NCBI GenBank assembly: GCA_002269645.1 | Contig: NIVC01003337.1 | Location: 1-64,000 of the forward strand | Source: Macrostomum lignano | Lineage: Eukaryota | Length of the DNA: 64,000 nucleotides | Direction of reading: 5' to 3' | Shown: in pieces, positions 1 to 64,000 of the stretch | Layout: each line of letters opens with the position of its first letter | Numbering within the stretch: the first letter of the stretch is position 1 | Notes under the pieces: model-generated | What the model was told of the DNA's origin: nothing | What the model saw: the letters and a program-made list of their open reading frames with translations, nothing else | Databases searched by the model: none | Translations under genes and position numbers: made by a program

Positions 1-160
1 GTGCCAGCATTAGCTTGGGGTAATTAAGAGTGTGTGACCCCCCAGTCATTGGACTGAACAGCCGTGCACAGCCTTCAGATGTGCCGCGCAATGACTGCGA
101 CTGACGCTGTCAGTTGCACATCTGCCCATTGGGGCAGGCGTAATTAATTATGATTAAAGA
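1..160 (+). mobile_element. 3' part of a tRNA-derived SINE
   Basis: Near-identical to the reverse complement of the 3' half of the TSD-flanked SINE at 28326-28586 (ccccccagtcattggactgaacagccg...ttgcacatctg...ggggcagg). Confidence 0.75.
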
Positions 161-266
161 AGCTTAATGATTTACTATGTCATGAGGTAAATGTCAGTTC
201 ACAGCGAAGACTCACGACTGTCCGCCATTATTGAATGTGTTTGACGGCAATGCGCACTCTGGAGGA

Positions 267-3200
267 TTAAAGAGGCCTTCTGCAGGCCGAACCTTCGCAC
301 CACCGCCTCAAAGGCTGTCTGCAGCGCCGCCTCCGAGGCCTCGTTGCCGAGCAGTTTGGCGAAGTCGCCAAGCGAGCCGCCTGGCAGAGCGCCGGTGAAG
401 TTCCGATGGCAGAATGGCTGCGGCACCACCGTGTCTTCAGCAGCTTGACTGTGAAGTCGCAATCTCCTTCAGTGAAGCACACGGACAGGTCGAAATCTAG
501 CTTCACGTAGTCCTTGCCAACTCGATCCACGGAGTAGCTGAAAAACAAATTACGGTCAGACGTATTTCGCTCTGAGAAAAGACAATGTCAATTTTTACTT
601 TTCAGCAAAGTAAAACTTGATTTACTGAATTAAATGATAAAACAAACCAACTGAAACTTGGTTCAATTAAAGCATCGAACTGAATTAGTTACTAAAGGAG
701 AACACATTAAGGGGTTGTAGCCTGGTGGTTAGAGCGTCGAACTACGAATTAAAAGTCAGGGGTTCGATTAGAATCCCACTGGAACAATTTGTGTCCTTGA
801 GCAAGACAACTCTGCATTGATTCAGTTCACTCAGCTGTAAAATGGGTACCGGCATTACCTGAGGTGGTAACTGAGGGTGTGTGTGGCGACCCCAAGTTCT
901 TGGACCAAAAGAAAGGCATTACTTGCCCTCCCCTGAGCAGGGCGTGCGGATACGTACGAGCTACGCAGTCAAACGCACAGGCACACACTCACACGGGAGT
1001 TTACAGCAGCCCTAAATTTATTTATCGTTAAGCATGCATAACTTCACTGTGCCTTGGTGTTTGGCTCTCAAGGGCGTTAATTGCAGGATCAGACCCGAGC
1101 TGAGATTCCAATTTAGCCTTATTAGGTGGTAATTGAGGGTGTCTGTGGCGACCCCCAGTTCTTGGACCAAAGCAGCTGTACGCAGCCTTTAGATGCGCCG
1201 CGCAATAGCTGCGGCTGAGCTGTCGGTTGCACATCTCCATTAGGGCAGGCGCAGTCAATTAATATTACTATTTACATCAAATCTCAATTTGACTCACTCC
1301 AATCGAACGGCCTTGTTGCCAATCCACTGGGACTTTTTCTGGCCCCAATGAGCTTCCAACAGGGATGTTTGAAGTGCAGCGCACCAATGCCAATCGAGCT
1401 GGTGTACTCGCACGTGTCCAGCAGAATCCAGGCCTTGGCGTGGTAGTTGAGAAAGCTGAGATCGAGTTTGCTAGTTTTGAAGGCAAAGTCCAGACAGCAC
1501 TCGAGGCCCATGCAGTTGTCTGCAACTCGGCACTGCAAATTGGACGGCAGCTGGGCAGGCGCACGTGCGACAGGCGGTGAAATTGCTCTGTCTGGCGCAC
1601 CGGCCCTTGGAGATGATCCTGTTCAGTCCCGTCCTGGTGAGCAGATCTCCGCCGCCTTATCCAGCGCCGCCTGGCTGGCCGAAGTTCCGAGCTCGCGGAG
1701 AAATCTCGAGCTTGTCGGTGTTGCCCGGCAGGATTCGGTGCCAGTCGTTGCCGCAGAAAGGCACCGGCACGGGCACGCGATTGAGCACACTGATGTAGTC
1801 CAGTAGGCATGAAGACGAACCCGGGCAGATCGCCAGCTCCAGGCTGAACAGCGGCGCCTCATTGCTGGTTGGATTCTCGTTAAATCGGTACCTGGGATTC
1901 GGAATGCGAGTTCAGAGCAATAGTATATGAGTCGATGCAAGAACTCAATAACCTGCTAAACGAAGATGTAAGCTCGAATATTAACTCACTTAAGCTTCAG
2001 GGCTCCAACATTTTGTAGAAATTCCTTGCCGTATGGAATCGCAAACAGAACCTTGTTGAATGTCAGCGAGTTGAAACCGAAGCTGAATGTTAAAGTACAC
2101 GCGTCCATTTTTGCCCATCCTGTAATATTCGTCGGTAATTAGTCAGAAGGGACTATTCTTTCAGAAATACTATTGAAAATTAGCACTCACCTTTCAAGTA
2201 CTTTGCAATCTCAAAACCTCTGATGGAAGCCTCCAGTCCCATGCAGCACTCGAACTTGGTGCAGTTCGGGGACACCTGGCAAAAGACGCGACTTCTCAGT
2301 GCACCAGGAATTTGCGGCAACTCCAGTTGCAGCGGCCCGTTGCGACACTTGCGGAAGTGCAGTTCCGCCAGTTGCACCAGCACCGTTTTATTGCTAGGGT
2401 CGGAAATCTGCACCCCACGCTCCGTCAGCCCCTCTAGCAGCACCTCGTTGGAGACCTTGTTCGGCAGGGTGCAGGCCTTGGCATTGAAGACGTCGGCAAA
2501 GTCCCCAGACCCATCGTCTGCAGCAACTCTTCCCACCACTTCTGCATCATGGCGTTGATGACCGACGTAGAAGTCTTTTGAAGCAGGGACTTCAGGTGGT
2601 TCTTGTTCAGCATCTGCTGCCAGTTCATCTTCGGCCAGGTGACCAAGCCATCTTTGCAGATTGGCAGCGGCAGGACGAGCTCCTGGAGTACCTGGATGTC
2701 CACCTCGCAGCTCGAGCTGGATGAGCACGCGGACAGGCGAAGGCTGAACATTAGGGCTTCCTCCGACTTGGCGAACTGGTACGACAGCCGCAGCTTCATT
2801 TTCAGCACTTTAAGGAACTGCAGAGCGTCTGGCAGCCAGATTTCTTTCTCTTCGAAATCTGAAGTAAGATTGGCGAAAATCTTTGTTTAGGAAAAGCTAA
2901 TCATTGATAGAGTACTGCTAGTTATTTTTATGTATCGGGAAACTAACAAGGTTACCTTCAGGAAAAAATCTGTTGAAATCGATTGTGTACACTATGGTCT
3001 TCACGTGCTTCATCTTGAGCCCGAACTCCAGCTTCTTGCTGCTGCCGCACGGGTCCAGCCTGGCCCAGAGTTTTGCCGCTTTGCGGAACACCTTCACCTT
3101 GAGGTCAATGCAGCACTCCACCGAGAGGCAGCTCTTGTCGAACTGACAGTAAACTGGTCTCGGCAGCGACAGCTGCAGAAGCGGACAGCCTGTGATGTTA

Positions 3201-6200
3201 TTAAAATGAGATGAAGTATGAGCTACCGTCTGTATTTCCTAAAATATTGAATTCTAGAGCAAGCTTACTCACGGGAATCACTCTGCTTCATCCTATCGAT
3301 AAGACTGGCCTTTGGCATGACTTCCACCTCCGATTTGCCAAAGCCTTTCTTAACGAGCTCGTTACGCAGCTCTTCCTCAGACATCAGGTAGGGGCTCTGG
3401 CACGGCTGATCTTCCAGTACATCCTTGATCGTCAGCAGTAGTTTATCCATTTTCTCCCTGGTCTTTTCGAAATGATTTTGAATCGCCGGAGCCTCTAGAA
3501 AGGCAACGACGTAGGCGAGTCTCAGGCGGCGCAAGCTGAACCTATCAAAGATTTTGTCGACGCCCAGCTTTTTTGGAAAGTCGAGAATGCTGGTTACCGC
3601 TTTGCCCACGTTGCCGAGAATGGAGCTGCGCGGCAGGCGAACTGAGTCAGCTTCCACGTTGGAAAAGAGATCGACTTCGTCAGTTTCAAGCGGCTCCACG
3701 GATTCCTCGGTTGCTTCTCTTTCAGGGCTGGTGTCCTCATCCTTCCGGCCTTTTAATCCCACGATCGCCCCTTCGGCGATCACGTTACCAAGTATCACCA
3801 GCTTGTAGTCGTCGCATTTCTGCTCCCACTTTGGCATTTTCATCACTCGAGGCTCAAGGTACTTGCTGGAATCCAGGTAGCGACCAGGGCCAGCCCTGGC
3901 GGATAGGTGAATGTGGTTTTCGCACTTGGGTGTCGAGCCAGTCACGCCGAGCTTGTCCCCAGCGCTCAGCTCCAAGCCCTCAGTTGGCTGGCTGTTTCCT
4001 TGCTCCATATCGAAGACTGGCAAGTCGCTGGCTTCAAATCGACCGTCATCCATCTCGAACTTCACGTTCTCCAAGATAAAGTGAAACTTTTCCATGCTGA
4101 ATCCTTTCGGAACAATCACGAGCTGGTTAGAACCCTCGGGACCTCGGTAGTACTCGCCTTTAAACGGCACAACGACCTTTTCGCCAGGTTCCACGGCCAG
4201 ATCCACGCCAGGATGATTCCACAGTTTGTCAGCGTCTGATGGATAGAAGCCATCGGATTTGCAACCTTTCCCGGCGAGCCGGTAAGTCCTTTGAAACTCG
4301 GAGTGCGCCCTCGGACCCATGATGGCTTCCGCTATGCTCCTGATCCTCTTCCAGCTCTCCTTGGCTCCTTGGTAGGCCTCCTTGAAGCCGCGAATAATCT
4401 GCAGAATTCCTTGGATCTGGTTTTCAAGTGGGCCGAAGGCTCCACGGAAGCCGCTCAACGGTTCCATCAACAGGTCCTGGACATCCTTTAGGAGGCCCAC
4501 TAGCTTCATTGTTTCCTGAATGAAAAATTTTGTTTTTTAAACCAAATTTCACTGACATGTATAGACCTCAGTAATTTATTCATTACTGAAAATGTAGACG
4601 ATCAAATGAACGATGTGGGTACTGTCGGTCGTACCGGTAAATTACTTTGAAAACAAAGTTACCAACAGCAACAACAACACAATCAAAACACGCTGTTAGT
4701 TAGTTTTTAAAGACTCAGAAGCATCACAGGCAGTGGAGCGAAAGGCTTGAGCTTTTTGTAGAAAAATAAAACGAACTTGAGGTTGCACTTAAATATACTG
4801 CATTTGACAAGCAGAAATTCTCAGAGTCATTCTTTGCTAATGCATTTAGCGACTGAATTTTCTGTGAGCTACAAGGCTCGGTACTAAACTATAAGATAGT
4901 CGTAGACATTTTAGCTGTAAACTTTTGACTATGCCAACCGGAGCTTCTACTTTCCCCACTTCGCAACTGATAAGAATTCTGTTCTATATTAGGAATTCAG
5001 ATTTTCTTGGAAAAGCAGCAAATTCTGCACCAGGCGCAGATCGCTGAAATAGCTATAAGCGAGGCAGATAACAAGCCTGGTCCAGGGCTTCTATAGCGGA
5101 AATTTGATCGTGAAAAGTGGCAGGTAAACAGAAAACAGGTGTCTCACTGAGTCCGACATTGCGCTAAACGGTCTCGTGCCGTTCTGTTGCGAGCCCTCCA
5201 GCGCTAAGACGGCCCGACGGCCTCTCTCCATGTGGCGCAGGGCCTCGGCGAATTCCGCCTTCAAGTTGCGATAGTGATCGGTCAGGTTCCACCAGTAGGG
5301 CTTCTCCTCTGAAACAAGCATTGTGAAGTATTCGTTAAGAAATGTTTTTTATGTTTTAGGTGCGACTTCTATAGATATAGCAGAACAAATTGCTCACCTT
5401 TCAAAAAGAAACACGCCTCAAGAGTTCGATTTTTGGCGTCGAGAAACCCGTTCACCCCCATTCCGATTTGGAAGAACGACTTGAATGCGTTCATGATGGC
5501 CTCCTTCGGGGAGCGGAAAATCCTTGGGAATATTTTCACCAGCAGATCCAAACCCTCCTTAGTTTGCTTTGCAGACATCGGGATTTGGTTCTCGATCGCG
5601 TCGTGTAGGGTCTAATTATTGGAATTCGGATCAGAAGCTTATCACACTTTAAACTATACATTTGAAAGTCGAATAACTGATTTCACTCAAAGTGCTATAA
5701 ACTCACGTAATAGAATCCTGTAACATCGGCTTTGATATCGTTAGCCAGAGTGGCCATCTTCTTCAGTACCGCGAACAGCGGCCTCACGTGAGACGGCAAC
5801 TCAAGCGGGTCGACCTCGGCCAGGATATCCACCGCTTGTACAATCGATTTGGCGAGATCTGACACCACGTATGGCAGCCTTCGAAACTCCTTGCGCAAGT
5901 TTTTAGTTATGCTAAACACCTGGTTGGGATTTGAAGGTTCAAAGAGCTTTCGAAATCCGTTAATTGCGTCCTTGACACCTTTGTAGAGCGCTCCAATCGT
6001 CCGGTCGTAAAGCTTCACCAAATCCTGCACGCTGTTGACTCCGAACTCCTTCAGAATGCTGATCTTGTACTCAACACCGCCTCGAAAGCAGACTCTGGCC
6101 AGAAAGAAGTCAATGTGAATGCCAATTACGCCCAGATGTCCTCTAGCGAAAACCTCGTCGTGCACGTTTACCGTAAGCTGACCCTCGATCAAGGCTGCAT

Positions 6201-9200
6201 TTTTAAGGGCGTGTTTGGAATAAGTAGCATCTGATTGTTTCTATTATATACAGTATATAAGAATCAGCAAGGGTCAGCGTACCCAGCTTCACAATGAGCT
6301 CATTCAAGGCGGTCATTCCGAACGAGCCGCCGATTTTAGTGCTGCCGATCATCTTTTGCCAGTTGACGCCTGGAGCCGCCAGCTTCACATGGATTCCCTT
6401 CCACATTTTCTCGAGCACGCCTTGCACGCTGCGCTTGGAGATATTGTGCGACATCAGCAGAGTTCCGTTATCAATTCTACAACACGGAGCGCGAATATAT
6501 AGCAAAATAAATTATTCTTGATTTAAACAAATTACATATAGGGTTAAAGAACTCGTTTTGAACGCACCCTTCAACAAATTCGCGATGCATGGTGACAATA
6601 TCCTTAGTTTTTGACGGATGAGCCTCGTACATCAGGCTGGCCTCGTATCGAACGTGCTCGTCAGAGTCAGTTAGTGCGGCAGTGAGGATTGTTGACGCTG
6701 CCTGAAAACAGGATGCAAAAAACAAAAATAAAAGTCCCGCTTGAGGAGAGCAATCAGACTGTTTACTACAAAGACAAACCTCAATGGTCTCGAATTTGCG
6801 CATAGAATGCAGTCCAGAACGCTTCCACAGAGTGGGTGCCGACGACTCGTTAGAGTAGGACTGGATGACCTCAAATGAACTCTCAAAAGCGGCATTTCCT
6901 AAACTGTCAATCAGCGAAGACTTCAAGAATATGAACCTTTCGAATGTTGCATCGTCCATGACGTCCCTCTTTGACCGGTGATGGTACGGATCTGAAAGCG
7001 AGGCTTTTAAATTGTCAATTTTGAAGCTCTTTATGAAAGCAATTTCTGATATTTTTACTCACCGAAGACTTCGGTCAACTTTTCCAGCTGGCTAACTATG
7101 CTCTGAGCCATGGCCTTCTGCTGCTGGTTGCCGTAGCTTTGCATCAGGCGACAGACGGTGCCGAGGGCAAGCACGCAGCGGTGGTAAGTGTCCGGGTCGT
7201 TGATATCGGGCTGACCCTCGGGATTGAACACAAACGTGACCAGAGTATTCACCAGGGCCTAAAACCATTTTTAAACAGCATCATTTTTATCATGGCACCC
7301 GGATGTTGGTACTCTTTGAGTCATGAACGACTTAAGTAGAAGGTAATAACAATATCTGGTAATAATAAATCACAACACGAAACTAAAAAACAAATGTAAT
7401 TGTGAACTCTGCACTCTGCAATATTATGCTCTTCCAATTTTTTCCTACGAACAATACTTGGCTCATGTGCAATTCGAAAATCCAGAAGGAGAAATATTGC
7501 GAAGTTTAATGCTAAAATTGAAAATTTTGCTTTTTGATAACGCATTTTGCAACACGAGTCACGAGTTCAAAGCCCTACTTAAGCGGACTACCGTATTCTA
7601 CGATTTCGATACGGCATTCCAAATTCTTCAGCTCACGTTTGCTGGGGCGTTCTTTCTTGTAGCCAGAAACACGAGCACCCTCTGGACGAGCTCCGGATGT
7701 CTGCTCCTGGACTTGAGAACCAGTTTATTGATGATCAAGTCAGATGCAACGGAGCCAACACTGCAGACTGCATCCAGCATGGCCAGGAACCTCTTCTTCT
7801 CCAGGTCCTTTGTGCTGAAATGTAGGTAGATCAAGCAGCAAGTTACATGTGTGCTCGCTGCGGTTGATCTCAAAAGCAACAGCAGGTATCCCAATAAAAG
7901 CGCGAGCTTACATATTGCCATACGGCCGGTCCAAGTACATGGAAGCAATTTCATTCAGCTCTCGCTGAGACAGTCCTTGCAATATTTGAACCAAGTTGTG
8001 GTAGCAGTCGATAGCGTCGGATTTGGCTAAAATTTAGTGGCGTAAGACAAAAATAAAGTCAAGCAAAAGCTTTTCAACTTGACAAATAATTTAGCTAAGC
8101 AAACTCACATTCCGCAGTGTCGGTGGCTATACAGGTGAGGTTGGAGTCGATGCCGCGCCGAACGTCTCGTAAATCGTAGTCGGACTGGAACACCTCATGC
8201 AGCTGAAACACGGATAGTGAGTTGGCATGTACTGCGATGCTCAAAACGCTAACTGGCAACTCCATGAGCTCACCCTGGTCTGGTTAATATTCTCAGACGC
8301 CAGCTTTGCTGGTCTCTGTTTGATCGGTGAAGCGTCTCGAACTTCAGATAGCGTGAACTCCGATTTTGCCGTGGTGGTCACCCTGGACACACTTGTCGGA
8401 TCTTCGTGCTCCCTGTCCATCACCACCCGTGGGCCCTTCCTGACCTTGACGCCCGAATCGAAGCTGAAATATTGAGATTAGAAAAACGTTCCTTATTTTA
8501 GAGTACCTGTTTACATGTATGAGGATGCTCATGAGGCAGATAGACGCTTCGCTGAACTCACCCTTCAGGTTGATCATTAAAGAAGTGGATCTCATCGTGT
8601 ATGAAAGTTCTGTCAGGCAGACGTGTGACGTGATTGTAGTGCATGGTCTGGAATAATTAGAGAATGACAGTAGCCTTTATAGCAGGAGGGCATTCGGGCC
8701 GACTGGAAGATCGTCCAGCCTCCAGTCGCACGCCAAAAATGGCGCCCAACTGCAATACGCTTCTCCAAAATGCAAAAGCGCATTTCCAATCTTGATGATG
8801 GAAAGAAGCTCCATTCTAGCCGCATCTTTTACAGGCATATGCATACCTTCCAAGCCATAGGGTACCAAAAGACGGGGGTAGCTACAAGAGACAGGGAAAT
8901 CAAGAGGCAGGGTCGACTTAAAAGACAGGGGCGCCCACCAAGAGACAGGAGCACCCACCTAAGAGACAAATTCAGCCACCAAGAGACAGTAGCACCCACC
9001 TAAGAGACAAATTCAGCCACCAAGAGACAGGAGCACCCACCTAAGAGACAAATTCAGCCACCAAGAGACAGGAGCACCCACCTAAGAGACAAATTCAGCC
9101 ACCAAGAGACAGTGTCAGCCACCAAGAGACAGGAGCACCCACCTAAGAGACAAATTCAGCCACCAAGAGACAAATTCAGCCACCAAGAGACAAATTCAGC

Positions 9201-11651
9201 CACCAAGAGACAGTAGCACCCACCTAAGAGACAGTGTCAGCCACCAAGAGACAGTAGCACCCACCTAAGAGACAAATTCAGCCACCAAGAGACAGTAGCA
9301 CCCACCTAAGAGACAGTGTCAGCCACCAAGAGACAGTAGCACCCACCTAAGAGACAGTGTCAGCCACCAAGAGACAGTAGCACCCACCTAAGAGACAGTG
9401 TCAGCCACCAAGAGACAGTAGCACCCACCTAAGAGACAGTGTCAGCCACCAAGAGACAGTAGCACCCACCTAAGAGACAGTGTCAGCCACCAAGAGACAG
9501 TAGCACCCACCTAAGAGACAGTGTCAGCCACCAAGAGACAGTAGCACCCACCTAAGAGACAAATTCAGCCACCAAGAGACAGGGGCACCCACCTAAGAGA
9601 CAGTGTCAGCCACCAAGAAACAGGGGCACCCATCTAAGAGACAGGGTCGCCCACCAAAAGACAGTTGCTCCAATCAAGAGACAGGGGTGCCACTCAAGAC
9701 ACCCCAAGAGTTTCGCCTTCTCCTCCAGTACAAATCGTGTGTACGCCTGTGCTGCAAAGAATTGTCATAAAAGTGTGAAAGCTTACATGGGTGACATTTC
9801 TGTGCACGTTGTTCCCATGAACTCCGCGTCTGGTCTTTGAAATCTCGGTGTGATACCGACCGATGGTGCGATTCTTGGTGCTCCACTCGTGAGTGTTGTG
9901 GAACTTGTACTCCTGAATTGGGTTTACATAAAGCAGCTTTGAAGTGTTATTCAATGAAATTTTGGCGGTGAGAGGAAATATATGCATGGAAACTGAAATT
10001 TTCGGGCCTACGTCATCGTGTCCAAGAAGCGCTGTGACCATGGCCTTCTTCACAGTGGCCAAGAACGCAGTCTCGTCATGCGGATACCGGACATGGCTGA
10101 CCCGGCCGGCTGGGTCCAGGTGGAAGCTGAACCAGCCATCCAGCTTGACGTCGCTGCCCTGACCCGCAGTCTGGCCTCGGCCGTTCCTGGCGTGCAGCTT
10201 TGTCAACGTCAGGGCCAGGTGCTGAGATCCATCCGGCTCCTTGCCTTGCAGCTGGATGGAAAACTGAAAACCGGGGATCGATGTTAGGGTTGAAACAGCT
10301 GAGGCAATGACATTCAAGAAAATGAGATAAAAGCAGCAAAGTTGCGAGTTCATTGATTCAGCCATATCGATGCTGGAACATTTCTGATCGGAGCAAAGAC
10401 TCGGCTATAAACCAACCCCGAAACTCGGCCATCAACCAACCCCGAAACTCGGCCATCAATCAACCTCAAGACTCGGCCATCAACCAACCCCAAGACTCGG
10501 CCATAAACCAACCCCAAGACTCGGCCATAAACCAACCCCGAGACTCGGCCATAAACCAACCCCGAGATTCGGCCGTAAACCAACCCCGAGATTTGGCCAT
10601 AAACCAACCCCGAGCTTCGGGCATAAACCAACCCCGAGCTTTGGCCATAAACCAACCCCGAGCTTCGGCCATAAACCAACCCCGAGCTTCGGCCATAAAC
10701 CAACCCCGAGCTTTGGCCATAAACCAAGCCCGAGCTTCGGCCATGAACCAAACCCGAGACTCGGCCACAAACCAACCCCGAGCTTCGGCCATAAACCAAG
10801 CCCGAGACTCGGTCATAAACCAACCCCGAGCTTCGGCCATAAACCAAGCCCGAGCTTCGGCCATGAACCAAACCCGAGACTCGGCCACAAACCAAACCCG
10901 AGACTCGGCCATAAACCAAACCCGAGACTCGGCCATAAACCAACCCCGAGCCCAATCCCGAGCTTCGGGCATAAATCAACCCCGAGCTTCGGCCATAAAC
11001 CAACCCCGAGATTTGGCCATAAACCAAGCCCGAGACTCGGTCATAAACCAACCCCGAGCTTCGGCCATAAACCAAGCCCGAGCTTCGGCCATGAACCAAA
11101 CCCGAGACTCGGCCACAAACCAACCTCGAGCTTCGGCCATAAACCAAGCCCGAGACTCGGTCATAAACCAACCCCGAGCTTCGGCCATAAACCAAGCCCG
11201 AGCTTCGGCCATGAACCAAACCCGAGACTCGGCCACAAACCAACCTTAAGATATTAAATTTTTTTTAACTGCAATTGATCAAAATTTCTTAACTTTCTCT
11301 TTAATCTTAATAAATTTAAATCAATATAGTCAATGGGTGATAAAAATTAAGCTACATGCATTATTACCTGTCTAGGTAAATATTAACGGTAATAAAAGCA
11401 GTTAGGTTGATTTTTAAAACTCCTACAGGTGCATACACGTCACTAAGCGATTGTACAATTGTTTCTACCTGGCCTGTGACGAACAGGTCACCGATGTCCT
11501 TGGTTTTCGTGTGCGTCTCCACATCGTACACGTACTGCTTGCCCTCCTTGAAGGAGAACACGGACTCTGCCGGCTTCACAGCTGCCGCAGCGAGCAGCAG
11601 CAGAAGCGGCAGGCCCAGCAGGCTGATGCCGCCACCTCTGCTGGATGGCAT
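267..11651 (-). CDS. Very large secreted vitellogenin/large-lipid-transfer-like protein with internal LECT2/M23 peptidase-like domain and repeated Cys-rich modules. Multi-exon, 3' end probably beyond the window start.
   Basis: ATG at 11651 with a signal peptide (LLGLPLLLLLAAAAV) followed by FKEGKQYVYDVETHT, a vitellogenin-N-like start. Exons joined at GT-AG junctions: 11469-11651, ~10012-10251, 9787-9912, several short exons at ~7920-8650, 7637-7814, ~7060-7255, ~6780-6990, ~6570-6705, exons at ~5100-6480, 3273-4515, ~2920-3180, ~2190-2850, ~1290-1930 and ~230-540. M23 motifs HPGVD (4201-4215) and HIH (3907-3915). Modules of the form C-x4-5-C-xx-ECC repeat. Several single-base frameshifts occur below 2900. 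Confidence 0.75.
713..1000 (+). mobile_element. tRNA-derived SINE with a shared core and a different tail
   Basis: A-box-like tagcctggtggtt, B-box-like ggttcgatt..aatccc, core gtgtccttgagcaagac...cagctgtaaaatgggta, then gtgtgtggcgacccc shared with the other copies. Confidence 0.7.
1100..1270 (+). mobile_element. 5'-truncated SINE copy
   Basis: Matches the tail of the 28326-28586 element (gatgcgccgcgcaatagctgcggctgagctgtcggttgcacatct). Confidence 0.7.
8920..9665. repeat. Intronic minisatellite with a ~42-nt composite unit (ccaccaagagacagtagcacccacctaagagacagtgtcag)
   Basis: Visible tandem copies inside an intron of the vitellogenin-like gene. Confidence 0.9.
10400..11245. repeat. Intronic 24-nt minisatellite (ccccgagcttcggccataaaccaa)
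   Basis: About 35 tandem copies in intron 1. They produce repetitive ORFs on both strands. Confidence 0.92.
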
Positions 11652-12898
11652 GGCAATTTGCTGAGTGCGGGTCTTCTGACCTCAGTGATTTAGGCTGATT
11701 ATTTGCAATCGCTTCTGGGCGATTTAGAAATTGAAAAGGCAAAAGTATTTTCTAGAATGCTCTAGAAAGTGAATTCAGAAGAGAGTTTCTCTCCCTTCAA
11801 GCCTCTAAATTAGCCCAGCAAAGCAACGGATCAGATAAATATACTGTCCAAAAGTGAGACTTCTGCCTACGACACTGCATGTACGAAGCCTAGACTATTG
11901 CACTTAATTATCTTGCCCTTCAGCTAGCTAAATTTTATGCTTGATTTTTTTCAAAGCACAGCGGTTTTCAACTTTAATCTTATCTTTGGCTGTTTAGTAG
12001 CACTGTATAGTGATCCTTCGCGAGCTCATGTCATGGTTGGCGAGCTCAAGTCGAGAAAAGTCATGTGTATGGCGCAGCTTGTGATTTCAGCAAGATTAGT
12101 GCAGCTCAAGAGTCGCGAATTTGATAAGCTAACGATTTTAACGAGATCAGGAGAAAATTTCATAAAAAGTACGTGGTAAACGAGTAAAAAAAGTTGTTTT
12201 GATATTTATTCATGCTGACATACAACTATGGTGAATAATATGGTGAAAGACCCTGTTTAAAAAGATTCACATGTACACGTAGCCATAGCTTTGATCGAAA
12301 AACAAGTTTTTCAAATTTTAGCACTGATTGTGCGCATAAAAATTTACATATAGACAGGAAAATTCGTTTATTTGTTGTACGCGTGGTTTACAACGTATGA
12401 ACTGTATATATGCATCCTATGCAGTACAACCATAACCGGATTCCGTAAATATCATGTAGAGATCGGGCAGGACTTACTTCGAAAAGGACAAGCCTTTCAA
12501 TGTCAGTTCTTATAAACCGATAATCTAAATAATACATAATCACACCGGAGATGTAATCCATAGCCCAAATGATAATCCAGAGAGATACATCAGTGTCTTG
12601 GCAAAAAGAGGCGCAACAATTGTAGTAAAAGCAAAAATATATTTAACGAAATTCTCTTAAACAGCAGTTTCTTTTTAGAAAAAAGGTTCATGACTCTCAG
12701 TTGCAATGTGTCGTGAAATTTTGAAAAAGGCGATAATTGAGGAAGTGGCGAGTTTTAATTTCAGTTTTCTAAGAAACCTGAGCTAAACTTGTCGACTGAC
12801 TGACTGACTGACTGACCGAACTTTGACATATCCTTCAACTCATAGTTAGCAACTTAGCTTTGCGTCACCTGATAGCAGTGACCTATTGTCTTTTTAAA

Positions 12899-15810
12899 AT
12901 GTCATTTGGAGGATTTAAAGAGTTCTTTAATCGAGAAAAGGTATGAAAATTGAATGCTGTTTTGCTCATGGCTTTCTTGAATTTTTTAAATTAATTATAT
13001 TTATACCATCTTTCAGTCAGATGCAGTGTGCAATTAATTTTATTTAATTTGCTTGATCTTAACGAATGGGCATGATCAGCTTCATTTATAAATTGCAACT
13101 ATTTGTGTCAAGTATCTTTTAACAAAAGTACATATAGGCTCAGAAATTTGTCTTCCCCGACTTAAGTATGGCTATGCTATTTTATATTTAAATTACTTCA
13201 AATAGAATTTTTAACAAGTCTGAGTTTTTAGACAATGCATTGATACTGATATGCTTTTTACCTTTATGCAGCCTTTAACTGGTTAACTGTGTAAGATTTG
13301 TAGATATAAACTTGCTTAGCTTAGCTTTATTGATCTAGATATCACATTATTGGCGTTGTAATGGCTATAGCCCTCAAAATGGCCGTTTGACAAGAGTACT
13401 GACGTTATTAGTCCTAAAACAATGGTGAACTCAACAATGGCAGAGTAGAGTTTGTAGCGGTAGCACTTGGCAATGGCGGTATATAACAAAAGACACCAAC
13501 TGGGTTATAATTATCAATGTGTAATGTTAATACAAAAGCTTATGGCGTTATGGGGCACTGGGGGCTGCAACAATGGTCTGATGTAATTTAGTGGTATAGA
13601 TGACAGTTGAGTAGATGATGATACTTGGGATGAAGCCGAGTAGCAAGTGATGGCTATGAGCACAGTGATGGCAGGGAGTAACAAGTAGGCAACAGATAAA
13701 GTGGCAAGATTGGGCATTGGCCCATGGCAGTATACAGTGGAGCAAGAGTGCGTAGACAGTCTGGCCCAGATAGAGTGGAGCCGTGGCGAGAGATAAGGAG
13801 AGAGAAGGAAGGAAAGGAAGGCATGCCAGAACAAAGGAAAGAAACGAAGGAGCGCCAGGACAGAAGTGAAAAAAACCCCCAGCCCGCCACCAGGCAGGGT
13901 TAATAAAGGAGCGCAGGAGGGTTAGCATAATATATGCAGAGAGTTATCATTGGCTGGCGCAGGAAAACAAGAAACAGAAATTATCGATCGCGTGAGACCA
14001 TATAGGCTTACGCAAAGCTTACAAAGTACGCAGTGAATTAGCAATTGATACAGATTAGTTGCGTGCTACTACAAGTAAATGTGAGAATACACAATTGGAA
14101 ATTTTAAATGAGAAATTGTAAGGAAAATTGTAGTCCAATGGCCCCTTTGTGAGACCATTTTAAACTAGCAACATCACATAGATTTTTATTAAAATTTTTA
14201 ACTTTAGAAACAAGATTTTTGCAGAAGTAGACTGAGCTTAATAACATATTGATATATTATTGATATAGTATAGTGATATAGTTATAGTATTGATTGGTTA
14301 TAGTGCTACTTTACTTAGGTTTTATATCTATAGTATAAAGTGCAATATTGTCATCAGTATTACTATTTTTTAGATTTGTTAAGCTACTTATATTTTGTCA
14401 TTGATTTTTGTAAATTTTGAATAACATGCATATGTATAAATTGGTTCTAATATAGCATGTTTATAAAACCTATTTTCTAAAACTTTCAAAAGACTATATT
14501 AGAAGTTTCAATTTGAATGTAGAAATTTGTACACTTATTTTTTAAAAGTTCAAATTACTTCATTCTAATTAATAATATTAACATCTATATTAGATCTTCT
14601 ATCTATGGTTTATATAGATAGCATAAGGATAATAAATGATTTTTATTGTTTAAGTTCTAATTTGATACTTTAATGTCCTTTCTCATCAGCATGCAAAAAC
14701 CAAATACAGCTGCAACAATTCCAAATAAAACCAACAGACCTTCAAGCCCCAGAAGAAGTACAAGGAGGGCACACTTCGCCACCAGCTGCACAAGAACGCT
14801 ATGGCGTCTCTCAGCGCCGGCATCGATCTGAAAACTGCGGTGCAGCTGCCGCAGGGCGAGGATCTCAACGATTGGCTTGCAGTGCACGCTGTGGACTTCT
14901 ACAACCGGGTGAATCTGATCTACGGCACGGTGGCGGAGGAGTGCACGGAGGTCAGCTGCCCCAAGATGAGCGGCGGCTCCAAGTACGAGTACCAGTGGGC
15001 TGACAAGGGCCAGTACAAGAAGCCGACCTCCCTGCCTGCCAGGGAGTACATCCACCTGCTCATGGACTGGGTTGAGACGCAGATCAGCGACGAGGAACTT
15101 TTCCCCACCGACTCCAGCCGGCCGTTTCCCAAGACCTACTTGGCCAGCGTTAAGAAGATTTTCACTCGCTTATTTCGAGTCTTTGTTCACGTCTATATTC
15201 ACCACTTTGAGCACCTGGTGTCTGTTGGCGCCGTGAGTACTTGGGCGTTCAATTTCGGACATCTGGTATCAAGCGTTGCCTTCATTGACATAAGTTGTGC
15301 CGGCCATCCCAAGCTGCTTGACACTAGGGAGTGGCTCCCCAAACCCTACCCAAGGCAGTTCGTTCCCTCACTAACTGTGTTAACTGTTGACACTTTTACC
15401 TAAAAGCTCAGCCACATTAATTTGGGCCTCGTGCGCATCAATTGGCCTGGGGGTTTGTCGTGTGATTTCCGCCTGTGTGAAAGTCAAGGCCATTGAACAC
15501 TCCGTGTGGATGCGTGCTTGCGTACAAACCACCGTGTTCACGTTTGACATCGTTTGAAACGTACTTTATTGAACTTTCAACAATAATTATTTTTCAGGAA
15601 GCTCACGTGAATACCTGCTACAAGCACTTTTTCTACTTTGTGAACGAGTTCGCTCTGGTGGACAAGAAGGAACTGGAGCCGTTGGTGAGTCCTCATGTTT
15701 GACTGACAGGCGGAGCTATCTGCACTTATCCTGCTGTCCAGTAAATTGAACGAAACAAACATATGCGGTCTTAATTGCAGAAGGACATGACCATGAGAAT
15801 GTGCCGGTAA
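12899..15810 (+). CDS. MOB3: MOB kinase activator 3, 217 aa, 4 coding exons
   Basis: Exons 12899-12940, 14738-15232, 15598-15684 and 15781-15810, all GT-AG and phase 0. They give [21 protein letters not shown]...[23 protein letters not shown]...[13 protein letters not shown]...[11 protein letters not shown]...[15 protein letters not shown]. This matches the MOB3 subfamily. Confidence 0.95.
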
Positions 15811-16344
15811 AGAGACCTGTCTATTACTGACTTACTGAGTGTAGTGTGCAATAATCCTGATAGTCAAGTGGTTGGTGGATAATTGAATATCAGTTTGCAA
15901 AAGTGCAATAAACGTTTTTTTGCATGCGATGTTAAAGTTTAATCCAGATTTACTCATTTATCATTATGAATCGTGTTTGATAACTTACGCAGACTTTTGT
16001 TTGTTAAAAACATTCGACAGAGAAGATTGCATGCGGTCAGTCAGTATTTAATTGTGAAATGGTTTTGTATTCAATTATTTATTGCCAATATTTACAGGCT
16101 GAGAAATCGCCAGCTGAGTCTAATATTCTTCCAAAGAAGAAATTCCTTCTTTATTTTGTTAAATCCTTCCGTTTAACTCTATTCGTTTTTCTCAGTAAAG
16201 CAATTTCGAAAATTTTTGTCTGCTAAATTTACGACTCATTCTTCAATATACATCGGTGCAATGCGTTTTGACAACTTTTTAAAATAAAAATTCGTGATAA
16301 TGATTCTATTAAGTGCTCTTCTTAGTTCCTGTTTTGTTTATTTG

Positions 16345-17330
16345 GTCTTGGGTCACAGCGTTGAATTCTGAGGAACTGAGAGTTGGGTCACAGCGGGGAA
16401 TGCTGAGGAACTGAGAGTTGGGTCATTGCGGGGAATGCTGAGGAACTGAGAGTTGGGTCACAGCGTTGAATTCTGAGGAACTGAGAGTTGGGTCACAGCG
16501 TTGAATTCCGAGAAACTGAGAGTTGGGTCATTGCGGGGAATGCTGAGGAACTGAGGGTTGGGTCATTGCGGGAAATGCCGAGGAACTGAGAGTTGGGTCA
16601 TTGCGGGGAATGCTGAGGAACTGAGAGTTGGGTCACTGTGGGGAATGCTGAGGAACTGAGAGTTGGGTCATTGCGGGGAATGCTGAGGAACTGAGAGTTG
16701 GGTCATTGCAGGGAATGCTGAGGAACTGAGAGTTGGGTCATTGCGGGGAATGCTGAGGAACTGAGAGTTGGGTCATTGCGGGGAATGCTGAGGAACTGAG
16801 AGTTGGGTCATTGCGGGGAATGCTGAGGAACTGAGAGTTGGGTCATTGCAGGGAATGCTGAGGAACTGAGAGTTGGGTCACTGCGGGGAATGCTGAGGAA
16901 CTGAGAGTTGGGGCATTGCGGGGAATGCTGAGGAACTGAGAGTTGGGTCATTGCGGGGAATGCTGAGGAACTGAGAGTTTGGGTCACAGCTGAATTCCGA
17001 GAAACTGAGAGTTGGGTCATTGCGGGGAATGCTGATCGAGGAACTGATGGCTGTATCATTGCGGGGAATGCTGAGGAACTGAAGGTTGGGTCATTGCGGG
17101 GAATGCTGATCGAGGAACTGATGGCTGTATCATTACGGGGAATGCTGAGGAACTGAAGGTTGGGTCATTGCAGGGAATGCTGAGGAACTGAAGGTTGGGT
17201 CATTGCAGGGAATGCTGAGGAACTGAAGATTGGGTCATTGCAGGGACTGCTGAGGAACTGAAAGTTGAGTCATTGCAAGGAATGCTGGGGAACTGGGGGT
17301 TTGGGGCATTGCTGAGTAACTGAGGGTCGC
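16345..17330. repeat. 35-nt minisatellite (gggtcattgcggggaatgctgaggaactgagagtt)
   Basis: About 28 tandem copies. Confidence 0.92.
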
Positions 17331-19072
17331 CTGTGCCCGAGATGCGCCCGTGACGCTGTTGAATCTGCTGTCACAGCTGCCGCTCCCATGCAGCTCCATT
17401 ATTGCTTCCCCTGCCGCTATAGCGATCCGTTTGCTGGATGGATCGTTAAGGCGGTGCCGATCCGCTTTAGATAGGATATGCCGCTTTTGGCGGTGGCGGC
17501 GAAGCGCCGGTTCTTCGCCAAAAGATTTCTGTCAGCGCAGTCTGTCATGCCAGGCCGATTCGTTTTGCTTTGGCAAGGCGGCAGATGATCGGTCTCGATC
17601 AGCAACGCCAAGACGAACCCGTGCAGCAATCAGTCTTAGCTCACTGCGTAGAAAAAATTGTAACAGATCTGATATAGCACTACATGTAAAAACTATGAGT
17701 TGAGCGCTGTGCCAATTATGATCTGAGGCGCACGACGTGGGTAGGATTTAAAATAAACACAGAATCCTTATTTTATAAATAAAAAACTCTATGAATATCA
17801 ATCGAGCTACATGTACATGTATAAAGAAAGGCCGCAAAAAACATTGGGTCATGCCTCCTTTCATGCATAAAGCAATAAGAATTTTTGTACTGAAAAATTA
17901 CGAAAACAGCTATATCTCCCTAATGTCTTTTAGGGTAAAACCTGCAGCCTCCTAAATTTACCAAGAAACGTATGTAGTTTTCCGTCCTAACTTAAGTAGT
18001 CCTTGGACAGCGGCCCAGTTTCCGATGCCGTTGGATTGCTATGTTGAATACATGTACATGTACAGGTAATAATACATGTAGTTAGCTAAGAGTGCATACA
18101 ATTTGTATATAAACCAGCTGTGTTTTTTGGCACGAAAGAGAGAATCAAAATCTAAATGATAAAACCTTTGAATGTGAAATTTCGACGGTTAAAAATTCCG
18201 TGTCGTGAAATTTTTATGCTGAATGTATGTTGTTTATGTTGAATGTTTATTTTGAATTTGAATTTTGAATTATTTTGAATTTATGTTGAATGTAAATTCG
18301 CTCAAAGTTCAAAATTTTCGGCGTTATGAACCTTTGAAGTTTGAAACACGTAAACAAACATATATGTTCATTTTTAGCAGTTAAGAACTAGTTTTTGCAG
18401 ATATAAAATCTTCTTTTACAATAATAGTATTAGAATCTTGTTTAAAGTTTGTTAAAACAAGCTAATTTTTGTCCGTTATTTAAGTTTATTTCTTTCTGAA
18501 AAAGCAGTTTTCGTTTTCAACATTTTGAGTTATCGTGTTGATAAAATAGATTCTTTAGCAAAATCTAAACGCAAAGATGCTGATTTTAATTAGGTTTTAT
18601 AAGCTTGTTTTGTTCTTCTAAAAGTATTAAATATCGCAGATCCATTCATTACTCTCAGGTAGAATGAGTTCAGATCAGATCTTAGGTAGAATGAGTTCAG
18701 ACTACAGACAAGACAGTTAAGATGGTGACCAAAATTGCGTTTGTTGATTGATTTCATGCCGCATGTACACTGCTTTATGTGATATTCTAATACTCTAGAA
18801 AAGAGCCATTATCATATTTTGTGTTAAGTTCTGTTTAGTTAGTAATATTATACTGAAATCCTTTCTGTATTGTCTGTATTATTAGTTATATTCTGTAATT
18901 ATTAATATATTATATTCCACCATATTTTCTACTGGTATCTAGAGTAGTATAATATAAAAGTATTCTTTCAATAAAAATACTTATAATGTAATTCCAAGTT
19001 AGCAAAGGAAAATATTATCTATTGTCTATTTATACTTTTTAGCAATCATATACATCAACTATTATTAGGTTA

Positions 19073-21178
19073 GGAAGGTGTCCAGTGTATGCTAGAATTT
19101 TTTGGGCAAAAATTTAGGTGTATACCAAATACGCCAAAAATTGGAAATGTGACTTGTCATATATGCCAAAATTTAAAAATTATGCAAATTTACTTTTCTT
19201 TTGCAACAATAAAGAACATTTTTTCTATTGTTATATTTAATATTTATAAACATTATATTTATAGCAAACATTATCACATTCAATTAATATTTTCATTTTT
19301 TATTTGCACTCCCATTTCCTCTTTTAAACTACTTACATATTTCTTTGAAATGTTTCACCTTTTGTTATAGAAACTAATAATAAATAATTGTTTATGTATT
19401 TAGTTCCCCTTTCCCCTTTCCCATCTCCCCTTCTCCCTTCTGCCAGCTTCACCCTAGCCCATCATGGCAACTTCTACACTGGCCCGATCACTGCTGTGAA
19501 AGCTACCAAGGCGCTGAAGAGCATACACGCTGACACTGCCTATGGAGTTGACCGAGTGCCTTCCAGGGTTCTGCAGTTGTCAGAGCTTACAGACAGCATT
19601 ACTAGCATCCTGAACAAGTACTGCTGTCTTGGCGGCGACCCAGCTGCTATAGCTGCCCCCCTCTGGTGTACTTCAAGAATTGTCTCTATCCCAAAGAAGG
19701 GCACCTCCACGAGCCTTGAAAACCAACGCGGCATCGCATTGGAGTGCACGTTGCCAAAGCTGCTGAATGTAGTGTTGCGCAATCGGCTCCTCCCTGTCCT
19801 GAACTCGCTGCTGCTCGAGCTCCAAAGCGGCTTTAGGCCTGGCAGATCCACCATGGAGCAGATTGTGGCCATTCAGTGCATTGTCAAAACCTGCAAGACT
19901 CGTCGTCGAGCCGTGTCTATCGTCTTTGTTGACTTCCGGAAGGCCTTCTACTCTGTCAGCAGGATGGCTTTAGCCTGGCTCCTGGCTCATTACGGCGTCC
20001 CCGACACCCTGGTGACGGCAGATATGAACCTGTACCACAACTCAAAGGCGTTTGTTGATTCTAGCGATGGCCCTACGGTCGAGTTTGATACCACTTCCGG
20101 GGTGCTCCAAGGGGACACGCTATCTCCCCTGCTTTTCATTCTGGCTGTTGTGTTGACTACATCCTGCGCCGCTGCCTTCGTGATAACAACAGCTTTGTCC
20201 TTGCGCCTCAGAGTAGCTCCCGCCACACTGCCGTGATGCTCCCAGCCCTCGCCTACGCTGATGACATCGCGCTGCTGTGCCGAGACTTTGTAGCAGCTCA
20301 GCACGCTCTTACTCAACTCTCCGAGGAAGGTGCTCGGATCGGCCTGCAGATTAACGCAGGCAAGACGGAGGTGCTACACGTGGGTGCTGACAATGCCCCA
20401 CCACTGACCCTGCCCAACGGCGAGGCCATCTCAACGTGCAGCGACTTCCGCTACCTAGGCACCCTCGTGATGAGCCCAGAGGCGATCATCATGGACAGGA
20501 AGACCCAGGCCTTGTGCGCCATGCATCACCTCAGGCCGATCTTCACCTCCGGAGCGCGTGACGACCTGAAGATCCACCTGTCCCGCGCCGCCGTAGAGCC
20601 GATCCTTCTCTACGACATGGAGGCTGTCCCGATGACAACCACGCGCGAGCGGGCCCTGGACGCGATGCACCGCAACCTGCTGCGCAAGGCGCTGGGCGTG
20701 CGCTACCCGGCCGTCCTCCCGACGGCCCAGCTGATGGCGAGATCGAAATCTCCGTCCCTCAGCGCCACCCTCCGCCGGCGCCGCCAGGCCCTGCTGGGAC
20801 ACTGCCTGCGGTGGTTCGCCCGCGATGACGACAACCCGCTCGGACTGGCCGTTCTGCACCCGCCGACCGAATGGTTCCGCCGCGGCCAAGGGCGGACCCA
20901 GACGCTCCCGGAGACACTTGTTGCCGACCTGGAGGCAATTGGACTGACCCCCAGACTGCTGCGACCTGCCCTGCCCCTCTTTTTTGCAATCGTGTACGCA
21001 CTAGCGCCCCCCGACCCTAGCGTTGTTGTAATGGAATGTAATGTAATTACAGAAACTGGAGGGTACTTGCACCTATTTTCAAGTTGCTTTTTATACCACT
21101 TTTGTACCAAATATGCATGCCAATGAACTATGTGGGGCTAATGTAGGCCAGAAAATTCTAGAATACGGGACACCTTCC
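19073..21178. mobile_element. Non-autonomous DNA-transposon-like element with ~35-bp imperfect terminal inverted repeats and TA flanks
   Basis: Left end ta|ggaaggtgtccagtgtatgctagaattttttgg. Right end ccagaaaattctagaatacgggacaccttcc|ta. Confidence 0.6.
19400..21030 (+). mobile_element. 5'-truncated, frameshifted non-LTR retrotransposon (RTE-like LINE) reverse transcriptase
   Basis: Motifs RGIAL, QSGFRPGRST, FVDFRKAF, GVLQGDTLSPLLF, YADD and FRYLG. Frameshift near 20150 from a short gtgtt duplication. Short tgtaa-type tail near 21030. Confidence 0.9.
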
Positions 21179-21686
21179 TAACTATGGCATACACTATCGC
21201 AGATTCATATCTAGTCAATAAGTCATATATCACATGCACTTGTGCCCCCAGTCACCCCTATGCCTTTGCCATTGCCAACACACAAATGCCACCTAAGCCA
21301 AGGCTTGAAAATTAGTCTAGTGTAACTAATCTAGATGACTATCATAATTTTTATCCAACTAATAAAGACTAGGTGCCTTTTGGGAGTATTAGAGCTAATA
21401 ATCACTTTTGCAACCTACATCTATACCCATTTTTGGAAGTGAGGGACCCAGCTACATATCATCTGCCTACTTGGTGTAGCTATCTAGGCCAGAAATATCT
21501 TAGTACAATTATTGCTGCTCACACCTATGCCAATGCAAGCTATCTGCAGGAAGCCCACAGGGTTTTAATTTTTGCTTTTTATACCCTCTCTCTTTTCATA
21601 TATCTTGGGTTAAGAGCTGCACATTTGAGTTTTATTGCTAAAATTTTATATGTTTTAGCAACTATTTTAATTTTATCCATGCTTAG

Positions 21687-21842
21687 GCGCAAACTTGGGA
21701 TTCACTTGGCCGTTTCTATTGGCAACACATACATGTAAGTCGCTATGGGACAGAATAGTAGTCACATGACTGCTCTCAGCCAATAGCAACTTACATGTGT
21801 GTGTTGCCAATAGAAATGGCCGGGTGATTCCCAAGGTTGCGC
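21687..21842. repeat. ~60-bp inverted repeat with a ~36-nt spacer (MITE-like hairpin)
   Basis: gcgcaaacttgggattcacttggccgtttctattggcaacacatacatgtaagtcgctat pairs with atagcaacttacatgtgtgtgttgccaatagaaatggccgggtgattcccaaggttgcgc, with about 7 mismatches. Confidence 0.75.
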
Positions 21843-22207
21843 ATGTATGATATTACCTTTGTAATAATATATTTGAAACTATGTTTATTATGAAACAAGT
21901 TTAAAGTAGTTTTTTCATTACTTCATTATTTATTAATTTTTGTCATTTCAAATAGGTATTAAGGTTTAGTATTTGTATATTTAAACAAAATTTTAATGTA
22001 ATCAGTTATAAAAATAATACTATTGTATAAACTAGAATATGGTATAATATAAATAAGAAATTAATGAATATTTTTATATGTAAAGCCTTATTTTAAACTT
22101 GCTTATATTCCTAGGAAATAATTTATCTTGTATTTTATTTTTATAATCTTTTTTAAATTGATTTCTCTCAATAAAAAAATTAATATTCTATCCTTAACTT
22201 CATGTGA

Positions 22208-23839
22208 ATGGAGCCAGACAATATAGGCCCTAGTAGCAGTGCTACTGGGTCCATTGTTAGAATTTTCCCTCATAAAAAATTTGGATTCATCAAAGTCAAG
22301 CAGCGCCAAAGCAAGGAGCCTGGAATTGGCAAAGAGAACTCCGAATATAATGAAATCAGTGACTACCATTTTCACTACTCAAATCTCATTGGCTATGGTG
22401 ATATCCTTCAGCCTAAAATTGCTGATCGCATAAGCTTCATACCCAAAGAGGGCAGCAAGAAGCCAGATGGAAGCGGCGAGGCCAAGCCGTATGCACAAAA
22501 GCCAACCCTGATCAGCTTGGCTCGCCGCAACCCTGAAGAGTGGCAGGCTGCCCTCACCATCTGCCTGGATCTCCTGCATGCTGCTGCAGCTGAAGATGAT
22601 GATGATGTGGCTGAGAAAAATGAGGAGGCATTGGTGGCTGCAGTGCGGTGCGAGCCGCTCTGGCAGGAACTCACTGCTCGCGAGGTCGACTTGAAGGTAT
22701 GCGGCTTAAACGTTTGACTTTTTCCAGTTTAATGAATGAAGACGCCGTCATCTACCCCTCACCGCCTCCACCCCTCACCGCCTCCACCCCTCACCGCCTC
22801 CACCCCTCACCGCCTCCACCCCTCACCGCCTCCACACCTCACCGCCTCCACCCCTCACCGCCTCCACCCCTTTCTGCCTCCACCCCTTACTGCCCCCACC
22901 CCTTTCTGCCTCCACCCCTTACTGCCTCCACCCCTTTCTGCCTCCACCCCTTACTGCCTCCACCCCTTACTGCCTTCACCCCTTACTGCCTCCACCCCTT
23001 ACTGCCTCCACCCCTTACTGCCTCCACCCCTTTCTGCCTCCACCCCTTTCTGCCTCCACCCCTTTCTGCCTCCACCCCTCACCGCCTCCACCCCTCACCG
23101 CCTCCACCCCTTTCTGCCTCCACCCCTTAATGCCTCCACCCCTTACTGCCTTCACCCCTTACTGCCTCCACCCCTCACCGCCTCCACCCCTCACCGCCTC
23201 CACCCCTTACTACCTCCACCCCTCACCGCCTCCACCCTTCACCGCCGCCTCCACCCCTCACCGCCTGCACCCCTCACCGCCGCCTCCACCCTCACTGCCT
23301 CCACCCGCAGACGGCCCGCTCCCTGTGCCGGCTGTCCCTGGGTCTGAACCGGCCACCCCTGCGCCGCCGCGGCCTGCTGCCGAACTTTCTGGACCGCTGC
23401 CTGTCTGCCGGCGGCACGCAGGCTCCTGCCGAATTTTTCACTCCGCTGTTCGAAAGCGCCGCCGAGGGAAAGTCCAAGGACCGCCGGCTGATGCTGGACT
23501 ACCTCAGGCTGTGCCTGGACCTGGCCAAGAGCTGCAGCGTGCCAGCGATGCTGCGCCTCTTGGAGCCGCTAGTGGTCGGCGCCGATGACCCTGAAGGAGC
23601 GACGCGCACCAGCCAGGGTCTGCTGCTGGAGCTACTGCGGCTGTCGGTGGCGCCCGAAGGCAGCGAGCAGCTCCGGCTTCCGTGGCGCCGGCTGCCCGTG
23701 GTGCCCACCGCCTTCGAGATGGAAGGCCGCGGCTCCGCCGTGTCCGAGTTTCTGCTGCCGGTTCGAGCGCGGGGAGCCTATGAAGATGTGGAAGACTACT
23801 GCAACACCTATTTCAGGTGCGCGGCTGTCTGGCTGTCTC

Positions 23840-23872
<33 letters not shown>

Positions 23873-23917
23873 GTCTGTCTGCCTGTCTGTGTCTGTCTGT
23901 CTGTCTGCCTGTCTGTA

Positions 23918-23956
<39 letters not shown>

Positions 23957-24097
23957 GCCTGTCTGCCTGTCTGTCTGTCTGTCTCTGTCTGTCTGCCTGT
24001 CTGTGTCTGTCTGTCTGTCTGCCTGTCTGTGTCTGTCTGTCTGTCTGTCTGTCTGTCTGCCTGTCTGCCTGTCTGTCTGTCTGTCTGTCTGTCTGCC

Positions 24098-24143
<46 letters not shown>

Positions 24144-27100
24144 CTTACTTTTATTTGAAAAATCATAGTTATTCATACTACGATACATATCGTTAGTCCA
24201 GCTAACACAGCATTTCCGCCTTCCGCAGGCTATTCCGAGCCGACTGCTTCGACCGGGTTGTCAAGGGCACTCGCGCCTGGCAGCGCGGCGAGCTGGAAAG
24301 TCGGGACATGTCGGTCTACACCGCGGTGCGCCTGTGCGGAGTCCGCCTGAGCAGCAGCTGCGGCGGCTCCTGGCCGATGACCCTCGGCCTTCGGTTCCGC
24401 CTCGGCAACGGTGACCAGGTGGAGCGCTGGGACCGCAGCTCCAAGCTGCTGCCCGGCAATCTGCTGTGCATCTCCCCGGATGCGAACTTCGACCCGGCCC
24501 AGATGCTGTGGGCCACCGTGGCCTTTCGCGACTCCAAGCAGCTGCAGCGGGAGTCGGTGATCTGGATCGAGCTGTGCAGCGACTGCAACCCCGTTAGCGA
24601 TGTGCAAGCCTTCCAGAGCATGCTGGCCAGGTGAGACTGGGTGCGGCAGATGCTTTTGTGGCTGTTGTGAGGTTGTAAGGGTTTAACACCTGCATAATGG
24701 GATCTCTGATTAGGGATTAATAAATACATGATGGGATCTCTGATTAGGGATTAACACCTGCATGATGGGATCTCTGATTAGGGATTAGCACCTGCATGAT
24801 AGGATATCTGATTAGGGATTAACACCTGCATGATAGGATCTCTGATTAGGGATTAACACCTGCATGATGGGATCTCTGATTAGGGATTAACACCTGCATG
24901 ATGGGATCTTGTGATTAGGGATTAATAAATGCATGATGGGATCTCTGATTAAGGGATTAACACCTGCATAATGGGATCTTTGATTAGGGATTAACACCTG
25001 CATGAAGGGATCTTGTGATAAGGGATTAATAAATGCATGATGAGATCTCTGATTAGGGATTGACACCTGCATGATGGGATCTCTGATTAGGGATTAACAC
25101 CTGCATGATAGGATCTCTGATTAGGGATTAACACCTGCATGATAGGATCTCTGATTAGGGATTAACACCTGCATAATGGGATCTCTGATTAGGGATTAAC
25201 ACCTGCATGATGGGATCTCTGATTAGGGATTAACACCTGCATAATGGGATCTTTGATTAGGGATTAACACCTGCATGATGGGATCTTGTGATAAGGGATT
25301 AATAAATGCATGATGGGATCTCTGATTAGGGATTGACACCTGCATGATGGGATCTCTGATTAGGGATTAACACCTGCATGATGGGATCTCTGATTAGGGA
25401 TTAACACCTGCATGATAGGATCTCTGATTAGGGATTAACACCTGCATAATGGGATCTATGATTAGGGATTAACACCTGCATTAATGGGATCTCTGATTAG
25501 GGATTAACACCTGCATGATGGGAACTCTGATTAAGGGATTAACACCTGCATGATAGGATATCTGATTAGGGATTAACACCTGCATTAATGGGATCTCTGA
25601 TTAGGGATTAACACCTGCATGATGGGATCTCTGATGAGTGCAGGGTCTAGACATAAAGCAACAGTAGCATGAGAGCCCGGCCATTTGACCCGACCACTGC
25701 CCCCCCCCCGCCGCAGGCAGTCATCCGGGATGCTCATGGCGGAGTCGCCCACCCTGTTCAAGGCCTGCGAGCCTGTGCTCCGCAGTCTGCAGCAGTTCCA
25801 GGCTGACCGGCTGCCCTTCGCCGAGGTGCTCTCCGCCGCCCAGGTGAATCGAGCTCGCGACCTACCAGACTACGTGGCGCGCTATTACAGCGCCAAGCCG
25901 GCGCCGCCGCGCCTGCCCAGCCTGGACATCGGGCAGGAGCTGAAGCTGGACAGCAGCCAGGCCGCAGCCTTCTCCAACGCCCTGCACAGGCGGCTGGCCA
26001 TCATCCAGGGTCCGCCGGGCACCGGCAAGAGCCGCCTCGGGGTGCTCATCGTCCGCCAGCTGACCGCGCTGCCCACCTTCCGCCCGCCGGCCCTGGTGCT
26101 GGCCTACAAGAACCGCGCCCTCGACGATTTCTTGTCGGATCTGCTGCAGCACTTTCCCGCCGACCAGGTGCTGCGGGTTGGCGGCCGCTGCAGCCGCAAG
26201 GAGCTGGACAAGATCAGCCTGGCCGCGCTGCTGGCTGGCGCCGAGGGCGCCAGCGCCCGTGGGGTGCAGCTGAGGCAGGTGAGAAATGACGGCGTTGTAA
26301 TAAACTTAACCCAGCTCAACGTAATAAACCTAATCAGTGATACAGTCAGTGACAGTCCGTGACACAGTCAGTGACACAACCAGTGACAAAATTAGTGACA
26401 ATCAGTGACACAATCAGTGACACAATTAGTGACAATCAGTGACACAATCAGTGACACAATTAGTGAAACAGTCAGTGATACAGGCAGTGACACAGTCAGT
26501 TACACAGCTAGTGACACAATCAGTGACAATCATCGACTCAGTCAGTGATACAGTCAGTGACACAGTCAGTGACACAATCAGTCTTACAGTTAATGACACA
26601 ATTAGTGACACAGTGACACATCAGTGACCTAATCAGTGACACATCGGTGAGACAATCAGTGACACCGTCAGTGACACTATCAGTGACACATTCAGTGAGA
26701 CAATCATTGACACAGTCAGTGATACAATCAGTCTTACTGTCAATGACACAATTAGTGACACAGTGACACATCAGTGACCTAATCAGTGACACATCGGTGA
26801 GACAATCAGTGACACCGTCAGTGACACTATCAGTGACACATTCAGTGAGACAATCATTGACACAGTCAGTGACACAATCAGTCTTACTGTCAGTGACACA
26901 ATTAGTGACACAGTGACACATCAGTGACCTAATCAGTGACACATCGGTGAGACAATCAGTGACACCGAAAAAAAAGTGACACAGTGACACAGTCGATGAA
27001 ATAGTCAGTGATTGAGTGAATGAGTCAGTGACACAACAAGTGACACAGTTACTGACAATCAGTGCCGCACGGATCCCGCAGGTGTCAGAGGAGCAGGATC

Positions 27101-30100
27101 GCGCCCGCTCCGAGCTGCAGCGCCTGCTCGCCCGTTTCAACCGGGTGTTCAGCAGGCAGGCGCTGCTGCTGGCTGAGCACCTGTCTGAGCAGCAGCTCTG
27201 CGGACTGCTGCTGGCCCGGCAAACTGCCTGGCAACTGAAAGCAGTGCAGGCAGAGCTGAAGTCCTGCCCGGGCGGCAAGCTCAGGCCGCACCTCATCGCT
27301 CAACTGTCGGACGAGTCTCGGACCAAGTTGAGCCCGCTGGCCTCCGCGTTTGTCGAGGTGAGAGGGGAGAAGTGAATGCTAAATATGCATAATGCTGTAG
27401 TCAGGGTTATAGGCTACTTATAGAGCTACCTTCTCAACTGGTGACCCTTTTTGCCAATTTGTCACCTATTTTTGTCAACTGTTATATTGCACGGACTTCG
27501 ACAAAGCAGAAGCATTTTCATTGTTATTACGAGCTATTAGAAACTGGCTTTTTTAAGTGTCTGAAGCAAGCGTTAAAAACCACGATTGCCTGCTCTGGCA
27601 TCGGTCAAGAAGATCCAAGAGAAGAGACTTAATGCGTCATTGCACACGCGTTCTAAAAACATCATTTCAGGCCCTGAAGCAGTGGATTCCAGAGGCCTCC
27701 GTCACTGAGAAGATCTTTCGGCCGACGCCTCCACCGCCACCTCCACCGCCGCCACCTCCGCCGCCACCTTCAGCAGAAGCCGCCGATGAGGATGTCGAGA
27801 ATCCTCCGGGACCGTCCGCCAAGTCTCGGAAGTCCCGCGGCAAGTCGCGCCGCCAGGCCGCCCAGTCGGCGGGATCGGCCGCGATGGAAGCTGACGCTGA
27901 TGCAGACGTGGCGCTGGAGCGGCAGGTGAGCGGACAGCTTGTTCTCACGAGGGGTGACTTTATATAGTAATGAACTTGTCTGCTTGGTAGGACAATAATG
28001 AGTACGGAAGCGATTGTTTGTTGTTGAAATACCATTTGAAATGTCAGTTGTCTGATTGCAGTTGCACAGCACCCTGGTGCAACGCCTTCAGGACTTTCCA
28101 GTTTTAAATGATGCGCTTTGTCCGAGGTGCAACTCAAAACTTCTAAATCTCAAGTGACTCTGGGGCGACTCGTGTGACTATTTTAATGACTCATAAAACG
28201 ACTGCAATGCGATGGAGAAGCGACTGTTGAGTCGCGAGTGGATCACGTCAGTTTCATAGTCGTTAGTCGTGAAAAAAGTCACTCAAAGTCGTTGTTTCAG
28301 CTCTTAGCTTTCTACTAACTCAGTGGTAATAATAATAATTGATTACACCTGCCCCAATTGGGCCAGATGTGCAACCGACAGCTCAGCCGCAGCTATTGCG
28401 CGGCGCATCTGAAGTCTGCGTACGGCTGTTCAGTCCAATGACTGGGGGGTCGCCACACACAGCCTCAATTACCCCATTTTACAACTGGGTAAACTGAAGC
28501 ACGAGTGGGATTTGGGAATCGAACTCTCGACCTTCAAGTCGTGAGTCCGATGCCCCATCCACTACATGCAGATGCGGTTCAGACGCAACTCAGTGATTCT
28601 ACAGCGACTTTGGCACGCCTCAGATACAACTCTACGGCTCCAGGGTCGTTTCAGAGTCACCGGCAAAAAACGCTTCAAATTGACTCTTAGAAAACTCTTT
28701 TTTACGACTTTTTGGCGAATTTTACCATGACATCTTGTTGTTTTAGAGTCTTATAGAGTCGCTTTTTTCCTACTTTACCTGTGTTGCTTGCAATAGCAAT
28801 GAAACGACTCTTAGGGGACGCTTCTTGACCTTGGTACCGTTTTCATTAGGTCATTCACCTCTATGCTAAAATCTGATAGATTGCATCGATGCATACGAGT
28901 GTAGATTTATATATCTATGTATTTCTCAGGAGCGACTGGCCGTCTTTGCCGATCACGTGGGCAACCTGGAGAAGGACACGGTGGTTCGCTTTGACTGGGA
29001 CTCGCAACAGCAGAAACAGAAGCAGCAACAGCAACAGCAGCAGCAACAGCAACAGCAGCAGCAATGGCTGGCTCCGTTCCTGGCCTCGCCAGATCAGCTG
29101 ACTTCGGGATCGGCTGCCACGGCCGCCAGGGCTGCCCAGCTGGCTGCTGTTGAGGACCTCTGGGCGCTGAAAGGCGAGGAGCGCGCGGTGCTGCTGCAGC
29201 TGGTGCTGCTGCAGGCTGCTGGTGACTGCGTGCCGCAACTGCAGGTGAGCAGGTTTGGGTTTGGGGTTGGCTGGATTCTTGGATACTTCAGATTGAGAAC
29301 TGGATGATGCTTAAAATACCAGCCTACTCCACTGCACTCCGATTCACAGAGATCCCATCCAGATGCTTAGAGATTCCACTCAGATCCTCAGATATCCCAC
29401 CCAGATTCTCAAAGATCCTCACAGATCCTCCGGGATTTTACTGAGATCCAGGTCAGAGATCCCACTCAGATCCTCAGAGATCCCACTCAGATCCTCAGAG
29501 ATCCCATTCAGATCCTCACAGATCCTTAGAGATCCCAATCAGATCCTCAGAGATCCCATCCAGATGCTTAGAGATTCCACTCAGATCCTCAGATATCCCA
29601 CCCAGATTCTCAAAGATCCTCACAGATCCTCCGGGATTTTACTGAGATCCAGGTCAGAGATCCCACTCAGATCCTCAGAGATCCCATTCAGATCCTCACA
29701 GATCCTTAGAGATCCCAATCAGATCCTCAGAGATCCCATCCAGATCCTCACAGATCCTTAGAGATTCCACCCAGATCCTCCGGGATCCCACTGAGATCCT
29801 CAGAGATCCCAACCCGCAATTTCGAACTGGCATTTGCATCCCCCAAATGCGTCACCTTTGACCCCCAGTCGGCCATCAACGACTTCTGCAGCCTGGCGGC
29901 AATGCGCCGGGAGCTTCGCCTGCGCCGCACGGCCGCCCTGCTGCGCACCAAGCGGATTGTCGGCATGACCGTCACAGGCGCCAGCATCCAGCGGGACATC
30001 CTGCGCCTGGTGCGGCCCAGCCTGCTGGTGGTTGAGGAGGCCGCCGAGGTTGGCGAGCCGCAGCTGCTGGCCTGCCTGAGTCCATCCGTGCAGCACCTTG

Positions 30101-33100
30101 TGCTCATCGGCGACCACAAGCAGCTCAGGCCGCCCACGGAGAGCCACCGACTGGCCAGGTGCTGGCCATGAGATCAGAGTCCTGATCCCGTTTCCTGATC
30201 CCAATCCCATCCTGATCCCAAATTTCCCATTCTGATCCCAATCCCCATCCTGATCCCCTTCCCCATCCTGATCCCCATCTTGATCCCCATCCTGATCCCA
30301 ATCCTGATCCCCATCCTGATCCCATTCTCCATCCTAATCCCAATCCTGATCCCCATCCTGATCCCATTCCCCATCCTAATCCCCATCCTGATCCCAATCC
30401 TGATCCCCATCCTGATCCCCATCCTGATCATAATCCTAATCCTGATCCCCATCCTGATCATAATCCCAATCCTGATCCCCATCTTGATTCCATTCCCCAT
30501 CCTGATCCTAAACCAGTTCTGATCCCCCGAACCCGCAGATACTTCGACCTGGACGTCTCAATGTTCGAGCGCCTCATCAACAACGGCATCTCCTATGACC
30601 AGCTGGCCCTGCAGAACCGCATGCGTCCGGAGCTGTCCCAGTTCCTGCGGGACATCTACCCCGGCCTGAAGGACAACCTGCCGGTGGTCACGAAGCACCA
30701 GGCGACCGCCTGCGTGGCGAAGTCGGCCTTCTTCTGGGATCACAGCGAGCCGGAGACTGGCGATCGCAGCTACATCAATAAAGAGGAGGCTGAGCGGTGC
30801 GTGGCGCTGGCTCTGTTCCTCATCAGCCAGGGTGTGGCGCCCAGCCGCATCACCATCCTGGCCGCCTACCGCAGCCAGACGGCCCTCATCAGCCAGCTGG
30901 TGCGACAGCGGGCCGAGCAGCACCAGCACCTGTTCCCTGAGTACTTTGCCAACTGGGCTAAGGGTAAGTCTGTATCGGCTGGTTCTGTTGGATTAGAGCG
31001 AGTGACCAATGCGAGTGAGATGGATGAGAGTGACATGAAGTGACAGAAATGGGAGTGACAGAGATTAGAATGCAAGAGATTAGAGTGACAGAGATAGAAG
31101 TAACAGAAATGAGAGGTACAGAGATAGAAGTGACAGAAATGAGTGTGACAGCAATTGAGGTGACAGAAACGAGTGTGACAGAGATAGGAATGACATACTG
31201 TAGATGAGAGTGACACAGATAACAGAGAGTGACAGAGATAAGAGTGACACAGTTGATAGTGATAAAGTCATGAGAGTGACAGGGATGAATATTAACAGAA
31301 GAGCAAAAACAGATAAAGTGGGACCAAGCAAAGCAGGACTCAGGCAAGGTGCATTGTGAATCTCTGTCACTCCAGCCGGCGGTTCAGCAGGCGCGGCAGC
31401 CGCAGGGGAAGCCGAGGAGGCTGACGATGAGGCGGTGGAGAGCCGCGGGCCGCCCATCCTGGCGCACACGGTGGACGTGTACCAGGGCGACGAGAACGAC
31501 TTTGTGATCGTGTCGCTGGTCCGGTCAAACGAAGAGTGCACTGTCGGCTTCCTCAAGGAGGTGAGCAGGCGGTGCGTGGCGCAGTCGCGGGCCCGCTGCG
31601 GCTTCTGGCTTATCGGCAACGCCGACTGCTTGACCAAGGAGGTCGGGCACTGGCGCACCCTGCTGAAATCGATGCGGGAGGCCGGCTGCGTGGGCAAGCA
31701 GCTGCCGCTGCGCTGCGTGCTGCACCCGGCCGAGACGCAGCTGGAGGCCTCGGACGCCGCCTCCGTGCCCGCAGTTGGTGCCAAATTCTGCACCCTGAAC
31801 TGCGACATGATGATGGAGTGCGGCCTGCACCGCTGCCCGCTGCCCTGCCAGCCGCGCCACTCGCACGACCGCTGCGCCGTCCGCTCCGAGGTGACCCTGC
31901 CGGACTGCGGCCACCGGGCTGCGAAGCTCTGCCACCAGAGCCTGGAGGAGCTGCGCTGCTGCACCATGGTGGACTTCGCCTTCGAGGCCTGCGGCCACCC
32001 TGGCAGGAAAGAGTGCTGGCAGCCTGAGGGACAGCTGCAGTGCCTGAGGGTGAGCGGCCGGTCATCTCACCTTTCTGCATCTCAACTGCCTGCATCTCAC
32101 CTGCCTGCATCTCACCTGCTTTGCATCTCACCTGCCTGCATCTCACCTGCATTGCATCTCACCTGCCTGCATCTCACCTGCTTTGCATCTCACCTGCCTG
32201 CATCTCACCTGCTTTGCATCTTACCTGCTTTGCATCTTACCTGCCTTTGCATCTCACCTGCTTTGCATCTTACCTGCTTTGCATCTCACCTGCCTGCATC
32301 TCACCTGCTTTGCATCTCACCTGCCTGCATCTCACCTGCTTTGCATCTTACCTGCCTTTGCATCTCACCTGCCTGCATCTCACCTGCTTTGCATCTTACC
32401 TGCCTTTGCATCTCACCTGCTTTGCATCTTACCTGCCTTTGCATCTCACCTGCTTTGCATCTTACCTGCCTTTGCATCTCACCTGCCTGCATCTCACCTG
32501 CTTTGCATCTCAACCTGCCTGCATCTCACCTGCTTTGCATCTTACCTGCTTTGCATCTTACCTGCCTTTGCATCTCACCTGCTTTGCATCTTACCTGCTT
32601 TGCATCTTACCTGCCTTTGCATCTCACCTGCTTTGCATCTCAACCTGCATCTCACCCTGCTTTGCATTGCATCTAACCTGCCTTTGCATTTCACCTGCCT
32701 GCATCTCACCTGCTTTGCATCTCAACTACCTGCATCTCACCCTGCTTTGCATCTCACCTGCCTTTGCATTTCACCTGCCTGGATCTCACCTGCCTGCATC
32801 TCACCTACCTTGCATCTCACCTGCCTGAATCTCACCTGTCTAAATCTCACCCGCCTTGCATTTCACCTGCCTTGATCTCACCCGCCTTGCATCTCACCCG
32901 CCTTGCATCTCACCCACCTGCATCTCACCTGCCTTGCATTTCACCTGTTTGCATCTCATCTACTTGCATCTCACCTGCCTGCATCTCACCTGCCTGCATC
33001 TCACCTGCCTGCATCTCACCTGCCTGCATCTCACCTGCCTGCATCTCACCTGCCTGCATCTCACCTGCCTGCATCTTAACTTCCTGTATCTCATATCTAA

Positions 33101-35428
33101 TTTTCACACATGAATATTACACCTGTATCTCACACACGATATGTATCGAAAGACCGCTGACTCAGTCAAGCATCGGCTGTTAACCCGCAGCCGTGCGATC
33201 GCGACCTGCCCGGCTGCGGCCACCGCTGCCAGCTCCTGTGCTGGGAGCGCTGCGCCCCCGAGTCCTGCGCCCAGTGCCGCGCCGATGAGGCGGCCCGCAA
33301 CGCTGAGCTGCAGGCCCGGCGCCAGGCGGCGCAGGACGAGGCGAGGCGTGAGGCGAAGGTGGAACTGGAGGCCATCAAGAAGCAGATGGACGGCTGCGTG
33401 AAGCGGCTGGAGCTGACCAGGGACGGCGAGTCAGCGTCAGAGTTCCTGGATGTTGAAGACCGGGTGTTAAAGTACATCAGGGCTGAGCACAGCTGGTACC
33501 CCACTGTGAATCGTGTGGAGAAAGTGCTCAACGCGTCGCTAAAGAGGAAATTTCTTAGCTACAAGAGCACCTTAATGTTTGAGCCGGACAGGTAATTAAC
33601 AAGTCAAATTGCATTTTGCTTTTTGAATTTGAATCACCCTACTATTAGTAGAAATGCAAACATTTCATAGGATTTTATAGATTTTCGAATTACTCTACTT
33701 TCAGTAGAAATGCAAACATTTCATAGGATTTTATAGATTTTCGAATTACTCTACTTTCGGTAGAAATGCAAACGCTTCATAGGATTTTATAAGATGTTCG
33801 AATCACTTTACTTTCAGTAGAAATGCAAACATTTCATAGGATTTTATAGATTTTCAAATTACTCTACTTTCAGTAGAAATGCAAACGCTTCATAGGATTT
33901 TATAAGATGTTCGAATCACTTTACTTTCAGTAGAAATGCAAACATTTCATAGGATTTTATAGATTTTCAAATTACTCTACTTTCAGTAGAAATGCAAACG
34001 CTTCATAGGATTTTATAAGATGTTCGAATCACTTTACTTTCAGTAGAAATGCAAACGCTTCATAGGATTTTATAAGATGTTCGAATCACTTTACTTTCAG
34101 TAGAAATGCAAACGCTTCATAGGATTTTCTAAGATGTTCGAATCACTTTACTTTCAGTAGAAATGCAAAAATTTCATAGGATTTTATAGATGTTCGAATC
34201 ACTCTCTCAGTGGCAGTAAAAACATTTTAGATAAAATATTCGGTATTAAAATCATACCGCTAAAAGCAGGAATACATGGTCGTTCTTAAAAATAATTTGC
34301 TTTCCTCAGATGCGAGCTGAAATTTCACGGCACCTCCGCTGAAGGAGTGGAGGGCATCATCACCAGCGGGTTTCGGCTTCCCGAGAAGGCCGGCATGTAT
34401 GGAGCTGGGATCTACTTCGCCTCGGACTCGTCCAAGAGTGCCAGAGAGATTTACACCAAGGGCTCCAACATGCTGCTACTGTGCGAAGTGCTGCTGGGTG
34501 AGTCTTCTGCTTTTGAATTTTACCTGTTATCGGACTAATTGGTCGAACTCCCTACTCCCTGAGAATCTCCCTATAATCCAGCATGAGAATCTCCCTACTT
34601 TAGCCTGAGAGTCTCAATTCAGCATGAGAATCTCCCCATTCTACTCTGAGAGTCTCAATTCAGCATGAGAATCTCCCCATTCTACTCTGAGAGTCTCAAT
34701 TCAGCATGAGAATCTCCCTCACCCCAGGCCGCAGCCTCACGGTGCTGGGTGCCACAAAGGACACGTACAACTTCAAGCGGATGCGGCAGGAAAAATATGA
34801 CTCCCTGTTCGCGCCGCGCAACTCCCGCGCAACAAACGGCGTCATGAACGACGAATTCGTGGTGTTCGAACCGGCGCAGGCCTATCCAAAGTACATCGTG
34901 CACTACAGCTGCGTTGACGGCTCCGCGGCGCTCAAAGGGCTGCCGACCGCCCTAGCGGAGGGCGTCACCCGCATCAACCGGCCCCAGCGCCACGAGGTCG
35001 ACCAGAACAACCCGCTGTTCGTGTACTGGTCCCTTGTGAACTCAAGGTTCCTGTCTGGCTTGACTACTCACGGGATCACCGTCACCCAGGTGCAGGTCAA
35101 CCAGAACTCCGACCTACTCGCCAAGTTCGAGGCCCGCCGACTGAAGGCTGGGGCGGCTGCGAAGGCTCCGTACGGGTTCACCTGGGCAGCAGATCAGCGT
35201 GAGGCCGACTCGGTGATGAAGAGCGGCTTCTCACCTGCCGCGGTGTCTGGGCTGAAGTTCACGCAGCTGCCGGACCTGCGCGCAGCTGTCGGCGGGCGGC
35301 TGGCGCTGCTCTGCAAGCTGCTGCCCAGCAGGCATGCCGGCAGCGGAGACCCCGGCGCACCCTGGAGCATCGACAGTCCCGACTGCGCCTATCCGAGGTA
35401 CGCCATCCACTTCAGCATGGCTGGATGA
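22208..35428 (+). CDS. ZNFX1-like: ZNFX1-like SF1 (UPF1-like) RNA helicase with an N-terminal cold-shock domain, NFX1-type zinc fingers, a C-terminal PARP catalytic domain and a degenerate second PARP fold. About 1822 aa, 13 exons.
   Basis: Exons 22208-22696, 23311-23816, 24229-24630, 25717-26278, 27082-27357, 27671-27925, 28930-29244, 29869-30158, 30539-30963, 31391-32049, 33191-33591, 34310-34497 and 34728-35428. All are GT-AG, phases agree, total 5469 nt. Motifs: [123 protein letters not shown] and YPKYIVHY. Confidence 0.92.
22740..23300. repeat. C-rich intronic minisatellite (cctccaccccttactg / ccgcctccacccctca), intron 1
   Basis: Tandem copies of a ~16-nt unit. Confidence 0.9.
23825..24145. 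repeat. (gtct)n microsatellite, intron 2
   Basis: Direct reading. Confidence 0.95.
24670..25635. repeat. 34-nt minisatellite (tctgattagggattaacacctgcatgatgggatc), intron 3
   Basis: About 28 tandem copies. Confidence 0.92.
26330..27060. repeat. cagtgacaca-based minisatellite with higher-order duplications, intron 4
   Basis: Direct reading. Confidence 0.88.
28326..28586 (-). mobile_element. Full-length tRNA-derived SINE with a 9-bp target-site duplication
   Basis: On the minus strand: tRNA-like head (gtagtggatggggcatcggactc...gagagttcgattccc), core, structured tail and an (att)n end. aactcagtg is duplicated at 28317-28325 and 28587-28595. Confidence 0.85.
29340..29810. repeat. cagatcctcagagatcc-type minisatellite, intron 7
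   Basis: Direct reading. Includes a ~180-nt higher-order duplication. Confidence 0.88.
30180..30520. repeat. 12-nt minisatellite (gatccccatcct), intron 8
   Basis: Direct reading. Confidence 0.9.
32065..33080. repeat. catctcacctgcctg / catctcacctgctttg minisatellite, intron 10
   Basis: Direct reading. Confidence 0.92.
33640..34200. repeat. ~57-nt AT-rich minisatellite, intron 11
   Basis: About 10 copies of tagaaatgcaaacatttcataggattttatagattttcgaattactctactttcag. Confidence 0.9.
34550..34720. repeat. Short tandem repeat (ctctgagagtctcaattcagcatgagaatctcccc), intron 12
   Basis: About 4 copies. Confidence 0.8.
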
Positions 35429-35869
35429 ATTAAAACACTTGCGGAATCTCCCAGTGATTAAAATACGCGTTCATCATGTTTGCCTCTTTGTCACTAAATA
35501 TACCGGTGGGGTATATGTGTCTGTATTTTATTATTAAACGAATGGACCAATTTATTTGCCGATTTCATCGTGCTTATAAACCGACATCTGAATCTGGCTT
35601 CTTTTCGAAACTTTGCTTGGAACAATGGTTATGACGTAAGATGGTTGCGGCACCGGAGTCACAGACAGTCATTTGGGGGTTTTGCGTGCACCAATATTGG
35701 CCGGGTGGGTTTGGTGGAGGACCAATTAACCACCGATTGGCACAGAAAGTGTACAACTCAGTGTTGCTACCCCAGCGAATTTTAATCGCTGTACGATTTT
35801 AAGTAGCTGAGTGATTTTTTTATCTTCAGCTATTTTCAGCGATTTTTTATTCTGGGCGTTAGAATCTTA

Positions 35870-36660
35870 AGATTCTGGGATAAGAATCGTGAGATTCTGG
35901 GGGTAAGAATCGTGAGATTCTCGGGGTAAGAATCGTGAGATTCTTAAGGTAAAATCGTGAGATTCTAGGGGTAAGAATCGTGAGATTCTGGGGGTAAGAA
36001 TAAGAATCGTGAGATTCTGGGGGTAAGAATCGTGAGATTCTGGGGGTAAGAATCGTGAGATTCTGGGGGTAAGAATCGTGAGATTCTGGGGTAAGAATCG
36101 TGAGATTCTGGGGTAAGAATCGTGAGATTCTGGGGGTAAGAATCGTGAGATTCTGGGGGTAAGAATCGTGAGATTCTGGGGGTAAGAATCGTGAGATTCT
36201 GGGGGTAAGAATCGTGAGATTCTGGGGGTAAGAATCGTGAGATTCTGGGGGTAAGAATCGTGAGATTCTGGGGGTAAGAATCGTGAGATTCTGGGGTAAG
36301 AATCGTGAGATTCTGGGGGTAAGAATCGTGAGATTCTGGGGGTAAGAATCGTGAGATTCTGGGGGTAAGAATCGTGAGATTCTGGGGGTAAGAATCGTGA
36401 GATTCTGGGGGTAAGAATCGTGAGATTCTGGGGGTAAGAATCGTGAGATTCTGGGGGTAAGAATCGTGAGATTCTGGGGGTAAGAATCGTGAGATTCTGG
36501 GGTAAGAATCGTGAGATTCTGGGGGTAAGAATCGTGAGATTCTGGGGGTAAGAATCGTGAGATTCTGGGGTAAGAATCGTGAGATTCTGGGGTAAGAATC
36601 GTGAGATTCTGGGGTAAGAATCGTGAGATTCTGGGGTAAGAATCGTGAGACTCTGGGGGT
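35870..36660. repeat. 22-23-nt tandem array (gtaagaatcgtgagattctgggg)
   Basis: About 34 near-identical copies with no spacers, lying between two convergent genes. Confidence 0.93.
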
Positions 36661-37325
36661 AAATTATATTTTTACAAGTATATTTTTAAAGTAATTTGAT
36701 GTGTCAGGAGAGCATTCATATTGATTCATTAGACGATCAAATGGCGGAATACTACGAAAGAAAATGTTTAAATAAAAAACCAAAGAAATCTATTATAATA
36801 TAGTGCAGAATACTGTTTCTACAAATTAAACTAAACCGAAGTTATTGTTAGAAATTTGCGGATTAGATCCAAGAAAAGATAAACGATGATGACTGAGACC
36901 AAACAACAGCTGGGATATTGTCGTTTGTTAATGTAACAAATTTCAAACTGTACAAAAGCTGTCAGTGTGGTAAAAAACGATGACGTAATCATTGTCAAAA
37001 ATTAGTCTTTAGGAAGGATAGCTGTCTGGTCAAAACTCTGGAAAGTTCATTTTGAACTTTTGAAAAATGATTCTGAACTCAGGATACTGAATGTCTTTTT
37101 ACAACGAAAACACCAGGTCTCAATAGCAAATCCTAAATTAAGGCAGGTCAAGAGTCAATACGGCAAACTTGTCAGAGTAGTGACAGCGTGCGATTGTTGA
37201 TACTAAAGAAGACATTATTCCGGCCATTTCATCTGCCAAGCATCAGACGCAAAAAAATAATTATAAGTATCCTCTTTATCATGGGTAAATTAAACTCCTT
37301 AATTAGCGGCGGCAGCTTATTTGGT

Positions 37326-40300
37326 TCATTCTTCTGCAGCTTTCTTTATTGCTCCTCCCGCTGCCCCGCTGGCTCGAATCTGGGTGATTTCTTCCACTGA
37401 TTTCTTGGCGTCTCGCAGAAGCCTCGCCCGAGTCTGCCAGTCTCGCTGCTCTTCTTGCTTTTGCTTATTTATCAACTCTTCAACGTACTCATCGGCAGTG
37501 CTTAGCAGGTACTGGCGATGGGCCAGCTGCTCAAGAACTTGCATGCATTTGTGCATTTTTACTAAGCTGTTTGATAAGTGCTCCCTGTGTTCGTCTATAT
37601 CGACTTTGAGACGGCTTTCGACCTGCTTTCTACGCCGTTTACCGGGATACCGCCGTGTGATGGTTTCCGCTGTCCTCTCTTCTTCTTTCTCGACGGTTTC
37701 TAAATATTTCTTGCCTGGCTTATGCTCAGAGAGACTGCAACCTCCTGGGCAGGCTGTGCAGTCGATTTCCTGCTGTGGCTGATCTCTCCAATGTGCCGAT
37801 CGCTCCAAAATGCAGCACGTCATGTTGCACTTTTTGCAATTTATAGCAACTTGGTTTCTGGGCAATTCTGAATTTGAGTTTTGCATTATTTTCACCAGGA
37901 ATTTAGTTTTGCCTGGGTTGCCAGCTGTTTTACTGACTAGCTCTAGCTCCTTCTCAAATATGGCAAGTTTTTCCAAGGTTTCTGTCAGCTCCTTCATCAG
38001 GAGTGTAAGGGAAACCTCGAGTTGTCTTGGATTACTTGGGCTGTCTTTGGCTTTTTGCTTCGATCGGAGACGCACACCGATTCGTGTCTTTTCCATCGCT
38101 TCAAACAGCTCAAGGTAACTGTGCTCATCCTCATCCCAGGCTCTCGCCTTTGCATCCAGCTGCATCTTCTCTTCTAGTTTTGTTTTTAACGAGAGATTTG
38201 AATCCCGCTTCGAGCTACCACTGTCGACATTATCAGAGTACAGAACTCCACTATTGAACTTGAAAAACTTTCTGTATGCCACGTTGCCGTCTTTGAGATC
38301 GGGGTGTGCAAAATTCGCATATCCTCCAGTGTAAGTCAAAACTGGCAGCGAGATCTGTTCGATTTCCTCGCCGAACAGTGACGTAATTTCTTTAAAAACG
38401 GTTATCTGAGAATCGGTACGTTTGTATTGCGATGCCTTCAGGACGAAGCAAATGCCGTGCAACAGTCCGGTGACGCCTGGCACTGCAGAAGTTCCTCCAT
38501 CGCCGAGCACCTCTGCGATTTTCTTATGAATTTGATCTCCCTCGTTCGGGTTTAGTCTGTTTCTAAATTCTGGCGCAACGATAAGTGTCAGCGGGGTGTC
38601 CATAGCGCTCCTGCAGCTTCCATCGGCACCGCCAGTGTTCACAGGGAATAATGTGTACACAATTATGTCTCTTTCACCTCTTTCTTGAGCCAGCCAGAAC
38701 CGGAAGTTTTGGGAATACGGAACTCTGTAGAATGCATTGGCGATTCCGTTAATAAACTCGGTCAATCCCGAGTCTTCTAAGCCGACAACGAGAAGAATCT
38801 TTGGAGGCATGACGAAAGCTCCGCCTTCAGCAACGCTGAATGACACTGGACCGACGCTGGAGTCATCATTTTTCTTCACCACATTCAGATTGAAAATATC
38901 ACCGGAAAATTTCGCTCCACTCCCAGTTGAGTCTTTGTAGCTGTAGCTGTCTCGAACAAATTGAAAGCAACAAGTTGCATCTGTCTCGGCTTCTGGGATG
39001 CTGAGCTTGACTGGGCCCATTGAGTCGGTCTGCGGATTCCAGTTAGAGACTATTCGGCTAGTTTCGTTTTGTAGCCCCTAAAACTCGAATGAGCACAAAA
39101 TGATTTTTGCTTTCCCTACGGAATTTATTGTGCTCTTAAACCTACAAATGCGCTTTCATTCCTACTCTCAAGTTTCTTAGGACGATAGCTAATTGAGTCA
39201 GTTTCCTGGCTGTGGGGTTTGGCAAATATCTGCAAGAGATTAACAAGAGCGACTTACAGGCGCTTTGCAGTCCACTTCAAAATACGGCGTGCCGTCGTAT
39301 CTGAAATTTAGCGGACATTGACTCTGTTTCCAGGCGCCATGATACTGGCTTACTAAAAATTACAATTCTTTCTATGATCTGCAAGCTGAACGCATTCTTA
39401 TTTATAATTTACTTCTTATAGCGATCCCACTTGACAGTTCGAATGGAAGTCTAATCTCCTGACTCACTTGGCAAGCAACTCTGCCAGCTGAAATGCCTCG
39501 GCTTTGAATTGCGCCAAATCCAATGCAGTTCTGCCATACTCGTTCCTCAGGCTCCAATCGGCACCTTTCCCCAGCAGGATGCTCCCGACTTCTGAGGCTT
39601 TCGCAGGAGCCTCCACGGCGACCGCCATGAGAGGCGTGCTGCCATAGATGTCCTGAAAATTTACGGAGGCTCCTGCGTCTATCAGGGCGAAAACGGCGTC
39701 CGAGTTGCCGCTGCGAGCTGCCACATGCAGGCAGCTCAACGACGCAGTAGAGGCGCATGTTGGGTCTGCCAGTGACAGCAGCTCCTGCCACAAATCCGTG
39801 TTGCTGCAGTTGATATTGTTGGCGGCCCACATTGCTGCGGTGAATCCATTAGGGTCAGGCAGGTCGCAGTTGTCACGATTGGCAGCTCTAAGCAGGCCCT
39901 CGAAGTCACCAGCTTGAGCCAGCTGCTCCAGCCTCTGCCGATCTGCCTGCTCCTGCAGTGGAGAATGCGGTGCAGTAAGGCCTGTCCTTTTATCACCCCA
40001 CCTGTCAGGCACTCACCTCACTAGTCAGACCGCTGATCAAACCGTACTTATCAAAGACGAGTCTCATCTCTCTGAATTGAATTTGTGACTGAAAGTGTGA
40101 CTATTGATGATTTCAACATTTACATCTATCTATCAGTAGTACAAACAACTAACCGTTCAATGAGATTGGCTATGGCACCTTTGGCGAGTGAAAACGCTGT
40201 TTGACCGTGCTTGTCTTTCAGTCCCAAAAGCTGCTCTCTCTTGGAGTTGCCTTTACTCAGGCATTCATTGTACTTAGATTGCCGCAGCTGGTGCAACAGG

Positions 40301-40749
40301 TGCTTGGCACACCTCCACGAATCAGCCCGAACCGCTTCCATCAGGGGGGTCGCGCCCTGCTCGTTCTGCAGCCACTTGCTCTCGAACGGCAGCAGTACAA
40401 GAATCTGGAGGTTGTCAGCTCTGGCTTCCAGGTGAGCAGCCGTGTCGCCAGCCCGGTCGGTTGCAAAAGGGTCAAAGTTCTGAGCAAATAAGTACATTAC
40501 GCACTTTTCTGTTCCGGCAGATTTCTGTTGCTGAGCAGTTTCGGCCAAACGCATGAGGACAGTCTTCTTCTTACTTGCTTTCAATAAGTGCACTATCTGT
40601 TGGAAGTCACCTTTGTTGACTAACTCGACCAATTTCTGCAAAATTAAAATGTATCAATGTCAGTTCTATTTTCTAGCATGTTGACTAGACAATCAAGGAA
40701 CAAAAATAAATCAAATTACTCGTGCTTCATCGAAACCTCCTTCAGCCAT
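37326..40749 (-). CDS. Ankyrin-repeat protein fused to a degenerate AIG1/septin-like GTPase domain with a Cys-rich and coiled-coil C-terminus. About 950-976 aa.
   Basis: Exons 40720-40749 (MAEGGFDEAR), 40154-40635, 40017-40071, 39468-39952, 39258-39300, an optional 39146-39229, and 37326-39077. All are GT-AG with consistent phases. Ankyrin motifs GDTAAH, GATPLMEA, GFTAAMWAA, GSTPLMAVA and GRTALDLA. The GTPase-like part has ILLVVGLEDSGLTEFINGIAN, GICFVLKAS, ITSLFGEEI and NCKKCNMTCC..CTACPGGC..SEH. The ankyrin-GTPase join is predicted, not observed. Confidence 0.75.
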
Positions 40750-42579
40750 TGTTAATCTGGTGTCAAAAATCAGTGCGCTGATGGCCGCTGGACTGTTTCT
40801 TGGAAAGCGTCCAGACCGGTACGCCGGTTCGCGGTGTGACTCAATCGAATCCTGCGGTTGTGGTGCATTTTGAGTGAATGGAGTTAGTAGAAACTAGCAG
40901 TCTGGTGCCCCCCGCTTGGGGGCGGCCAATAGGCAAGGGACAAAAATTATTCATGTGAATTTTGTTTGCGTCGACATCTCAGCAACTCCCCTGTAAGTCT
41001 TGACATCTCAACAATTCCCCCCTCGTAAGCCTTGACATCTCAGCGATTAACTCCTAACAAGCCTTGACATCTTAGCAATTCCCTCCAAGCCATCTACGAG
41101 CTTTTCTTACTTATTTACCTAGATGGTCTGCGATCTGTAATATGTCTAGATTAAATTAACAATTGCAGGCATCAAGCCCAGTGGGGCTGCATCAGCTGTA
41201 TAATTTATTTTACGATTATATATTTTACATATTTAGCATTTACCAGTAACTTGGTTATTAAGTTTATTTCCTAAGGCAAGCACTTACTTATATTAGAACA
41301 AATTTTGCGTAAAAAACTCACCTCGAAGCTTTTAGAATTATTCAAATATATATTAAAAAGTACGAGCTTACAATTATAAGTATCGTAAACCTGTTTTGCT
41401 GGCGTTGATAAAATTGTTTTTGCCTGGCCGTTTTAACTGGCAGGCATTCTCAGCATATATTTGTAGTGCTCTGAGAACAATAACTTTCTCAAACTGCCCG
41501 ATCTCTAAAGAGTAGCTGTTTAGTTTATCGGCACTTTAACTTAACTCATAAGTCTAAAACTAGTCATGAGAGCATAGCTGCCTACTGAAATGAGACCTGG
41601 GGTGCCCAAGGGTGCAAAATTAACAATAGCAAGTTTGTCTGTGCACTCATCAGTCTAAGTCAAGCATTTTGCATCAAAATAACTGTGTAAACAATTTATG
41701 AGAGTCATGTGACAACTCTTTTATGAGCAGCTGAGTCTACTGGACGGGCAGTGAGCTGTCAACTGTCTCGAGAGAGAGACACAGCCTCGGCGATATGAAT
41801 AGATGGCGCGTACATCTTTTTGGTAAGCCATGTCTGACTGCCGTACAAAGTTGTTTAGGAAACTGAACTTCCCAAAGGCACATCAACTGCATTATAGCTT
41901 AAAGCAGTTTTTACAGCAATTGAAACATTGCATGGCTTCAAGCATTGAAACGACAAAAACGTGCATCCAACGTTCTTTAAAGTCGCTCGGGGCGGTGAAA
42001 GGGCAGTGCGAAAGGACCAGTGGCTCCGACTACGATAGACATAGCTCAACCCTTTGCCAAGGCACCCTGCGCCTATGTTTGCTCTATGATATCATAATTA
42101 AAAATGGCAACTCTTGAAGGTTGAAATCTAGAAGACTGAAACTAATAGTGTCACTGTTGTTCGGCAGATGATAGTTCATAATCAGAATTCAGTGGAGTTC
42201 TCACCAATTGCAAGTTCCCCGCCTTCATTGATTTTGATCATACAGGCCTCGTCAAGATCCCCGTGTTTAGCATCGTTGGTCCAGGTGCTTTAAAAAATGA
42301 GCTCCAACCAGGTATTTACATGTAAATGTTAGATTCAGATAACATAGCTAATCGATGTATTTCAGTCGTGAATAATAAATATCTGAGCTAGAAAACTGTT
42401 TTTACGGTATGAGATGCAGTTGACGGAATCGAGAATTGTGCTCGGCTTCCCTTAAGCCTACGGGCGCCACAAAGGTGCTCTGATAACAGTGCCCCTGGCA
42501 TCCTAGAAAACTCGAATTGTTAAACAAAAGCTCAGTACATTTCAACCAGTTTTATTTAACTTTCCTCTGAAGTTAATCG

Positions 42580-44900
42580 TTAATCGTTACAGCTTTCAAA
42601 GCTTCCAAAATAAAAAAGTCGTCCCAGAATGAGCACAGATTCCCAGTTGTCATGGTTGGGGCTGCTCGCATTGGACTTCAGAATGTTTCTGGCGATTCGG
42701 TTGAAATCGCGATTGTAGAGGAACGCGTGGTCGAAACTCTTCGCCAAAGCCGATCTCCTGGTCAAAGATGAGGCATTCGTGTATTCTAACAAATTTAATC
42801 ATTTATCGCTGAGATAACTATTTCTGAGTAGTTGATACGGCAAAAAACAGCATCGATTTGTCATCAACCAATTTGCCACATGATTCACCACTAAGGCTGG
42901 TGTTGCAGAAGCTGCTGAGCTCCTGCCTTGCTTGCAGTTCGGAGAAATAGAATGACTTGAATGCCTCCGTGGCGACATCCACCATCAGCAGGTCCAGAAT
43001 CAGCTGCTGCTTGGCCTTAGAATTGAGAGGCTTTAGTCTTAGACTTCTTTGTTCCGTCCAGTCTGGAGGTACGGAATGTTTTGTTATCCATATCTTTCAT
43101 ACTTGCATTGCATTGGTGAGGTACAGCGCCAGGCTGGCAAAATTGATCAGGTCCGGCTTCGCGCTGTCGTACAGCGGTGGCGCCAGAGCGGACACCGGTA
43201 GGTGGACAAAATTTAACAGCTCCATTTCGTCTCCAGTTTGTGAGAAGAGTGAGTCACGGTGAGGCAAAGTATTTCGCACTCTGCTATAATTAGATGAAGC
43301 CCACCAGCTTCCCGGATACCTGAAAAAACGCCTTGGGACTCGGATACCTCTTGCAGAACCTGTGCAGGTCCGCTTTCCACTGCGCGATTCGCGACAGTCT
43401 GAGCATTGTTCCCGAAATCGAGTATGTCTCTCGATCCTTGCGACTCCTGCAGTTCTTTGTGATGTCGATAGTCTTGCAGAACAGGCTCATAAATCCTTTG
43501 CAGCTCATGCTCAGCGAGCTCATTAAAACCACCAACAAGGTGAACGGAATCGAATATGTCAGACATATTTGTGTGTAACACGTGTCATAACTGTGTATAA
43601 GTTTGACAGACAAATAACTTTCGTTTATTTACTCTCTTGAATTCATCGTCTCGAAAAAATTTAGCTTTTTATTTTTTCAGCACAGGGGTCAGGTGGACTC
43701 ATAAAGTCCATAGTTAGGTGAAGTCAGTTCTTAGAGTTCCGAAAAGTTTCACCGAAGATTTTCAGAGAGAAAGAAGCTTTCGAACCACTTTCTAACCAGT
43801 CTAGCAAAATATAGTTTCGAAACTTTGGTCATCGAAATTTTTTGGGCAAGTGTCAGTTAAAACAATTTGCAAAGTTGATTTTTTTACCTGTACATGTGTT
43901 CTCTCGTGGTTCAAAAACTCAGGTGGGTCGAGTCGAGTGTCATTTGAGTCGCCTTGCAGAGCGCTGACGAACTTCGGCTAAGAAAAAGAAACCTCAGTCT
44001 GGTTGCTGCAGCAATCGCTGAGATTCTGTATCCGAGAGGGCGAGCCGTCTTTTGGATACTCGTTGTGGCGACTGCGGTACCGGATGGGGGGGGGCGCAGT
44101 CGCGAGTCCAAGCGTTATAGTTGTCAATTGAAGACAACAGAGATGTTGCACTGTGGACAGTCTGGCTCACGTTCAGCTGAACAGACAACGAGATGCTGTG
44201 CTCTGACGAACAATCCGCTGATCTACTAGGCCAACTTTCTATAAATTTCAATAATGATGGACTCGTCTGTCATTAAGTCTAACTTTGCAAATATTTCTCT
44301 TATTTTGGATTTGCATTTGGAGCGGTCACAAAAATTAAAAAGTTGAAGTTGAGTTCACCAAACTGTTTGAAGCTGTTTCCCCCTCTGACAGTAAACATGG
44401 TATCGACGCCAGTTTTAACAAACTGTCGCAAGAAAATTCTCCATCTGCAGATGCCCGTCTCATCGCTCAACGCTGCACAGTTGCTCCAGCAGTTCAGCAA
44501 GCGCCGGTCGGAAGTAATGCCTTTAAAATGAATGCTTAACCTCCTCTGTTCTAGCTGTTTGCTTCAATTTGCGTCCTGCAGCTCTGTTACAGCTCGCTCG
44601 TGAAGGCTGACAAAGAGTCCATGAATGAGCTGCTTGGGTTGCTCTCAGCTTGCTCGTCAGAGAGCAGCTTGTGTAGCCGCTGTACCGCAGTGCCGAAGCT
44701 TTGCTGCAGTTGGGCTGTTGGGTCCTTGAGATTGCTTCAGCTCAGGGTTGTTCAAGCTATCGTATACTTAAAGCTGAACGGGGTTGACCCACAAGATCCT
44801 GCTTTCCAAGGCTTTGGCAAGGCAGTTTTTCAGAGGCCAATCAAGTGATTATGCTTTTTCGTCGTCAGTTGCATATCTGCAGGCGCATTGGGACAGAGCG
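42580..44900 (-). pseudogene. Decayed neprilysin/M13-like gene lacking HExxH
   Basis: NFVHLPVSALAPPLYDSAKPDLINFASLALYLTNAMQV* aligns by eye to the M13 consensus NxIxFPAGILQPPFFD...NYGAIGxVIGHEITH. Also EL*QSC (YxSC motif) and ALAELLEQL. Multiple in-frame stops and frameshifts. Boundaries are approximate. Confidence 0.55.
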
Positions 44901-46810
44901 GCGCCAATAAGCACAGTACAAGCAGTATTCTATGAGTCTAGTTGTTCGTTTGCAAGCTGCCAGTTCTTTTTCAGATAAATTGAAAAAATGCAGGAAGGGC
45001 AAGAAAGAAATATCATTTTAGTTTCTTGAAGGAATGAAGTCTGAAGTTTTAAATCTGAATGTAGCCGTGTGCTCATTTTATGAGTTTGCAGTTTAATGCT
45101 TTGCTATCGTATCAGTATGTGTAGCTGAAAAGCTTCCAATCATAGTAGGCTCTGTACGATCGATTTTGCCATATATTTATTTATCCGTTAAAAAGCGAGA
45201 AACAAGCAGGTTAAGCTTAAAAAGGTAGCGATAATAGCTGATCCTCAGCCAACCAGCAACCACCAATCTGTGAAAATTGGTTTCACCAAACCAGTTAATC
45301 TGCTTCAGCTGCAGACTGCAGACAGCTCACGGCAAAAATTCAGAACTGCAGTGACTCCTTCAACGAAAGTGCAAGACACCGTACTGCATGCATGTTTATC
45401 ATTTAAACTTTTGAGAACTCAATTTGAATTTTTTAAAAAAATTTAGACCTTGGTCTACCGTAGGTACAGTTGCATACGATTGTGACGCAATAACACAAAA
45501 ACCTAAAGCTTACTCAAAGCTTAGTACGATCTTAGTACTCGTACGTAGTGCCGGCATAAAAAATAAGCCAAGTGTATTGAACAAGCTTGATAGATGTAAT
45601 CAAATATATTTGAGGAAAGTTGGACGCAAGGATATTGGAAAAAAGGTAGTAGTTCAGCCAATAAAATAGTCAATTCACTGCTGTCTACTGGATACATTAA
45701 CTCGTTAACTTATTGGATAGATTTTAAAGCAGTTAATTTATATAGCCAACTTCATTTCGTCCTCTAATTCGTTATGAAAACATTGAGTAAAATAATAAAA
45801 CACAGCAAAAATATAACAGAAGCAACAGACTTAATTTAACCTCTTAGCTGGATAAATATTTGCGAGAGACTACTGAGGATAAAATAGTAATCGTTATGAA
45901 CTTAAAGTACTCGTACGCTCGTATAAAACATAATATTCTGGTTATGTGAAACACCGCGCGAATAAGGCAGAGCAGGATAAATATTTTTGTTCAGCAGAAA
46001 GAGACAAACAAGAAACAAACAAACATAAACAAACTGAAACAAAATTGTGTAGAAACAAAATATGAAAAACATGCTAGAAACAAAAACAAGAGAAACAAGC
46101 TTGAATAAAAAACAAGGTGTTACATTAAATCACAAACGCAAGAAAAGCGTAATATAAGACTTCCGAACAGCTCCTTCGATTTTTAGTAAGCCTCCTAATC
46201 ACTTATTGTTTGTAGAATACATCTTTGCAGTTGTGCTAATTAAGAAACTTTCTTGTACCGAGTGATATCAATATATTTGGCGAAGGTCAACTCGCACCAA
46301 GATTTTACAAGTACAAGTGCCAAGATTTTACACCTGTCAAGATTTTACACATGCCAAATTTTTACGCCTATATAAAAATTTTGCTTTTCTTGGTTTCTGA
46401 ATACGCAATTAAAGAGGATACAGTTAAATAATATGGATACAGTAAACAAAAAGAGCTTATAGTAACTGGGTAGTGAATAGTAGAACGTATAGTAGCGACA
46501 TAGGATATTAGTACGTAGTACTCGTAGTAAAATTAGAGTATTGTAGCATTAAATTTTAGTTTCTTAGATTAAGCAGCCAAATTAAGTAGGAAAAGATGTT
46601 TGTGAAACGTGTAGTTGTACTAAAAAGATATGATTCTAGTTGCCTTGGCTTAGACATCAGGTACCCTAGAAAAAAGTGAAGTTCAAGTAAAATATACATT
46701 GCTTTTTTTTAAGACCAGATTTTTGTAAAAGGAAAAAAACATGCCAGATGTAAAAACAAGAACCAGTTCCGTTACACCGAAAACACAGTCTTCACTTTAA
46801 CAACCGAGTG

Positions 46811-48760
46811 CTACGAAATTCCCACCTTAGGATTTGAACAATGGCAGCAAGCTAGTGGCTTGAGACAACAGAGGGGCTGTCGGCTTCTGGAGGAAGTCCT
46901 TGTACTTCTGGTACACTCTCGTCTCGTGAACTTGAACCACTTGGCAGCTTGGACTTTAATCATGACACGGCGTGAGAAAACAGAGAGGCTTTTGGCTTCT
47001 GGAAGAAATCCTTGTACTTCTGGTACACTCTCGTCTCGTGAACTTGAACCACCTGGCCGCTTGGACTTGAACCATGACCCGGCTTGAGACAACAGAGAGG
47101 CTTTCGGCTTCTGGAAAAAATCCTTGTACTTCTGGTACACTCTCGTCTCGTTCTGCAGCAGCACCTGCATCAGTTCATCTTTCTTCAAGTTCTCTGCACG
47201 GGCCGCGAGCTCTCTAATATCCCTAAGCTGCTGGATTCGCTCAGGGTATCCTTCACGCTTATTCATGTCCTCCGCCTCAATCAGCTTGTCAATGTAGTCC
47301 ACCTCACTCAGCGGATCAGGCTTCAGAGCAATCTCATGCAGTCTCTTAAGGCACTTTGTGCTCTCGCTAATCAGCTGCATCACTTTGGCTTCGGTTTGCA
47401 GATAATCTCCGTAGACTTTTTCCGCTAACTGGCTGGCTGTCAACAGCTTGCCCTGCGCATCGGTGTAGCGGTTCTTCAACTCTTCCGAAGTCTTCGTGAC
47501 GGATTCCCGTACAAAAATGAACCGATTTTGCCTGTTCTTGTGCACCGACCACACACAGTGCCCTGGGCATTCGCGGCATATGCCATCAGACATTGCAACA
47601 CAGCCTGCTTTGTCACTGTCTACCGGAATAGCACAAGGATAGTGACAGGTTCGGTTGCAGTTCAGACAGTTTGTGATGTAATGTCCTGGAGGAATAGCTT
47701 CTTCTACCCTATTTTCCTCAACAACCGTGTAGGTGAAGTTCTTGTTCCGGTTCAGATCTTTTCGATGACTTTTTATTACATCTATCTCACGCTCCAGTTG
47801 GTTAAGAGCGCTGATACCTAAGTGGATCTCGTTCTTGATGGCAATTAAGTGAGTTTGCAATCTCTGACGCTCAGTCAGAACGTCTTTTGTTAGAGTCAGA
47901 CTTTTGGCCTCTGTCTTGTTTAACTGAGAAAAGAAGTCCTTAAAGCTCTGCATTCCCACGTCCCAGAACATCTTGTTGAACATCTGGCTCTTGGAATCCA
48001 TTTCGTGGCTTTTGGCAAACACAGCCGAATTGTTGAACTTGGTGTGCGACTTGTACACGATACCCGCTTCTTTGAGCGACTCCAGTACCGGTGGGACGCT
48101 AGCGTCGGCGGAAGTGATCATGACAAAGATGTTATCGCCAATGTCCTTCCCAAAGAGGGAAATTATCGCGTCATAGACGGATCGCTGGGTCGATGTCAGC
48201 CTGGTGACACCAGACGGCACCACGAAGCCCACAGCGTCCAGATGATCGACGCCAGCTGGAGAAGAAAAGAACTCCCGAATTCGAGCTACAATCTTCTTCT
48301 TCTTCTTCTTCTTCACGATGCCGCCAGTGTCACCGAACCCAGGAGTGTCCAACAGCGTCAGAGTGAATGGCTGCTGGCAGCCCTCGCGGTGATGAAATGT
48401 ATAGGAGGTGACCCACTGTGTCTGGCTTTTTGAATGAGACTTCTGCTGGCTTTTTTCCTTGGAATCGGGGCTAATACTGAAGCGATAATTGTCTTCGAAC
48501 TTCAGTCCAAAGTTGTAGTTGACCATTGAATTAATCAGCGACCCAGTTTCACCAACCATCATGATCACCTTCTCTTCAACAGCTGAAGTTGGATCTTTGC
48601 GACCGAGCTCCATTTTCCGAACCTGGTATTTCTCATCGCATGCTGTCTGGTCCATTTGCAGTTCGTACTCAACTGGCTCTGCATCGCTGAGCTTCCGCGA
48701 AGAAAGCAGCAATTCATATTTTAGTTTATCCACAGAATTTGGCTTGACTTTTTGACTCAT
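46811..48760 (-). CDS. AIG1/septin-like (TRAFAC) GTPase-domain protein with a Cys-rich motif and coiled coil, P-loop truncated. 649-aa single-exon ORF.
   Basis: KVIMMVGETGSLINSMVNY, SQTQWVTSY, LLDTPGFGDT, AVGFVV, SLFGKDI, ITSAD, FNNSA, NCLNCNRTCHYPC..C..CPGHC..SVH and LHEIALKP. An acceptor-like tttctcacttcag lies just upstream of the ATG. Confidence 0.85.
   Translation of the reverse strand: MSQKVKPNSVDKLKYELLLSSRKLSDAEPVEYELQMDQTACDEKYQVRKMELGRKDPTSAVEEKVIMMVGETGSLINSMVNYNFGLKFEDNYRFSISPDSKEKSQQKSHSKSQTQWVTSYTFHHREGCQQPFTLTLLDTPGFGDTGGIVKKKKKKKIVARIREFFSSPAGVDHLDAVGFVVPSGVTRLTSTQRSVYDAIISLFGKDIGDNIFVMITSADASVPPVLESLKEAGIVYKSHTKFNNSAVFAKSHEMDSKSQMFNKMFWDVGMQSFKDFFSQLNKTEAKSLTLTKDVLTERQRLQTHLIAIKNEIHLGISALNQLEREIDVIKSHRKDLNRNKNFTYTVVEENRVEEAIPPGHYITNCLNCNRTCHYPCAIPVDSDKAGCVAMSDGICRECPGHCVWSVHKNRQNRFIFVRESVTKTSEELKNRYTDAQGKLLTASQLAEKVYGDYLQTEAKVMQLISESTKCLKRLHEIALKPDPLSEVDYIDKLIEAEDMNKREGYPERIQQLRDIRELAARAENLKKDELMQVLLQNETRVYQKYKDFFQKPKASLLSQAGSWFKSKRPGGSSSRDESVPEVQGFLPEAKSLSVFSRRVMIKVQAAKWFKFTRRECTRSTRTSSRSRQPLCCLKPLACCHCSNPKVGIS
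46861..47150. repeat. 112-nt tandem triplication inside the 3' end of the GTPase ORF
   Basis: Units start at 46861, 46973 and 47085 (tgagacaacagag...tccttgtacttctggtacactctcgtctcg). Confidence 0.9.
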
Positions 48761-49099
48761 TGTGACTGTCTACCTGAAGTGAGAAACGCATTTGTCAATT
48801 TTTCTTACAATTTACTTCGTAACTCATGCTATTAAATTATGTTACGTACGGCAAAGCCGTTCTATATTTTTTTAGGTCATCGGGGATATGCCGATTTTTT
48901 TGTAGCCAACTGGGCCAAGAAGAGGCAAAGGGAAGCGAACGAAACGAAACGAAATGGGTGAGCGAGAAACGGTTGCATCAATCTTTTAAGCAAATTTCTT
49001 GACGTCATGTCAAAATAAAGAAAGGATGTAAAAGCAATCAACACCACAAAAATTCGAGCCGAGTTGCCCACACAGCCGAGCAAAGCACATGAATGAAAT

Positions 49100-49750
49100 T
49101 CTGTCTCTGTATTGGGGCTGTCTATGAGTTGGGGGCTGTCTTTGAGTTGGGGGTTGTCTATGAGTTGGGGGCTGTCTTTGAGTTGAGGGCTGTCTATGAG
49201 TTGGGGGCTGTCTATGAGTTGGGGGTTGTCTATGAGTTGGGGGCTGTCTATGAGTTGAGGGCTGTCTATGAGTTGGGGGCTGTCTATGAGTTGGGGGCTG
49301 TCTATGAGTTGGGGGTTGTCTCTGAGTTGGGGGCTGACTATGAGTTGGGGGCTGTAAATGAGTTGGGGGCTGTCTATGAGTTGGGGGTTGTCTAAGAGTT
49401 GGGGGCTGTCTATGATTTGGGGTTTGTCTATGAGTTGAGGGCTGTCTATGAGTTGGGGGCTGTCTATGAGTTGGGGGCTGTCTATGAGTTGGGGGCTGTC
49501 TATGTGTTGGGGGCTGTCTATGAGTTGGGGGTTGTCTATGAGTTGGGGCTGTCTTTAAGTTGGAGGCTGTCTATGAGTTGAGGGCTGTCTATGAGTTGGG
49601 GGCTGCCTATGAGTTGGGGGTTGTCTATGAGTTGGGGGCTGCCTATGAGTTGGGGGTTGTCTATGAGTTGGGGCTGTCTTTAAGTTGGAGGCTGTCTATG
49701 AGTTGAGGGCTTTCTATGAGTTGGGGGTTGTCTATGAGTTGAGGGCTGTT
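49100..49750. repeat. 18-nt minisatellite (gtctatgagttgggggct)
   Basis: About 35 tandem copies. Confidence 0.93.
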
Positions 49751-50634
49751 TACTCTAAACAGTAGGCTGTTTATAGTTGGGATTTCCATCACCAGTAAAA
49801 ACAAGGGGTAATTGTTTCATAGTGGAGCAATGTGCCACACTTAAAGCAGCAATGCAGAAGCAAATTCTGCCGAACTCACCGACTGTGCAGGCGATTCTAT
49901 GCTGATTTTAGAGTCTTCAGAAGCGCACCATTTAACCAAAGTTAAAAGCGCGCTTCAATTGTTCAATTGAATCAGTGCCCACCCCGTTTTATACGCTAGT
50001 AGATCCACGACGTTCCTTATTTTTCTAACAAGAGATGCAAGTGCTATTTTTAGAGAGGGATTTAGAAATGAAGATATTTGGCGGAGGAGAGATTGATAGT
50101 TTGGAGAGTACATGTTCTCTGTACATGTAGCTTATTGAAGTTCCCTTTTAATTTTGCTTTGCGTACTCACGGTACTCAAGGTAGGCTATTATGAGTCGAA
50201 AAAGCAGAAACAAAAATGTGCGTTTTAAAAGCTGAAGCTATTATATTTGTTTTCCCTACTGTGGAAGTTCCTCATTGGAACTGGAACTGAAACACGCCAC
50301 GTCTATTTTTGAAATGATAGTACGCTTGCACTTTTGCTAGCATCGGAACGGAGCAACCCGGCTATGCACAAAAATTAAGGACACGGATTAATGTTTTCTT
50401 GAGCATCTTTTCAAACAAGAATCAATTCGCCAAGCCCACTGGACCGGCGAGATATTCAACGATGCTACCAGAAGAGCTGCTACTCTCATGCATGGTGTAA
50501 GAGCTTCAATACAGCCTGTGCGTCAATCAGCACTGCGCCTCAGTGCGGACATCAAATTGCATCCTCCAAAAGCTAATTCGTGTTTTTGAATCAATGACAC
50601 CTAGATATTCTTATTTAGGGGTTCGGCATTTTAG

Positions 50635-51390
50635 GGGTGCCATTTCATGGGTGCCATTATATGGGTGCCATTACAGGGGTGCCATTCCAGGGGTGCCATT
50701 ACAGGGGTGCCATTACAGGGGTGCCATTCCAGGGGTGCCATTCCATGGGTGCCATTCCATGGGTGCCATTACAGGGGTGCCATTACAGGGGTGCCATTAC
50801 AGGGGTGCCATTCCATGGGTGCCATTACAGGGGTGCCATTACAGGGGTGCCATTACAGGGGTGCCATTACAGGGGTGCCATTACAGGGGTGCCATTCCAG
50901 GGGTGCCATTCCATGGGTGCCATTACAGGGGTGCCATTACAGGGGTGCCATTACTGGGGTGCCATTACAGGGGTGCCATTCCAGGGGTGCCATTCCATGG
51001 GTGCCATTACAGGGGTGCCATTACAGGGGTGCCATTCCATGGGTGCCATTACAGGGGTGCCATTACAGGGGTGCCATTACAGGGGTGCCATTACAGGGGT
51101 GCCATTACAGGGGTGCCATTACAGGGGTGCCATTACAGGGGTGCCATTACAGGGGTGCCATTACAGGGGTGCCATTACAGGGGTGCCATTACAGGGGTGC
51201 CATTCCATGGGTGCCATTACAGGGGTGCCATTACAGGGGTGCCATTACAGGGGTGCCATTACAGGGGTGCCATTCCATGGGTGCCATTACAGGGGTGCCA
51301 TTACAGGGGTGCCATTACAGGGGTGCCATTACAGGGTTGCCATTACAGGGGTGCCATTACAGGGGTGCCATTACAGGGGTGCCATTCCTG
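50635..51390. repeat. 15-nt minisatellite (ggtgccattacaggg)
   Basis: About 50 tandem copies. Confidence 0.95.
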
Positions 51391-53449
51391 AGGTGATAAA
51401 AACTACTTCAACTTTTGCGAGTCAACGCTTATTAACCATTGACAGTTAACGAAGCATTAATAAACACTGCCCAGCACTGGGGTATCTCTCGCTTTCGATG
51501 GAATTTTTGCATTTGGTGAAAATTTACTTCAGTTTAGTAAGCAGCTGTTGTCTGTACTGAGATAAATTCCTTATGGCGCATCATTCAGGCAATTTTGCCT
51601 GCTTGCTATTATCTACTGCTGGTTTTTCAAGTAGAAATATAATGAACAGCTTGTTTTGCCATCCCATCGAATATTAGTAGTATTTGCAACTCGCCGCTTA
51701 CATGTTGTTAACTGCGTTTTCGACTGTAACTCGTATTTTGAAAAATAATTCTAATTATAACAAATATATTCTATTTTGGATTAGCAATGACTCTATACGA
51801 GCTAACTATTATTTATTCTTTGATGTCTACTAGCATTCCAGTTTCAGTAGTATATTTTGTGCATTTATATAGCCATAAACTCATATACATGTAGTTTACC
51901 AATCCAATACCAATGTTGATAGAAGTGAAAAATTATTTCTTCGCTAGACTTTTTGGCTGAAATACCGCAATAGTAAACTGAAGCAAAATATTCAAATTTT
52001 AAGATTAAAAAAAATAATTTTAATTCTGCAATTACACTAAAACTATAACACACGTTGTTGGTGACTCAATTTCGGTTTTTTGAGGAAACAATTGTTGTGA
52101 GTTGCACCAGGCATGTTGAGTATTTACACGTCCAACTGGCTTCACGACCTCTCAATCAAACTTGACGGTGGACAATTATTATCAGTGATGTTTCTAGACT
52201 TCGAGTTCTATCAACAGTAAAAAAGACAACATGCGACAAAAGGAAACTCCTGGATTGAGAATTGCAGTGCTCAAACGCACCAACACTAACAGACAATAAA
52301 CTATATTTGTGTGTCGATATTGGCTAACTGGAGAGTGGTGGAGAGGAGTGAGACGACAGCCACGAATATGGCTAGCACGACACTTAAGGAAACTTTGCAA
52401 ACTAACTCAGCAAGTAAAAGTGCAGCAGTAGCCCTTACCATCATCACTATAAACGTCCGAATCTCCTCTCCCATGAGCCAGTAGCTATTCAAGAGTTCGA
52501 GCTCACTTCGAAGCTCACCGAAGCGTGGCCGACTCATCTCGATCTCCCATGCAGCCGAGTCGCAGCCGTCGTATTTAGCAGAGTTCATCATATTCGCGCA
52601 GACTCTGCTCTTTCCCATGCCCCCCCCCCTCATGACACGGCTCGTTGGGTTTTGGACGGGACTGACCGGCGGGAGAAGAACGCCAGCTCATCAGAGTTGC
52701 TGCCGGCCGCAGAGAAAGGAGCTCTGCCAAGACGCTGTAAATTCGAGAACGGGGGATAGATCGAGACGAAGTTGACTCTTTTTCAACCGCACATGGTTTT
52801 GCTACAGACGAGAATTATTAACATAGTTTTGCCTACAATTATTCATGCGTAAACTGGAGACGTGTTTGCGTCATTTCTGCTTTCCTAAACCATGATAAAA
52901 GTAGAATATTTTCATCAGCTGTTTTGGACCAGTCAAAAAATTTCACAGCCCTCTTTGAGACTCTTGGTGACTGGGTGCAAGCCAGCTGCATCTGAAAAGA
53001 CTTTTTTTAACTCTGGCGCATTTTTTTTCTGGCGAGCACCTGCGCCACGTTCAGATTTCATCTCGGATTTTCAGTTTTATGATTTTTTCGAAGAAAATGG
53101 AGCACGTTGCGCTTGTAAGTTTTTAGGCAAGTTTTCAGAGAAAAAAATCCTTCACTTAAAGTTGACTAACAATTTCGCTCTGTGTTTTATTAGTAGTGTC
53201 TTATTAATGATCTTTTAGCGCCTGGGCTACATGCATACTATGAGTAGCATGAAATTCAGGCATGATTTTCCCACGCTCGCCGCCCAACAAGCGCTGTCTC
53301 TTGGAGCAAAAGCAGGCTTCGGGCACCAGCTTGAAATCTTGAGCGCATCTCACCAGATTAAAGCACGCATTTTTTTGAGCTACTGGGTTCAACACACACG
53401 AACTGCATGTACATATGTGTCCAGGGGCCACGGGGGTCGCGGGCACCCT

Positions 53450-54215
53450 AAGCTGTCACCCTAAGCTGTCACCTTGAGCTGTCACCCTGAGCTGTCACCC
53501 TAAGCTGTCACCGTGAGCTGCCACCCTAAGCTGTCACCCTGAGCTGTCACCCTAAGCTGTCACAGTAAGCTGTCACCCTGAGCTGTCACCCTGAGCTGTC
53601 ACCCTGAGCTGTCACCCTGAGCTGTCACCCTGAGCTGTCACCCTGAGCTGTCACCCTGAGCTGTCACCCTGAGCTGTCACCCTGAGCTGTCACCCTGAGC
53701 TGTCACCCTGAGCTGTCACCCTGAGCTGTCACCCTGAGCTGTCACCCTGAGCTGTCACCCTGAGCTGTCACCCTGAGCTGTCACCCTGAGCTGTCACCCT
53801 GAGCTGTCACCCTGAGCTGTCACCCTGAGCTGTCACCCTGAGCTGTCACCCTGAGCTGTCACCCTGAGCTGTCACCCTGAGCTGTCACCCTGAGCTGTCA
53901 CCCTGAGCTGTCACCCTAAGCTGTCACAGTAAGCTGTCACCCTGAGCTGTCACCCTGAGCTGTCACCCTGAGCTGTCACCCTGAGCTGTCACCCTGAGCT
54001 GTCACCCTGAGCTGTCACCCTGAGCTGTCACCCTGAGCTGTCACCCTGAGCTGTCACCCTGAGCTGTCACCCTGAGCTGTCACCCTGAGCTGTCACCCTG
54101 AGCTGTCACCCTGAGCTGTCACCCTGAGCTGTCACCCTGAGCTGTCACCCTGAGCTGTCACCCTGAGCTGTCACCCTGAGCTGTCACCCCGAGCTGTCAC
54201 CCCGAGCTGTCACTC
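53450..54215. repeat. 13-nt minisatellite (gctgtcaccctga)
   Basis: About 58 near-perfect copies. Confidence 0.95.
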
Positions 54216-57200
54216 CAAAAGCTCAAAACAGTTAAAAGTTCCCAGACTCAGTCTGTTCTGCCCATTTAATCATGTCTCAACATTACTCGAATCTCCGTCA
54301 GACCTGCTAGCCATTGTTTGCTCAGGCTTGTTGCCGCCGGGATCGGTAATCTTCCACCTTTGTTACCTGCAGTATACGACATTTCCTGGAGTTGCGGCCA
54401 GACGAATCAATCACGATTGTTCTGGCAGGCCCATCAGCTCAGAGACCCGCATATAGTTCATGCAAGTTCAATAGCAATTCTATACTCTGACTTCATCCAC
54501 TGTGCAACGTCGTATCAGCCTTCCGATCATATATTCGGTAAGCGTATATGCTCATACGAGTATTCGTGAACCCCCTGCCTCCTCTTCCTGCTTTCTTCCT
54601 CTGGGGCTGCTCAGCTCAAGGCAGCATCGAGGCTGCAGTTTTCAGCCACTGCCGCCCGACTTCCGCTCTCTCAAGTTTCTTTTTTTACCAAACGCTATAA
54701 AGAACTCAACCGAGGCTTCCCTACTCACCAGCCGAGTGTATTTAGGCTCAGTTCTGCTGGCAAACTGCTCACACGGGCTGGGACGCTTTTCTCAGTCAAA
54801 AACGTGTCGACCCTGTTTTCTAGGAAAGAAAAACCGTAAAGAAGAGGAGAAAGTGTAGAAGAGTTTTGAGCTCGCGCTGAGCAAACAATCCACCTGCAGA
54901 GAGAGTAGAGGGGTTAAAGAAGAAGAGGCCTCACACTGTGAACTGTGGCGGTGTGTCTTGTGGGAGGTCCATAATGCAAACTTCTCAATTGAAATTTGAA
55001 TGCTCAAACTCGTGCTTAGAGTTGGCTTGACTGTCAACCAGGTTGAGCTGTCACGTTTCACTCGGCCAGGGCTCGCCCAGCACACACGGACTGAACAAGA
55101 GAAAGAGGTACTGAGTTACCTGACAAGCCCCGATTTTTTAATTAAACCCGCAACAGACTCGGACAGACGCTTTTTCGTCAGCAGCCGGACTGGCCCACCT
55201 GCATCCCCATTTTTAATATTTCCTTTTGTATGCCTCGATTTTCCTCATAATTTTTGCAGGCCGAAATTGCTAAATTGCTTCTACAGCTGTCTGACTTTCC
55301 ACCTGTCTGCATTTCAAATTTCCTGTATTTCCATCTGTCTGCATTCTCAACCTGTCCTGCCTGTAAAATAATTATGAAACGACTGTGAGCACATGCAAGT
55401 ACGCCAATACTGTACGCAGGCACATAGCACATTACAATAATGCACACCCTCTCACAGGGCCCTGGCCTTCTCTTTGTCAAGCATGTACACTCTCTGTGTC
55501 CTGGGGGTTATCCCTCATTGTGGCTGTCAATCGCTCGACAACCTCCGGCTAATTTTTGTGCACAAGAACCACATGAATTTAAGCCGCACACGGAATCGAA
55601 AGTGGTTTTTACCGACGTGTCAGACGCATTTACTGCTGAGCTGCTCGGAGCTGTCTTCTGCATTTCTAGCTGTCTGCTTGAGTATAAGCCCTTGGTGTCC
55701 GTCCATCTTTATTTTCCTTCTTAGCATCCATCAACTTCCTTCACTACTGTCTTTCAACTGCATATTTGATGAACATTATAGTTTCCAGCAGCCATTGTGA
55801 CTTTGAAATTGCCTCGCAAATGATTGTTGTTATAGTTCCAGGATGAAGCTGCCCAGTGTCAGCCAGAAATGTGCCGACTTGCTCCTCTCCTCTGGGCGGT
55901 CAATGCGACGGAGCGGAAAAGTGCAGAATGGGAGAACAGCAATTATCCTACAGAGGCGACAAGAAGTCCCGCCTCTCTCCGCCACCTCCCTGGCAGTCAA
56001 TCAGCAGCAGCAGCCAGAAGAGGGGCAATCAGGAGGCGCCCTGAAAGACGATTCCAGCCTGAATTTCATCAAATTTCCATGCAGTCCCCATAAATGAATG
56101 CCAAACAGCTTAGCCGGCCACAGTCGGTTTTTAACGAGGTGGGACAAAGAAGTTGAAAGAATCCGCCAAGCACAGATTGCCTTTGTCGCTAAATTGACTT
56201 CCATTAGTAAATTGCTGGTACAGGTAAGTCTGCCTCTTGCACTTTTCGAAGCGGGGGCTTGTTTAACTCATTCGATGTTTGGTAGTTCATTGCAATATCG
56301 ATTCACTGCACTGGCAAATCTTGCGCTGTCCCAGATACAGCTGGTACCAGATGTGTAATAGACTTGCGAAAAGCACCGGGCAGAAAAGGCTGCTTATTTA
56401 GCGTCAGGCAATGATTTTCGTGAATCGCCAAGCATGCTCGAACCCTCAATGATATCAGAGATAGCCAATTTATCAGAACTGCTGATGGAGTCAGCTTCCA
56501 ACACCTGAGCTCAATATAGGTCTCGATTCCTCAATCCTCAAGCATCTGGAATGAAAATGACTCAAGCCGATCATCTCAAATTTATATAAGACACAATCGG
56601 CAGAGCCCCATGTGCGAGATGAGACGGAGTCAGCTGGGACTGCTAATCAAACACGACATTTCGTTATTAAGCTGCAACGAGCGAAGTATGCACTTCCCAG
56701 CGTGTTTATGCATCGATTTTGTTAAATTTGTGGCGTGCTGGGATGGCTTTTCGGACCAAACAGGAATCGGCAGTGAGTCCGAAGCTCTGGAAAGTACAAC
56801 GTGGTGGAGAGCTACTGATGCTGAAAGTCTCACAACAAGCGCAATGGCGTACGTAGGAATTTAACAGGTAACTAGAGACCTCGCAACCCTAAAGGGTCCC
56901 AATATTTGGTGTCTTGGTAGGCGCTACTGACTCTTGATGGGTGCCCCAACCACTACCTCTTGGGCCAGTTGATGTCGGGTTAGGGGAGCAAGGTCCATTC
57001 TGTGTACCCGTACATCAGATGAAGTCACGGATTCTTCATTTGCTTACCATCTCTGTTAAAAAATAATTTGCCTTTTTATTTGCATCTATGATGGCGGTAA
57101 TGTATGTAGACACGGGAGCTGCTCTCACGTAAAATACGTACATCTTGGAGAGTTTAGTGCAGCCCAAAAACCCTTTATTAGGCCCGGCCTTCTGTGCTGC

Positions 57201-57239
57201 GTTCCGGCTGCTCAACATGCTCTCTCAAGGCTCCACGAA

Positions 57240-57465
57240 GGCGTCCAAGACTGAGGTGTGGCTCCACGTGGGCACTGCGACTTCTTCGGTGCTGGCTCTG
57301 CTGAATGGAAACAACCGTCAAAGTGTGTGACGACTTCCGTTACCTCGGCTCCCTTGTGTTAAGGCTTGAGCCCTGACAACCATTATCTCCGACAGGAGGA
57401 CTCAGCTGGCACGTCTGCTCAAAAATGTCTTCAATTCAACCGCACGTGACAACCTGAAGATGCCG
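57240..57465 (+). mobile_element. Degenerate fragment of the same RTE-like LINE family as 19400-21030
   Basis: KTEVWLHVG...LNGN..CDDFRYLGSLV..IISDRRTQ..VFNSTARDNLK parallels KTEVLHVG..LPNGE..CSDFRYLGTLV..IIMDRKTQ..IFTSGARDDLK. Confidence 0.7.
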
Positions 57466-58329
57466 CCCCTGATTGACTGATTGACTGACTTGCAGGCTAT
57501 TGCGACTCAGCTCAGCCCCAGCCCCTCGGTTGCTTTACAAACTCGTCAGTGCAAGAGTTGGTTAGATCGCTTCTCTCTTCGTTGCGTTAGTCTTCTAGAG
57601 CAGTGCTAATCTGACGTACAATGAAGTAATTTATATGTAAGAGGATTGCAAATCTGATTTTCTTTGCGTCGTTGCAGCCCACATAACAGCAAAGAAGTCT
57701 AATCACAAGATACAGAATTAATTTTAGCTCAAAACACTTCAAAGGGTCCTTCTATGTAGACACATTTTTTATTGAGAAATCGTATTACGAGCGTATATCG
57801 AGTAACAGTCTTCACTGAAGCGGAAAATTTAAATTAAATTAGCAAAATATTTGTTACCGTACTATATTCTGTCAGGCCAAAATTCTATTAAAAAATGGGC
57901 TGTCATTAGATCACAGCTCATGGTACATGTGCGTCGCAAATTGTATTTGCGCAGGTACTCCACGTAATTTAGCCCGTGGGTGAAATTGGCTCAAAATTCT
58001 ATTTAAAAAGCTCGTGTTTATTAGATTTAATTGGCGCTAAATCGTCAATTTCGCTTTATATCAAGCTAGCTTTCATAAATTCTGTAAAATGTTAGTGGCG
58101 GAGAGCGTCAAGAAGATACTCAAAAAATTACGCTCAATCAATGTGTGTTATGGAATCACTCAATATGGAATGTTATCAATATGAAGACAAGCTGGGCCGG
58201 GTGCAGAGGCTTTAAGCCGGCCGGCGCGGCCAACACCTCCACACCTCAACCCCCCCCCGCCAAAGTACAGCAATATGTACAGCTGCATCCCCCGGCGTGT
58301 CTAACACACCTTACTCAGAGAGTAACGAT

Positions 58330-58740
58330 TGCAGTGTTATAGAATCACTCAATATGGAATGTTATGAAATCACTCAATACGGGGTGATGATATGGAATTA
58401 CTGAATATGGGGTGTTATAAAATCACACAATATGGGGTGTTATGAAATCACTAAATATAGGGCGTTATGGAATCACTCAATATAGGGTGTTATGAAATCA
58501 CTCAATATAGGGTGTTATGAAATCACACAATATGGAATGTTATGAAATCACACAATATGGAATGTTATGAAATCACACAATATGGAATGTTATGAAATCA
58601 CACAATATGGAATGTTATGGAATCACACAATATGGAATGTTATGAAATCACACAATATGGAATGTTATGAAATCACACAATATGGAATGTTATGAAATCA
58701 CACAATATGGGGTGATATAGATTTACTGAATATGGGGTGC
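58330..58740. repeat. 25-nt minisatellite (tatggaatgttatgaaatcacacaa)
   Basis: About 15 copies. Confidence 0.9.
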
Positions 58741-61247
58741 TGTGGAATCACAGAGCAGACTGCTAAATACACGCCATTCCACTCGATGTGTGCCAGTGTA
58801 TTTGGGCAAGCTCGGTGTTTACGACAATCGCTGACTCAAAAAAGAGAGCGTCTGTCGCTGCTTGACGCAGGACACTGCAGCGAATTGCGCAGGGAGCCAG
58901 TCAGAGAGAGAAAAAGATTCAGAGCCTGCCTGTGCTCGCAGATGCCCGCATGCAGTCCACCTGTGCTACAGATACTGAGCAATGGCTAAGCCGCCCAAGC
59001 TTATCAGAAGAAACTGCCCAACCCATATAGGCGTGATTCTGCATTATTAATAGAACGAGAATGCATCCGGGTCCAGGTGAGACAGAAATGAGCAGCCAAG
59101 CCAACAACAGGCCTCTGAATTGATATATTGTGTATATATATATCAGCTATTAGCGGGTACACCGCTTGCTCGGACTCTTATATTTACCTGCTGGCAAACA
59201 ACAGCTTATCACAGCAGCAGTAACCAATGGCAACAGTGAGTTCAGGTTGAGATTGAGCAGCACACGCAACAGTTGGCTCTGTAGAGCAGCAAATTGTGAG
59301 ATCAAAGCGGATTAAACGCGGGTGAGGATGGCTACAAAAGCAAGAACAAACTGAAAAAACTTCTACAAAAAGCGCACTAAAAATGGCAAAAACAGGGAAT
59401 AACAAAAATCGCTGTCAAAAATTAAGGAATGGGTAGCGAAACTGCTGGATTCCCGTGGAAAGTTAGGAGGGAGAAAAACTTGGACTGAGCAAAGAAAAAC
59501 AAAGTGAGCTGTCAATACAAAATGGCAAAAACGCAAAGCCTATAATATCAAATTGTGCAGACATCGGTGAAGTCAACTCAGACTAATAATTAATTGGCAT
59601 TGTGGCAAGCTGGCGGGGGCACGATATGAATTTGCAGGTATCCTACACTGAGCTAATTAACCAAGCCTACCCCTGTCCGAGTCTTGGCATCAGTGAGCCC
59701 TCGGTCACGGATCTCAGCTAGGTGCGCAGATGCAGCTCCCAGCTAATTCCCCATCACGCAGGCCCTCGAGGAGGCTCAGAAAGCAGACGGAAGCAGGTTC
59801 GGACAACGCAGAGCAGCGCACAAGAAAATCTTCTTTTTTCCCTATTCTAAAACCAGCTTGCTTCGCCTCGAATGACTCCCTAATTACCGCTGCTGCACCT
59901 GCTGATTTACCTGCCGCTTTGAACTGTGCGGTCACGAAAGCATAGGGAGAGTCAGAGGCTTCAGCGAGAAAGTAATTGCAGACCTGTGTCCAAGTCCCCC
60001 GATCTCCGAAGAACTCTAAACTGAACAAGGCCTGTAGGAGTTTGAGCTCCGCTGAGCTGCAATTACAGCTTACAGTTGCAGAGAAGACAGACAAAGGAAG
60101 AGATTTCGGACCCAGCCTCTCATGTTTAGCCATCGCGCATCAGTCAAACAGCCTATCGTTATTCTGTCAATAAAGCGAATAACTAAAAAATATCCCTAAA
60201 ACAGACCTCCCTAAGAAATATCCATAAGCTATCAATCGCTACAAATCAATAAATTTGGCACCTTCGGCCGTCCGAGGTCAAGCAGAAAATCAGAGTCAAG
60301 CTCGCCAACTTGTTGGTAAATTGAAAACACTAGCAGATGTATTTAGATAGTAAACGCTCTGGAACACAAGACGCTGACCACACAACAAACAGCTCAGGCT
60401 GTCTGTCGGTAAACAACAACAATAATAACACAAAAAGTGAGAGAATACATAGCCAGGGCAGTTGGTCGAGTCAAATTTAAATATTATATAATGAAAACAC
60501 AAAGTTGAAGAGAAACACATTGAACAGGTTAATAGCACACTCGCGATAGACAATGGCTAAATTGGGTTAAGCATAGAAATAAGCTAGCATAAGATGTGAA
60601 GCTTCCCGTGGGCTCTCTATACACTTCAGGGACTGATTTCATGACGGACTGCTGGGTAGGTCAGCTTCCTTCCCATTCGGTCTTTGCAAGCCTTCCTACA
60701 AGCAAATCCCATTGCCAGACAACTCCAAAGCGAAGCTCAACAAGAGGACATTATGGAAAGAGATGCCGAGATGGGGTGGAGGCAACTGGTCTGGACAAGT
60801 CTGCCAAGTATTGGCCATAGACAATACTGCGATGCATCCTCCTAGTAGACTGAAAAAGCACTTTTAGCAGGTGCTAAACAGCAACAAGCAGTCATTCATG
60901 AAATCGGTCCCAGGGAACAAAAACAGCTGGAGAACGGGTGAAAGTGAGCACACGGTGAGGTGGGGGTTTAATCTCGCAAAACTGGAGTTTCAAAAAAACG
61001 CTCACAAAAGCTGGGATTACATTTATGAAGCGAATGTTTATAAGACTGGGACTGGGGGAAGGGGAACACAGATAGAACAATGAGAGCAGCGTTCGAGCTA
61101 TGATTTGTTTATCAATTTACAAAATCCAATAATCTAACGCTTGACAAACGGGCCATAGGAGATTTTAAGGTAACGCCTGTGGACAGATGCATAGCGTATC
61201 AAATGTGTGTAGCAGAGGGGGGTCACTGGGTGCAGCCGATGCCGGGC

Positions 61248-64000
61248 CTACACGGCAGCCCTGGCCAGGGCGGCTTTGCCAGCCTCGTCGCCAAAGATGT
61301 CGCTCAGCTGCTTCTTGTAGGCGTCAATGTTCCGCTGCATCACCTCCACGCAGGGTCCGAGCAGGCGCTCAAAGTCGGACACGTGCAGCACGCAGACCTT
61401 CGTGTGGCCAACGGCGTAGCAGCTGGCGGCGCGCGGCTCCTTGGTGATGAGCGCCAGCTCGCCAAAATAATCGCCTTTGCCGAGCAGGTTCACCTGCGGG
61501 TGGCAGCGGGGTGTCGGTTTGCAAATCAGGCCAGCTATGCTTACCCCTCCTGGCCTCTGATTGCAGGTGTCAAAATGTGTGTATCTGTGTGCCAATGCCG
61601 AAATCCCAGACAGAGAAAAACCCTGCCACTAATTGCTTTTGAGCATGATTAAATTGGAAACCCAATCCAGACCCAATTACCACCCTCAGCCTCACCTGCG
61701 TCTTCATCCCAGCCTTATCTGCATCTCCATCCCAGCCTCACCTGCATCTGCATCCCAGCTTTACCTGCATCTGCATCCCAGCTTTACCTGCATCTGAATC
61801 CCAGCCTCACCTGCATCTCCATCCCAGCTTTACCTGCATCTGCATCCCAGCTTTACCTGCATCAGCATCTCCATCCCAGCCTTACCTGCATCTGCATGCC
61901 AGCCTCACCTGCATCTGAATCCCAGCTTTACCTGCATCTGCATCCCAGCTTCACCTGCATCTCCATCCCAGCCTTATCTGCATCTCCATCCCAGCTTTAC
62001 CTGCATCTGCATCCCAGCCTTACCTGCATCTGCATCCCAGCTTTACCTGCATCTGCATCCCAGCCTCACCTGCATCCCAGCTTTACCTGCATCTCCGTCC
62101 CAGCCTTACCTGCATCTGCATCCCAGCCTCACCTGCATCTCCATCCCAGCCTCACCTGATCTCCATCCCAGCCTCACCTGCATCTCCATCCCAGCTTTAC
62201 CTGCATCTGCATCCCAGCCTTACCTGCATCTGCATCCCAGCCTTACCTGCATCTCCATCCCAACCTCACATGCATCTGAATCCCAGCTTTACCTGCATCT
62301 CCATCCCAGCCTCATCTGCATCTCCATCCCAGCCTCACCTGCATCTCCATCCCAGCCTCATCTGATCTCCATTCCAGCCTCACCTGCATCTCCAGGCCAT
62401 TGTCGGAGTTGCGCCGCATCACCTTGACCTCGCCCTCCTCCACAAAGAACATCTCGTTGCCAATCTCGCCCTGGTGCAGGATGGGCTCGCCATCCGAGAA
62501 CTCCCGCTCCTTCAGCGCGTCCGCCACATTCTGCCGCTCGTACTGGGTGAGCTCCGCCAGCAGGTGCACCGAGGACAGGAAGGCCTCGTACTTCTTGCGG
62601 TGCTTGAAGGCGGCCATGAGCACCTGCGACAGATGGGAGGCCGGGCGGACCCGTGTACTTTTAGCCTTTCAACCATTTCAGCCTGTAGAGAGTGAAGAGT
62701 GCTCAGCTGCACTCATTATCCACATCTCTCAGCTTATCTAAATAAGCCACTCCCAGCAACACAACAATGAAAGATGCGGACAAAAGCAAACAGTCAATCT
62801 AGTATTTTTAATCCCATTATGCAGCAATTTGCTCCCGTGTTGAGTGGGGCAGCGGAGGCGGATGCAGCGGTGCGCACAGACTCAATTGAGCTGCTCAATG
62901 TGAGTAGGGAGAGAAATCCCAGTGCATCCAGCCACTAAGCTGCTCGTGAGATGACTCGGAGCGATTGTAATGAAGCAATCGGAGGTATTAGGAGTGAAAA
63001 TATATTTCTTAGCAACTTGTATTGCTTCTCTTGCCGTCAGCCTGCCGTCAGTCTACCTGTCTGGCTGCCTACCTGTCTGGCTTGTCTACCTGTTTGGCTG
63101 CCTACCTGTCTGGCTTGTCTACCTGTCTGGCTGTCTACCTGTCTGGCTGCCTACCTGTCCGGCTTGTCTAACTGTCTGGCTTGTCTACCTGTTTGGCTGC
63201 CTACCTGTTTGGCTTGTCTACCTGTCTGGCTTGTCTACCTGTCTGGCTGCCTACCTGTTTGGCTTGTCTACCTGTCTGGCTTGTCTACCTGTCTGGCTGC
63301 CTACCTGTCTGGCTTGTCTACCTGTCTGGCTTGTCTACCTGTTTGGCTGCCTACCTGTCTGGCTTGTCTACCTGTCTGGCTGTCTACCTGTCTGGCTGTC
63401 TACCTGTCTGGCTGCCTACCTGTCCGGCTTGTCTAACTGTCTGGCTTGTCTACCTGTTTGGCTGCCTACCTGTTTGGCTTGTCTACCTGTCTGGCTTGTC
63501 TACCTGTCTGGCTGCCTACCTGTCTGGCTTGTCTACCTGTCTGGCTTGTCTACCTGTTTGGCTGCCTACCTGTCTGGCTTGTCTACCTGTCTGGCTGTCT
63601 ACCTGTCTGGCTGCCTACCTGTCCGGCTTGTCTAACTGTCTGGCTTGTCTACCTGTTTGGCTGCCTACCTGTTTGGCTTGTCTACCTGTCTGGCTTGTCT
63701 ACCTGTCTGGCTGCCTACCTGTCTGGCTTGTCTACCTGTCTGGCTTGTCTACTTGTCTGGCTGTCTACTTGTCTGCCTGTCTGGCTTGTCTGCCTGACTG
63801 CCTGTCTACCTATCTGCCTACCTGTTTATTAGCCTTAATTCTTCCACTTCTACCAAGTCGCTACCCGAGTCAGCCAAGCGAGCCCCACCTTCTGCTGGAA
63901 GGTCTCCATGTCCAGCGACCAGAGCACGCCGTCAGTCTTGGCGATGACCGTGGCAGCCCTGGGGCAGTAGTACATAAGCGCCAGCTCGCCAAAGGAGCCC
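61248..64000 (-). CDS. PRKAR2: cAMP-dependent protein kinase type II regulatory subunit, last three exons (5' part outside the window)
   Basis: Exons 63889-64000+, 62384-62623 and 61248-61493. Two phosphate-binding cassettes, [17 protein letters not shown] and [16 protein letters not shown], plus FERLLGPC typical of RII. Confidence 0.9.
61690..62383. repeat. Intronic minisatellite built from the splice-donor junction (minus strand gagatgcag|gtgaggctgggat)
   Basis: More than 20 copies, beginning exactly at the 62384 exon end. Confidence 0.88.
63045..63830. repeat. ctacctgtctggcttgt-type minisatellite in a PKA-R intron
   Basis: Direct reading. Confidence 0.92.

Follow-up and report, generated by a model that had tools for sequence, protein, structure and literature searches.

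Ankyrin repeats joined to a degenerate septin/GIMAP-like GTPase module in a six-exon gene of Macrostomum lignano

Described pseudoGTPases and the family of the GTPase-like module

In ROCO proteins (LRRK2, DAPK1), ankyrin repeats lie N-terminal to a Ras-like Roc GTPase, which a COR domain follows, within one polypeptide. GIMAPs have a 'conserved box' between G3 and G4, and septins have a septin unique element, a polybasic region and NC and G interfaces through which filaments form. PseudoGTPases keep the G-domain fold but have ceased to bind GTP, to hydrolyse it, or both. The pseudoGTPase domains of p190RhoGAP are described as a G-like fold that serves as a nucleotide-free structural module (PMC5593906). 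GIMAPs, which have links to immunity (PMC12373286), are placed together with the septins in a GIMAP-septin-like clade (Leipe 2002, as cited in PMC7159879), and septins have repeatedly degenerated into pseudoGTPases that keep their role in assembly (Hussain et al. 2023, PMC10731463). Here we describe a gene from the flatworm Macrostomum lignano, located in the first 64 kb of contig NIVC01003337.1 (hereafter the window), that joins ankyrin repeats to a GTPase-like module related to both septins and GIMAPs.

Each of these systems differs from the ankyrin-fused protein. Unlike ROCO proteins and p190RhoGAP, it gave no Roc, Ras or COR family match when the 948-aa model described below was scanned against Pfam, and it belongs to another GTPase clade with another evolutionary origin. 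Human GIMAP2 and GIMAP1 (2xto, 2xtn, 3v70) best match its predicted G domain (E 4e-6 to 1e-4, target TM 0.41-0.52), but the motif wording of its family (DTPGFGDT, TFAD) is closer to that of septins, the nucleotide site is dead, and the protein carries a C-terminal extension of ~300 aa that has no solved relative. The fold matches include septin G domains, the relatives of the protein match Pfam Septin, and septins provide the precedent for loss of catalysis or nucleotide binding with assembly retained (PMC10731463); however, the ankyrin-fused protein is not a septin orthologue, and its own matches to septins are at the level of the G-domain fold. Compared with septin pseudoGTPases it is far more radically degenerate, having lost the P-loop Lys and switch I, and it has the ankyrin fusion in addition.

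The module is a derived version of the ~470-aa unit that sets apart an animal family of septin/GIMAP-like GTPases, as yet uncharacterised. An exhaustive HMMER/phmmer search with the module identified 781 clusters at E<=1e-3, of which 330 reached E<=1e-10; flatworm, coral, shrimp, annelid and fish are among the named sources of the family. Most of the matches form one continuous stretch over query residues ~75-552 and are situated in the C-terminal part of proteins of 364-3261 aa. In other members this module, made up of a G domain, a helical hairpin, a Cys-rich beta segment and a helical bundle, is preceded by SNTX-type MACPF, FN3 or pyrin domains. Among 46 members scanned against Pfam (E<=1e-3), 45 matched Septin (best E 2.4e-32) and 42 AIG1, with further matches to fn3 (31), Stonustoxin_helical (16) and MACPF_SNTX (12). 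A first-pass annotation of the window had called the module AIG1/GIMAP-related, which holds at the level of the clade and for the best fold matches; Septin, however, fits the relatives at least as well, and the 948-aa model itself matches neither profile, with no AIG1 match at E<=1 and no Septin match in the Pfam scan.

The closest intact paralogue is M. lignano PAA80612.1 (P0007), in which MACPF_SNTX, stonustoxin-helical and FN3 domains are followed by a GTPase that is colinear with the ankyrin-fused protein over ~470 aa and 37% identical to it; the modules of other relatives are 21-29% identical. Additional examples are PAA54514.1 (P0010) and the 'septin-1-like' protein of Scomber japonicus (P0006), where a pyrin domain precedes the GTPase. 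The family and the ankyrin-fused protein have in common the INGxxN motif, a YT strand, FKFN, a CxxCxxTC...CxxCxxxCxxxxH motif and LxxxA...Y..LI helices. The remainder of the family differs in its N-terminal partner, in its intact G1, switch I, G3 and G4, and in a metal-like Cys/His motif that is fuller by one Cys and one His, and P0007 is encoded by an intronless gene of 3636 nt whereas the ankyrin-fused gene has five introns. Homology extends colinearly across the whole ~470-aa family module, and judged from the alignment the ankyrin-fused protein is a family member by descent and not a functional GTPase member.

Ankyrin repeats occurred only in M. lignano P0001, P0002, P0003 and P0005 among the 150 best relatives, and no orthologue from outside M. 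lignano came up either in single-sequence and profile searches, which gave four proteins per query, or in the exhaustive HMMER search; the conservation that the first-pass annotation proposed thus applies among the M. lignano copies only. Our literature search found no paper mentioning Mlig003485 or Mlig023044, and no description of a MACPF-FN3-septin-like GTPase family or of an ankyrin-fused pseudoGTPase. What is absent from the searched literature is a large, animal-wide and unnamed septin/GIMAP-like GTPase family, whose members frequently carry SNTX-type MACPF, FN3 or pyrin domains as well, together with a member in which no nucleotide-contact motif survives although the rest of the module does, no other form among the 150 closest cluster representatives being fused to ankyrin repeats. 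RNAi and transgenesis work in M. lignano (PMC5730564), and a nucleotide-dead member in a tractable animal offers a handle for separating family functions that depend on GTP from those that depend on the C-terminal assembly module. It is a further case for the growing catalogue of pseudoGTPases from the septin/GIMAP clade, a modest curiosity that serves specialists as a useful pointer and not as a surprise.

Gene structure and ankyrin repeats

The three open reading frames at 37326-40749 on the minus strand, where all coordinates were checked, constitute a single six-exon gene of M. lignano (Table 1). The GenBank gene BOX15_Mlig003485g1 spans exactly this interval, and its 932-aa product, PAA51901.1, labelled as a hypothetical protein, is identical to our corrected spliced product at 932/932 residues. 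The five introns all have GT..AG borders and compatible phases. The first-pass annotation had proposed that a hidden gene underlies the three reading frames. The same fusion is present in the deposited gene, whose annotation came from a genome-guided transcriptome that drew on RNA-seq and assembled transcriptomes (PMC5730564). With transcripts behind the annotation, the fusion is genuine without being hidden, and its presence in GenBank means that the gene model is not new.

The donors that had been placed at 40153 (CG/gttagt) and 39467 (AA/gtgagt), both micro-exons and the phases proved correct on the minus strand. Exon 2 ends in ...CG at 40154 and gttagt follows from 40153, such that the donor overlaps the apparent end of the reading frame, while exon 4 ends in ...AA at 39468 with gtgagt from 39467. 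Both micro-exons restore the reading phase exactly, and this phasing is more than chance because their peptides, REMRLVFDKYGLISGLTSE and YDGTPYFEVDCKAP, recur in public protein models of the gene and of its 87-91% identical copies. The exon 3 peptide is found in P0001, P0002, P0003 and P0005, and the exon shows 0 differences from a second genomic copy of the gene (L001); exon 4, with 16/485 differences, is the part that varies most between the two genomic copies.

For the GTPase exon, the first-pass six-exon model used an acceptor at 39077, giving an exon of 1752 nt with 584 open codons and an uninterrupted coding sequence of 948 codons. The frame is indeed open from 39077, but the deposited exon begins at 39029 and is 1704 nt long. 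We rejected the upstream acceptor in favour of ccgcag/ACC at 39029, the 16 extra residues being absent from all four public models; in the P0001, P0002, P0003 and P0005 models ...CK[AE]P is followed immediately by [TS]D[SA][ML]..., which matches the acceptor at 39029.

The N-terminal 365 residues of PAA51901.1 contain two ankyrin-repeat blocks and the micro-exons joining them, and the C-terminal 567 aa are all encoded by exon 6, in the order pre-G segment, degenerate G domain, helical hairpin, beta-rich Cys segment and C-terminal helices. Tandem 33-residue ankyrin repeats exceeded the Pfam gathering scores for Ank_2 (76.2 bits, cut-off 27.3), Ank (55.9, cut-off 21.1) and Ank_4 (45.7, cut-off 22.7), and the exon 4 block resembles ankyrin and DARPin structures in the PDB with E down to 2e-37.

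Table 1. Features of the ankyrin-fused gene (positions in the window)
Feature	Position	Strand	Description
Exon 1	40720..40749	-	30 nt, MAEGGFDEAR; start codon 40749; donor gtaatt; same as N-terminus of PAA51901.1 and of paralogue P0002
Exon 2	40154..40635	-	482 nt; first ankyrin-repeat block (Ank_4 stretch residues 52-92, Ank_2)
Exon 3 (micro-exon)	40017..40071	-	55 nt; peptide EMRLVFDKYGLISGLTSE; acceptor aattcag/, donor /gtgagt
Exon 4	39468..39952	-	485 nt; second ankyrin-repeat block (Ank_2 at 264-352, Ank at 262-290)
Exon 5 (micro-exon)	39258..39300	-	43 nt; peptide YDGTPYFEVDCKAP; acceptor atttcag/, donor /gtaagt; peptide in all public models
In-frame open stretch	39030..39077	-	48 nt; intronic in deposited model, counted as exon in first-pass annotation
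Exon 6	37326..39029	-	1704 nt, 567 codons and stop; whole GTPase-like module
Degenerate G1/P-loop, GLEDSGLT	38760..38783	-	residues 448-455 of 932-aa protein; family G[AE]TGxGK[ST]
Switch-I deletion site	38670..38675	-	~10 residues including S-Q-T (G2 Thr); Thr in 111/113 relatives; gap in all four ANK-clade sequences
Degenerate G3, VAPEFRNR	38556..38579	-	residues 516-523; family DTPGFGDT
Degenerate G4, TYTG	38325..38336	-	residues 597-600; family TFAD, D in 110/113, here G
Partly eroded Cys/His motif	37722..37838	-	C763 to H801; 7/8 invariant Cys and 1/2 His kept

Degeneration of the module and its predicted fold

The nucleotide-site motifs were compared with those of 112-113 canonical relatives, in which G1 (GxxGxGK[ST]T), switch I (SQT), G3 (DTPGFGDT) and G4 (TFAD) are each 97-100% conserved. 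The P-loop Lys, switch-I Thr, G3 Asp, G3 Gly and G4 Asp of these relatives correspond here to Leu, a deletion, Val, Glu and Gly, respectively. Across the G1 columns the family has G (112/113), T (108), G (111), G (112) and K (110/113) where the ankyrin-fused protein has G, E, D, G and L, and in G3, which here reads VAPEFRNR, the family columns are D (113/113), T (109), P (113), G (113/113), F (106), G (110), D (112) and T (106). All four ANK-clade sequences share the G1 replacement residues, and across the dead motifs as a whole P0005, P0002 and P0003, at 87-91% overall identity, show the same replacements. Full-length modules without both G1 and G3 were confined, within the 150 best relatives, to the ankyrin-fused M. 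lignano proteins. The first-pass description of the site, with G1 lacking Lys, the G2 Thr missing, DTPG changed to VAPE and G4 altered, agrees throughout with the comparison against 113 canonical relatives, and its designation of the module as a pseudo-GTPase is supported by the alignment, the predicted fold and a rate acceleration specific to the G domain (see below). With the P-loop, switch I, G3 and G4 all changed, every element that contacts phosphate, Mg2+ or guanine is therefore lost, and from the sequence we infer that the protein would be unable to bind or hydrolyse GTP.

Degeneration extends to other parts of the module. The family Cys/His motif, C-x2-C-x3-C-H-x2-C ... C ... C-x2-C-x3-C-x-W-x2-H, contains 8 Cys and 2 His, each present in >=109/112 members. 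The first-pass annotation regarded this Cys-rich motif as kept, which is accurate for most of its Cys and one His, but one Cys and one His have been deleted: a 3-residue deletion takes the His after the third Cys and a further deletion takes the fifth Cys. Leu stands in place of the motif Trp, and in copy P0003 a further Cys has given way to Trp. Of the 77 family columns that are >=90% conserved, the ankyrin-fused protein keeps the family residue at only 34. We rejected the proposal that degeneration is limited to the nucleotide pocket, as 5/19 motif columns are kept compared with 29/58 other columns, which is only a trend (Fisher p = 0.11).

In an AF2 model of the module (mean pLDDT 67), the G-domain core reaches 70-89 in blocks, with alternating beta-strands and helices predicted, and beta-strands are also predicted around the Cys/His segment. 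A Foldseek search of the PDB with this moderate-confidence model returned GIMAP2 and GIMAP1 as top matches (E 4e-6 to 2e-5, probability 1.00), and also septin 3 and Toc34, suggesting that the G-domain fold is retained despite the lost motifs. A PDB sequence search with the module and the window paralogue gave nothing significant, the best match being septin-1 (E = 0.33), and when the C-terminal 292 aa were modelled separately (pLDDT 71), a fold search with the result gave nothing below E = 1.4 and so no hint of a mechanism.

Copies, rates of change and interpretation

Three copies with 9-13% protein divergence keep full-length reading frames of 921-932 aa and have no internal gaps in the module; P0002 and P0003 have the same architecture and the same micro-exon peptides. 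An exact-product look-up returned no record for P0002, P0003 or a neighbouring 649-aa reading frame. The second genomic copy, L001, differs from the window at 1/1704 nt of exon 6, and dN/dS between the two over the ankyrin part is 0.35, a value calculated from only 22 changes. When rates were compared with P0007, using the family consensus as outgroup, the G domain showed 44 changes unique to the ankyrin-fused lineage and 17 unique to P0007 (p = 0.0007), whereas the C-terminal half showed 40 and 29, respectively (p = 0.23). The excess of change is thus confined to the G domain, with none in the C-terminal half.

We consider it probable that this single gene encodes ankyrin repeats and a dead septin/GIMAP-like module that together work as an adaptor or regulator, a role that would not depend on nucleotide. 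Such a gene may have arisen once ankyrin exons were followed by the 3' half of a MACPF-FN3-GTPase paralogue that lacks introns; the beginning of exon 6 aligns with the post-FN3 segment (F.G.IF.L) of P0007. Binding of a partner or ligand would fall to the ankyrin repeats, while the retained C-terminal helical/Cys module, and possibly also the remodelled G face, would let the protein co-assemble with, or cap, GTP-competent paralogues, by analogy with septin pseudoGTPases inside hetero-oligomers. The first-pass annotation had proposed a sensor, scaffold or dominant-negative partner, roles that are hypothetical.

It is unlikely, in our judgement, that the gene is instead a relic, still transcribed but turning into a pseudogene, in which a partial MACPF-FN3-GTPase duplicate drifts behind ankyrin exons and the dead G motifs reflect decay rather than adaptation. 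Such a history would be consistent with the restriction of the ankyrin-fused gene to M. lignano in all protein searches, with the loss of about half of the family-invariant positions across the whole module and not just in the pocket, and with the partial loss of the Cys motif, which has gone further in P0003. The M. lignano genome is also highly redundant (PMC5730564), an adjacent paralogue at 46811-48760 has a P-loop deletion, a 112-bp duplication and no annotation, and L001 has a frameshifting 1-nt deletion in exon 2. That deletion, however, affects a CC dinucleotide in an assembly based on PacBio reads and could have been introduced by the assembly, and by a rough estimate neutral drift to the divergence seen among the three copies would have produced several stops and frameshifts in each, whereas they keep full-length reading frames and identical dead-motif residues. 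A drifting relic also fits poorly with a rate excess confined to the G domain, where the G fold is still predicted, and with a C-terminal half that has changed no faster than in the intact paralogue.

Separate products, made instead of or besides the fusion, seem to us very doubtful. These would be an ankyrin-only protein arising by intron retention, which ends both ankyrin reading frames in stop codons, and a stand-alone pseudo-GTPase made by spliced-leader trans-splicing onto 39029, where an ATG 9 nt downstream of the acceptor, at 39020, opens a 564-aa reading frame. In M. lignano 38.8% of genes are trans-spliced and transcriptional units often contain several genes (PMC5730564), and the other public annotation (UniProt A0A1I8... 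models) holds at least one suspicious fusion, P0155. Against this, the transcript-derived GenBank coding sequence runs in frame through all six exons, the micro-exon peptides are conserved, the Met of the 39020 ATG is Leu in P0002, which still keeps the fusion, and an exact look-up in the protein collection found no stand-alone 564-aa product. Barely credible is a locked-state GTPase, in which the module is not empty and binds nucleotide or another phosphate ligand in a non-canonical manner: although nucleotide stays bound in some pseudoGTPases, certain septins among them (PMC10731463), and the P-loop here still has its first and last Gly and the Thr that follows, the P-loop Lys and central Gly have become Leu and Asp, switch I is deleted, and the catalogue of substitutions continues through G3 (Asp and Gly to Val and Glu) and G4 (Asp to Gly).

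A broader proposal concerns the whole family, and we regard it as decidedly unlikely as it stands. The 781-cluster family would consist of undescribed animal innate-immune effectors, in which the GTPase and the Cys-rich/helical module control the assembly of an SNTX-type MACPF or a pyrin death fold. The M. lignano ankyrin pseudo-GTPase would then be a lineage-specific, nucleotide-independent regulator or decoy that co-assembles through its C-terminal module with GTP-competent paralogues and brings an ankyrin-bound partner or ligand into the complex.

Elsewhere in the window, the paralogue scored 23.2 bits against the AIG1 HMM, below the 27-bit cut-off, and the adjacent copy at 46811-48760, whose duplication is internal, looks like a decaying one.

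Gene structure of the ankyrin/GTPase-like fusion

A protein search matched the GTPase-like open reading frame (ORF) of the window to Macrostomum lignano proteins at 100% identity, and the gene encoding PAA51901.1 (P0005; BOX15_Mlig003485g1) was placed at 37326-40749 of NIVC01003337.1 (assembly Mlig_3_7), where numbering is the same as that of the window. In its composition and the ORFs it contains, the window is consistent with animal DNA. The first-pass annotation had proposed that two ankyrin ORFs and this ORF form one hidden gene. On the minus strand, both donors on which that proposal rested were present, both micro-exons were in phase as claimed, and translation of the proposed exon model gave 948 residues with no stop and compatible phases at all junctions. 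Its 1752-nt GTPase exon held up in part: the frame is indeed open from 39077, but the deposited exon begins at the in-phase acceptor at 39029 and spans 1704 nt. The model that uses 39029 encodes 932 aa, identical to PAA51901.1 at 932/932 positions, and in three further M. lignano fusion proteins (P0001, P0002 and P0003) ...EVDCK[AE]P is joined directly to [TS]D[SA][ML]..., from which it follows that the last exon is 1704 rather than 1752 nt. We rejected 39077 as its acceptor because PAA51901.1 and these three copies all lack the residues of 39030-39077; judged from these proteins, the 48 nt are simply open frame and not exon. We hold the gene structure as modelled to be highly probable.

Coordinates and sequence context of features of the gene, the window and the P0007 gene
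Feature	Coordinates	Strand	Detail
Start codon ATG	40749	minus	Exon 1 of 30 nt, then donor gtaatt
Exon 2 acceptor	40635	minus	ttttgcag/AAA; sequence inspection
Exon 2 donor	40153	minus	CG/gttagt; sequence inspection
55-nt micro-exon	40071-40017	minus	Borders aattcag/ and /gtgagt
Exon 4 acceptor	39952	minus	cactgcag/GAG; sequence inspection
Exon 4 donor	39467	minus	AA/gtgagt; sequence inspection
43-nt micro-exon	39300-39258	minus	Borders atttcag/ and /gtaagt
Open frame to stop	39077 to 37326	minus	Translation
Second in-phase acceptor	39029	minus	ccgcag/ACC; sequence inspection
MOB1/phocein exon	14801-15403	plus	Pfam E 1.5e-60
LINE-type reverse transcriptase (RVT_1)	19388-21126	plus	E 1.5e-16
Tandem array, 23-bp unit x 35.6 copies	35849-36662		Downstream of the gene
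Tandem array, 32-bp unit x 3.6 copies	40973-41083		~220-330 bp upstream of the start codon
Tandem array, 18-bp unit x 35.4 copies	49114-49749
P0007 gene	8001-11636 of L003		NIVC01000573.1; without introns

A genome-guided transcriptome underlies the annotation of the M. lignano assembly: RNA-seq processed with StringTie/TACO was combined with a mapped de novo assembly, and trans-splicing and poly(A) evidence served to set the limits of genes (PMC5730564). The deposited PAA51901.1 coding sequence is therefore transcript-derived. This sequence joins the three ORFs, and three other models, 87-91% identical, also contain both micro-exon peptides, which upholds the claim of a single gene; in a second genomic copy (L001, on NIVC01002448.1), the micro-exons are identical. 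The fusion is not hidden, since it is already in the public GenBank record as a hypothetical protein, and our literature search found no paper mentioning it. A stand-alone pseudo-GTPase could conceivably be made by spliced-leader trans-splicing at 39029, as an ATG is available at 39020 and 38.8% of M. lignano genes are trans-spliced (PMC5730564), but the Met at 39020 is a Leu in P0002, which retains the fusion.

The fused gene and L001 are ~97.6-97.9% identical over the gene region. A 1-nt deletion at a CC dinucleotide in exon 2 of L001 (9880-9885, corresponding to window ~40459) accounts for its truncated GenBank model, PAA57762.1 (824 aa), which begins at an internal Met; the deletion may be genuine and shift the frame, or it may be an error of long-read assembly. 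Between the two copies, 16/485 nt (3.3%) differ in exon 4 (39468-39952, the second ankyrin block), 9-10 of them nonsynonymous depending on the count, and 3/551 nt (0.5%) differ in the introns. Several of the variant residues in exon 4 are the same as states in P0002 or P0003, pointing to conversion among gene copies or else to an ankyrin surface that is diversifying.

Family, fold and nucleotide site of the GTPase-like module

A PDB sequence search with the module encoded by exon 6, the C-terminal 567 aa of P0005, found no relative. With HMMER, 1.84 billion cluster representatives were scanned exhaustively; 781 relatives passed E<=1e-3, of which 330 also passed E<=1e-10, and most align to query residues ~75-552 as one stretch, C-terminal in proteins of 364-3261 aa. 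When 46 relatives were scanned against Pfam, Septin was matched in 45, AIG1 in 42, MMR_HSR1 in 41, fn3 in 31, the SNTX-type thioredoxin Thioredoxin_11 in 17, Stonustoxin_helical in 16 and MACPF_SNTX in 12; one fish protein (P0006) combines the module with a pyrin domain. We take the wording of the family motifs (GxTGxGKTTLIN, DTPGFGDT, TFAD) to be more septin-like. Named sources comprise M. lignano, the coral Porites, the shrimp Palaemon, the annelid Owenia and the fish Scomber, with members labelled only as hypothetical, uncharacterised or "septin-1-like"; P0005 belongs to a large uncharacterised family. In the best 150 of the 781 relatives, ankyrin repeats occurred only in M. lignano proteins. 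The ankyrin-fused, nucleotide-dead form is new; the septin/GIMAP-like GTPase and pseudoGTPase clade is known.

Two side observations concern the family. An architecture that couples a pore-forming-type domain to a septin/GIMAP-like GTPase is common to at least 12 of the 46 scanned members, and a literature search found no paper on such a fusion. UniProt A0A1I8FTE7 (P0155), a 1288-aa model labelled with a G-protein-coupled-receptor domain, falls in the same 90% cluster as PAA54514.1 (P0010) and is probably an artificial fusion, so that the UniProt A0A1I8... models are weaker than GenBank models for gene structure.

An AlphaFold2 model of the module, built from a 15-sequence alignment, had a mean pLDDT of 67, with 70-89 in the G-domain core, and its best fold matches in the PDB were GIMAP2 (E 4e-6), GIMAP1, septin 3, septin 2 and Toc34. 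According to a passage in PMC7159879, all of them fall within the GIMAP-septin-like clade of Leipe et al. 2002, and the earlier AIG1/GIMAP-related assignment is thus correct at the level of the clade, although a Pfam scan of the fusion protein returned ankyrin families only. Modelled separately (pLDDT 71), the C-terminal 292 aa were predicted to fold into a helical hairpin, followed by a beta-rich Cys segment and a helical bundle; compared with the PDB, this model had no structural relative (best match E = 1.4).

Motif columns were scored on 113 canonical modules aligned with the four M. lignano ankyrin-clade sequences.

Nucleotide-site motifs in canonical modules and in the ankyrin clade
Motif	Canonical modules	Ankyrin clade
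G1 (P-loop)	G (112/113)-x-T (108)-G (111)-x-G (112)-K (110)-[ST]-T (109)	G-L-E-D-S-G-L-T-E
Switch I	S-Q-T, Thr 111/113	Within a ~10-residue deletion
G3	D (113/113)-T-P-G (113/113)-F-G-D-T	V-A-P-E-F-R-N-R
G4	T-F-A-D, Asp 110/113	T-Y-T-G

Each lesion reported by the first-pass annotation (G1 without Lys, missing G2 Thr, G3 changed to VAPE, altered G4) was recovered in this comparison, and its pseudo-GTPase call stands: G1, switch I, G3 and G4 are all lost and a G fold is still predicted. The replacement residues are identical in P0005, P0002 and P0003, bar one T/A difference in G1, which places the loss of the nucleotide site before their divergence. The Cys-rich motif, said to be kept, is retained at 7/8 Cys and 1/2 His in P0005, but one Cys and one His are gone and P0003 lacks one further Cys. 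Sporadic losses of the P-loop Lys occur in the family, in Palaemon P0018 (GSTVSGNTT), P0060 (GATGAGTST) and a window paralogue at 46811-48760; loss of G1 together with G3 is, among full-length modules, confined to the ankyrin clade. Judging from these residues, the P0005 module very probably cannot bind GTP.

Maintenance or decay, probable origin and possible role

We asked whether the ankyrin pseudo-GTPase is decaying instead of being a maintained pseudoenzyme. The family residue is retained at 34/77 columns conserved in >=90% of the family, and retention in motif columns (5/19) differs from that elsewhere (29/58) only as a trend (p = 0.11); searches found no orthologue outside M. lignano; and the exon 2 deletion in L001, unless an assembly error, would also fit decay. 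Against this, three copies with 9-13% protein divergence keep ORFs of 921-932 aa and modules without internal gaps, a G fold is still predicted by the model, and excess change is found in the G domain but not in the C-terminal half. Relative rates were compared against P0007 (PAA80612.1, 37% identical), the nearest paralogue with intact motifs, with the family consensus serving as outgroup: lineage-specific changes in the G domain numbered 44 in the ankyrin lineage versus 17 in P0007 (p = 0.0007), and those in the C-terminal half 40 versus 29 (p = 0.23); by these counts, the release of constraint seems specific to the G domain. Between the window copy and L001, dN/dS of the ankyrin part was 0.35, from 22 changes; exon 6 had 1 change in 1704 nt, too few for an estimate.

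P0007 (1211 aa) consists of MACPF_SNTX, stonustoxin-helical and FN3 domains followed by the GTPase, and its 3636-nt gene contains no introns. The protein shares its GTPase module with P0005, whereas its front end is MACPF_SNTX-helical-FN3 and that of P0005 is ankyrin repeats; the residues that open exon 6 align with the P0007 segment directly behind FN3 (…F.G.IF.L…). The simplest reading is that the fusion originated from the 3' half of a P0007-like gene, which would have come to sit behind ankyrin exons; a phase-0 acceptor would have allowed its capture, and ankyrin repeats would in this way have replaced the MACPF-FN3 front end.

As the P-loop Lys, switch I, G3 and G4 are gone, the module should be nucleotide-free; what would be left is a G-like scaffold and the C-terminal helical/Cys module of the family, whose pace of change equals that in P0007. 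Septins and GIMAPs work via homo- and hetero-oligomers mediated by the G domain. Septins have also repeatedly given rise to pseudoGTPase subunits with a retained assembly role (PMC10731463), a precedent for the role we propose. Together these favour an adaptor or regulator: by analogy, and tentatively, P0005 might act independently of nucleotide, co-assembling with or capping paralogues that are GTP-competent (P0007, P0010 and P0004, for example), while its ankyrin repeats would bind another protein. The whole account, joining the gene structure, the absence of GTP binding and an adaptor or regulator role, we consider reasonably probable. The SNTX-type MACPF and pyrin partners of the family, with the adjacent helicase/PARP-like gene, hint at an immune setting.

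Other features of the window

The paralogue at 46811-48760 (minus strand) is a second family member, with a 649-aa ORF 21% identical to the P0005 module. Its G3 (DTPGFGDTGG) and complete Cys motif are intact; a 12-nt in-frame loss takes GK[ST]T out of the P-loop (GETGS/LINS), a poly-Lys run, (AAG)8, lies near 48300, and its 3' end contains a tandem duplication of 112 bp x 2.6 (46857-47151). It is absent from the called genes of the GenBank record, its product is not on record in the protein collection, and it is probably a decaying copy.

The neighbouring gene on the plus strand (~25685-35428) has an 1827-aa GenBank model ending at 35428. AAA_11 and AAA_12, both Upf1-like helicase domains, are matched in its ORFs, and the final ORF (34706-35428) weakly resembles the last part of the PARP catalytic domain (E 0.0035, under the cut-off). 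A helicase and PARP-like gene adjoining two septin/GIMAP-like genes may represent an immune-type cluster.

Long multi-frame ORFs occur on both strands at 10350-11250, 22650-24200, 26540-27300, 31900-33200, 50540-51450 and 62950-63640; their translations are highly repetitive (for example, GAITGVPLQGCHYR units), and they look like simple-sequence or minisatellite DNA, not genes. Simple repeats are numerous across the window.
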